Source: Callorhinchus milii
Taxonomy: Eukaryota
Reading direction: 5' to 3'
Length of the DNA: 64,000 nt
NCBI RefSeq assembly: GCF_018977255.1
Contig: NW_024704742.1
Coordinates: 109,308,001-109,372,000, forward strand
Positions 1 through 64,000 of the stretch are shown here, piece after piece (the stretch's first letter is position 1; every line of letters starts with the position of its first letter). The notes under the pieces are model-generated. The model saw only the letters and a list, made by a program, of their open reading frames with translations, searched no databases and was not told where the DNA came from. The position numbers and the translations under genes are program-made.

Positions 1-1879
1 TTCTCAATCAAGCACATTTAAAAAGGATATATGGTTCAGAATCGGTTGCCAAATCGTTTACAATTTTCTTTATCCTCTGTGTTAATTTTCATTGCTTTTT
101 TTTGTGCATTCCATTCCAATAATCTATCTCTGGAATTTCCATGTGTAGGTGGGATGTATGGCATTATGTTTGGTTTGGACACTTCTCAAGCATAGTGATG
201 GGTTTCTGCATGTGTCAAACCCCCCCCAAAAAATATTTTGAGAGATGCTATTCCTAAGTATGGTTCAAGGATTTCTCCAGTGTTAAGAAACGGTGAAAGA
301 GCCAGACTGTTTGTGTGGTCACTGCAACTGGAGCAGCTTTGATTTAATCCATGGCAATAACTTGTTGCAATGAATGTTGAGAGGTTTATACCCAGAGATT
401 CCCTTTCCCTCCTCGCTTCACTATGAGAGACTGGTATTGAATTAATGTCCTGACATTTCTACTGACAGTGAGATGCTGTCAAAGATTTTTTTTTACTGAC
501 TTGATATGAATCTTTGACTTTGCAGTTCCACTACACTGCAAGTAAGAGGTGGGAGTTTTCAATTTTATGTGAAACTGAGGAATGCAGATAGACTCCTTAG
601 CAGTGTATTATTAGCACAATTAGTTGAAACTTTAGCTGTTTAAAAGAAACTAGATATAATATAACGTGGAGTCCTGTGGCTCAGTGGTTAGAGCACTCCA
701 CACCCCTCTGTTTACCTAGCAGTAAGTAGAAACCTGGTTGTCGGTCAATTGGCGGATTGCTTTTTCAGGGATAATAATCCCTTCAAAAAAAAAATAATAA
801 TTTGGTCACTCAATCCACGACAGTTTGTGGGAGAGTGCTGTGGCAATTGTCAGCCGCATGTCGCCCACAAACTATACAGTCAATTCGGGTGGGTGTGGTG
901 GGGGGTGGTTGATGAGAATAAGCATTTTCAAACTGCTGAAAAAACACCACAATATTTAAAGGATGGTTCCTATAAATGTCAAAAATAACTCAGTTGAAGT
1001 GGGAGGTAAAATTCCCCAATGTTACTTCATGCAGAAAAAAAAATTCTATTTGGGTGAGTGAAGTGAGCAGAGATACATATCCAATCATTTTTTAACTAAT
1101 AAGGGAGTTTGAGTTGTCTCTTTGTTATGCTGATTTTTGGGGGGTTATAGAAAGATTTCTGGAAAAAAATAAAAGTTCAAGCTATAGACTAGCTAATGTG
1201 TCAGTGTTTCCACTTCCCACTGTACTCCAGTCACACAATTCAAACACTGCTCATTTAGTTTACCTTCTTATCACCAATGACTCAGATCTATCTGCCAGCT
1301 CAGTTTCCAGTGGATTAGATGGCAACCTCCTCCTGCATTGTTCTGCTTGTTAAACTGTACTACGACTACAATAGATACTTAATAGATTCTTAGCAGTAGA
1401 TTGTCGGTTTGGTTATTGCAGGCTACTCTTCCAGGGCTATTGTGCAGTTGTATTAGAAAGTGACGAGAACTAATCAATTTGCAAATTTGTTTGAACTCTT
1501 CTAAAGGGACACTGTATCCATGTAATATTGTTGGGCAAGCATTTGATTGTTTTTTTGTTTACAAGCATGATGGTGTGAATCACTTCTATATTGTGCCATT
1601 TGCATAGGGACAAAAATGATGTACATATTTTCTCTCTTTCAAATAAAATAATGCTTTATCATGAAAATTATGTTCCTTTAAAAAAGTAGAGGCTGATCTG
1701 CAGGAGGAGATCATTCTTCGTGTGTATGGTCCTGTTGCCCCAATATTTTTATATGCATTTCAGTTTGACTAATGTTCTTAATTTAGAAATTGTATCAAAA
1801 AATCCCAGTAAAATTTAGTCTATGTTTTTGATAATAAGGAATTTAGAGAAGTTCCCATTCTCCTCCTCAACCCACGCCC

Positions 1880-2300
1880 CTCCATGACTCAGATGGTGAA
1901 ATCACGACCTAATGAAACTAAGCCATATAGACTAGGATTCAGAGCTGTGCTTTGTTTGCTGAGCTCATCTGACACAACAGTGGTGATCATACAACAACAA
2001 CAACAAAATTACATTTATAGAGCGCCTTTCACGTCGGGAGGACATCCCAAAGTGCTGGCATACAGTACAATTAATTAGCATTTAGGCTAGAAGGGAGGTG
2101 AAGCAGCCTGGGTTTCTGCTCCCAATTGCTATACAGTGACTCCTGCTGGAAATGTAACATAGAGTTTGGCTGTGATGTCCTCCACGGTTGAATAGTCTGT
2201 GAACACCGTCGCCGGGCTCACACATAAAGAATGACCAGTTCGGTGAATTATTAGAGGACAACTGGTGTCTGTGGAATCACTTTCAGGAGGCATTAAGAAA
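1880..2300 (+). repeat. Ancient SINE-like dispersed repeat with a roughly 70-bp L2 tail inserted (CATACA duplication)
   Basis: Reverse-complement similarity to 43640-43870. The insertion at about 1994-2058 is flanked by cataca. Confidence 0.55.
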
Positions 2301-5279
2301 AAAATGGAGGGTAAAAAGAAACCCAGAAATTAGGCAATCACATTTAAACCTAACAAATACATTGATGTTATTTAAAACAACTTTATTTAAATTCCACAAA
2401 ATTAGAAATGATCTGTCCTAATTTAAATGCCTGTTTTGGGTGTCCACTCTAATCCTGGAAACATTGCTCTTCAGTAAACAGTAATCTAGGGGTCCAAGGT
2501 TATCTTGCTGTGGTCCAATAACTGCTATAAAGAATTTTCTTCCTTCACTTACATATAGCTGTGTTGCAATGCAGAGGTTTAGAGGAACGACATGCTAATA
2601 CTGTGTTGTGATATCTTGTGACATAAAATGACTCTGAAGTTGCCATTGTCTGTCCTGCAATAGGAGAAAACTGAGTGTTAAGCTTATTGAATTTCTTTTG
2701 AACATGAACATGATTTGTATTTATGTATTGTCTCCACCTAGAGTCATCATCAAATCATTGTCACATAAACTGCAGAACACATTTGGCCCATTGAGCCTAT
2801 CATTTGAGCTAACAACTATCCTTGAATCCTAATTCTCTACCCTTTAATAATAAATAATCCTTGCATTTGATATAGTGCTTTTCATGTCTTCTCGACATCT
2901 CAAAGCGTTTTACAGAATAGACTGTAAAGTGAATTGACTGTATATTTGTGGGCGAAACGCAGAAGCCTATTGCGCACAGCAGTGTCCCACAAACAGTCGT
3001 GCACTTTGTCAGTACATTTGGGTTCTGGCTTCAGGTTCTTGACTTAGAGGACTGATAGAACTGCCTCAATATATTTCATTAATAGAGTCCTTGGCAGCCA
3101 CCTGAGAAAGGCAATGTTCAAACCATCAGTATAGTCTGGACCAATCCAAGGTTCCAAAGATGAAGAGACAGTGGAAATCAATAAAATCAAAACTTCCTCA
3201 GTTCAAACCAACTGAAATAATTTCTTTCCTAAAAAAAATCATGGTAATATAAGGGAAGGGGATCCGTGTATTAGGAAGGGTTAGTTCAAGAGCCTGGGTC
3301 AACGAGAAGTCAGAAAAATGGAATGAGAGATCACTGGGCCTGTTGTAAACTAGGGCCGGCTCAGACAGTTGAGTTCCTTTCAGCTCTCACCATGGTTTGG
3401 AGCAGATGGATGCAGATATAAAGTGTCTGTGCAATGCTGCTATCTCATTTAGTAAATTCATTGGCAATAGTGAAACTGAGCTAGTACAGAAGGTTTTATC
3501 TTTGATCACTGCTATCTTATGGATTGGACATTTCACAGTAATTACTTAGGTTCACTCTCGGCTGATACTTCAGTGCAATGCTAGAAAAACTCTGCATTGT
3601 CGGAAGTGCCATTATCCAGATGAGATATTACCTGAGGTCCTATTCAATGGTTATGATGTGTTATTCAGTAGTATAACAGTATAAGCATATTGATCTTGTG
3701 AAACTATTTGATTAGAGAAAGGAGTTTCTCTTGATGTCCTGGTCAACAGTTCTCCTGATAAATTCACCTCACATCTGTTTGTGGGACCCCGTTGTGCACA
3801 ATTTGGCTGCAAATTATCATTATTATGTTTAGTTCAAGGGAGAAAAGCCAAGGCAGTTTCTTTACATTCTGATAATGTGATAATATTTCAGTTTGTGAAA
3901 GATTCTATTAACCTATTGAGTACATATCTGTATCACTAATATTCATGCCTATAGTGCAGATGTTTGGGATGTTTAGTTATTTAAATGGAATGTGTAGACC
4001 TGGGAAGTGGACAATATCAGGTAAAATTTCTGAAATTGTCCCGTACAACTCATAGCCTATAGCCTCTTGTTCTAATAACAATAATAATAATCCTTGTATT
4101 TGATATAGCGCCTTATCACATCTTCGAGACGTCTCAAAGTGCTTCACAGAATATACTGTGAAGTGAATTGACTGTATATTTTGTGGGCAAATCTAATATG
4201 AGAAGGCTAGATATGATACTCCCATTTTACTTATAAGAGGTCCCTATGATAGTGAGAAAGTTGTGCTTATCCTTTTCTCAAAGTCAAACGTAATCCTCCT
4301 GTCAGTGGACGATCGGGTAGGCTACCTGAGGTCACTGTTGTGTTCTTTCCTTATTTTGGTTCTTTCAATTGAGCAATTAAATTTTGGGTGAAAGGTTTCT
4401 CCTTTGCTGAGGAGGTTAATTATGGAATAGAGACCAAACTTAATAACCTTGTGAAGCTAAGTACTTCAGTCTGTCTCTCAGCGCAATGGCATCTTCAAGA
4501 GAAGATTGTTTTGTCTCCATCATGTTTAATAAAATCCTCCGTAATGGAGCCACACTGCCGATTTGTGCGTGGATCTTGTCACACTTACTCAGCTATATGC
4601 TCTGAGACTTGTGATCATACTGTCATAAGTTCCAAGTTATTAACTCTTATTGAAAGGATACTATTGCTAAGAAATATGATTTGCGATGCTGAGGAGTCTC
4701 ATAGCATAATGCTTAACGTGCTCGCCTCGCAAATGAGAGTACCTGGGTTCGATTCCCGGGCTGGGCCAAACCTTCGGCAAGTTTCCACATGCCTTTGTTT
4801 ACCAAACAATAGATAAGAACCCAGATGTTAGTCGATTTGCGTATTATTTGGATTATTCAAATAATGTTGATTTAGTCAGATTATTACGCCCGCATCGCTT
4901 TCCGGGGGTAATAGACCCTCAAAAAAAAATTAGTCACTTAATCCACGACTATTTGTGGGACACTGCTGTGCGCAACTGGCTGCTACATTTCCCCCACAAA
5001 ATGCACAATCATTTCACTTTACAATATATACTGTGAAGCACTTTGAGTCATCTCAAGGACGTGATAAGCCTCTATATCAAATGCAAGGATTATTATTATT
5101 TTTCCTTATTCTCAAGCCCCCTTTATAAACTTCTGCAAAATTTACTGCATTCAATCTGCTTTTAGTACTTATGGCTGTTTCATGCAATTTCATAGAAGGA
5201 TAGTTGCTCATGGGTCTTAAAGAAGTGGGAAGCTTGGTGGAGAGTGAGGTGTTTGGTAAAATCAGAAGGAATAGATTTG

Positions 5280-5545
5280 ATATTACTGCTATAGTATTTA
5301 GCATGGGGTTAATGTGGAACATGTATCCTGGCTCTGTGAGCGGGAATGAATTGATGGGGGTGTGCCAGGTTTCAGTGAGAATATCAGTATGTTTGTCCAG
5401 GATAAGGTTGTGAATGAAAACAGCTTTATTTGCAAAGGAGCAAATATTTTGAAGAGCAGTATGCAGGAACGTAAAATCGGAACAGTTCACTGAGGACATA
5501 GGGGGGGAAAGTTAGGCGAGATAACCACGACAGGAGAGAGGAGTG
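5280..5545 (-). mobile_element. Old L2 endonuclease N-terminal fragment
   Basis: ALQNICSFANK...DILTETW in ORF 5077-5499. Confidence 0.65.
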
Positions 5546-8500
5546 ACTCCCTTGGTGCTTTGCTTTTAACATTGGTGAAGAGCCAGCAGGTTAACTGGTT
5601 GTGAGTAGTGTTAATAAATACTGGTGCAGTTTTAACACAGTTCTGTTGTTGTATTTCATTTTTGCTCAGCTCGGGGAGAGTGACACAATGATTACTGTTC
5701 TCGCTTGTACTTTGGCAGTGCTCAGGCACAATTTCCAAGTGGTATAATGCAAAATTAAAGATAGTAACTTTGTTTAGCAAGGCCACCTACAATATTATGA
5801 CTAGGATTGAATTTGCATGTTACTCTTCTAGGTGGTTACATTAGGCAGTGTGAGTGCTACTCTGAATAATAATAATAATAATAATAACTGAATGACTGGC
5901 AGATGCCAATTGACTGCATGTTTCTTCGCCACCCGAGTGTAATTTTCGGGTATTATGCCCAAAATAAACCTGAGTTCCAAAATTCCACTTAGTTTTAGCC
6001 CTTAGGACCATTTTCATTTTTTTCATTTTTTTTCATTTTGTCTCAACAGACTAAATTGTGGAAAGTTAGAATCATAGAATAGACATTTACAGCACAGAAG
6101 GCCATTCAGCCTATTGAGTCTGCACCGGCTCGCAGAGCAAGGTGTCCACTTAGCCCTGCCTTATGCCCATTACCCTTCAAGGCTCTATTTGTTATATATC
6201 TGTCTAAACCTGGACTTAATTTGGAAACCATTTTTGTGAAGAAGAAAAAACCAAAAAAAAGCAAACAAGTTAAGACTAAATTTAAGAATTTTGAACAATT
6301 CTTCACAATCTTAAACTTTAAGGCCAAATAATCTTACAGGCTAAGACCAGGTGCAATTTGAGCCTCTGATACCACTATCTACACCCAGGGTTCCTGGAAA
6401 CAACACCAGAGGTCTGAGTGAGAAACGGTTTCCTTTGACATTTAACTTGTGTTAGTAAGTAACCAAGCAACATAAATGCAGTTAGGGTGGTTTTTTTTCT
6501 TAATAACTTGCTAGGTTTCAAATAATAGTCTAACTGTGGGTGACAAGTTTTAACACTTCATTCTGCAACGGGTCTTGAAGTGAGGTGTGAAGCCATACTA
6601 ATAGATGTACTGTAATTCTTTAGTACAGATACATTATTGAAGATGATAGTCCATACTTAGAGTGAACACTACCTAAACAAGAGGGGCGATCTCCCCCTTT
6701 TCCCTCTCCGTCCGCATAAAGAGCCCTGCATTAAGTTCCTAGTCCTGATAACAGAGATTGGTGTTTGAGAGCAGCTACAAAAGTGTTATTAGTCATTATT
6801 GACAGATGTTTGCACATAGCAAGATCTCACCACCAGCCATGAGGTGAATGATTAATTTATCCAGAGAATTGTTAGGCAGAAACCTATTTCTCTTTCAAAT
6901 AGTTTAATGGTACCTTTGACATGAAGAACATACCTTGGCTTACCATCTCATTGGGAGGACCACACCTTTTCTCATCCAGTTTGGCACTTGGAATATCATC
7001 AGGCTGGACTATAAGCCCAGTTGCCCAGTGCATTGTCAACACTAGTGGTCTGATACAAGTCTAATCTCTGTTGAATATAACGTAATTGGGAGGACAGTAG
7101 AGTGAGCTTTCTGGAGAGATGAGGTCAGATGGACCAAAAGGCCTTTTTCATCCAAACTAATTTTGTGATTTTCTAACATATGAAAACTATACTGCTGTCT
7201 CTCACAGACCTCAAGTGCAGTACTTGATTGTGACTCTAGGACAACTGAAGCACAATTTGAAAAAAACTCTGGTGAAGTAATCATAAAGATAACCTTGATA
7301 TTCTCTTGTGGAAGTTGATTGCAAAGGAAGTTTCAATTAGTGTTCTCATGCTTGTAATTTTCATGACACAATAGATTATTCTGCACAGTGTGCCGTATAT
7401 CTCTGCTTTACAGCAGAACAAATGATTCTGTACAGAAAGCAAATTCAATGCACAGTAGCTCGCTCCAGTATTAGTTTGTGGGTAGCATGTTCTCACCACT
7501 CTTCCTGTATTAATGTATCAGACTCATACAGTTTTGTGGCAGCCGGAAGCAGTGACTGTCAAGAGAATGGCAATAGAGTTGTGGCATGTCTTAAAATTCA
7601 ATAGACTGTTCAGGGATTCGAAAATTCATTTCAGAAGTACATGGTATGTATCCTCACGTCATAATTTTACCGGAGAGTGCTAACGGGTTGTCTACATAAC
7701 TCTTTGGTAGTGCTTGGTGTTTGAATAAATGGGAGAAAAAAATAGCTTGTGTTGTGGAATCAATCTTGTAGTGACACAAGCAAATATTAACTCCTTTGCA
7801 ACTCTGTTATTTGAACTGCATAATAAGGTGCATTGTTTCATATATGAGTTTGTTATAAGTGAGGGAGCAATGCAGAGCACATCACAGATTGTGGTACATC
7901 AGTGTTATCATAAAATATTACTGTACCTGGAATAGTAGTTGACAGAAGCAGGTTTTAGCTTAAATCAATACATCCGTACAGGTCATGTTAAATACAGAGT
8001 GCTGATATGCCATCTGTATGATAATAATCTTTACATTTGGTGAAGAGCTTTTCAAGACTTCTAGACATCTCAAAGCACTTCACAGAATATACAGTAAAGT
8101 GAAATGACTGTCTATTTGTGGACGAAATGCGGCAGCCAGTTGCGCACAACAGTGTCCCACAACAGTCGTGGATTGAAGTGACCAATTTTTGGCCGAAGGT
8201 GGGAGTGATGGGGTCATGGAGCCTGGTGCGTGAGAGTACATGAGCTGCAGAGTTTTGAATGATCTGCAGCTTGTGAAGGGAAGAGTTGGGAAGGCCGATG
8301 AGGAGGAGTTTCCATAATCGAACCTTGATGTGATGAACCACTGAGCTACAGGACTACTGTATAATGATGAGTATAATGAAGACTGTTATTATCTAGTGAC
8401 TGTACTCACTGAAGGGGAAACTACCAGCAGGTCTTAAATGTATTATTTATATTTTTCAAGTTGTAGTTTTGAAATGACCCTTTTCCCTGGTGCTGCCAAA

Positions 8501-8783
8501 GTAGTGAATGAAGCAATAGGTATCAGATTGAAATGGTGCTTTAGAGAAACCAGTCATTGGGACAGGGAACTCTCCCACTCAGCTCCTGTTTTCAGGTCGT
8601 AGCTGAATAAGCAGCAGGAAAGCTTGCCAGATAGTGCTATTGATGGCAAGCTATGTAGTTTAACTAGTTATTCTCCAGCAGTACCCCAACCCAACTCGAG
8701 CGAGGGTCCCCAAGCCCTGGCACCTACCAACCTGCTCCTAATAATAATAATAATACAGCACCTTGGGATGTCCTCCTGACGTG

Positions 8784-9591
8784 AACAACAACAACAAGAT
8801 TACATTTGTATAGCGCCTTACACGTCGGGAGGAAGGCCCAGGGTGCTGGAGAGTGTACAGCAGTTCAGATCCGAGCTGGGGTCAGGGGGGAGAAAGGGAG
8901 GGGAGTGGAAGGGGCATGGTTGAAGAGGATGGTTTGGAGGTGGGACTTGAAGGAGGCTACGGAGGGGGCAAGGTGGAATGACTGGGGGATGGAATTCCAG
9001 AGGTTGGGGGCAGAGTGGCTGGAGGCTCTCCCGCCAATGGTGGGGCAGGTGGGTCGGAGGACGTGGAGCTGGCCGGAGCCGGCTGAGTGGAGGAAACGGG
9101 TGGGTTGGTAGGGGGTTAGGAGGTCACAGAGGTAGGGTGAGGCAAGGCCATGCAGGGCTTTGTAGGTGAAGACCAGGATCTTGAACTGGATCCTCTGAAG
9201 GATAGGGAGCCAGTGGAGTTGGGTGAGAATGGGGGAGATGGGATCATGGAGTTTGGTGTGGGAGAGGACACGGGCTGTAGAGTTCTGGATTATCTGCAAC
9301 CTGTGGAGGGAGGAGTTGGGAAGGCTGACAAGCAGGGCGTGAACAAGAGTTTCAGCGGCCTGAGGGGTGAGGTAGTGGCGGAGTTGGGCAATGTTACGGA
9401 GGTGAGGGAAGGCAGAGCGGGTCATGGCTTGAATGTGGGGGAGAAAAGACAGTTGAGAGTTGAACAAGACACCTAGGTTCCTGACTGGCTTGGTGAATTG
9501 AAGTGTGCAACCATGGCGGTTGATGCTGCCAGAGCCTGAGGTGCAGAGGCGCTGGCGCGAGCCAATCAGGAGGGCCTCAGTCTTGTTCACT
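8784..9591 (-). mobile_element. L2 3' fragment nested in another L2-type tail
   Basis: ORF 8865-9647 is the L2 C-terminus. GTGAA is duplicated at 8781-8785 and 9592-9596, splitting a + strand tail (ttgggatgtcctcctgacgtgaa | aggcgcc...gttgtt). Confidence 0.9.
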
Positions 9592-10689
9592 GTGAAAGGC
9601 GCCAAACAATGTAATTTTGTTGTTATTATTGTAATAGTTTCTGGCATTAGGTAAGCAGGATGTGTCCCTCCAGGGAGAGAGTGTGTATTTCATTCCAACA
9701 ATCTATCTCTGGAATTTCCATGTGTAGGTGGGACGCTCAGTTTAGTTTTGTACTCTTAAGCATGATGATGGGTTTCCGCATGTGTCAGACACCTGGCTGA
9801 CAAAAAAAATAGAGAAAACTGAGCAGTGAACTGGCCAATGTATTGCTGTACAATACATTAGTGTAAATCAGGCAAATGATTTCACCACCAAAAGCACCCA
9901 TCTCTGGAGAATGGTTATATTACAAAACATTTCCATTTATGTAACACCTTTCACATCAGGAGATCATATCAAAGAGCTTCACACAGCTAACTGGACACCC
10001 GATCAGGGGCGTGGGGTGCTGAGGAGAGTGGTGGAAAAGGTGACCAAAGGTACGGTTGAAGTGATAGATCTTTAAGATGGCCTTTTAAGGTAGGGAAGGC
10101 GCAGATAAGGTGGAGGGATTCCAAAATGAACCTCGTGAAAATGAGGTAGAGTGGTTGAAAGCTCGCTCATCGATGGTGGGGCAGATTGGGCTGGGGACAT
10201 GAAGCAGACCAGTAATTGCTGAGGAAAGCAAAGTCAAGCAGGATGCTTTATGTCTAGCGGAGATCCAATGATAATTCTGACCATACATTGATGATTCAGA
10301 TTTCAACTATCATTAGCAGACCCTGGAAATCTAAAGTGTGATGTTTGCATACTTCATTGCATTAATTGCAACTTCTAGTTTGCAAATATTAGTCTGTGAA
10401 ACTGCAAAGAGTGAGTCGCAAATTCCAAGTTTATTTTGACCTCAAATTTGCCTGTCTTCATAGAATCATAGAATTACACAGCACAGAAGGAAGCCATTTG
10501 GCCCATCGTGTCTGTGCCGGCTCTTTGAAAAGATGTTATTCTTAAGCAAGTAATGTTTGACTCAGACTTGAAACTCATTAAGAGATAAAGTACCTAAATT
10601 CAGCCTCAAAGGTCTTTGCTGTACATAGCTTATATTTCTGTTTTTGACCTGTTAATTCGGACAAAATTCCAGTAATCCTACATAATACC

Positions 10690-11053
10690 GCGCTGGTTGC
10701 CGCTGCATCAACTCACTCGGGCCTTCTGTGTCTTGAGCGGCTCCATTCAGCACGAGCAGCACCGAGATGGAGTTGGGAGGAGTCAAATTGCGATTGAGTG
10801 ACTGCGGACTCCAGCCATTCACAAGCAGCTGAGGGCTGTCAATCAACGAGGGCGCGCCAGAATGGGGAAGAAACAAGGGAGGGAATGGGAGGAGTCAAAT
10901 CTTGATTAATTGACAGCTGGAGTGTGAATGGGTGGAGTATCTACCATTCCCGAGCGGCTGCAGGCTGTCAATCACCTTGGATATGCCGCTAATTGATCCC
11001 CTTCCCATCCAATCGGAACGGCACTGTGAGGGAGGAAGCAGGAAGAGGTAAGA
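10690..11053 (+). promoter_or_regulatory. Candidate promoter / non-coding first exon
   Basis: Locally CpG-rich. CTGTCAATCA (reverse complement of TGATTGACAG) at 10836-10845 and 10965-10974, CCAAT at 11009-11013, and a strong donor GAG/gtaaga at 11047/11048. Confidence 0.4.
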
Positions 11054-11221
11054 GAATTTCGGTTAGCATCAGACGCCTCTTAAGCTGGACAAAATGGCCG
11101 GCTCCGGTGTGTCCAGCTTAAGCAGCTAAAACCAGGATAGTGTAAGAAAATGGTATAATTCTTTCTTGGACGAGCAAACCAATAATGTAAGAAGATTATC
11201 TCCTATACTGACTGATAGGAG

Positions 11222-11662
11222 CTCGAATTCAAGATCCTCACCCTCACCTACAAGGCCATTCACGGCCTTGCTCCCTCCTACCTCTCCGACCTACTATCCC
11301 CCTACCTACCTGCACGTACCCTCCGTTCCTCTGGCTCCGGTCTGCTCCACATCCGCCGCCCCAACCGCCTTACCATCGGTGGCCGGGCCTTCAGCCTCTC
11401 AGCCCCAGGCTCTGGAACTCTATCCCCAGTGCCTTCGCCGCCTCCTCCCTTTCCTCCTTCAAGGCTGGTCTCAAGACCTTTCTCTTTGACCGTGCCTTCA
11501 GCTCCCCTCTCGACTCTCTACCCCCTCCTCGCTCCCTCCCTTCCCTCCCCTCACCCTGACCATTTCCCCCCTGCTCGGGTCCTGACCCAACTGTACAGCG
11601 CCTTGGGACGTCCTCCCGACGTGAAAGGCGCTCAATAAATGGAATCTTGTTGTTGCTGTTGA
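11222..11662 (+). mobile_element. Young L2 3' fragment
   Basis: Near identical to 27630-28050; (TTG)n tail. Confidence 0.9.
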
Positions 11663-12815
11663 TGTTCAGGCTACAAGAACATAAAGCAGCAGATGAATGT
11701 TGATTACAACGATTACGTTAATGGATGCTAAAAAATAAAGAATTCCCAGAATGGCTTCAGAGGACAATTTAAATGTATAGGAACTGATGTTGATTTATTG
11801 ATTCAAAATGTGTATCTGAACCATTTTATATAATGTTCCTGGCTCAGGTTTGATATTTTATTAATCAACTAGGTAATTTGCAAAGTAGAACTGACAATTA
11901 ATTATCCTGTCAGTTCCAATCCATCCCTCTTTACTTAAAAAAATTGATCACTTAACACTCTGGACTGTTTGTGGAACACTGCTGTGTGCAATTGGCTACC
12001 GCATTTCGCCCACAAATATACAGTCAATTCACTTTACAGTATATTCTTTGAAGTGCTTTGAGACTTCTAGAAGATCTGATAAAGTGCTACATCAAGTGCA
12101 AGGATTATTATTACTAGACTTTATTTGAGAAAAAGCTATCAGCTTTTTTATCGTAATTCTTATCTTTCAGATATTAACAAACAGCTCACAGATCTAGCAA
12201 GAATTAGATTGACCAAGATTAAATAAGTGCTTTGACAACACAATGTCTTTTAAGCTATTTTATTCACGAAAGGTTGTAAGCATTAATCTTATAATGACAC
12301 AACATATCCCTGGGTTCAAACTTAAATTAGAAAAGTCAACAAGAGTTTCAGTTGGAGAGGTTTACCACAGAGTTTGTAAGGCTTGTAAACACTATGACAT
12401 TTTATTAGCAGTAGTTTGGCTTCCTCAGGTGTTGACTAGCATACTCTCATCTGAGTCATCTCTCCCATCAAGGGATCAGCGATCTCTTGGGTAATCCCTT
12501 TGGCTGGTGTTGTCGCTTGGATTGCTTTCTTAATAACTTAAGTTTTCGTGCCCTGTCACTCTTTATCAATTGACCATTACTTTTTTGGTAGCAATCACTT
12601 GTCATTTGCTTCTGTTTAACAATTTAACAATTTAAGAGCCTTGAAACTTTTATTGCTCTCGTAGCAAAACTATAGATTGGGCAGAGAAATGGCAGATGCA
12701 ATTTAATGTAGAAAAGTGTGAGGATATACATTTTGGGAGGAAGAATAGGGTGAGCAACTGTACACTAATCCGCCACTCAGCAACTCATGACAGACTTGAT
12801 GACCTTTTTGGCACT

Positions 12816-13141
12816 TAATAATAATAATAATAATAATCCCTGCATTTGATATAGCGTTTTTCACGTCGGGAGGACGTCCCAAAGCGCTTCACAGAACACA
12901 CTGTAAAGTGAATTGACTGTATATTTGTGGGCGAACGCGGCAGCCAATGGCGCACAGCAATGTCCCACAAACAGTCGTAGATTGAAAATGACCAATTTAT
13001 TATTGTTTTTGGTTTTGGAGGGATTATTATTAGGCGTGTGGAGTAAGGAAACTTGCCCAAAGTTTCGCCCTGACCTGCCTGGAATTGAACTCAGGTCTCT
13101 CGCTTGTAAAGCGAGTGCTCTAACCACTGAGCTACAGGACT
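12816..13141 (-). mobile_element. Young tRNA-derived SINE, short subfamily
   Basis: Near-identical reverse complement of 13765-14092. Confidence 0.93.
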
Positions 13142-13764
13142 TGTGTCAGTGTTGTCTTGTGGGGAAGTTGTGAGATTTATTGACATTAAATATATACACT
13201 GTTGAAAACTTTTGCAACTGTTTTGGTCCAGACAAGTACTTACCTTATAGAAATTAAATATGGCACTAAATCAAAAGAAACCAGTAAAATATTTTATATT
13301 TTGTTACTTTGTTGTTGTCCAATTTGATGCATTTCCTAAACAATTGTAATTCTCTCTTGAAGATTTAAAAATTTTTATATCAAATATAATAATAGGTTGG
13401 CGAGGCCTTGTTTTGTTTAGATTGGGAGAAAAAACAGAAAAGGCTTGTGTTATTTTCTTTCTAATGATATCACATATGTTCAAGTGCTGTGACGATGTAT
13501 TTAAGTTGTGTAAAGCATAAAATAAAATTAGCCAAACTTTCTTTTTAGCGAAGACAGTGATTCTTTTAAATGAATTGTGAAATCTTAAGGGCAATCACCA
13601 ATTTTGGCTGGAGTCTGACTTCCTGCAATATCTTGGGAAGTGGGATGTATCAACTCTGCTTGTAAGTAGATTGCTTTGCTGAAAAAAATGCATTGTGACA
13701 GGTTCTTTAAAGGTACTGATGTGAATGTTAGTTAATAAAAGATAAACTGTAGCTCCTACAGTTT

Positions 13765-14092
13765 GGAGTCCTGTAGCTCAGTGGTTAGAGCACTCGCTTT
13801 GCAAGTGAGAGACCTGAGTTCAATTCCAGGCAGGGCGAAACCTTGGGCAAGTTTCCTTAGTCCACACGCCTAATAATAATCCCTCCAAAAAACCCAAAAC
13901 AATAATAAATTGGTCATTTTCAATCTACGACTGTTTGTGGGACATTGCTGTGCGCAATTGGCTGCCGCGTTTGCCCACAAATATAGTCAATTCACTTTAC
14001 AGTGTGTTCTGTGAAGCGCTTTGGGACGTCCTCCCGACGTGAAAAGCGCTATATCAAATGCAAGGATTATTATTATTATTATTATTATTATT
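13765..14092 (+). mobile_element. Young tRNA-derived SINE, short subfamily
   Basis: Pol III A box TAGCTCAGTGG, B-box-like GAGTTCAATTCC, L2-like tail and (ATT)n. Confidence 0.93.
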
Positions 14093-17000
14093 ATAAACTA
14101 CTGACAGAAGACCATTTTCATTAATGTAAATTAATTTGGTGCATATCTTACAAGAATTTTGCAGCAATAGGTCAATTCAAATGTATTTTGCTGCGTGGTC
14201 CTATCTGTAGTGCACAGTAGTGTTAGTGATATGTGGGCTGGACAAAACTAGTGGTAGTTTTGTTTTCAGTTTCATGATGGTGGTAACTACAGATTCGCTC
14301 TGTGTATATTCTGCTCTGTGAGCTCCATGTTCTTACTTCTCCTTGGTTAGTTTTCCCAATTCGTCTTTGTTTGCTTTAATTTTACTGTGCTAAAATTGTA
14401 AATGGCTAATTTCAATTTGATAAACTTTAGTATCACGTTACTTCTACTTTGTGTGCCTTTATTTATAAGTGAACAGGGACATAGTTTTTTGAATGGTTGT
14501 GAGCCCACATTGCGACTGCCATGTGGAATGCAAACAGCAAATTAACTCTGTTGGTTGTCTCGAATTGTTTTATAGTGAAAACATCTTTGCAGAATTAGTA
14601 TAAAATTAGAATTAGAATGAGAATAGTGTGTGTCAGCCTGGCCTAGTTCAAGTCTCTGGGTTAAACAGTTGTGGGTTCAAACCCCATGTTGCAATTTTAA
14701 ACTCAATCAAGGCTGACACTCCAATACAGTGCTGGGGATGTAGTGCATTGTTGGAGGTTATGTCCTTCGGATGAGACATTAATACAAGGTCTTGTCTGTT
14801 CAGGTGGAAGTTAAAGATCCCATGGCACTCGTGTCCTGGCCACCAATTCCACCCCCCAATAAAATTGGTCACGCACTTCATGGCAGTTTTTGGGACATTG
14901 CTGTGTGCAAGTTGGTTGCTGAATTTAGCTGTACAACATACAGTTAAAAAAATACACTTTACGAGCATGTGTTGCAATGTCAGAGGTGCCATCATTTGGA
15001 TGAAACATTAAAATGAGGTCCTGTCTGCCTATTCAGGTGGACGTTAAAGATCCCAGTTTCATAAATATTCCACCTCATGCAGTGAACAAGTATTTTCAGT
15101 GGTTACATGTTGTTTTGTACATTGACCACATATAGCCTCAATTGTTCAAATTATCAAGGAACTGAATCCATTTTCACTGAGCTCTGAATTGTCAGATCAC
15201 CACCATATCATATTTCAGTTCCCACTATTCAGACTACTGTCTGTAAATAACATTGGTACACCACTGGTTGCGAAACATTTAATGTGGTAATCCTTAAAAG
15301 GTGATAAAACAGCATATTAAGAGATTAATTATGTGTCTTAGGTTGAATGAGTTGTCATCTTTATGTCTCGAAGACATGATAAAGCACTATATCAAATGCA
15401 AGAATTATTATTATATTATTAAATACATTATTATAAATCATGCATCCTGTGTAGGGCACTTTTTAAAAAAAAATGCAACACAAGCATAATGGAAATGAAA
15501 ATGATAATTTGTTGTCCAGCTTCAGCAATTCATTCATACATTTATTCAGGAAGATTGATCACAATCTCTATATCTCAGCATTTTGATCAAAACCACAACT
15601 CTCCTTTAATAACAATAATAATAATAGAATAATATTAGATAACTCTCCTTTGACAATAAGGGGCAATCTCAGTGTCATTTTTTGTATACTGTGTTCTTTG
15701 TATACAGTAATAACTTGTGAAAATTTTAAACTGATCTCCCTAGAATACACAGAGGCAAAATCTATTTGGACCTATAAAAGATAGATGGATGTTTGGAAAG
15801 CAGGGGTTTTAAGTGTTCTGGGGGTCGGATTTAAGAGCACTCGCCTCACAAGCGAGAGGACCTGTGTTCGATTTTGGGCAAGACGAAACGTTAGGCAAGT
15901 TTCCTTACTCCACACGCCTCTGTTTACCTAGCAGAAAATAGAAACTAGATTGTTAGTCGATTTCTGGGGGTAATAATCCCTTCCAAGAAAATAATATATA
16001 AATAAAATAATAATAATTTGGTCGTTCAATCCACATCTGTTTGTGGGAGACTGCTGTGAGCAATTGTTTTGAAGACACTGACTATGAATGGACATTTGCA
16101 GTAAGTGTTTTGGTAATCCAAGTGCCTCAGTGACGTCTTGTGAAGATCATGTGAAAATACCAATTATAGTTACACTGCAGACAGATGTTAAGAAGATCTG
16201 ACTGCAGGATTCTTACGTTATTGTTATCAGATATTAATAATTGTTGCATTTGATATAGCACCTTTCACATCAGGGGGACACTTTACAAGATTTACTGTAA
16301 AGTTTAGTCACTGAATTTGTAGGTTAACACAACATTCGTGATTTTAGTGACCAATTTTTATTTGGGAGATTGTCGGTCAATATTTTTGGAGAAAATCCCT
16401 TCTCTTTTTCATAGTGATATAGGATCCTTAACATCCACCTAAACAAGTAGGATCTCGATTTAATATCTCACCCAAAGAGCACCACCTCCAACAATTCAAC
16501 CCTCCCACAGTACTGTGTCAGCCTAGACTCTGAATTGAATCCTTAACCTTCTGACTCAGAGGCAAGTATTCATCTCATCTTAACAACAACAACAAAGTTA
16601 CATTGGGAGGATGACCCAAGGTACTAGACAGTTAAGACTTCTCACCCGAGCTGGGGGTTGGAAACAAACGGGGTTGATGGTAGGCGGGTGGGAGGATGGC
16701 CAAAGGTACGGTCAAAGAGGAAGGTCTGGAGATGGACCTTGAAGGAGGCAAGGGAGAGGGCAAGGTGGAGAGATTTCAGGATGGAGTTCCAGAGGATGGG
16801 GATAGAAAAGCTGGAGGCCTGACCCCCAATAGTGGTTTGGTATGGTGTTAATAGGTCGCAGAGGAGGAGCAACATCATGGAGGGCTTTAAAAGGGTAATT
16901 ATTTTAAACTTGATCCTCTGAGGCATGGGGAGCTAATGTAGCTAGATCGGTTTACGGAGCATTAATAATATTGTTTTCAGATGTCGAGTTCTCTCCTTAA

Positions 17001-18529
17001 ATTAGCATGAGACAGTCAGTGCACAATCAAATCATAAAAAACCTTGAAGTCCCTAATGATTATAAGTGCACATAAAGTATATACAAAAAATTAAACCTTC
17101 ATCAATTTTATTGCTGTCGACTAGAGGAAAGAATTTCTTGTGCTACAAGACTATTTCCTGGCACCAAATTTGGAAGAATTATAATGGGTTATAAGGAATA
17201 CTGGAACTGAACCAACCCAAAATCAGACATTGCAATTCCAGGGCATCTGAGCTTATATAACAATATTATATAGTCAAGATCCAGCTCTAGATTTTCATTT
17301 AAATCCTATCATCTCTCTACCCACATAAAAAATGGAGTATAAGGCAGGCTGCTGATTGTTTTTGACTCATTCTATTAAAATTAATTGTAAACTGATATTG
17401 ATATATTGATGTAGTTATGGTTCAGTGGATAACGTTATTGCTTTGTGTGGGAGGCGAATTAATTTAATTAAAATTAAAAGTGACAGCACTAACTATCAAA
17501 CAAAGATATGGCTTGCTGAAGATCCCTTAATTACCACAACAATGTTTGCATTGACACTTTCTCAGGCAATCAAGTCTGGAATATTTGCTGAGATGGAAGA
17601 ATGTGATGAGACAATAACAAACATAATAACAAGCTGCAAGTACATAGAATTAGACTTTGATTTGGGATTTAGTATTGACTTCGGATTCATTATTATAATA
17701 TCAGAGTTATTAATTGGTCAGTCACATAGAATTATACAGAATTACATAGAATGATACATAAAAAGGCTATTCAGCCCAATTCTTCCATGCCAGTGTTTAT
17801 ACTCCCCACACTTCACAGATCCTCCCACTTCTAATCCGCTCGATTCCCTGTTATTGTTCCCCGACACCTGACTGTTCAGCGCTTTGGGACGTTCTCCCGA
17901 CGTGAAAGGCGCTCTATAAATGTAATTTTGTTGTTGTTGTTGATAGTATTTATAGTTTACATTTATTAATTAATTATTTGAAGAACCTGGTAGTATTCTT
18001 AAATAGGATACCATTTAAGACTCCACATCAGATCTTGAGCTCTTAGTCTAGGGTACCACAACAACAACAACTTGTATTTATATAACACCGGGGTAGCATA
18101 CCAGCACGCTTGACAGTGGCGGAGCATGATGCCGTAAACAAATCATAGAACTTTACAGCAGGGAAGAAAAACATTTGGTCCATTGTAGCTGTGCTGGCTC
18201 TTTGCAAGAGCAATCCATTAAGACCCTGCATTTACTTAACTGCCTTTTCCCCATACTTCTGAAAATTTTTCTAGGCTAAAACCTCTGTACAGTTCTGGGG
18301 TAGTCCTGCATTGTCAGAAATGCTGTCTACCAGATGAGCTGTAAAAAATGCAGTTCTCGCTCTCTCTCTCTCTCTGTTCAGATCCCATGAACCCAATTGA
18401 AAATTAAAATGAGTTCTTTCTGTTGTCCTGGCAACAATTATCAACATAAATTTACCTTAGGGCTGTTTATGGGAGCTTGCAAACTGGCTGCTCTATTTGC
18501 CTAAAAAAAGTAGTTACTATGCAAACTAT

Positions 18530-19815
18530 ACTGGTCCCCTCCTCTTTAATATCTATGTGCTCCCTCTTGGTGACATCACCCGCAGATATGGGGTCAACTT
18601 CCACATATATGTGGATGACACCCAACTCTATCTCTCTGCCTCCACTCTTGACTCCAGGACCACTGCTTTCCTGACAGAATGTCTGTTGGACATCAAGTCC
18701 TGGATGAGAACAACAACAACAACAAGATTCCATATATAGAGCGCCTTTCACGTCGGGAGGACGTCCCAAGGCACTGGACAGTTGGGTCAGGACCCGAGCA
18801 GGGGGGAAATGGTCAGGGTGAGGGGAGGGAAGGGAGGGAGCGAGGAGGGGGTAGAGAGTCGAGAGGGGAGCTGAAGGCACGGTCAAAGAGAAAGGTCTTG
18901 AGACCGGCCTTGAAGGAGGAAAGGGAGGAGGCGGCGAAGGCACTGGGGGATAGAGTTCCAGAGCCTTGGGGCTGAGAGGCTGAAGGCCCGACCACCGATG
19001 GTAGGGCGTTTAGGGTGGGGGATGTGGAGCAGACCGGAGCCAGAGGAACGGCACTGACAGCATCACTATCCAGAGATGCACACTCCACCTCACTAAGCCA
19101 GTCTAGAACCTTGGCGTCTTGTTTGACCCTCAACTATCCTTTCTATCCTATATCCGTGCCATTACCCGCTCTGCCTTCCCCAACCTCCGCAACATCACCC
19201 GGCTCTGCTATTTTCTCACACGCAGGCTGCCAAAACCCTCATACACGCATTCATAACATCGAGGCTTGACTATGCAAACTCTTTGGGCTGCATAGGCTGC
19301 AGATCATCCAGAACTCTGCAGCCTGTGTCCTCTCCCCCACCAGGCTCCATGACCCTATCACCCCCATCCTTGCCCAACTCCACTGGCTTCCCATCACACA
19401 GAGGATACAGTTCAAGATCCTGGTCCTCACCTTCAAAGCCCTCCATGGCTTTGCTCCCCCTACCTCTGTGACCTCCTAATCCCCTACCATCCTGCCCACT
19501 CCCTCCGCTCAGCAGGCTCCCAGCTGCTTCACGTCCCCCACCTTGCACACCCCACCATTGGTGGGCAGGCCTTCTGCCACTCTGCCCCCACCCTCTGGAA
19601 CTCCATGCCACAGTCCCTCCACCTTGCCCCCTCCTTTGCCACCTTCAAGGCCCATCTGAAGACCCTCTGACCATGCTTCTGATCACCCTTCTTTCACCCC
19701 TGCCCTCCGAACGCCCCAATCCACCCCCAGCTCAGATCCGAAACACTGCCTGTCCAGCGGCTTGGGCCATTCTCCCAATGTGAAAGGTACTACACAAATG
19801 TAATTTTATTGTTGT
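18530..19815 (+). mobile_element. Older L2 fragment interrupted by a young minus-strand L2 3' end (about 18709-19050)
   Basis: [14 protein letters not shown]...YVDDTQLY at 18530-18707, then an inverted young 3' end, then the older copy resumes at about 19055 and runs to its tail. Confidence 0.88.
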
Positions 19816-22646
19816 ATATATAAATATACAAAGTCAAAAACTGTACTTAATATTCCAGGCTCTTATTGACTGAGAAATAATGCCGTCATCACCTTCTTCA
19901 CATTTGAAAGAATTATCACCTCAAACATATCATTATTTGTGAAAATATATTGCAATAGATATGTAAAATATGCAATCCCAATAGTTCAGATTACAATTTC
20001 CATTGTGCTAGTGGAGAATGTATAAAATGTTGTGAAATTTACAGTGGAATTTAGATGATAATTTTGACGAACGTTACACTGACAGGAAGATCTGAGCATT
20101 CTGGTTTGGCAAAGCTGGTAAAATGCCATTATCTATTCTGGAGAGTTGATGGCATGAACCTTGCAATCGATAACACAAGTGTGTAAGTTGAGAAGTCCAT
20201 GGCGCAAAAGCTACTGGTGGTTTTCTATGTGCATACACAGTGCCCCAGTGGCATCACAAACCTGGAAGAACTAACTGGTGTTGGGTGGTGAGCGACCTCG
20301 CTTGTAACACATGTTTGGGTTTGTTGGATCCCAACAAGCTCCTTATATCCCTGTACACCTGGTGCTACTGTAACACTTGCGGCCTGGTATCCTATTTTGC
20401 TACATAGGGATGCAAATATAATGCAACACTTGGAATCGAGAAAAATCTTTGTATTCAAGAATGAATATCTTGTGAAGACTGACCAGTGTAATTGTACCGT
20501 GGGTTTCACTTCCCCTCTAGAAGTCTGCAAGAGATGACACAATCCAAGCCTGCTTTTAACAAACGTAATGAAAAAGTGTGGCACAACAACATCGACTTTG
20601 CCTTGGGTCACCTGTCTGTTCTCCCCAGCTTGGTGTCAGACTTGCCTATTCAACACTCCGAGACACAGCCTGTGTGAAGGGAGCTATATCAATGCAAACT
20701 GTTGTTGTTATCTGCCAAATAAAGGTAGTTTGGTTAAGAAAAGAGCCCTCACAAATCGTCCCATGGCACCTAGCTTCCATTTTGAAAAGCAATACCTTAT
20801 AAATTATAGATACCATTGCTCTTTAATAGTTTCTTTAACTATGCTCTTTAATAGTCAATGAACTGAAGAACCAGTGATACACAAGTAATTGATCACAGTG
20901 GCTGCTTAATAAGTCCAATAAAACCTGGAACACCTGAGCTAGATTTGTAGACATCTATAAAAGGGAATGTTACATTTGTACATGTTCAGTACACTCAAAT
21001 CCCTTATTAACTGTCAAATGTGCCTTCCTTAAGAAGATTATTATTAATAATAATAATCCTTGCATTTGATATAGTGCCTTATCATGTCGTTGAGATGTCT
21101 TGAAGTGCTTCACAGAATATAAAGTGAATTGACTGTATATTTTGTGGGCGAAATGTGGCAGCCAATTGCGCACAGCAGTATCCCATAAACAGTCGTGGAT
21201 TAAGTGACCAATATTTTTTGGACGGACTATTACCCCCGGAAAGCGATCTGCCAATCAACTAACAACTGGGTTCTGACTAAACAGGCGTGTGAAGTACGGA
21301 AATTTGCCTAAGGTTTTGCCCTGCCTGGGAATCGAACCCTGGTCCTCTTGCTTGTGAGGCGAGTGCTCTAACCAACATGCTAAACATGCTTCATGACACT
21401 ATCTCAAAAGGGAAAGGAGTACCTCCTAGTGTCTCACGCAACAATCCTCAAGAGAAAATTAGTCGTTTGTCTCATGGCTACTTGTGAGAAGTTCAAGCCC
21501 CACGTTAGGACTTTGAACTTTGAGCTCATGGTCTTCAAAAGAAACACAAATCGAAGTGCTGTTTCCCTGTTCAGGTGGACCTTAAAGATCCCATAGCACT
21601 ATTCGAAAAGAGAAGGGTGTTTCTCCTGGTATCCTGGTCAACAATCCCCCAGATAAAATTGATCATTCACTTCATGGCTGTTTGTGGGACATTGTTTTGT
21701 GCAAATTGGCTGTTGTGTCCAACCACAAAATACAGTCAATCCACTACAGTGTATCCTGTGAAAAGCTTTGAGACGACCTCCTGATGTGAAAGGCACTATA
21801 CCAAAATGCAAGGATTATTTATTTGTTTTCACATAAAAGATGTTATATAAAGACAAGCTGTTATTAATTACATTAATACATTAGTATAGTATATGCCCTC
21901 AATATTTTAAAGTCCTGGATCATGTTCTCTATCAATCCTCCTGTCTCCATTGAAAATAATTTCAGTTCTCCTAGTCTCTCTTCAGACCTTTGGGTCTTCA
22001 ATGCTAGAATTATTCTTGTTGCTCTTCTCTGTCTGATGAACTAATGCCTGAGGTTGGTGTATAGTGCAGGGAATATGAAGAGGAAATAAATATTGTACAA
22101 TATTTCTTATACTAGTGTTCATGGTCATATCATCACTAATACATTTTATGACTGTTTTGCTGGCTTTCCATCACACAGAGGATACAGTTCAAGATCCTGG
22201 TCCTCAACCTTCAAAGCCCTCCATGGCCTCATTCCCCCCTATCCCTGTGACCTTCTAACCCCCTACCAACCTGCCCGCTCGCTCCGCTCAACGGGCTCCA
22301 GCCTGCTTCCTGCCTTCCGCCTCACCCACCACACCATTGCTGGGTGAACCTTCAGCTACTCTTCCCCACTCTAGGGAACTCCATCTTGCAGTCCCTCTGC
22401 CTCATCCCCACCTTTGTCTCCATCAAGACCCATCTTAAGGCCCTCTTCTTCGACTGTGCCTTTGATCACCCTCCTTCCCCCCCCCCCCCCCCCCGCCCTC
22501 CACCCTCCCCAATCCCTACCTCCAGCTCGGGTCTGAATTACTGAGTGTCCATTGCCTTGGGATGTGAAGGGCGCTATACAAATGTAATTTTATTGTTGTT
22601 ATATTGCTTTATTTCCATTGATATGTTCTTCATTTTATGTGTGCAG

Positions 22647-22761
22647 GGGAATAACATGCTTGGAACAAGTAATACCAATCTCACTTCCACAAGCACAGTG
22701 ATCTACCAGCTGAAAATTCTGCTAAAGAGTGGACACAATCTGGCAGTACGGGATCGTGGAG
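22647..22761 (+). CDS. MCTP1: MCTP1-like coding exon (start of C2A): GNNMLGTSNTNLTSTSTVIYQLKILLKSGHNLAVRDRG(G)
   Basis: gtgcag acceptor and gtagga donor; 115 nt, phase 0 to 1. Matches the MCTP1 motif GTSN...YQL.I.L..G..LA.RDRGG and joins in frame to 34664. Confidence 0.9.
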
Positions 22762-23376
22762 GTAGGACACAATGCAGCTTGTGAGCAGTTTGGTGGAATA
22801 GTTATTTGATAACAGTACACTTATCGGTTTGCAGTTTTAATCAGTAAACATTAGTACTTTCTCCAGGTAGAGGGAAAATCAATCAATTCCCATTGTTAAA
22901 CATTGTTGCCTCTCCTTTTCTTGATCATTTTGTAATACAAGTCATAAGGTTGCCACAGATGTTACTTGCTGCGTGCTGCTCTCTATGTGTCACACAAAGG
23001 CAGTGATGTACGTGGCGACTTTACAACCTGAAATCGGTCATTTTTGTCATTGAAAATGGACTTGAAGAATTGTTTCCACTTTCTGAAATGCAAAGAAAAA
23101 GGTCTATGTCTAGAACCAGGCAAGATTTATTCCTCAGAATACCACAGGTAGTTTGACAATAGAAAAAATCCAAACCCCCAATTGATTAACATGGATATTT
23201 GTAGTGCATTGCTGTGTGCAAATTGTCTGCCGCATTGGCCTACAAAATATATAGTCACTATGCTTTACAGTAAATCCCCGGTGAAAAGCTTTGAGATGTC
23301 CTCCTGATGTATCTGGCACTATGTCAAATGTAAGGATTATTGTCATAACAATAATGTGGCCTAGATAAAATATCTG

Positions 23377-23745
23377 GAGTCTTGTAGGTCAGTGGTTAGA
23401 ATGCTCGCCTCGCAAATGAGAGACCTGGGTTTGATTCCCGGAAGGCGAAATGTTGGGCAAGTTTCCTTACTCCACATGCCTCTGTTTACTAGCAGTAAGT
23501 AGGAACCCAATTGTTAGTGGATTGGTGGATTGTTTTTCTGGGGGTAATAATTCCTTCCTCCCCCAAAAAATAATAATTTGGTCACTTCAGTCCATAACTG
23601 TTTGTGGGATACTGCTGTGTACAATTGGCTGCCACGTTTCGCCCACAAAATATACAATTGATTCCTTGAAGTGTTTTGAGACATCTCGAAGACATGATAA
23701 GGCGCTATATCAAATGCAAGGATTATTATTTATTATGATTATTAT
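23377..23745 (+). mobile_element. tRNA-SINE, long subfamily
   Basis: tRNA head, then gcctctgtttactagcagtaagtaggaaccc domain, then tail. Related copies at about 668-885, 4693-5101, 15830-16065, 21040-21375(-), 26312-26597+28058-28142 and 50685-51010. Confidence 0.88.
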
Positions 23746-25917
23746 TACTCACATAAACTTGCTGATTACTTCGCTTTGGGTTATTTATATTGTATTAAGT
23801 TGAGAGCAACAGGATGTAAAGAGAATATCAATCACTTGGATTGCTTGTAGTATGCGCCTCACAGCAATCTTAATGAGCTGTGCCTTATTTATCGATCAAT
23901 GCTTAAAGACTCCAGAAAGGCTCTGACATCACAAACCACAAGGTGAGGGGGAGACTGTAATTTAATCTTTGTTCTTTGTTACTCACTACACTATAATCAT
24001 CTGTCCTTTCATTGTTATACTTGGCACAATACCGTCATTGTGTGTCAGGCGTCATCAAATCATAAAGGCCTGCAATACAAGGGTCAAAATAATTACTATA
24101 TCAAATCAAGCTCTCATAGGTAAAAATGGCACAAACAGTATATCCTGTGAAACAGTTTGAAACCTCTCAACCGCATGATAAGGTGCTATATCAAATGCAA
24201 GGATTATTAATTATTAGTGTTATATTGTTAAGAAATGTGTGTATGTTTGAGGACCTCTGACGTCATGATGCTAATTATGCAATGAAGCCAGATGTTTAAG
24301 TTTGCGTGAAATATCGTTGTTAGAATTGTTCTTGCGCCAACTTTTCCATTTCAATCACTATGCAAAGCAATAGGAGATCCAACTCTGAATAAGGATCTGT
24401 CAAATATGATGTTGGAGAACCAGCTGTATTTACATTGCAAGGTACCTCCAGATCCTGCTGAAGGGAAACTGTAATTAAAAGCAACTTTATACCAATTCAA
24501 TAACTGGGAGTTACAAATGTTTATCCGTAATTTATTCTGTCTCATGTACCCCTTTGGCACGGAGCAAGAAAGATTTAAGCAGGTATCAGTTTTCTCTCTT
24601 CAGAGCAACTAAACAAACAAATTGCATTTTTATAGCGCCTTTAATGTCGAGAGAACATTACAAAGCACTAGACACTTGGGAGTTTGCACCTGAGTGGGGA
24701 TTCAAGAGGGGTAGAGGCTGAGAGTGTGGGTATGGGAAGGTGACTGAAGGCATGGTGAAAGAGGAAGCTCTTGAGACGGACCTTGAAGGAGGTGAGGAAA
24801 GGGGCGAGGCAAAAGAACTCTGGGATGGAGTTCCAGAGAGTGGGACACTCCAAGACATTCCCCACTGAGGTGAGGGTAATGCGATTCAGCCAAATCTGAA
24901 CAGACTGAATTGTTGTATGGACAAAACCTTTGTAATTCACCTTGAGAGAAACACAGACTTCAGAATTGAATCACCCCCCCTAATTCTGAAAGTGCTTTGA
25001 GATGTCCTCCCGATGTGGAAGGTGCTATATAATTGTACAACTCATTAAATCCTTTATTATCAAAGGCCATTAAAATGATCATTAATAGCTGAGATCTGAC
25101 TTTTTCAGGGTGGATACGTAACTGTTTAAACAACTGGGTTCCTACTTACTGCTAGGTAAACAGAGGTGTGTGGAGTAAGGAAACTTGCCCACATCAAGCT
25201 ATTTTAGGTTGAAGATATTGTAGAAAATAAGAGCTGTGCATAGCACACTTTTTGTCATTGATCTTCTGGTTCTGTCGGAATTGACAATGATATTAAGTAT
25301 CCTGGGATTTGTAAGTGGCTGCTCTGTTTCCGTGTTCTGGGGATATTATGATCAGGAGACAACTAACTGCTAATTGATGATTGAAATCTTATACAAAACA
25401 AGCTCATTCTAAAAGGTACAGAGACACCAGTGATCCATTGGCATATGTCATTATAGCCCAATACTCAATAGTTTTTTTTTCTTTTTGTGTGATACATGCA
25501 TACATGTATATCTGTTATACTAATAGATGAGACTGCTGGAGAATTAAATATTTTCATCATATACACAGAGCTGACACAAAGTGCTCCTCAGTTTAGTCTG
25601 GTTTGGGAGATATATTTACATAGTTGTAGCGCTCAATCAGCAGTACCAATGTGGCATTTCCACTTCTCATTATCTCTGTTTACATCACCTCTCTGGGAGG
25701 GATTCTGGAGAGTTGGAATTTGTTCTGCCACTTGGTGTAGTTTATAATAAACTCATTTGATATAACGTTTTACATGCTGGTAGGAGGTCTCCAAGGACTT
25801 CACGGGAGTTAATTTGAAGGGTAATGAATACATTTTGTAGTCAAAGTTTACTTTAGGAAAATCATAGTCAGTCACTACAGTTCACGGTAAGAGGAAAGTC
25901 TTGCTCAGATTTTAAGA

Positions 25918-26180
25918 GCATAAAAACATAAGAAATAGGAGCAGGAGTAGGCCATTCAATCCCTCGAGCCTTCCCCGCCATTTAAGATCATGGCTCATCT
26001 ACTAACCTAATTCCATTTACCCGCCCTATCCCCATATTCCTTAATCCCTTTAGTTTTTAAAAATCTGTCGATCTTAGTCTTGAATATGTTCAATGATTGA
26101 GCATCCACAGCCTTCTTGGATAGAGAATTCCATAAATTCACTACCTGAGTGAAGAAATGTTTTCTCAACTCAGTTCTAAA
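25918..26180 (-). mobile_element. CR1 3' fragment
   Basis: FRTELRKHFFTQVVNLWNSL. Confidence 0.8.
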
Positions 26181-26600
26181 GGTACAAGAACACCTAAATC
26201 CCTCTGAATACTTTACAGTACAATCCTGCACAGAAAACAGGATCATTTCAAGATCGGTTTAGATAAAGAAGGCTGTTTGGCCCACCTGATCTCATCTTTC
26301 CAGAATACCCTAGAGTCCTGTAGCTCAGTGGTTAGATCACTCGCCTTGCAAACAATTCCCGGCAGGATGAAATGTTGGACAAGTTTCCTTACTCCACACA
26401 CCTCTGTTTACCTAGCAGTAAGTAGGAACCCGATTGTTAAGTCAATTGGCGGATCACTTTTCCAGGGATAATAATTCCTTAAAAAAATTATAATCATAAT
26501 TTGATCACTCAATCCACGACTGTTTGTAGGACACTGGTGTGCGCATTTGGCTGCCACAATTCTCCAACAAAACACACAGTCAATTCACTTTACAGTACAG

Positions 26601-28057
26601 TACCGGCCCATCTCCAACCTCCCCTTCCTGTCCAAGGTCCTTGAAAGAGTTGTCGCCTCCCAGCTGCGCTCTTTCCTCTCCACCCATTCATTATTCGAAC
26701 CCCTTCAGTCGGGTTTCCGTACTGCCCATAGCACAGAAACTGCCCTGGTCAAGGTCACCAATGACATCCTGACCATCTGCTCCCTCTGCCTCCTCGTCCT
26801 GCTCGACCTATCAGCAGCATTCGATACGGTCGACCACGCTATCCTCCTCCACCCCTTGTCCTCCCACCTCAACCTTCAAGGCCCTGTCCTTGAGTGGTTT
26901 AGATCGTACCTCTCCCTCCGTCTTCATTTTGTCTCTGCAAACGGTTTTTCCTCCACCCCCCGCACTGTCTCGTGTGGTGTCCCTCAGGGCTCTGTCCTCG
27001 GTCCCATCCTCTTCACCCTCTATATGCTCCCCCTGGTGACATCATCCGCAGACATGGGGTTAACTTCCACATGTATGCGGATGACACCCAACTCTACCTT
27101 TCCTCTTCTACCCTCAACTCCACGACCACCGATGACCTGACAGCTGCCTGTCCGACATCGAGTCCTGGACGAGAGACAACTTTCTTCAGCTCAACGTGCG
27201 TAAAACTGAGGCCCTCCTGATTGGCTCACGTCAGCGCCTCCGCACCTCAGGCGCTGACAGCATCAGCATCCAAGGCTGCACTCTCCACCTCTCAAAGCCA
27301 ATCAGGAACCTCGGGGTTCTGTTCGACCCTGAGCTGTCCTTTCTTCCTCATATCCGCACCACAACTGGCACCGCCTTCCATCACCTCCGAAACATCGCCA
27401 GACTACGGCACTACCTCACCCCTCACGCTGCTGAAACTCTGGTCCACGCCTTTATCACCTCAAGGCTGGACTATGGGAACTCTCTCCTCGCCGGCCTTCC
27501 CGCCACCTCCCTCCACAAGCTGCAGGTCATTCAGAACTCTGCAGCTCGTGTACTGTCCCGCACCAGGCTTCGCGACCACATCACTCCCACCCTCGCTCGC
27601 CTCCACTGGCTCCCCATCCCCCAGAGGATCGAGTTCAAGATCCTCATCCTCGCCTACAAGGCCATTCACGGCCTCGCTCCCTCCTACCTCTCCGACCTAC
27701 TATCCCCCTACTTACCTGCCCGTACCCTCCGTTCCTCTGGCTCCGGTCTGCTCCACGTCCCCCGCCCCAACCGCCCTACCATCGGTGGTCGGGCCTTCAG
27801 CCTCTCAGCCCCGAGGCTCTGGAACTCTATCCCCCAGTGCCTTCGCCGCCTCCTCCCTTTCCTCCTTCAAGGCCGGTCTCAAGACCTTTCTCTTTGACCG
27901 TGCCTTCAGCTCCCCTCTCGACTCTCCACCCCCTCCTCGCCCCCTCCCTTCCCTCCCCTCACCCTGACCATTTCCCCCCTGCTCGGGTCCTGACCTTGGG
28001 ACGTCATCCCGACGTAAAAGGCGCTCTATAAATGGAATCTTGTTGTTGTTGTTGTTG
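26601..28057 (+). mobile_element. 5'-truncated young L2 (RT to 3' tail) inserted into a tRNA-SINE
   Basis: [22 protein letters not shown] and YADD; (TTG)n tail. TACAGTA is duplicated at the left junction (26591-26602 region) and at 28058-28064. Confidence 0.95.
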
Positions 28058-31000
28058 TACAGTATGTTCTGTGAAGCGCTTTGAGACGTCTAGAAGACGT
28101 GATAAGACACTATATCAAATGCAAGGATTATTATTATTATTACCCACCCTATTGTCTTCCCATCACAGCATCAATCTGTTCTTTTTAAATACATCCATGT
28201 ATTTTAAATAAGTGCAAAGAAGCAAATCGGCACAGATGGGCCGAATGACCTCCTTCTGTGCTGTACAATTTTATGATTCTATGAAGTATCCTGGCAAAGA
28301 CGTGATGTTCCAGTGCTCCGCTGCCCTGCAAGTTGGCCATTTTATCTTTTACTGTGGATGCATGTCAGCGCTGTCTCTCGGTTCCAGATGGGTGTCTGAT
28401 TTCCGGGTAAGTGTGTGCTTGTGCTGTAATACCCGCTATCATGCTTTGCTCTAATGTAGGTTGGGATTTTATGGCTCCCATACCCCTCGTCTTTTCTTTT
28501 TTATCAGCAGGTTCAAAACTTGGGGACAAACATTCCTCACTATTTCCTATGCAAATAGCTTCATTGTCTGTTTCCATTAACAATTCACATCTCAAATAGA
28601 CAGAGGAGAACTTTTTAAAAGCAATACACTACAATTTACACGCATATTGCGTCTTTCACATCAGGAGGATGTCCCAAAGCCGTTGACATTTCTTGCTGGC
28701 ACCGGAGGTTTGGGTGGGAGGTGAGAGGGGGTGAGGAGGAGCAATGGTAAAGTAACATAAGCAGCAGTGATGTGTAAAAAAAAGAACAAATTATTTTCTC
28801 GTTGTTTCTGTTTTAAATTACTTTACCAATAGAATGGAATGGTAAAATGAAGCACGACAACCATAATTCTAAGTAATGTAATATTCATATCATTTTAACA
28901 AGCCTTCAGAGTGATGAATTATAAAATTACTTTTTATGAATGATGGTATCCGAGATGCAATTTATTTTTCAGTTTGTTGAGGTGTAGTCCTTCAAATGGC
29001 TGAATAGAATGAAAAAACTATTATCTGTTTTGTTTTCATGCAAAGATACATCTGACTCAGAAAAATAGTTGCGAGACCTGTGCCAATAAATGGGCTCCGG
29101 TTCTGCATGTCAATCGTGTGAGCAATGATTGAAAAGACCGTGTCAATGTTTGTGTAATTCCATCAGATACTTAGAGACAGGGAGTCAAACTGGAATTGAT
29201 GAGTGTGACTCAGGTAGTTTATCATACTAAGTGAATGATACAGAGAAGAGATGTAGCGAACAAATGAGAGACTGCAGAAATGGTTCTATTGACTGACTGG
29301 CTGACTCTATGGATTTATATTCTGTACATAGCTCATTATAATCTGAATTCTGAATAATCTAAGAAAGGTGGTACATAAAAGATCAGTCATTTCACTGACT
29401 GATAAAGGTTAATTCATTGCATAGTGTCTAAACAATATTGCTTCAAGAATTCAAAATAGTTTGAACTGTACCTAAACTTGGTGTGTTGACACACTGTGCC
29501 CCTGCTAATCACATTTGCAAGTCCTTGCTGATGCTGATTAACTCCTCCATCTGAGATTTAAGAATGAATTGACTGTGTGTTTTGTGGGCAAAATGGGGCA
29601 GTGAATTGCGCGCAGCAGTGGCCGACAAAACATTCGTGGATTGAGTGACCAAATTTTTTTTGGGAGGGATTATGACTCCTGGAAAGCGATCTAAGGTTCC
29701 ACGCCCTCCCCCACCACCCCCACCGAGCACCATGTCATCAGGTTGGGCTATGAATATTTTCAGCGGGCTATTAAATCTGGTATCAAGGGAGAGATTTTTG
29801 AAACCTCCGAATAGCACTGTTAAGATAATGTGTGACTATAATAAGAAATGGTGTGTGAGTATAATAGAAAATTATAGTAAAACTTAGATTTCATAAAGCA
29901 TCTTACTGCATTGTTGAAACATCTCAAAGAGAGTGTGACAGAGGAATAAACTTCCAACTTCCGTGAAGGTACATTGCAGCCAAATTCGAGGTCTGGATGA
30001 AGAGAGAAAAAAATAAGAAGAATTTGGTTACTCAATCCACGACTGTTTGTAGGACACTGCTGTGCGTAATTGGCTGCCATGTTTTACCCACAAAATATAC
30101 GGTCAATTCACTTTACAGTATATTCTGTGAAGCACTCTGAGATGACTCAAAGACACAATAAGGAGTTATATCAAATGCAGGGATTATTATTTTTAAAAAT
30201 GGCTTTCTATGGTTATTGGCGTTCAATGTATGTGTAAAGCAGCGTGTTTTTTGTGACTCATTTTAAAAAAAAGTGCTTCAATCAAGAACTGGACACCAAT
30301 CAGACTGGTATGGAGTTCGAGCCCTAACTGCTAATTGAGCATAACATGGTAATGAGCACCAGACTACAGCTGGGTGCTGGAGAGAAGGAGACAAGTCGGG
30401 AGAAGATGGTTATAAAAAGATGGTGCAAGTTTGTTTTCTGGGTGCATAATAATAATTCCTCCAAAAAAACAAAAACAATAATAAATTGGTCATTTTCAAT
30501 CCGCGACTGTTTGTGGGACACTGCTGTGCGCAATTGGCTGCCGCGTTTCGCCCACAAATATACGGTCAGTTCACTTTACAGTCTATTCTGTGAAGCTCTT
30601 TGAGACGTCGAGAAGACATGAAAAGCGCTATATCAAATGCAAGGATTATTATTATTATATTGTATAGTGATTCTTTCCAGGGATGTTTCCAGTGAGTTGG
30701 GTGGGAGAGAAGCTGGGTGGGGAAGGGAACGATGATCGAAACTGTTGTCAAAGAGGTAGGTCTTGAAATATGGCTTGATTAAGGTGAGGGAGGGAGAACA
30801 TTTTTGGGACTCGGGAGAGAGTTCCAAACAACAACAAACGACACTTGTATAGCGCCCTTCACGTTGGAAAGATGTCCCAGAGCGCTGGACAGTCTGGGGT
30901 TTTGGACCCGAGCTGCGAGTTGGGGTCACGAGAGGAGGAGGGCAGTGGGGGTGGGGCTGGGAAGGTGGCCTAAGGAACGGTCAAAGAGGAAGGTCTTTAG

Positions 31001-31685
31001 ACGGAACTTGAAAGAGGCAAGAGAGGGGCTGAGCTGGAGGGATTGCGGGATAGTTCCAGAGTGTGGGGGCAGAGATGCTGAATGCCCAACCACCAGTGGT
31101 GGGGCAGGAAGTGCGGGGGACCTGAAGCAGGCCAGTGTCCACAGAGCAGAGGGAGCGGACAGGCTGTTAATATAAGGTTAGGAGGTCGGAGAGATAGGGA
31201 GGAGCAAGACCATGGATGACCTTGAAGGTGAGAATGAGGGTTTTGTACTCGATTCTCTGCAGGATAGGGAGCCAGTGAAGCCAGGCAAGAACGAGGGTGA
31301 TTGGTTCGCGGAGCCTGGTACGGGAGAGGACACAAGCTGCAAAGTTTTTAATAATCTGCATCTTGTGGAGGGAAGAGTTGGGAAGTCCAGCGAGCAAGCA
31401 GTTGGGATAGTCAAGCCAGGACATGATGAAAGCGTGGATCAGGGTCTCCACGGCCTGTGGTGAGAGGCAGTGGCGGAGGCGGGCAATGTTGCAGAGGTGT
31501 GGAAAGGCGAAACAGATCATGGCATGAATGTGGGGTTTGAAGGATAGCTGAGGGTCAAACGGGACACTGAGGTTTCGTATTGGCTCAGTGAGGTGAATGG
31601 TGATAGTGTCAGCAGCTGAGGTGAGGAGGTGCTGCCAGGAGCCAAGCAGGAGGGCCTCTGTCTTGCCAACATTGAGCTGGAGGAA

Positions 31686-32127
31686 CAAAACCCAAAATAC
31701 TGCAGATGTTGGAAATCTGAAAACAAAAACAGAAGTCACTGGGAACACTCAACAGGTCAGGCAGCATCTATGGAGAAAGGAAAGTGAGTCAACATTTCCG
31801 GTCCACTACTCTTCGTCAGAACTGGGGCATGTTGGGAGGACATGTTGGGAGGACATGCCCCAGTTCTGATGAAGAATCGTGGACCTGAAACGTTGACTCG
31901 CTTTCTTTTCTCCATAAATCCTGCCTCACCTGCTGAGTGTTCCCAACGACTTCTGTTTTTGTTTCAGATTTCCAGCATCTACAGTATTTTGTGGCGGGGT
32001 TTTCCATTAGAAGTGCTCCACAGTTGTACTTTTTTTTAAAGTTTATTAATTATATTTATTTACAGAGCTCCCCCACATAGTCCAGTAAACCTCCCAGTGA
32101 GTGTTCCCAGTGACTTCTGTTTCTGTT
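31686..32127. mobile_element. Non-autonomous Penelope-like palindromic element with two minimal hammerhead ribozyme motifs, inserted in an old L2
   Basis: About 140-bp inverted arms (31693-31832 / 31853-31991) with CTGAYGA...GAAA cores on both strands. Flanked by ttga(g/a)ctggaggaa at 31672-31685 and 32128-32141. Confidence 0.75.
31861..31898 (+). ncRNA. Minimal type I hammerhead ribozyme motif
   Basis: agtt-CTGATGA-agaatcgtggacct-GAAAC-GT-T-gact. Helix I is AGUU/GACU, helix III is the palindromic ACGU, helix II is imperfect. Confidence 0.6.
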
Positions 32128-34663
32128 TTGAACTGGAGGAATTGGCTCTCATCCGGGACCTGATGTCAGAAAGACAATTTGCCAGGACGTCAACTGTCCT
32201 GGAGTCGAGGATGGAGGCGGCGAGATAAGAGTTGGGTGTCATCCGCACACATGTGGAAATGTGGAACAGACAGGACAGGGGACATGAAACAGTGTTTGCT
32301 GAATGAAGGCAGCAGCCTGGTTAGTGTGGTTGAAGGAGGTTGCAGAGGGTAGTTGTGGTGAGACTGTCTGTGGAGGGATTTGAGGGATAATGATAATAAT
32401 TATCCTTACATTTGATATGGCGCATTTCATGTCAGGAGGATGTCTTAAACACTTCACAAGATATAAGGGAAAGTGTAGTGACTGTATATTTTGTAGGGCC
32501 AATGTCTTTAACAAATCCTAAAAAATGTTTTATGGTAGCAAGGTTATATTTTTTGAATGAAGTACATCAGCAATGAACAGTTGTACACTGATTCAGATAG
32601 AAAGTGGAATAAGGTGTATGAAGTAAAAACTGATTCCGAAAGTGTAAACTGGTGATTTTTGCTCGGTGCGCTTTATGCGCACACTTAGTGTATCCTGAAA
32701 GAAAAAGTACGGCTGCAGCCACCCCACCTTCTCATCTCAAGCAGGTTGTTTTCCCTGAGAGAGGACGAGAGCCTTTTTTTCTTCAGCCTGTGTATATTTT
32801 GAAGGAGAATTTAATGGTGGCAGACGTATGGCTCCAGGAGGCAGGATGAACAAAGACAGCCTCTTTTGATAAGAGGGTGTCAAAAGTGTTTAAGAAGGCC
32901 TGAAGGAATGCAAATGTGAAACAAAGGAAAAACCAGCATGAGCTGGTCAGTAGTTTCTGTGAAACCATTGGTGATACCTGGTCAGGGGCTGGCATGAGAG
33001 TGCACGATAAAAGTGTAATAATACCCAATACATCGATAGGAGAGCAAGAGACCGCCACAGGAGGAGAAGGGCAAGGATTGACGTATCTAAGCGGTCACCA
33101 TCTCTCCCGGTGGAAGGATTTAATCACCTTTGAATCCGAACTATGCATCTCGGTTGTATGTATAACAGCTTATCAATGTCACTTTGATTGTATTAAAATA
33201 CTAATATCGTGCTGAGGAATGCTGGTCAGCCTTGTTATATTGCATTGTGAAGAACTCAAAAACTTACAAAAGAGACTGATAGCATTTTTCTATCAGTAAC
33301 AGAAACATCTATCAATTATTATAAAGGCAGTTTCTGCATCAAACTGGCTCGTGGGGAACAGCAAATGTTGATTTGACCACAATGGTTCAATAATTCTGCA
33401 GAAGACATTAACAAATGAATTGTAGCATAAAGTCCACATAAATAATGCATTTATCAGCAGGGACTTGAGCTACATTCAGTGCACTTACTATATCAGATGA
33501 GCCAATTAAGTGCTTTTTGCAATCATCATCACTCTTCAAGAATATTCTTATCCAGAGATGCTCTAACTGAAATGTTAGCAATGAAGTGTGCAGCTTCTGG
33601 TATAACACTTTAGTTACAGTTAATTGTATCAAGAGTTTGAAAATACTGTGAAATAGAATGGGTGATATTTGACCAGGGCCTAATGCATGCCCGTTCCAAC
33701 ACTAAAATTCCTTTGTGAAATGTCATTTCTGGCATTTCTGTATGTGAGTGTAAAATGCAAAATCGCATGATACAATACAATACAAAATTACATTTGTAAA
33801 GCACCTTTCACGTCGGGAGGGCGTCTCCTGCTTGGGAATTTTTTTGTTAATAAAACATTCAAAATATGTTTTGACTTCCTATTGTATCTTGCCTTCCTTA
33901 ACACGTTAACTTTGAAGTAATGTTGACATGTTAGGCAATGAAGCTAACTATAAAGATGTGTACAAACCTTATTTTTGGTAAAAGCAGTGAAGCGGGCACA
34001 AGGGATAGATTTGCCACACCAACACAACGATTGCTATTTTCACTTAATGTGAGCAATTCTGTGAGGGGAGTTGCTGTTAGCAACATCGCTGTTGTTGGAA
34101 ATCCTAAACAATATATTGCAAAGACATTAATTCGACATAAATAAGTGATCTCAGCCATGCAGATATAGGAAGTGTTGAGCAGTCAGGAGCTTCCTCACAG
34201 GGAAGTCATCCCAGGACTTGTGCACCACCCAATGTTCAGTTGTAAAATGGCACACACATTCTGGGAGGTCTGAGAAAATAACAACAACAAATTGCCTTTA
34301 TATAACACCTTTTATGTCAGGGGGATGTCCCAACGTGCTGGAAAAGCTGTTTAAGGAGCTAGCTAGGTGTACTTGCTGGGAATGCAAAGAAAAGAAACCG
34401 AGACAAAAGGATATTAGGGAAAAAATATTTAAAATGAGTGGAATACTTCTGAAATGTAATATGGTATCATCACCCAGGATATGTTTAAAAATGGACCTTT
34501 CATTGATAAGTGCTCCAGGACCCTAGACCACATGAAAGGTGCTGCATAAATGCGAGTTGTTGTTGTGTTTCATGCAAGATAGTGTATTGGAGTGCTGAAA
34601 GTATTCACTTGCTCATTTAAAATTAATATTGTTAACCTTGAACTTTCTCTTCTGCTGTTTCAG

Positions 34664-34806
34664 GTACCAGTGATCCATATGTGAAGTTCAAAATAGCAGG
34701 AAAAGAGGTTTTCAGGAGCAAAACCATTCACAAGAACCTCAACCCAGTGTGGAATGAGGAAACCACTCTTCTAATTGAAAACATTGCAGAGCCCTTGTAC
34801 GTAAAG
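34664..34806 (+). CDS. MCTP1: MCTP1-like coding exon (C2A): (G)TSDPYVKFKIAGKEVFRSKTIHKNLNPVWNEETTLLIENIAEPLYVK
   Basis: Polypyrimidine tract with tttcag acceptor and gtaggg donor; 143 nt. Carries the C2 signatures SDPYVK and LNPVW. Confidence 0.95.
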
Positions 34807-37059
34807 GTAGGGAACATGCAAAGGTTTATTATTCTCAACTCAGCAGTAGAGTCCCTGAGTACCTCACGACTTCCCTCTCTCCCTTGCTCAGCATCCAACC
34901 TCATCCCTATGAAGCGCTCAGAGATGTTACCCCTCCGTGAAGGGCACGAGATAAATACAAGTTGTTGTAATACAATGGAATCTCTTATTGGAGCAATGCT
35001 CGACTTCAAAACTGTTCACTTCAGTCCCACCGAACAACTTACTGAATATTTGTTATATTGCACTATATTTTAACCCTTTTTACTCAATGTATGTTACACT
35101 ACAGAAATCAGCAGTAATACGTGCATCCACGTTAAGTAACACATTTTAGTCCCCATTAAAAACCACTACTGATGTGCGAGCTCCATCTGCTGGTTATATT
35201 AGGTGTTACACTGCAATGTGTACCACATCCAGCTCATTTGATCTGTTGACACCAGATGTAATTATGTTTATGCTCTTAAAGTTCTATCTTTTTATTAAAT
35301 GTTTCATATGCTTTCTACTATTGTTTCGCGCACAAAATATACAGTCATTTCACTTTACAGTGTATTCTGTGAAGTGCTTTGAGACGTCTTGAAGACGTGA
35401 TAAGGCGCTATATCAAATGCAAGGATTATTATTGTTGTTATTATTTATATTACTAATAATAACCTTATACAATAAATGATTGATGTGTGTCAGCCTGACT
35501 TAGCTTGTGGTGCTCTCACAACTGCATCAGTAGATTATTAGTATAATAATAATAGATAATAATCCCTGCATTTTATAGAGAGCACTTTATCATGTCTTGA
35601 ATTCTCGAAGATCTTCACAGGATTTACTGTAAAGTGTAAATACTGACTGTATTTGTAGGATGTGGGCTTATAGGAACAGACGGTGGTCATGAGGGTCTTC
35701 AGTTATGGTGAGAGTTTGAGAAGTTGGGTCTATTTATCATTGGAGCAGAGAAGGTTGAGAGAGGACCACCTGGTAGAGATGTACAAAATTATTCAAAATG
35801 ATTCACTGTCCCGAGCGGTCGGTCGATCAGTCGGTCGCTGACCAGAGCGACTGGTCACTGGTCTGGAACGTAGCCTATTATGAAGACACAATGACGATGA
35901 GGGGTCCGGGGCCAATCACCACAAGGCCCTCACTGGCTCAGAGCCCTGTGTGGGTTTAAACCTCAGCGGTCGGCTCCGTGTGATTCTGAATCAGTTACGT
36001 TGAGCCGCCGGCCGGTGAGTTACTCCCCCGGTGATCGGGTCCCACCTCCTCCAGCCGCATCTCGAAATGTACTCGATCGTCCGCGCCTTCGCACTCGGCT
36101 CCCACCCCCCTGTCCGGTATCATTAAACCCCCTTGAAGTGTAATCCTGATGTGAATCGTGCTGTATATAAATTGTATTGTATTATATTGTACTGTATTAC
36201 AGACCTATCAGGGTTTGGTGCGATGCTCAGAGCCAGTGGGTCCGATAGTGCGTCCTATATTTACAAATAGATGGATATTCTCCCTAAAAGGAAGAAGAAT
36301 GTTTGGGAGAGACACATTCAATCCAACACTAACATATTTGTAAAACTTTAAAGAAAGGTTATACAAACGGGAGAAAACTCCAGCCTCAACCGAAAGCTCT
36401 TCCTTCTTTAATTAACTGTGTGTTTGCTCCACTTGTGGTGAATGATTGATTAATGGACTCATAAATTAGAGAAATGGGAGCATCCCTGCTATGTGGGCTG
36501 AGTTGAAACAGGCCTCACTTTACCATATACTGCACAATACCACAAGGAAATCATTCAAAGTCTGTTGCTTCAGATCAAATTTGGAGGCAATGTCCTTTTT
36601 CATTTCAGGATTTTTTGCCTTACAAAATTGGAGAATCTGGTACTTCTCCAGATGTAGGACATCAGTCCTCTTGCCAGTCCACTCAGTATAAATTAGGGGC
36701 TGTTATCACAGTACTTTTCTCCTCAATGACTAAGTACAATCCAGAGTCATTGGGTCTATCACAGGCCAATTCTTTTACAGATGCACCAAAACACTCAAGT
36801 TGTTAGTGGTTGGTGTGTAACAAACTTCATATTTTATTGGATGCATGCACTCTATCACATATTGTGGAATTTACATATAATTTCCTTTTGTCTCCATGTG
36901 TTCATGTGAAATGTTCAGAAACTGAAAATAGGATTTTAAAAATTCAAAAAAAAATTTTTTAAAAAATATTTTATATGTTATATATTTTTAATATTCTTAT
37001 TATCAAGTTTTGGTTGTTTACCTCAACATTACTTTTCTGCTATGACTTCTCTCCTGCAG

Positions 37060-37139
37060 GTCTATGATTATGACTTTGGTTTACAAGATGACTTCATGGG
37101 ATCAGCCTATCTGGATCTAAGCAAACTGGAATTGAAAAG
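37060..37139 (+). CDS. MCTP1: MCTP1-like coding exon (C2A): VYDYDFGLQDDFMGSAYLDLSKLELK(R)
   Basis: ctgcag acceptor and gtattt donor; 80 nt. DYDFGLQDDFMGSA is characteristic of MCTP1 C2A. Absent from the ORF track. Confidence 0.95.
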
Positions 37140-37477
37140 GTATTTGCTATTAGAGCTGGGTTATGCATTTTAATCTCTCATTGATATAAGCTCCAGTTTT
37201 TCATCAGCCCTCAGTATAAGATAGTGGATGAAGTTTGTGCAGTTGATGTAATTTATATGGATTTTCAAAAAGCATTTGATAAAGTGCCACATAAGATACT
37301 TGTAAGCAAAATAGAAGCCCACAATATTAAAGGGACAGTGGCAGCATGGATACAGAACTGGCTGGGAGACAGAAAGCAGAGAGTAGTAGTAAACAGTGAG
37401 AAGGATAGTAGCAGACTGCAAGGGGACATAGACAGACCGGTAAAATGGGCAGACACATGGCAGATGAAGTTTATCTG

Positions 37478-38490
37478 GTTTCCTCCTCTTCACCCTCTAT
37501 ATGCTCCCCCTTGGTGATATCATCCACAGACATGGGGTAAATTTCCACATGTATGCGGATGATACCCAACTCTACCTCTCTGCCTCCACCCTGAACTCCA
37601 GAACTACTGGCGTCCTGATTGTCTGCCTGTCCGACATCAAGTCCTGGCCGAGGGCCAACTTTCTCCAACTCACCGTCAGCAAGACCAAGGCCCCTCTAAT
37701 TGGCTCGCGCCAGCGACTCCGCACCTCAGGCGCTGGCAGCATCAGCCTCCATGGCTGCACCCTCAACCTCACTAAGCCAGTCAGGAACCTGGGAATCTTG
37801 TTTGAACTGAACTGTCCTTTCTCCCCCACATGCGCGCCATGACCAGCACTGCCCACCACCACCTCCACAATATTGCCAGACTCCGCCACTGCCTCACCCC
37901 TCAGGCTGCCGAAACCCTCACCCACTCGTTCGTCACATCAAGGCTCGATTACGGGAACTCCCTCCTCATCGGCCTCCCCAACTCTTCCCTTCACAAGCTG
38001 CAGGTCATCCAAAACTCTGCAGCTCGTGTACTCTCACGCACCAGGCTCCGTGACCCCATCACTCCCACCCTCGCCTGACCTCACTGCCTCTCCATACCCC
38101 AGAAGATCGAGTTCAAGATCCTCGTCCTCAACTTTAAGGCCATCCTTGGCCTTACCCCCTCCTACCTCTCTGACCTGCTGACTCCCTACCAACCTGCCCG
38201 CTCCCTCCGTTCATTGGCTCCGGCCTACTCCATGTCTCCCGCCCGACCCGCCTTACTCTGGAACTCCATCCCATGGTCCCTTCTCCTCGCTTCTTCCCTT
38301 GCCTCCTTGAAGACCTCTCAAGACCGTTCTCTTCGACCGTGCCTTTGATCTCCCTCCGACCTCTCCGCCTTCCCTCACCCCTTCACCACCCCTCCCTCAT
38401 GCTCAAGCCCCGACACCTGACTGTTCAGCGCTTTGGGACGTCCTCTCGACGTGAAAGGCGCTCTATAAATGTAATTTTGTTGTTGTTGTT
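37478..38490 (+). mobile_element. L2 RT-to-3' fragment inserted in CR1
   Basis: [25 protein letters not shown]; (TTG)n tail. Confidence 0.9.
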
Positions 38491-38551
38491 AATGTAGAGA
38501 AATGTGAAGTGATGCATTTTGGGAAGAAGAATGAGGAGAGGCAATATACAC

Positions 38552-41500
38552 CAACAACAACAAGATTGCATTTATAGAGCGCCTTTCACGTCGGGAGGAC
38601 ATCCCACGGCGCTGTACAGTTGGGTCAGGACCCGAGCAGGGGGGAACTGGTCAGGGTGAGGGGAGGGAAGGGAGGGAGCGAGGAGGGGGTAGAGAGTCGA
38701 GAGGGGAGCTGAAGGCTCGGTCAAAGAGAAAGGTCTTGAGACCGGCCTTGAAAGAGGAAAGGGAGGAGGCGGCGAAGGCACTGGGGGATAGAGTTCCAGA
38801 GCCTCGGGTCTGAGAGGCTGAAGGCCCGACCACCGATGGTAGGGCGGTTAGGGCGGGGGATGTGGAGCAGACCGGAGCCAGAGGAACGGAGGGTAAGTAG
38901 GGGGATAGTAGGTCGGAGAGGTAGGAGGGAGCAAGGCCGTGAATGGCCTTGTAGGTGAGGATGAGCATCTTGAATGGGGATGGGGAGCCAGTGGAGGTGA
39001 GCGAGGGTGGGAGTGATGTGGTCGCGAAGCCTGGTGCGGGACAGTACACGAGCTGCAGAGTTCTGAATGACCTGCAGCTTGTGGAGGGAGGTGCCGGGAA
39101 GGCCGGCGAGGAGAGAGTTCCCATAGTCCAGCCTTGAGGTGATAAAGGCGTGGACCAGAGTTTCAGCAGCGTGAGGGGTGAGGTAGTGCCGTAGTCTGGC
39201 GACATTCCGGAGGTGATGGAAGGCGGTGCCAGTTGTGGCGCGGATATGAGGGAGAAAGGACAGCTCAGGGTCGAACAGAACGCCGAGGTTCCTGACTGCC
39301 TTTGAGAGGTGCAGAGTGCAGCCTTAGATGCTGATGCTGTCAGCGCCCGAGGTACGGAAGCGCTGACGCGAGTCAATCAGGAGGGCCTCAGTTTTTCGCA
39401 CGTTGAGCTGAAGAAAGTTGTCTCTCGTCCAGGACTCAATGTCAGACAGACAGGCTGTCAGGACATCGGTGGTCGTGGAGTTGAGGGTAGAAGAGGAAAG
39501 GTAGAGTTGGGTGTCAGCCGCATACATGTGGAAGTTAACCCCATGTCTGTGGATGATGTCACCAGGGGGAGCATATAGAGGGTGAAGAGGAGGGGACCGA
39601 GGACAGAGCCCTGAGGGACACCGCACAAGACAGTGCGGGGGCTGGAGGAAAAGCCGTTTGCAGAGACAAAATGAAGACGGTGGGAGAGGTACGACCTAAA
39701 CCATTCAAGGACAGGGCCTTGAAGGTTGAGGTGGGAGGACATGCGGTGGAGGAGGATAGAGTAGTCGACCGTATCGAATGCGGCCAATAGGTCGAGGAGG
39801 ACAAGGAGGCAGAGGGAGCCCTGGTCACAGATGGTCAAGATGTCATTGGTGACCTTGACCAGGGCGGTTTCTGTGCTATGGGCAGCACAGAATCCCGACT
39901 GGAGGGGTTCGAAAAGTGAGTGGGTGGAGAGGAAAGAGCGCAGCTGGGAGGCGACGACTCTTTCGAGAACCTTGGACAGGAAGGGGAGGTTGGAGATGGG
40001 CCGGTAGCTTGATAGTTGAGACTCATCAAGGGAGGGTTTTTCAATATGGGAGTGATGGTGGCAGTTTTGAGGGAATGGGAACAGAGCCAGAGGAGAGGGA
40101 CAGGTTAATGGTGTCTGTGAGAAGTGGCAAGGAGGTGGAGCTGGGAGATAAGGAGTGGAGTGGGGTCCAGGGAGCAGGTGGTGGGTTTCAAGGACAGGAT
40201 GAGTTTGGTGACAGAGGGTGGGGAAACGGGTTTGAAGGTGTGTAGGGGAGGATGGGTAGGAGTCGGAGTGTGGGAGGGAAGGGGTGGGAGGTGGGTGGAA
40301 GTTGGAGGGGGAGTGACCGCGGAGCGGATTCCCTTGATTTTGGATTCAAGGAAATCCAGCATCTCCTTGCAGTGAAGGTTGGAGGAGATGACCTGCGCGG
40401 GGTGGCGGGGGGGACGGATGAGTCGGGATGTGTAGGAGAACAGAAGCGTCGGGTTGTTCTTCGCCTCCAGGATTATCCTGGAGTAGAAGGACGACTTGGC
40501 CGAGTGGAGCGGTAGATTTTGAGGAGGTCCAGCCAGATTTGCCGGTGGACCGTTAGGCCAGATTTGAGGCAGGTGCGTTCAGCGGCCCGCACCTGGCTCT
40601 TCAGTGAGCGGAGGTGGGTGGTGAACCAGGGGGAGGAGCGAGAATAAGAGACAGTACGGGAGGTGATGGGGGCAAGAGTGTCGAGTGTGGAGGAGAGGGT
40701 GTTGTGGAGGAGGGTGAGAGCAGAAGAGGGGTCAGTGAAGGATGAAGGCCAGAGGGAGAGGAGTTCAGAGGACTCCAAGGCAGCGGTTAGGGATTGAGGG
40801 GGTAACTTCTTTCAGGGGCGGTAGAAGATGGTGGTGGGTCTGGTGGAGGTAGGGAGGGGTGTGGACATGGTGAAGGAGATGAAGTGGTGATCAGAGACGG
40901 CCGTGTCGGTAATGGTGACATCTGAGACACTGAGGCCCCGAGTGATCACCAAATCGAGTGGGTGGCCGTGAATGTGAGTGGCGGAGTTGATATGGAGGGA
41001 GAGGTTGAGCGAGGAGTGGAGGGAGGAGAAGTCCGAGGAGATGGAGCAGGAGGGGGTGAAGTGCAGGTTGAAGTCGCCCAGGATGATGAGGCGATCAGAG
41101 CAGAGGCAGAGAGATGTTAGGAGGGTAGAAATATCGGAGATGAAGGTGGTAGAGGAGGAGAATTTTGATTGAGAGATGGGAGGGGTGGGAGAGGGTGAGG
41201 TGCTCAAAAGAGGGGAAAGAGCCAGAGGAGTAGGGGGATAGGGCAAGTGGTGTCCTTGAGATAAGGGCTACACCACCGCCACGGCGGTTGGGGTGAGGGA
41301 TGTGGTGAGAGGTGTAGCCGGGTGGTGTGGCCTCCGTGAGGGGGAAGGTGTCGCCTGGGGTGAGCCAGGTTTCAGTTAAGGCCATGATGTCAACGCTCTC
41401 ATCAAGGATGAGATCGTTGATGACCAGGGACGTATTACTGAGGGAGCGGACATTTTATAGTCCAATGTGGAGGGAGCGGTTGACAGAAGGGTGTGTGGGG

Positions 41501-41870
41501 AGGGAGGGGGGTCCAGGTTGTGAGGCAGGGGTGGGGGGAATGGGGATGAGGGAGGAGAGGTTGGCTCCCCGGGTCTGTGTCCGGGGTGGCTGGCGAGTGT
41601 GATGGGGAATGGGGCAGTCGGTGTGGCTGCTGCTGGACAGTTAACGCCGAGTGCCACGGTGAGCCCGGCGGAGGATTCCCAGGCTGGAACAGAGGGAGGT
41701 TGTGGGAGGATCAAGTGGGGATAGAAGGCGAGGGAGATGGAGAGAGAGGAGGACAGAGCGGGAGAGATGCAGAGGGTGAGGGTTTGGGGGGATGGAGGGG
41801 GTGAGGGGGTTCGGGTCAGAGCTGCAGCCATAGTGCGCACACGGGGACCGGGAGCGAGCGGTCAGGTGGG
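38552..41870 (-). mobile_element. Near full-length L2 (LINE2) retrotransposon, disrupted APE-RT ORF
   Basis: APE motifs (ALTETW, GDFNLH, LDLVIT, SDHH) and RT motifs ([31 protein letters not shown]) spread over several frames. 3' end ggg(ac/at)gtcctcccgacgtgaaaggcg followed by (TTG)n. Confidence 0.93.
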
Positions 41871-43299
41871 CGACATTAACCCATAGGCTGGGGCAGCCAA
41901 CCCAACAGGAACATAGTGTTCCCTGGGGGGGGGCGCAGAGGATTTTTTTTTTTTTTGCGTGCGCAAACTCCTAAATGTGAACTATGATGTCAGTGGTTCC
42001 CCCGCTCCACCCCACCACCACCACCCCCTAGCTGAACTCCCTGCCGCCTCAAGCTTTATATTACCTGAAATATAAGCTGCCGGTACAATCTTAAAGGGGG
42101 TGAAGGAACAGAGAGACCTGGGGTTTCATATAAGTAAATCTTTGAAGGTGGCAGGACAGGTAGATAAAGCTGTTAAAAAGTGTACGGGATACTAGGCTTT
42201 ATAACTTGGGGCATAGAATACAAAAGTCAGGAAGTTATGATGAACCTTTATAAAACACTGGTTAGGCCTCAGCTGGAGTACTGTGTTCATTTCTAAGCAC
42301 CACACTTTAGGAAGGATGTCAAGGCATTGGAGAGGGTGCAAAGGAGATTTACCAGGATGGTACCAGGAATGAGGGACTCCAGTTATCAGGAGAAGCTAGA
42401 GAAGCGAGGATTATTCTCCCTGGAGCAGAGAAGGTTACGAGGAGAAAGAATAGAAGTTTTCAAAATTATGAGAGGATTCGATAGGGTAAGGGAAAACTAT
42501 TTCCACTGGTGGGTGGGTGGGTAACTCGAGGGTACTGATTTAAAATAGTTGTTAAAAGAAACAGGGGAGGTGAGGAGACATTTTTTCACACAGCGAGTTG
42601 TTCGGATCTGGAATGCATTGCTTGAAAGGGTGGTGGAAGCCGATTCAATAACAACTTTTAAGAGGGAAGTAGATAATTATTTGGGGAGGACAAGTTTGCA
42701 GGGCTATGGGGAAAGAGCGGGAGAATGGGATTGATTTTGGTGGCTCTTTTTGATGCACCGAATGGCCTCATTCTGTTCTGTATAATTATGTGATTCTATG
42801 ATGATAACAGAAAACTCTAGATATGAATATTTTAAGAGATGTTATTTGTGCAGGACAAGGGAATAGAGGAGTATGGAAGGAGGCTCATGTGGAGTATAAA
42901 CACCAGCACAGATTAGTTGGTTAAATAGCTTGTTTCTAGCCTGTAGCATCTACGTATCGAATTCTAGCTAAAACTCTGTGAACTGGATGAGCTTCAGGCC
43001 CTAGTATGTCTCTGGGGACATTAAAAGGGTCTTGCATGTCAGTGGGATCCCATGTTGGTGGGACTCTGACCCCACCCCTGGCTAGTGAAGAAACACCACC
43101 CGCGCCCCCCCATAGTGAAGTGTTCCAAATGCAAGGATCATTGTTCCATGAGTGCAGCATCCAGACATCCATCCTCCCTGGAAACGTGTTCCATTCATTA
43201 ATTACCTTCTGGGTAATGAAAAAATGTTTTGGGGTTTGCTGAAATTGCTCTTTGCAACTCTTAAACTATGTCCTCTTGTACTGATATACTTTTTTTCAG

Positions 43300-43411
43300 A
43301 CTCACTGATGTTACTTTAAACCTGAAGGACCCGAGCTATCCTACTCAAGCTCTGGGGAGCCTGTTCATGACAGTTATCTTGGTTTCCAGAGAAATTGATC
43401 TGAAAAACACT
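43300..43411 (+). CDS. MCTP1: MCTP1-like coding exon (end of C2A): (R)LTDVTLNLKDPSYPTQALGSLFMTVILVSREIDLKNT
   Basis: tttttttcag acceptor and gtaagt donor; 112 nt, phase 2 to 0. TDVTL.LKDP.YP motif. Confidence 0.92.
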
Positions 43412-44196
43412 GTAAGTTTATCCATTGATTCTTTGAAGGTGGCATTACAGAACAGAGGATTTCCTGGATGTAGAGTTGGGGCATTTGTCAATGGATTTTT
43501 TATTTTCACTTGATTTCAATTTTTCACCAAGTTTCTCCTATTTTATTTTCAGTGTTAACTTCAAGTGTTAACTGTTTATTGTATTGGGGTACTGTTCCAG
43601 AGGCACCATTTGAACTCCTGTTCCTCACCTCAAATGACAATTTTTCATGTATGAGCCTTAAATGTGAGTGTCAGCAGGCGTTTCGACTATGAGGGTCATG
43701 ACTGCTGACGCCAATCTGCCTCACCCATACAAACATGGTTCCATGGGGGTTGTGGTATAGTTATCAGAGCTGGAATCCTGAGTGATTTTCCCTTCCCCAA
43801 CACAGGAGTTCTAATTATAGCGCCTATTCCACAGTCCACTGTAGATATCAGCTAATTCAGCCCAAGGTGATGTTGTCACTTAGTACTGCTCTGCTGTGCC
43901 TTGACCCCACTTTCAGGAATCTGAATAAAGTGTTATTTATAAATAACGTTTCACTGAGAAGAATTCTAACTGTACCAAATGCGAATAATCTTATTTTCTG
44001 GATTAATTGTGACCGTAGCAATTTTTGTGGAACTGTTCTGGTAAAATGAAATGGATTCAGTTGTATACAGTACAAATCATCCACGAGCATCCTCCATCTT
44101 TCCCAGCGGCACATCTGGAAAATCAAGAGTCAAGATAACTTGTAAGGGTCTTCAGGAAAAGTAGTAAAATTGTGAATCTTTGAAAATAGGAAGGAA

Positions 44197-44452
44197 ATTC
44201 CAGGCAGGGCGAAACCTTGGGCAAGTTTCCTTACTCCACGCCTAATAATAATCCCTCCAAAACAAAAATCAATAATAAATCGTTCAGTTTCAATCTACGA
44301 TTGTTTGTGGGACATTGCTGTGCGCAATTGGCTGTCGCGTTCGCCCACAAATATACAGTCAATTCACTTTACAGTATATTCTGTGAAGCGCTTTGGGATG
44401 TCTAGAAGACGTGAAAAGCGCGATATCAAATGCAAGGATTATTATTATTATT
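44197..44452 (+). mobile_element. 5'-truncated tRNA-SINE, short subfamily
   Basis: Same body; tail ttgggatgtctagaagacgtgaaaagcg. Confidence 0.88.
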
Positions 44453-45365
44453 ATATCTTAAGTCTGTGACCACGGGTCACAGACACACCTACCAGCGGAA
44501 ACAGCTTTTGCCTATCTAGCCTGTCAAAATCTTTCATGATCTTGAAGACCTCTATCAGGTCCCCGTGTAACCTTCTCTGCTCTAATGGGAAAAGTCCTAA
44601 CTTCTCCAGCCTGTCCTCATAGCTAAGGTTCCCCATTCCTGGTATCATTCTCGTGAATCTCCTCTGCACCCTTCCCAGTGTCTTAATGTCCTTCCTGAGG
44701 TAAGGTGCCCAGAACTGGACGCAGTACTCCAGCTGAGGCCTAACCAGTGTTTTGATTAGATTAACCATAACCTTCCTACTCTTATACTGTATGCCCCTAC
44801 TAATAAAGCTCAGTACACCAGGAAGACAGGTTTGCAGGGTTATGGGGAGAAAGCTGGTGAGTGGGGTTAATAAAAGTCAGTTGCTCTGTCAAAGAGCCGG
44901 CACAAACTCGATGGGCCGAATGGCCTCCTCCTGTGCCGTAACATTCTATGATTCTATGAAATGCCTTTTTTACTGCCTTATCTACCTGCCCCGCTACCTT
45001 TGATGATTTGCTTACTTGAACACCCAGATCTCTCTGTACGTTCACCCCCCCTTAAGATTGAGCTACCAAGTCTATATTGCCTCCTATCATTTTCCTACCT
45101 AAGTGTATCACCTCACACTTATCCACATTGAAATCCATCTGCCACATGTCAGCCCATTCCACCATTCTGTGTATGTCTGCTTGCAGTTGGTTACAGTCCT
45201 CCTCACTATTTACTACCCTACCTATCTTTGTATCATCTGCAAACTTGGAAATAGTGCTCTCTATGCCCAAGTCCAGATCATTAATATACATTAGAAAGAG
45301 CAGTGGTCCCAATACCGATCCCTGGGAGACACCGCTGCACACCTCCTTCCATTTCGAGAAACATC
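44451..45365 (-). mobile_element. CR1 RT fragment interrupted by a + strand CR1 3' tail (about 44820-44960)
   Basis: GVSQGSVLGP, KFADDTK and LVRPQLEYCVQFW. The inserted piece ends gatgggccgaatggcctcct...attctatgattctatga. Confidence 0.88.
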
Positions 45366-45376
45366 CATATACATCA

Positions 45377-45678
45377 TGACAGGCTGTTTCAACTTGTCCA
45401 GAATAGTAAAACCAGAGGACACAGCCTGGGATTGAAGGGGGGAAAATTCAGAACAAATCTACGCAAACACTATTTCAATGAGCGAATAGTGAACCTGTGG
45501 AACAGGAAGTGTTGATTCTTTCAAACACAAATTAGATAGTTTTCTTTTAGGAAATAACATTATGGGATATAGTACGTGGGTAGTATGGGACATCTGTGCA
45601 TGCGACCGCTAGGAAGGTGGAAAGCAAACTAGATGGACCTTGGGCTTTTTTCATCCAACATTTCTTATGTTCTTATGC
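45377..45678 (+). mobile_element. CR1 3' fragment of a different family
   Basis: KTRGHS..L...F...RKHYFNERIVNLWN; (ttcttatg)2 tail. Confidence 0.75.
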
Positions 45679-47629
45679 TTGGAAACCTTTCCGATTTTGA
45701 TGTCTTTGTTTTATTGCTCATTTTCTTAGTAGAGATGTCACGAAGCTGGTAACCCAGCTGATAATGTTCTCATTTATTGTAGCAGAACTAGGAGTCAATG
45801 ATCCAGTGTTTGTGCTGTACAAAACGCAATGGTATTTGTTTCAGTTGCCAAGCTTAGTTTGATTAATAAATATGCCCCTTAGGACATCATCTCCTACATG
45901 TAACAACAACAATTTCTATAGCACCTTTCAAATAGGGAGGACTTTTCAAAGTGCTTCACACAGCTGCTTCTGTGTTACTAAGCCTAATAAACCTATGGAG
46001 AGACAGGGAGTTGAAGAGGGTGGGGGAAAGTTGACCAAAAGCACAATCAAGAGCTCAGTCTTAAGGTGCACTTCACAGTTGGGAGGAAAGTGCGAGGTGG
46101 AGGAATTTCGGGATAGAATTTCAGAGAGGAAAGAATAGCTGAAAGCTCGTCCATTGAAGGTAGAGCAGATCAGGCAAGGTACAAATGCACATAGACGCCG
46201 CCTTTCTCATAGGATCTAGAAGTATTCCCTGCTTGGACGCATGCTACAGCACTGATATATCTTGCAGGTTTTTGAAGGCCAAAATGTTTCTATCATGTAA
46301 CATAAATCCAATAACTGCAGATAATCACCAGCTAAAAGAGAAAGAAGTTTAACAGTCCAGTTGTGACTTTTTCAGCTCATCAGTTCTAATGAAGGATTAT
46401 TAACTTATCTTTCGCTTTCACATGCTGTGCATTGCCAGAATGTTCCAATTTTATTTATGTTTCTAGCACTTATACTTTTTCTTCTAATCTCTGTCATCTA
46501 CACTATGTCTATTTTTAATCAAATTGGTATTAATAAAAGTATTTCTTTACTCTCTAACCTACCTTCTCTGTTCTACCTGTGCTATTATTGTGCTTATTTG
46601 TTATTTGTTTTTTTGCAATGGTGCATGCTGGATTTGCATATGACCCTCTCCCCAACAGACATCAATGACCACAAGTCATCAATGGAAGTCTTACAAGGCC
46701 ACAGTGAGTGGGTCTGCCCTCCATATTTTCCTAAATCCCATGTAAAGGCTGGTTGCATGACTGCGTGCTTAAATAATGTTCATGAGCTTCTTAATAGCTT
46801 TAGCAATAGTGCAGAAGTGATACCACTTGTAGCTCTTCTATAAACTGTAGATACAAGTAGCATTTCTCCCACAAAATGATAATAATAATAGTCCTTGCAT
46901 ATAACCTTTGATATAGCGGTACTGTATATTTTGTGGCCAAAACACGACAGCCAATTGCGCACAATCGTAAAATTTCATTTAAAATGTACACTCAATTCAC
47001 TTTACAGTATATTCTGTGAAGCGCTTTGAGACATCTCGATGATGTGATAAGGCGCTATATCAAATGCAAGTATTATTATATTATATTATTTAAGCTGCAA
47101 CACATGCTTAAAAAATGATGCCCCTAAATTAAGATGGTTTCTTTTTGGCTATCAGTAATATCTTTATTATGCAAACAAGTTGAGGAAATTATGAAATTTT
47201 TCTTTATGAATGGGCAAACTACAGCAGTTCCAGATGCCTTACTGTAGCCATGCTTCAATTCAATTAATCTCCTGTCAAGTAAAATGACCAAACATTAGAC
47301 TGTAAAATATATACAGATAATTGTATTTATTTTGAAAATTACATAAATGTATTTATTATTATTCCATTTATTTAATTATTCATTATTATTTTACTGTATT
47401 AATGGGATTCCATAATTTCTTAATGGGCTTCCTTTAATAAGGAATAATAATCCTTGCATTTGGTATAGCATCTTATCACGTCTTTGAGACGTCTCAAAGC
47501 GCTTCACAGAATATACTGTAAAGTGAATTGATTGTGTATTTTGTGGGAGAAACGCGGCAGCCAATTGCATACAGCAGTGGATTGAGTGACAAAATTATTA
47601 TTATTTTTAAAGGGAATTGGAATCTCATG

Positions 47630-47958
47630 GTCTAAGCTGACCCTCCAATGCAGTGCTGGAGGTATATTGCACTGTCGGAGGTGCTGTCCTTAGATGAGAT
47701 ATTAGACCGAGGTCCTGTCTACCTATTTAGGTGGATGTTAAAGATCCCATGGCACTATTCGAAAAGAGAAGGAAGTTTCTCCTGGTATCCTGGCCAATAA
47801 TCCACCAAATAAAATTGATTACTCACTCCATGGCTGTTTGTGGGACATTGCTGCGTGGAAACTAGCTGCTGCGATTCAACCACAAAATATACAGTCAAAC
47901 CATTTTACATTATATCCTGTGAAGCACTTTGAGACGTCTCGATGACGTGATAAGGCGG
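47630..47958 (+). mobile_element. Older Deu-domain-type SINE (SacSINE1/AmnSINE-like)
   Basis: gcactgtcggaggtgctgtc...gatgagatatta...aggtggatgttaaagatcccatggcactattcgaa. Related copies at about 3560-3810, 14630-15055, 16250-16570(-), 21490-21815, 51830-52195 and 54885-55280(-). Family name is from memory. Confidence 0.7.
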
Positions 47959-48277
47959 GGGGACATGAATTATATATATTATATATAAGTATATTCTGTG
48001 AAGCGCGTTGAGATGTCTAGAAGACATAAAAAGCGCTATATCAAATTCAAGGATTATTATTATTGATTCAATGCAGAAACCCACAACAAAATTAGCATTA
48101 AATGTCTAGAATTAAAAAAAGTTAGGTTTACTCATTTTACTTTGTATTTCCACCAGGCATCACAAGATATACTGTGAACAGCTACTTTTTTTTTTTTAGT
48201 TCCTGTATTAGCCATAATAATATTTTATTATTAGCATTGCTGCTGAGTGGTGCTTAAATGTTTTTGCCTTTCCATAG

Positions 48278-48316
48278 AGCATGCTTCCGAACATATCTTG
48301 GCAAACATCATGTAAG
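48278..48316 (+). CDS. MCTP1: MCTP1-like 39-nt micro-exon: SMLPNISWQTSCK
   Basis: ttttgcctttccatag acceptor and AAG/gtaatg donor; symmetric phase 0. Aligns by position with the 13-aa MCTP1 linker recalled as TMLMRKSWKRSSK. Confidence 0.8.
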
Positions 48317-48367
48317 GTAATGGATAGCAGGATAACTGTTTGCAAAAAGCTTTTAACAGACTACCAG

Positions 48368-49238
48368 TTGGACATCAAGTCCTGGATTAGGGCAGTTGAA
48401 TGTGAACAAGACTGAGGTCCTTCTGATTGGCTCGCGTCAGCACCTCAGGCTCTGGCAGCATCAATTTTCATGGTTGCACACTACAACTCACCAAGCCAGT
48501 CAGGAACCTCGGTGTCTTGTTCGACCCTCAACTGTCTTTTCTCCTCCACATTCAATCCATGACCCCCTCTGCCTTCGCTCACCTCTGTAACATTGCCCGA
48601 CTCCGCCACTACCTCACCCCTCAGGCCGCTGAAACTTTTGTTCATGCCTTCATCACCTCCAGGCTCGACTATGCAAACGCCCTGCTTGTCGGCCTTCCCA
48701 ACTCCTCCCTCCACAGGCTGCAGATAATCCAGAACTCTGCAGGCATGTCCTCTCCTGCACCAAACTCCGTGACCCCCATCTCCCCTATTCTCACCCGACT
48801 CCATTGGCTCCCTATCCTTCAGAGGATCCAGTTCAAGATCCTGGTCCTCACATACAAAGCCCTCCATGGCCTCGCCCCACCCTACCTCTGTGACCTCCTA
48901 ACCCCCAACCAACTCGCTGTTCCCTCTGCTCAGTCGGCTCCAGCCTGCTCCACGTCCCCCAACCCACCCGCCCCACCATTGGCAGGAGAGCCTTCAGCCA
49001 CTCTGCCTCCAACCTCTGGAATTCCATCCCCCAATCACTCCGCCTCGCCCCCTCCTTAGCCTCCTTCTCCCACCTCAAGACCCTCCTCTTCAACCATGCC
49101 ATCGGCCACCCCTCTTCCCCTCCCCTCCCTTCCCTCCCCTGACCCCAGCTCGGGTCTGAAATGCTGCACTCTGTCCAGCGTCTTGGGACATCCTCCCTAC
49201 GTGAAAGGGCTATACAAATGTAATCTTGTTGTTGTTGA
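48368..49238 (+). mobile_element. L2 3' fragment starting about 50 bp after the micro-exon
   Basis: ORF 48427-49059 is the L2 C-terminus; tail present. Confidence 0.9.
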
Positions 49239-50098
49239 TTTAAAACTCGAATGATCTGCATGTCAAAAGAACATCAAAGTTGGCTTGTAATTGCACTCTG
49301 CGCACCTTTCTGCTTTAAAGCTGCAATGCATTTATAACCTTTATTTTCCCCCCTATTCATTTGGGAGTGATCACAATCCTGTTGGCTTTTATGTATGGAT
49401 TAGATTGAGAGTTTATAATTGCAACACAAGTTCGCATCATTTTCTCCTTTGTTCCTGGTGACAATGTTAATAACTCCCAGCTCAAGTGAGGTGGTTCCAG
49501 CAGATGTTGCTGACATTGCTACCACCATACAACTTGAATGTTAAAGTTAGAGACCAAGTAACAGATTTTCATCTGGTTGTTTGCAGACCAGAACAGACCG
49601 GGCTGTTAATCTCCTCTACCGACTCAGAAACCCTGGTCTCAGTCAACGCTAGTGACCTCACTAAGCTTTACTACATGCTAAATATACTTGATCATTTTCT
49701 TTATCTGGGAAATCCTATTGTAAATGCTTTCTAAAAAATTACTCTTTTCAGCAAACAATGCACGATAGACCCACAGTGGGTTGCATGCATTCATTGGCAG
49801 GAGTTGAGAATAAATACATGTCACAGGTTTTGCACTGCGTTTGTCGAGTTTAGTCTTCAAGTTGGTAAACAACAACAACCCCAATTGTCGGCCCGATCCC
49901 AACCAAAAACATGTCTTCTTTGAGCAAATTTACCCTTGTTAAGTACTTTGAGATGTCCTCCCAAAGGCATCATATAAATACAAATTATATTGTCATTTTT
50001 AAGCCTGACTGATGGCATTCTGTTTGCTAACTGATCTATTAAGATCTGCTTATAAGAGATATTTTGCTTCTGTTTCATTTTCCTCATGGTGCTCTCAG

Positions 50099-50263
50099 GC
50101 TGAGAATATCCGCTTACTGCAGGCGTACAAAAAGGACCAGCTCTGGAAGGGAATTGTTGGGATCACTCTCGTGAAGGGACAGAACCTCAAGTCTATGGAT
50201 CCAAATGGACTCAGTGATCCTTATGTAAAATTCAAACTGGGATGTCAGAAATACAAGAGTAAG
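50099..50263 (+). CDS. MCTP1: MCTP1-like coding exon (start of C2B): AENIRLLQAYKKDQLWKGIVGITLVKGQNLKSMDPNGLSDPYVKFKLGCQKYKSK
   Basis: ctctcag acceptor and gtgaga donor; 165 nt. LW.GIV.ITL and NGLSDPYVKF motifs. Confidence 0.93.
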
Positions 50264-51637
50264 GTGAGATTTTTTTTAAAAACAGCACTTGTCACTAAAG
50301 AAGCAGAATTATCAACAAGACTGCCGAGTCATAGAAATTAGAGCATAAAACTTGAAAAGATGCTAGCTCCTCTACTGGAGCTGCAAAAACACAATCTCTG
50401 TTCTATCCCTTTCACTTTGTTACCCTTCACATATTGATCCAATTCTCTTAATGGGGAGAAATTCCACCTGGGCATAGATTTATTCTATTTAGCATCTCAG
50501 AACATGCAGAATTTGGCAAATACATAAATACAGCCTTAATTTAGAACCCATTTTACAATAAGTTCTTTTAAAAGCTTTGGAAAACTGGCTTCAAAATTAA
50601 CACTGAATTCAGCAATTTGCCAAGTTCTGCACCCTCTGAAATGTTTCATAAATATAGTAAAGGAATGCTTTGACACAAGCCACAATGCTTTGCCTCGCAA
50701 GCAAGATGAACCGGGTTCGATTCCCAGGCAGGGCGAAACCTTAGGCAAGTTTCCTTACTCCACATATGCGCTGCTGTTTACCTAGCAGTAAGTAGGGACC
50801 CACTTGGGAGTCCATTGGGGGATTGTTTTCCGGGGGTAATAATCGTTCCCAAAACAAAATGTGGTCACTCAATCCACGACTGTTTGTGGGACACTGCTGT
50901 GCGCAATTAGCTACCACATTTTGCCCGCAAAACACTGTTCTGTGAAGCATTTTGAGACATCTCAACAACGTGATAAGATGCAGTATCAAATACAAGGATT
51001 ATTATTATTATAAATCTGAACCCAAGTGAAATTTTTACCTACAATAACGTTATAACTTTAGCTTTAATAATCACTTGTGTCAAAGCATTCCTTGTTCTAA
51101 TAACAATTTGCATGAAAAAATATTCTCTTAACCTAGTGATTGTTACTGTTCTTACGTTAATTGCAACATCTGGTTTGTGGAAAGGTGGCAAAATTGTGGC
51201 TGGCAATATTGTCAATTTGTTTAAAATCTCAAATTGGTATAAACTGGCAAACAAGACATCAGCAGGTAAGAAGCTGGGTGCTTTGGATTTTGGTGATGGG
51301 ATAAGCAATTTACTTGCCACAGATTTTGTCATGAGTTTCACCGATAAGTTTCACCAAGTTACAAATCCAGTTTGTGAATACCATAGATCAAACACCCATT
51401 TCCCCAGTTGATGAATTTTCTGTTTTATAAAATCTGCCTAGTACCTACTAAGTCAATGCATCAATTAACAAGTGTAACCAGAGCACATAACCACAAAATC
51501 ACTAAAGCCAGAATGGAGCTTATCTTTGTCATAATAATAAAAATAATTGCTGTATTTGATATAGCAACTTATCACATTGTTGAAATCTCTCAAAATGCTT
51601 CAAAATATTTACTATAAAGTGTTGTAACTGTTCTCTT

Positions 51638-51810
51638 TGACTGTGCCTTCAGCTCCCCTCTCGACTCTCTACCCCCTCCTCACTCCTTCCCTTCCCTCCC
51701 CTCACCCTGACCATTTCCCCCCTGCTCGGGTCCTGACCCAACTGTACAGCGCCTTGGGACGTCCTCCCGACGTGAAAGGCGCTCAATAAATGGAATCTTG
51801 TTGTTGTTGT
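51638..51810 (+). mobile_element. Young L2 3' UTR fragment
   Basis: Near identical to 11485-11660. Confidence 0.9.
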
Positions 51811-52799
51811 AATTGTAGGTATGTAGGTGTCAACTGGCTGAGTTGATAGCACTCTCGTCTTGGAGTAAGAGATTGTGGGTTCAAATCCCACATCGGAATT
51901 GTGAGCTCATGGTCTGGCACTCTAATAGGAAAGCACAATGTCCGAGGGGCCATCCTTCAGATAATAACACATTAACCTAAGATCCTACCTGCCTGTTCAG
52001 GTGAACATTAAATACTGTTCAGAAAGAGAAGGGAGTTTCTCCTGGTGACCTGGCAAACTTTCCCCCACAAAGAAAAAAATACTCATTAATGACATGGTAG
52101 TTTGTGGAATATCACTGCATACAAATTGGCCGCCTAAATTGCAGCAATCACTTCACAGATGTGCCTTAAGATGTGATAAGGCGCTACATCAATACTATAT
52201 CAATGTTCTCTATACTATAGACGATCTTCCCAGGACAATCGTTCTCCTCAGTTAGGGAAACTGAATCTGGCTACTGCCTAAGACCCAGGGACGGTGTCAT
52301 TACTTTGGGTTGAAAACATTTGATTCCTGCCCACTGAGAACCACTTAAATAAATTAATGCCGTTCCCCTACTCAGCAGGAAATAGTCACTTTGGGCCCTA
52401 ACAAACTCCTGCAGGTAGTAAGACTTTGTGGCTGCTCACAGGACTTTTTAAAGTGAATCAACAAGAGACAAGAGTATTAAAAGTGAGTGAGCAAATTGTT
52501 CATTCAGGTGACAGCAGTTGGTCAGAGCATATGATTCACTCTTAACTTGGTATTTCTCTTCCCAATTATTTCACTGCTAATAGGAAAGTAATATGCTTCC
52601 AGCACTCACTTACCTAGAACACCTATGATTAGTATTAATGGCCATCCACCCTGACTATAATGACCTCCTCAACATATCAAAATTATGCTGCCTGGAAATT
52701 GCACGTTGCAGTTTGAAACAAAGGTCACAGTGGCTTTGTAAGCAAGTCATTGTTTATTTCGTCACCCTGCTGCATAGAAAATGTATTTAGGTGTTATCG

Positions 52800-53155
52800 T
52801 GAAGGGATTTGACTGAGTAAATAGGGGGAAGCTATTTCCACTGATGAGGAGAGTCAGTAAATAGAAGACATAGATATAAGATAATCACAAGAAGACTGAA
52901 AGGAGAGTGTTGGAGATTTTTTTCCACACAGAGTTGTTGAGACATGGAATGCCCTGCCAAGTAAGATGGTAGAGCCAGAATCCATTTCATTGTAGGTTTC
53001 AAGAGGGAAGTAGACAGGTATATGAAAGATAAAGGTTTTAAGAGTTGTGGAGATAGGGCAGAACAGTGGGATTCAATGGACAGCTTGGTCTGAGAGTCGG
53101 TGCAGACTCGATGGCTGAATAGCCTCCTTGTACGCTATAAATATCCAGGATGCTA
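52800..53155 (+). mobile_element. Degenerate CR1 3' fragment
   Basis: FFTQRVV..WNALP-like sequence followed by a gatggctgaatagcctcct tail. Confidence 0.7.
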
Positions 53156-53350
53156 TAAATATGGAATTCAAAATGTTGACCGAAATTTGCATTTAGATTA
53201 TTATAAACAGTTGCATAACAACCACAACAACAAGATTACATTTGTATAGCGCCTTTCACGTCGGGAAGACATCGCAAGGTGCTGAACATGTTGGAGCTTA
53301 GCTTCTTTAAGATCTCTACTAAAGTGAAGTTGTGTTGATTTTTTTTTCAG

Positions 53351-53481
53351 ACTGTATTAAAATCTCTGAATCCTGAGTGGCGGGAACACTTTGATTTCTT
53401 ACTGGGTGATGAAAAGGAAGAGATTGTAGAAATCACTGTGTGGGACAAGGATTCCAGGAAGAAAGACGACTTCATCGGGAG
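53351..53481 (+). CDS. MCTP1: MCTP1-like coding exon (C2B): TVLKSLNPEWREHFDFLLGDEKEEIVEITVWDKDSRKKDDFIG(R)
   Basis: T-tract+cag acceptor and gtttgt donor; 131 nt. LNP.WRE.FDF and WDKD...DDFIG motifs. Confidence 0.95.
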
Positions 53482-53500
53482 GTTTGTAATTCACTATGAG

Positions 53501-53755
53501 TAGGGTTGCCAGTTTTTGATTTTTTAAAACATTTCGACAGATAATATTGGCGATTTTATTTGATATTTAGCAATCTTTTTGACTACAAGAATGGCCAATT
53601 TGCATGTTGTGAAGTCGCCACAAAGGTCACTCTGTTGCTTCGCTTTATGCACTGTGCGCAGTCTGTGCTACTAGAGTCACTTTGACAAAGTAACATTGGA
53701 GCATGAGAGGTGCTGCATGCACAGAGCAAAGCAAGTGACGTCCACGTCAACCTTA
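53501..53755. mobile_element. Putative hAT-type MITE
   Basis: Left end TAGGGTTGCCA, right end cgtcaacctta (degenerate inverse). A partial inverted relative lies at 22945-23045. Confidence 0.5.
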
Positions 53756-55680
53756 CAACGCGGAAGTCAGACATTTTTTGGTACTTCAAAATGCTGAAAC
53801 AAAATAAAAAAAATAACCTTTTCTTCAATTTGGAGAAAAATGGAAAATCCCAATTTACCATTAAAATCGTAAACCCATTAAAGTCTTACTATTAAAAAAA
53901 AACACTCTTCCCCTGTCCCCAAGTGTGAATATTCCAATTGTTGCCTTGGTGACCTATCTATCACCAGGTATTATAAAATAATAATAATCCTGCATTTGAT
54001 ACAGCACCTTTCACAGCAAGAAGTTGTCTCAAAGCTCTTCACAGTATTGACTTTAAAGTGCAATGACTTAAGGCGAATTCTGCAGCCAATTTGCAAACCA
54101 CATCATCCAACAAATAGCCATGAAGTGAATGAGAAATATTATCTGGGAGATTGTTAGCTGGGACACTGGGGGGAAAAAAATCCCTCATTTATTTTGCCTG
54201 CAGCATATGTTTAAGAATGATTGGATACCCTCAAGTATACATTTTTCACTCTTTTTAAAATAATTTTAAGAACATTTTCCTTTGCATGCTCTGACATAAT
54301 TAATTGAAACTAATTTTAGGTGAGACAATATTATGGGGTGAAATTTGCAGTATTTCATAATATATTCAATGTGATGATTTTGCATATTGAATACATTATG
54401 AAACATTCCAAATTTTACTCCTTCCTGTACATGCAGTAGATGTGGAGTAGGACAGGTGTTTTCACAGTGTTCTCCAGTAGATGGCAAAGTACACCATTTC
54501 TTCAAACTCTTACAATGAAAATTGACTGAATTTACAGTGAAACACGTCTCTAAAACCCATCATTGAGACTTACCGGTGGTCTTCATAAGACAGGTAGTTT
54601 TCAAATGCAACTTAAAGTCTGGAGAATGGTATTTAGTTTGTGGTCTGACTGGATGTGGTTAATGAGGATTACTGTTCATGGTTGTTCAAAAGAGAATTGG
54701 ATTTATTATGTGTTCCCACATAAGTAAGTAACATTTCAGAGAGGAATAGATTATTGGTATATCATGCCAACTTCCCAAACAATTCCTTTGGCATATCTAT
54801 CTCACCGTTGACTAACACTGAATTATTTTGTGTAGTTCCTTTTTGAAAGTTAATCCATGCAATTCCTTCATTACAATAATAATCATCCTTGCATTTCAAA
54901 AAGGGCCTTTCATATCGGGAGGATGTTTCAAAGTGCTTCACAGGATTTACTGTAAAGTGTAGTGACTAATTTGTAGGCATAGCAGCGCATTTGCATGCAG
55001 AAATATCCCATGAAGTGAACTATCAATTTTATCAGGGGCATTGTTGGCCAGGACAGTGGGAGAAAATCTTGTTCTGTTTTTAAATGATGTCATGGGATCT
55101 TTCACTTCCCACTGAACAGACAGATGGAACCTTAGTTTAATGTCTCAGCAGAAAGACAACACTTCCAACAAAGCATGGGGGTGTCAGCCTGGACTGTGAG
55201 TTCAATATCCCGACATGGAGCTTGAATCCATATTCTTCTGACTCAGAGCTAAGAGCACGACCAACCGAGCCAGGCTGACACCATGTAGTAAATAAATTAT
55301 TCGGATTTTAGTTTTTACTAATCTTCATTTGCAATGGATCCTCCTTTTCATGTGGTGTGAGGGGCGCTATATAAATGCAAGTTGGATGCAAGTTGAATCA
55401 AGTATAAATGCAAATTGGATGCAATAAATGCAAGTTGGGCACTGTCTGTATAAATGAACTGGATCCTCCATTGCAAATCTCCCTCTCAGGCAAGCTGCGT
55501 GGAGCATCCAGGCAGAGTGGAATACTTCCCTTCAGCCTCTCTAACTCTTCTGCAAGTTCAAGACCATTCTCTTTTAGTTTGCATGAGAACAACCATGGAA
55601 CAATATTCCTTTTTCTCTCCTCTCCATCTCGTAGCTGATGTCAGCTTTTATTGTATGCTCTGCAACATTTTCCCTGAGAT

Positions 55681-56005
55681 GGAGGTTCACTGGATTATGT
55701 GGGGGAGCTCTGCAAATAAATATAATTAATAAACTTTAAAAAAAAGTACAACTGTGGAGCACTTCTAATGGAAAACCCTCCCACAAAATACTGTAGATGC
55801 TGGAAATCTGAAACAAAAACAGAAGTCGTTGGGAACACTCAGCAGTTCAGGCAGCATCTATGGAGAAAGGAAAGTGAGTCAACATTTTGGGTCCATGACC
55901 CTTCGTCAGAACCGGTTATGATGAAGGATCTTGGACCTGAAATGTTGACTCATTTTCCTTTCTCCATAGATGCTGCCTGAGCTGCTGCATGTTCCCAGTG
56001 ACTTC
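55681..56005. mobile_element. Second copy of the palindromic hammerhead element, in the opposite orientation
   Basis: Same arms and the same unique flank (reverse complement of 31991-32095). Centre is accggt. Cores are degenerate (CTGACGA...AAAA on -, ATGATGA...GAAA on +). Confidence 0.75.
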
Positions 56006-57153
56006 AGCAATTCTTATGCTGCTATCCTGTTGAATTGCTTTTTCTTTAAGACCATTTTTGTTGCAAGTTATTTAGTTTGTCCAGTAGGTAGCAGGCTTTA
56101 CCATTTTTAGCCAAAGGATTTCCTAAGAATTGCATTACTTACCGGCAAGAAAACATCAGTTCCTTGCTGATTGAGTGTGACTTACCAATAACAGAAGGGT
56201 GCATAGTCTGTGTTTCCAATGCCACTTAGTGCAGGAAATGGCCAATGAGAAGCATATTATCTTCAAATTTATGGGCCCAGTAAGAGAAATGCATTTTTTT
56301 AAATTTTAAGTGTAAATGCTTTGAAAAAGTACAGATAAAATATTGACGATTTGGAAGGGTTTTGTGACTAGCAGGTTGTGGAATTTTGATCCATGGAAGC
56401 ATTCAGAGAGTATCGTTGGGTTGTGTATGCTGTGTTCTGTGCCTGAGTTTAATATTTCATGGTACCAAGCATGAGTTAGTGTCCCTAACAGGACTGTGAA
56501 ACGAGACTCAGTACTATACAAACTATACACTCTTCATTTCTTGGGAGACTTCTTATTTTCATTCATTCATTTCTCAATTTAATCCGATTCAAGTAACATG
56601 ACAGTAAATCCCTAATCTTGGAATCTCTCAACCACAACACATCATTGAAATACAACATGAACTGGCTGTGACCCATTTGGAGAAATGTTCAAGATGTACT
56701 TCAAAGCCCAAAGTTTTCATTGAACTTTATCTTGAACCATTTCATGAAATTCAAGCAGTGTATGTAAGTGTATAAATACAAGTTCTAAATCAGAAAACAT
56801 GATTATTGTTTTTTTTGCGGTCAATCAGTCAGTTACCATTTAGCTCTGTATCTGAATAGTGTGTGGAGGTGATTTGAACAAATTTACATAATGTCCCACT
56901 GTGATCTGCAGACTGGGGAAACTCTGGCCTATTGACAGTTGCCTTAATTTGTCATGAATGAGTGCGGTCAGCCACCTTTTAGAATGACCAGAGGGGACTA
57001 AAATAATGTTGCTTCTTAATCTATTAGTGCTGCTTTACTCTCTATTGCCACTAAAGCCAGATGCTTGGAAATTTGTGTTCATCCTGAATGTGGCCGATTT
57101 GTTTTTATTTCATAATATGTTTTGTATTAATATTTTGAAACATTCACTCAGTA

Positions 57154-57705
57154 GAACAACAACAAAATTACATTTGTATAGTGCCCTTCACGTTGGGAGG
57201 ACATCCCAAGGCTCTGGACAATCAGTGTTTCAGACCCAGTGGAATTGGGTGTCATCCTCATACATGTGGTAGTTGAACCCATGTCTGTGGATGATGTCAC
57301 CAAGGGGGAGCATACAGATATTGAAAAAGAGAGGACCAAGGACAGAGTCCTGAGGAATGCCACACATGATGGTGTGGGGGCTGGAGGAGAAGCCGTTAGT
57401 GGCGATAAAGTGGAGATGGTGGGAGAGGCGGGCAAGTGCAGGTCCGTGGAGATTGAGTTAATAGGAGAGGAGGCAGTGTAAGAGGAGAGAATTGTTGACA
57501 TCGTCGAAAGCAGCAGAGAGGTCGAGCAGGACAAGGAGGCAGAAAGAGCCCTGGTTGCAGATGCTCAGATTGCCGTTAGTAACTTTGACCAGGGCTGTTT
57601 CCGTGCTGTGGGAAACCCGATTGGAGGGGTTCAGAGAGGGAATGGCGGAAGGGAAAAGAGCGAAGCTGGGACACAACAACTTTTCTATGGCCTTGGAGAG
57701 GAATG
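57154..57705 (-). mobile_element. Internally deleted L2 (RT segment joined directly to 3' tail)
   Basis: [10 protein letters not shown] and LLDLSAAFD motifs, followed immediately by the tail at 57154-57235. Confidence 0.8.
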
Positions 57706-60700
57706 GACCCCATTATAACATACTTTCTTATAAAGTAGGTTCATTTATACTGCAGTTGGAATGTCGACCATGACATTGACTTATCAATAAACATGGACAG
57801 AAAGCTGGCTGACGTTCCCACACACTGAAAAATGGTGGATGTTCCAGATTATCAGGTCACTGGTGACATCGCTTGCTACGCGCTGTGTATATAGCGAACA
57901 GAAAGTGATGTCGGCCCACAAACTGTTGCCTGACCAACCGATCCTTTCTCAATCTGGTTCTGGTAGGAAAGATTGACCTACAGCATAATGTAACAGGAAC
58001 CCATCTGATCATACAGCTGAGAAACCCCAAACTGGTCTTTGAATAGTGTTTGAAACGGTGAGAGCGAGCCAAATGCTGGGGAAATGGGGAAATGTTCTGG
58101 ACTTGTTTTGAGAATTACATTGCATGCTAATAGAAGCAAGTAGAGTCTCTTTCATTCTCAGCTTAAAGGAACTCAGAGGTTCTCTCACCCATGGATACAT
58201 TTATGGGCAACAAATATGGCAATTAACTGCCTTGCGTTTGAATTATTGGCTTTCATTATGACCTTATGCATAGAACAGGGGACATGGAGTGATCGCACAG
58301 ATAAAAGTGGCAGCTAATTGTATGTTAGCAGTGTGTTTGATTTTTCTTCCAGCCACAATTCCCATGGTGACACTCAATTAAAGCATGTCAAGGAACTAAC
58401 CCAATCCACAGTAACTCTAGCTGAGATACTGTGCTTGGGAATCATCAACATTGCATTCAAAGCTTTTTGAACCATAATTTTAGAACTGCAGGAATACATC
58501 GTACAGTAGTGTAGTGAGCACTGACTTGTATTTAATCTACTGTATTTCCCTCCAGAGAGAAATACTGTTGATTCTCCCTCTTCTTATTTCCCTATAGACA
58601 AGCACCTATCCTCTATCTGATACTTTCTGCCACTCCTTTCCTGGCAGCTCAGCCAAAATCAGGAGATCATTTTGAGGAAATTGTGATCTAAAATCCATCT
58701 GAAAATCTGGATGGAGCACAAAGAATCTGCAAGTTAATCATTCCGAGAATTTCATAATTTGTCAGAAATAATAAATTAGTGACCACAAAATGTTTTGTGA
58801 AGGATAATGCGTTTTAGTTATAACTGATGTTGTTGCTGTATAAATGCAACATCTTGTAATTTCCCAAATCTCCCATCTCCAATTATTTATCCAATCCATT
58901 ACTGAAATGTGCTTTGGGATAGTTAATCAGGTTCCCCTTGTCTCTCCGTAAACTCAGATCAGAAATGAAGCAGGCTTTAATCCAAATGAACCAAACCAGA
59001 TTGTATCAAATAGTTTCTGTCATTTAATTCATATAAAAGATTGTTCATAAGCAATAATTGACCATGTGGAAGTATGATATTAATTATATTAATACCAGAT
59101 TCCACATAAAGTGGAGTGAAAATTCCGATCTTTCTTAACAGATTCGTTGAATTAATTAAAACATCAAATCTGTTAAACATCACAGTTTTTACCTTCAGAA
59201 TTAGATTATCAGTGCTCAATTTCCAGCATTGCTGGTGATAGCACATCTGCAAACTTTACACTTTAGAAGGCTAAAGCTATGTTCTACTCAGTTTTAGTCA
59301 ATACTAAGTTAACATGTAGAATTAGGAATGTATGGAGTAAAAAGGTTATAATTTAATCAGGTTCCAATCATATCGTAAACTGTAGGAGCAAAGTTCAAGT
59401 GGTTATTGTTGGAGACTGAGATTAAATTATAGTTGATCACTCACGAACATTTATTTTTAATAATGCATTTTCCAACCTCAGGAATATGAAAACTGTTATT
59501 GACAGTTGAAAGTGGTACAAAAATTTAATTAATTGAAGTCTGAGAAGCTAATGCAATATTGCCACTACAGAGTAATGTCATATATTGAACAAGAAGCTCT
59601 AATAAGGAAATTATTTTGCAGTTGGGAAATGTTAATTGTAAAAAAATTAAACTGAAGTGTATTTTATAAATACATTTCACGTCACTGTGATAAAACAAAC
59701 ACATTTCAGAAAAGCTATTGTGCAAATGCAGAACAACTTTAAACCATATTGGACCTGTGATTATACTTATGATCTAATAGGCTTCCCTTTTAATGAGCTA
59801 AATGAATTACTGCAAATGTATTGAGTATTAATTTGCAGTTAATTTTAGTTTAATTGCCAGGAAATAAGATAATATATTTTCATTATATAATAAAAATAAT
59901 CAGGACAATTTTAGGACTGACAGCAGGAAGCATTTTTTTTCACATTAAATGTAATCTGCAACTGGAATGGGTTACCAGGAAGAGCAGTTGAGGCCTGGAC
60001 ATTGGGCTGATTTTAGAAACTGCTAGATGCTACATTAAGAAGACAGTAGGATGCATATTCTTGAAGGATAATCAAAGGTCCAAGGGGATTTCTTCTCTGA
60101 ACCTCTCTTGTCATCTCTTATGATCTTAAAGAATTCAATATTTATCAAAGAGCTTTCCATTGCACTACATTACAGAACAGAATGACTTGACATATCTGGT
60201 GATGTATGCAATATAAAAAGTCACATTTTGATCATGAAAATCGGCAGTTGCTGCTAAAGTACAAGAGACGACCCTGTGATCACATCTGTGCAGGGAAGTG
60301 TGGGACTAGGAGGTCCCTGAACATGTGACTGTGATTTCCTTCATTAAAGAAGAATATTAAGAAACTGATAAGAAAAGCACAGGCCGCAGTTTGTGACTAT
60401 TATTTGTGGTATGGTTTTTGTGCAGGTGAATATCTTCAGGGAACAATCAGAAGGTGTCTCAAAGTGGGCAAAAGCAGTAACCCTGTACTTGCATGGGTAG
60501 GAATCACCTGCCCATGAGTAGGAATCACCCATGCATGTGTTAGAATTGCCTATGCAGACACAATCGCTGTTATCCTGTTTAGTTTGTCAATCGGGAACTC
60601 CTGAGGTTCCCAACTTCTAGGCACCCTTATAAGTTTGCTGAATGAGATACGTGATCCTGTCTAAATATAATTCTGCAGCTTATATGCGGAGGCCCGAATG

Positions 60701-61246
60701 TCTTGCGTTGCATGTGAACAGCAGGAAACTAGTTGGATCTGTTTTGCAAACATAGGGAAGGATGTGGCTAATCGCACGCCACAGGGACTGAACCCCTGCA
60801 GGAATAAGACAGTACACCGCAATTTCCTGACACCAAAATTGAATCTAAATCAAAACGTCGCACTCTATTTGTTTGTTGCATTTGAACCTCTTTCATTATA
60901 CATTTTAAAAAGAAATCTGTTTCTGCAACGTTAATAATGGAAGATCAGGATGAATTTCAAGCTTGACATTGTGAGAAGAATTATCTCTGATATTAATTAC
61001 TGGTACTTCTATATTAAAAAAAACAAGAAAAGGAGGGCTGGCTTCAACAGTAATATGTTGGAGCTGTGACAATGTATAATAAGATGAAGCTGATTTTCTC
61101 ATTTCATGTCACAATGTGAATTGCCAGCCATTTGGAGATTGTACCCTTCCTCACTGCATATAGGTATTTTGCCTGACTGGACATTGTTTATGTGCAAGCC
61201 TTGATAATGAGATTTGTCAGTCAATTCAACCATGCTGGAGAAACAA

Positions 61247-61562
61247 GGAGTCCTGTAGCTCAGTGGTTAGAGCACTCACTTTGCTAGTGAGAGACCTGAG
61301 TTCAATTCCAGGCAGGGCGAAACCTTGGGCAAGTTTCCTTACTCCACACGCCTAATAATAATCCCTCCAAAAACCAAAAACAATAATAAATTGGTCATTT
61401 TCAATCTACGACTGTTTGTGGGACATTGCTGTGCGCAATTGGCTGCCGCGTTCGCCCACAAATATACAGTCAATTCACTTTACAGTGTGTTTTGTGAAGC
61501 GCTTTGGGACGTCCTCCCGACGTGAAAAGCGCTATATCAAATGCAAGGATTATTATTATTAT
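61247..61562 (+). mobile_element. Young tRNA-derived SINE, short subfamily
   Basis: Near identical to 13765-14092; AAACA on both flanks. Confidence 0.93.
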
Positions 61563-63675
61563 AAACAGATCACATTCCAAACCAAGCCTGTCCTCAACCA
61601 TGAGCAGAACTATTTGGGTTCACTAGATGGTGATCAGAAATAGGAATTCTGACTGATTCCAACCCCTTGTTGCCCAACCCAGGAACATTAAGATTGTAAT
61701 TTGATTTCCCAGCAGTCGAGTGGTGTACAAATCCATAATCCCTCAAACCAGTATGATATAAATCCAATTTATCTAGGACAGCATGAATCCCTATCTACAA
61801 TACGCTAATGAGTACATGAATCCAATTTCCCCCTCAGTCTACTGGGGAGTGGGAGGGAGAGGGGATCTACATTTAAATTTCTAGACCATCTAAAGGAGCA
61901 TGACTTAGATGCAAGTCACCTCAGTTTCAAGGATCTGCATTGCAAGCCTTAAATTGCTCCAGATTCTTATTCTTGACTTTACATTGTCTTGTCAGAAGTC
62001 CATCATGATTAATCAGTGATCTTTCCTAAATACACCCTAGGTAGCCCAAGAACGGTACATTCTCCGTTTAACTGAAATATTCCAGACTAAGGTTTTAGCC
62101 ATTTGCAATTCAGTTAATGCGTTTTAAAAGATTACAATGATATAATAGTGTAACTAAGGAGAAATTGGTATATGGATAGTCTAGTCTCATATTTTCATCA
62201 CTTTTATCTAACTATGAAATGAGCTGTGAATAGTTCAGACACATATTCAGTTACTCGGCAAATAATCAAAAATGTTCTGTGCCCATGAGAAGCAACATCA
62301 ATTTTATAATCCATTATTCTCACTCATTTTACAATAAATATGACAATTTTATTGCTGGTACTAAAAATGCCATGAATACAGAAATACTATTGTAATCCTT
62401 TTGTGCAGAACCACTAATCAGGCCTGTCGGTTCTTTTTATTTATAGTGTGTTTAATTTTTGTTAATGTTACTCGAGGTAGACCTTTGGGCTACAGTAGAA
62501 CATTGATAATTGCCAGTATTTTAATCAGCAGATTGTACTAACCAGCGAATTTCTTCAGCCACCACTCTTTGCACTGTATGTTGTGACACCTAGGGTGAGG
62601 TATCCTTTCTTCCAGTGTTAACAGTCCGATGCTGTTGTTTTCTTCAGGAATGTTTTTAAGATATTGAGAAATTAGAAGGTGACAAAGGTTATATAATACA
62701 ATGACCATTTCAAATGGGATTTCCTGACAAAACCTCTGAATGTAATGGAATCCCCATTGTTGGTCAGTTTTGTTAAGAACTCCCATCAGAAGTGAACACA
62801 GTTTCAGATAATGACCCCATTAAATATTGGAAAACTCCAAATTTTGGTGACAGATATTTACTGGAGTGTTGCTTTTTGTAGTTGAATAATTTCTTATATT
62901 AGCTTAAAAGATGAGCCGCAGGAGAGCCGGCATTGGCGGGAGCCAAGGAGTATGGCTTCCATCTTGTCAACATTCAACTGCAGAAAGTTTGGGCTCATCC
63001 ATGTACTGACATCTGACAAGCAAGCTGACAGAACAACAGTATCCTGCAGTTACAACTAGAGGAGGAGATGTATAGTATGAAACTGCATGGAAACAGACTA
63101 TTCGGGCCAACTATTGGGCCATCAATATTTTAGATTAATGTTAGGTTAATTTTGCAAAATGTCAGTTATTAGATTCTATCATCTCCTGACCCCCCTTCCC
63201 TCGTCCACACACACACACACTCCTCAGCTTCCCTCCACCCTGTTCAGGTGCCCAGAAGGCTGCGTGTGAAGTGCTTTGAGACATCCTTCCGATGTGCAAG
63301 ACGCTGTGTAAATGTAAATTGTATTGCATTGTAATTATTATAATTATACTTTAGTAGATGTATCAAATTACTGATACATAAAACTAATACAAAAAATCAA
63401 ATTAGATGCAGGGTTATTGAAAATATCAAAGATTGTTATATTCGTCACACTTTTGCATGGTTCCCTCACTAATTATTATTCTAGAATCACTATAAAACAT
63501 CCCGCTCTCACTTAATCCTTATTCCATTTGACAAGCCTTGCTCTGAGTTCCAAAGAAAGGCTAATAAAGGCACTGCACTGTATCCCATCATATGAAAACA
63601 GAACTGAAATGCCTGTATTGTACATTCATCATATACTATAGAAAGAGGATTACTGATTGATTTCTTTTTATTTAG

Positions 63676-63862
63676 GTGTCAAATTAATTTATCGGGCCTC
63701 AGTCGGGAGCATACTCACAAACTGGAGCTTAATCTGTCTGAAGGCAATGGCCGCTTGGTGCTGCTTCTTACTCTGACAGCATCGCCTCCAGTCGATATTG
63801 CCGATACATCTGTCTCCAAATTGGAGGAAGAGCAGCAACACAAGGCAATAAGGCGACGATAT
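63676..63862 (+). CDS. MCTP1: MCTP1-like coding exon (end of C2B and linker): (R)CQINLSGLSREHTHKLELNLSEGNGRLVLLLTLTASPPVDIADTSVSKLEEEQQHKAIRRRY
   Basis: tttttatttag acceptor and gtatgt donor; 187 nt, phase 2 to 0. LSRE.THKLEL and LVLL.TLTAS motifs. Confidence 0.95.
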
Positions 63863-64000
63863 GTATGTATTACTTTATTAATACTTGTCTGCATATCTGG
63901 GTGATATTGAAAGTTCAAACAAAGTGTTAATGTCTGAAAAGTATTCTCTTTGCACACTTGGAAGTAAGTTTAGTGTATTGAGAGCGGCTTTGAGATTGCA

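Follow-up and report, generated by a model that had tools for sequence, protein, structure and literature searches.

A palindromic insertion at positions 31686-32127 of a 64 kb stretch of Callorhinchus milii DNA (64,000 nt in all; the window) is best read, from its arms and motifs, as a decayed head-to-head pseudo-LTR (pLTR) stump of a very abundant Penelope-like family. This insertion, copy 1, interrupts an old L2 element within an intron of MCTP1. We consider it probable that templated repair later patched the stump with ~165 bp copied from a second insertion of the same family (copy 2) that lies 24 kb away and has a different centre and junction.

Copy 1 is a true insertion into L2, because it is flanked by a target-site duplication (31672-31685 and 32128-32141, plus strand) that matches at 13 of 14 positions, because paralogous L2 copies hold the 14-mer singly and because contigs of the public run X1 contain uninterrupted L2. 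A duplication as good was seen in 1 of 1000 random flanks. The 14-mer occurs once in each of the three paralogous L2s that can be aligned to both sides of copy 1, the two alignments sharing exactly 14 nt, and at 31673 26 X1 contigs depart into L2 sequence without the insertion. The left duplicate sits inside the reverse-transcriptase remnant of the L2, which lies on the minus strand, and the L2 resumes after the right duplicate. An initial annotation of this sequence had proposed both the 14-bp duplication within L2 and a position inside a host intron, and both proposals were confirmed. The C2-domain exon at 34664-34806 (plus strand) has its best match in MCTP1 among Callorhinchus milii proteins (96-100%), and MCTP1 exons lie on the plus strand at 22647, 34666, 37054, 43298, 50087, 53348 and 63659. 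The exon upstream of copy 1 (22647-22761, plus strand) has AG/GT borders and reads in frame into the next one. Copy 1 is therefore within intron 22762-34663 for the MCTP1 isoforms that use the 22647 exon; one database isoform begins at 34386, downstream of copy 1. Copy 2 (55681-56018 with its flank) is also intronic, between the MCTP1 exons at 53348 and 63659.

Several other features of the locus were recorded. Since the first 20 residues of the database MCTP1 model P0003 match L2 repeats at 11504-11563, 18809-18868 and 38647-38706, the start of this model is probably a mis-annotated repeat. The segments 34141-34242 and 34386-34523 match the N-termini of models P0003 and P0004, and are possible alternative first exons of MCTP1. 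L2 remnants are dense in the window (8775-9590, 26505-28055, 37468-42000, 48402-49237 and others) and include one long copy at about 38650-41860; a short repeat resembling an L2 tail (e.g. 2845-3000) occurs more than 20 times. Minus-strand frames at 44451-45447 resemble a CR1-type LINE reverse transcriptase.

Copy 1 is organised around two inverted arms (31693-31832 and 31853-31991) that are 88.6% identical over 140 nt, in agreement with the ~140 bp originally described. The left, inverted pLTR arm (31686-31832, minus strand) has the long end, with a tail at about 31686-31720. Its decayed hammerhead core consists of CTGACGA (31819-31813) followed by GAAATGTT, which ends at 31791. In the direct, plus-strand arm, the core (31866-31894) consists of CTGATGA (31866-31872) followed by GAAACGTT, and the nominal cut falls after its end at 31894. 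These opposed motifs are 47 nt apart and lie exactly where the initial annotation had placed them. A loose pattern, CTGANGA-N6-30-GAAAYGTH, was matched twice in the 64 kb window, once per arm and on opposite strands, compared with 0.10 matches expected; at least two matches were obtained in none of 100 shuffles. The arms meet at a head-to-head junction (31828-31857), where the tandem centre noted previously is a 13-bp duplication (31828-31840 and 31841-31853) around the palindrome ACATGT. Capture of an L2 tail at this centre, which resembles 57189-57207 (17/19, E 0.02), was considered and rejected: matches between the left arm and other contigs extend to 31839, and so part of the copy 1 junction is family sequence. 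The insertion has no ORF, as had been stated, and the third partial arm that had been reported is present from 32098 to about 32127.

The arms thus have the form of pLTRs placed head to head, and the suggestion of inverted partial LTRs with Penelope-type minimal type I hammerhead motifs was upheld, since the motifs exceed chance and the family consensus is complete. Both window copies have inverted ends that meet at a palindrome, and the junction differs between them. MITE or foldback DNA elements are defined by terminal inverted ends that are fixed and by an invariant interior; an element of this kind was rejected for copy 1, as the ends are unequal and the centres differ between the two copies. 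Loose contig ends in the four public runs (24 of 1709 rows listed) cluster at 31721/31725 and at 31991/31993 or 31684/31686. Those at 31721/31725 have tail-like letters in part, and true short ends are mixed there with A-run length differences, so that loose-end support for a tail on one arm is mixed.

This organisation has precedents among Penelope-like elements (PLEs), for which adjacent inverted pLTRs, an optional tail on one arm and palindromes at head-to-head junctions are described (PMC3846280; PMC8557442). Copy 1 resembles the endonuclease-containing (EN+) PLE insertions of Arkhipova et al. (2013, PMC3846280) and Craig et al. (2021, PMC8557442) in its head-to-head arms, palindromic junction, target-site duplication and extension of ~30-35 nt on one arm only, and in having entered a non-LTR element. 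In contrast to the rotifer elements, with reported duplications of 8-10 bp, copy 1 has one of 14 bp, and it differs from EN+ PLE insertions in having no ORF remnant and a putative later patch from a paralogue. Copy 1 was assigned to the PLEs by its hammerhead motif, arm layout, tail and target-site duplication, and may belong to the Poseidon or the Neptune clade. In the Anolis Poseidon element PAc, reverse transcription is reported to start at two adjacent internal sites, explaining the tail, and in vitro both strands of the target are cleaved and extended (Frangieh et al. 2024, PMC11167929). By analogy, a double-strand cut with extension could yield two opposed copies. As described for PAc, the Callorhinchus element ends at internal sites downstream of the ribozyme, with an optional tail. 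The PAc ORF starts in stem II (PMC11167929), whereas the candidate ATG here lies 44 nt further on; at 55857-55780 (minus strand) a 26-aa frame that runs through the arm end begins with an ATG directly after a pyrimidine-rich AG, and this could be the spliced start of the ORF of the autonomous element. We found no account in the literature of this family in chimaeras or of a patch such as the one proposed here; the pLTR family may well be catalogued already in repeat databases (Repbase, Dfam).

Copy 2 (55784-56005), the likely donor, also has head-to-head arms, sense on the minus strand at 55784-55913 and on the plus strand at 55914-56005, which meet without a spacer on a palindromic axis. Its target site is imperfect and begins 13 nt past the conserved arm end: the right copy (55758-55770, minus strand) matches its partner at 56018-56006 in 11 of 13 positions, a match reached by chance in 8 of 3000 cases within 40 nt and in 38 of 3000 within 130 nt. 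Next to the target site is host flank (55681-55757, minus strand), which continues into sequence that has no other long match in the window. The AT-rich segment of copy 1 had been thought unique. It recurs beside copy 2, at 55778-55681, with 95 of 98 positions identical.

We examined the abundance of arms and segment by aligning contigs of the four public runs to 31590-32219. Summed depth, which is not a copy number, was 18,443-1,015,526 over the arm bins in X1 and 22.8-52 over 32010-32093; over the latter interval it was 0 in X5 and X6 and 0-5.9 in X9. Single X1 contigs over the AT-rich segment had depths of 8-15, and the sole variant listed in the segment, 32062 A>G (depth 7.5 of 27.3), is the base of copy 2. 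The AT-rich segment is therefore nearly single-copy and outside the repeat family, and the arm is hugely repeated. Given this low depth and the 11/13 target-site match at the start of the segment, the best reading of the segment is as host flank of copy 2 preceded by its target-site copy. An alternative, that the segment belongs to the family and the two arms represent distinct lineages within a master palindrome, was overturned by the depths and by the target-site duplication of copy 2.

The right arm of copy 1 is a mosaic. In its first 70 nt, four sites group with its own left arm against both copy 2 arms, and no site shows the opposite grouping. One of the four, at 31875/31810, is a derived A (G makes up 93% of the family depth there in X1), and two (31862 and 31879) are CpG-prone. 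From 31930, the right arm is identical to the copy 2 arm at 62 of 62 positions and has three tail differences from the left arm. This stretch includes a rare A at 31946 that is shared with the copy 2 arm, at a site where G accounts for 96% of the summed family depth in X1. Positions 31946 and 31947 set the right arm against the left arm, the other arm of copy 2 and the third piece, the latter three of which read AGT. Hence, the diagnostic bases switch from left arm to copy 2 at about 31930, and the point of entry would lie between 31930 and 31946. The plus-strand half of copy 1 can be parsed on this basis into a putative original 5′ part of the direct arm (31853-31929) and a copied tract, made up of an arm part (31930-31991) and a non-element part (31992-32094). 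The latter would comprise a 13-nt spacer (31992-32004), the copy 2 target-site copy (32005-32017) and copy 2 host flank (32018-32094), and three extra bases (32095-32097) separate it from the third arm piece. In its 30 nt, this piece differs from the left arm once and from the copy 2 arm three times, and it most likely represents the direct arm's original short 3′ end, which the patch would have displaced.

Copy 1 differs from copy 2 at 14 sites over 70 nt and at 5 over the following 165 nt, a contrast reached in 1 of 2000 breakpoint permutations. With CpG-type changes removed, the counts are 7 and 4 and the test is not significant (446/2000). Because of this, rates alone do not establish the relative age of the patch, which the sequence weakly suggests to be younger than the rest of copy 1; what supports a patch is the captured target site together with the diagnostic bases in common with copy 2. 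When 31930-32097 is left out, copy 1 becomes a plain insertion within its target-site duplication, with a left arm reaching 105 nt past the cut site, a right arm reaching 70 nt and a palindrome where they join.

We propose that two events produced this structure. In the first, the family would have inserted only its hammerhead-bearing end into the old L2, with the enzyme presumably supplied in trans by an autonomous Penelope element. Two copies of the end would have been placed head to head, one stopping ~70 nt past the cut site and the other ~100-105 nt (the tail), and their arms would have joined at the palindromic ACATGT with a 13-bp slip, between the 14-bp target-site duplication. In this two-event reading the tail belongs to the left arm only, which ends 105 nt past the cut, compared with the 70-nt position of the third piece. 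In the second event, a break near 31930-31946 in the direct arm would have been repaired on the paralogous arm of copy 2, with synthesis through the rest of that arm, its target-site copy and 77 nt of host flank. Rejoining would have occurred at a weak microhomology (ACCTC/GC, 5/6) with three extra bases, leaving the original right end as the third arm. Entry by long homology, synthesis of 150-165 nt and an exit at microhomology that leaves a few extra bases resemble ectopic homologous repair completed by end joining (SDSA and alt-EJ, reviewed in PMC7407515). SDSA and alt-EJ are described there separately, and their combination in one scar would be a deduction from the single sequence of copy 1.

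The best-surviving alternative, which we regard as unlikely, is a one-step RNA route, in which a Penelope reverse transcriptase would have begun on element RNA at the short end, switched to a copy 2 read-through transcript, taking its flank by 3′ transduction, and switched back. It would account for the single target-site duplication around the whole composite and is compatible with the non-significant age contrast at non-CpG sites, and unrelated DNA captured between pLTRs and flanked by a target-site duplication is reported in rotifer elements (PMC3846280). However, two template switches and a different template for the left arm are needed. The left arm and third piece carry AGT and not the AAC of copy 2, the right arm groups with the left arm over its first 70 nt, and a read-through RNA from copy 2 would be antisense to MCTP1.

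A patch could also have been written from RNA, if the break in copy 1 was repaired on nascent MCTP1 pre-mRNA carrying copy 2, with synthesis by a host polymerase or the Penelope reverse transcriptase; we think this quite improbable. Copy 2 would be in the strand needed to extend the top-strand end of copy 1, a fit that is a one-in-two coincidence, and the tract has no splice junction to separate RNA from DNA. It is very improbable that transfer ran in the reverse direction, or that a third, unseen locus gave the tract to both. The segment depth of 23-52 could cover more than two loci, with single contigs at 8-15, and the copy 2 target-site match is just 11/13; yet at copy 2 the tract contains the target-site partner and runs into non-repeated sequence, and at copy 1 it lies between two pieces of one arm. 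Repair from copy 2 is the preferred reading.

Hammerhead core motifs are present in both arms, but the proposal of a working ribozyme on each strand was not supported. The CUGANGA/GAAA-NUH core is intact in the plus arm, has U at 15.2 (in place of C) in the minus arm, and is mutated in both copy 2 arms (G12 to A; C3 to A). Helix II retains 3 of 5 pairs in the plus arm of copy 1 and 2 of 5 in the minus arm, and over the four window arms 70% of its cells are paired; all four arms have a lesion in the core or in helix II. Because helix II is broken in both arms, the ribozymes of copy 1 are probably dead. None of the four single arms was predicted to adopt a hammerhead fold or folded better than shuffles (z -0.16 to 0.93), and pair counts over the four arms contained no compensatory change (shuffles reached the observed values in 500 of 500), so that the window gave no signal of covariation. 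The covariance-type check that had been suggested returned no hammerhead: an Rfam scan of 30500-33500 with E up to 10 gave nine weak hits, mostly microRNA hairpins and all far below gathering scores, which were set aside as hairpin look-alikes.

The family as a whole gave a different picture. Majority bases in X1 at 31794 (73%), 31799 (84%), 31807 (84%) and 31810 (93%) restore GAAAC, a 5-bp helix II, the extra base after position 9 and a 4-bp helix I, so the consensus has the intact core and helix II that had been named as the test of the ribozyme assignment. In agreement with the minimal PLE hammerheads of Cervera and de la Pena (2014, PMC4209133), the family has no helix III stem, is palindromic at 15.2-16.2, and has the extra base between 9 and 10.1 and the 4-bp helix I. 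Its 5-bp helix II, broken at copy 1, is shorter than the 7-8 bp given for Schistosoma families (PMC4209133). Motif pairs on opposite strands are already reported there at about 100-700 bp (PMC4209133), compared with the 47 nt in copy 1. Minimal PLE hammerheads are described as having low activity even as dimers, with no cleavage by a single motif (PMC4209133), and cleavage as dimers is attributed to small PLE hammerheads by Lunse et al. (cited in PMC6765202). The copy 1 arms cannot form a same-sense dimer because they are on opposite strands. Loose ends at 31803 (77 contigs in X1, 31 in X5), within 31798-31823, hint at a sister subfamily whose helix II and loop differ, perhaps by an A-U for G-C swap in the helix. 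Many arm-arm joints in X6 and X9 suggest further head-to-head copies with other junctions, though repeat artefacts can also give rise to joints of this kind.

Long-hairpin folding, the remaining structural proposal, was borne out by prediction. The plus-strand transcript of copy 1 is predicted to form one hairpin of -233.6 kcal/mol, compared with -179.1 kcal/mol when helix I and an unpaired core are forced, a predicted advantage of about 54 kcal/mol over the ribozyme fold. With its ribozymes decayed since insertion, the locus in host pre-mRNA should fold as one long hairpin without self-cleavage. A 148-nt contig of X5 (guessed to be RNA) spans the hairpin centre (31810-31957) with five other letters, and an X5 contig on the right flank has one in 119. 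The differences at the centre could reflect an allele, another copy or A-to-I editing.

These results bear on the earlier view of copy 1 as a palindromic, non-autonomous, retrozyme-like unit of 442 bp that moves whole and self-cleaves from either strand, which we now consider highly improbable. Two similar layouts 24 kb apart with an AT-rich segment in common, and family-majority bases that form a complete minimal hammerhead, would favour it. In contrast, the AT-rich segment is near single-copy and falls outside the family, the centres of the two copies differ, the copy 2 target-site duplication lies inside the shared segment, each of the four arms has a lesion and the predicted hairpin outcompetes the ribozyme fold. 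Copy 1 does resemble the animal non-LTR retrozymes of Li et al. (bioRxiv 10.64898/2026.07.22.740005), reported there in one chondrichthyan genome, in being non-coding and PLE-related with a type I hammerhead. Retrozymes in that work are, by definition, direct tandem units carrying two or more same-sense ribozymes in succession, whereas the motifs of copy 1 are inverted, one per strand, and damaged. Nor was the whole unit amplified, the AT-rich segment having close to one copy in X1 and little or no depth in the three other runs. Finally, an assembly chimera of two nearby repeat copies is scarcely credible: hairpins are difficult to assemble and no contig among those listed bridges the 32094/32098 junction, but the two tracts differ at five sites, X1 has both bases at 32062, and a contig of X5 spans the centre of copy 1.

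As one of very many decayed Penelope-type stumps, copy 1 has little weight on its own. It shows how such stumps mimic a new palindromic ribozyme element, and in the preferred reading it would be a clean example of short ectopic copying between nearby repeats, in which a target site and host flank were dragged along. If the patch was written from RNA, copy 1 would preserve, as a germ-line fossil, an event of RNA-templated repair between two paralogous repeats of a single transcription unit. If such patches prove common and strand-biased in genes, chondrichthyan genomes, in which these arms are hugely numerous, would be good data for testing RNA-templated repair. The pLTR family itself may offer many head-to-head junctions with which to compare twin-priming and self-priming models of Penelope insertion.
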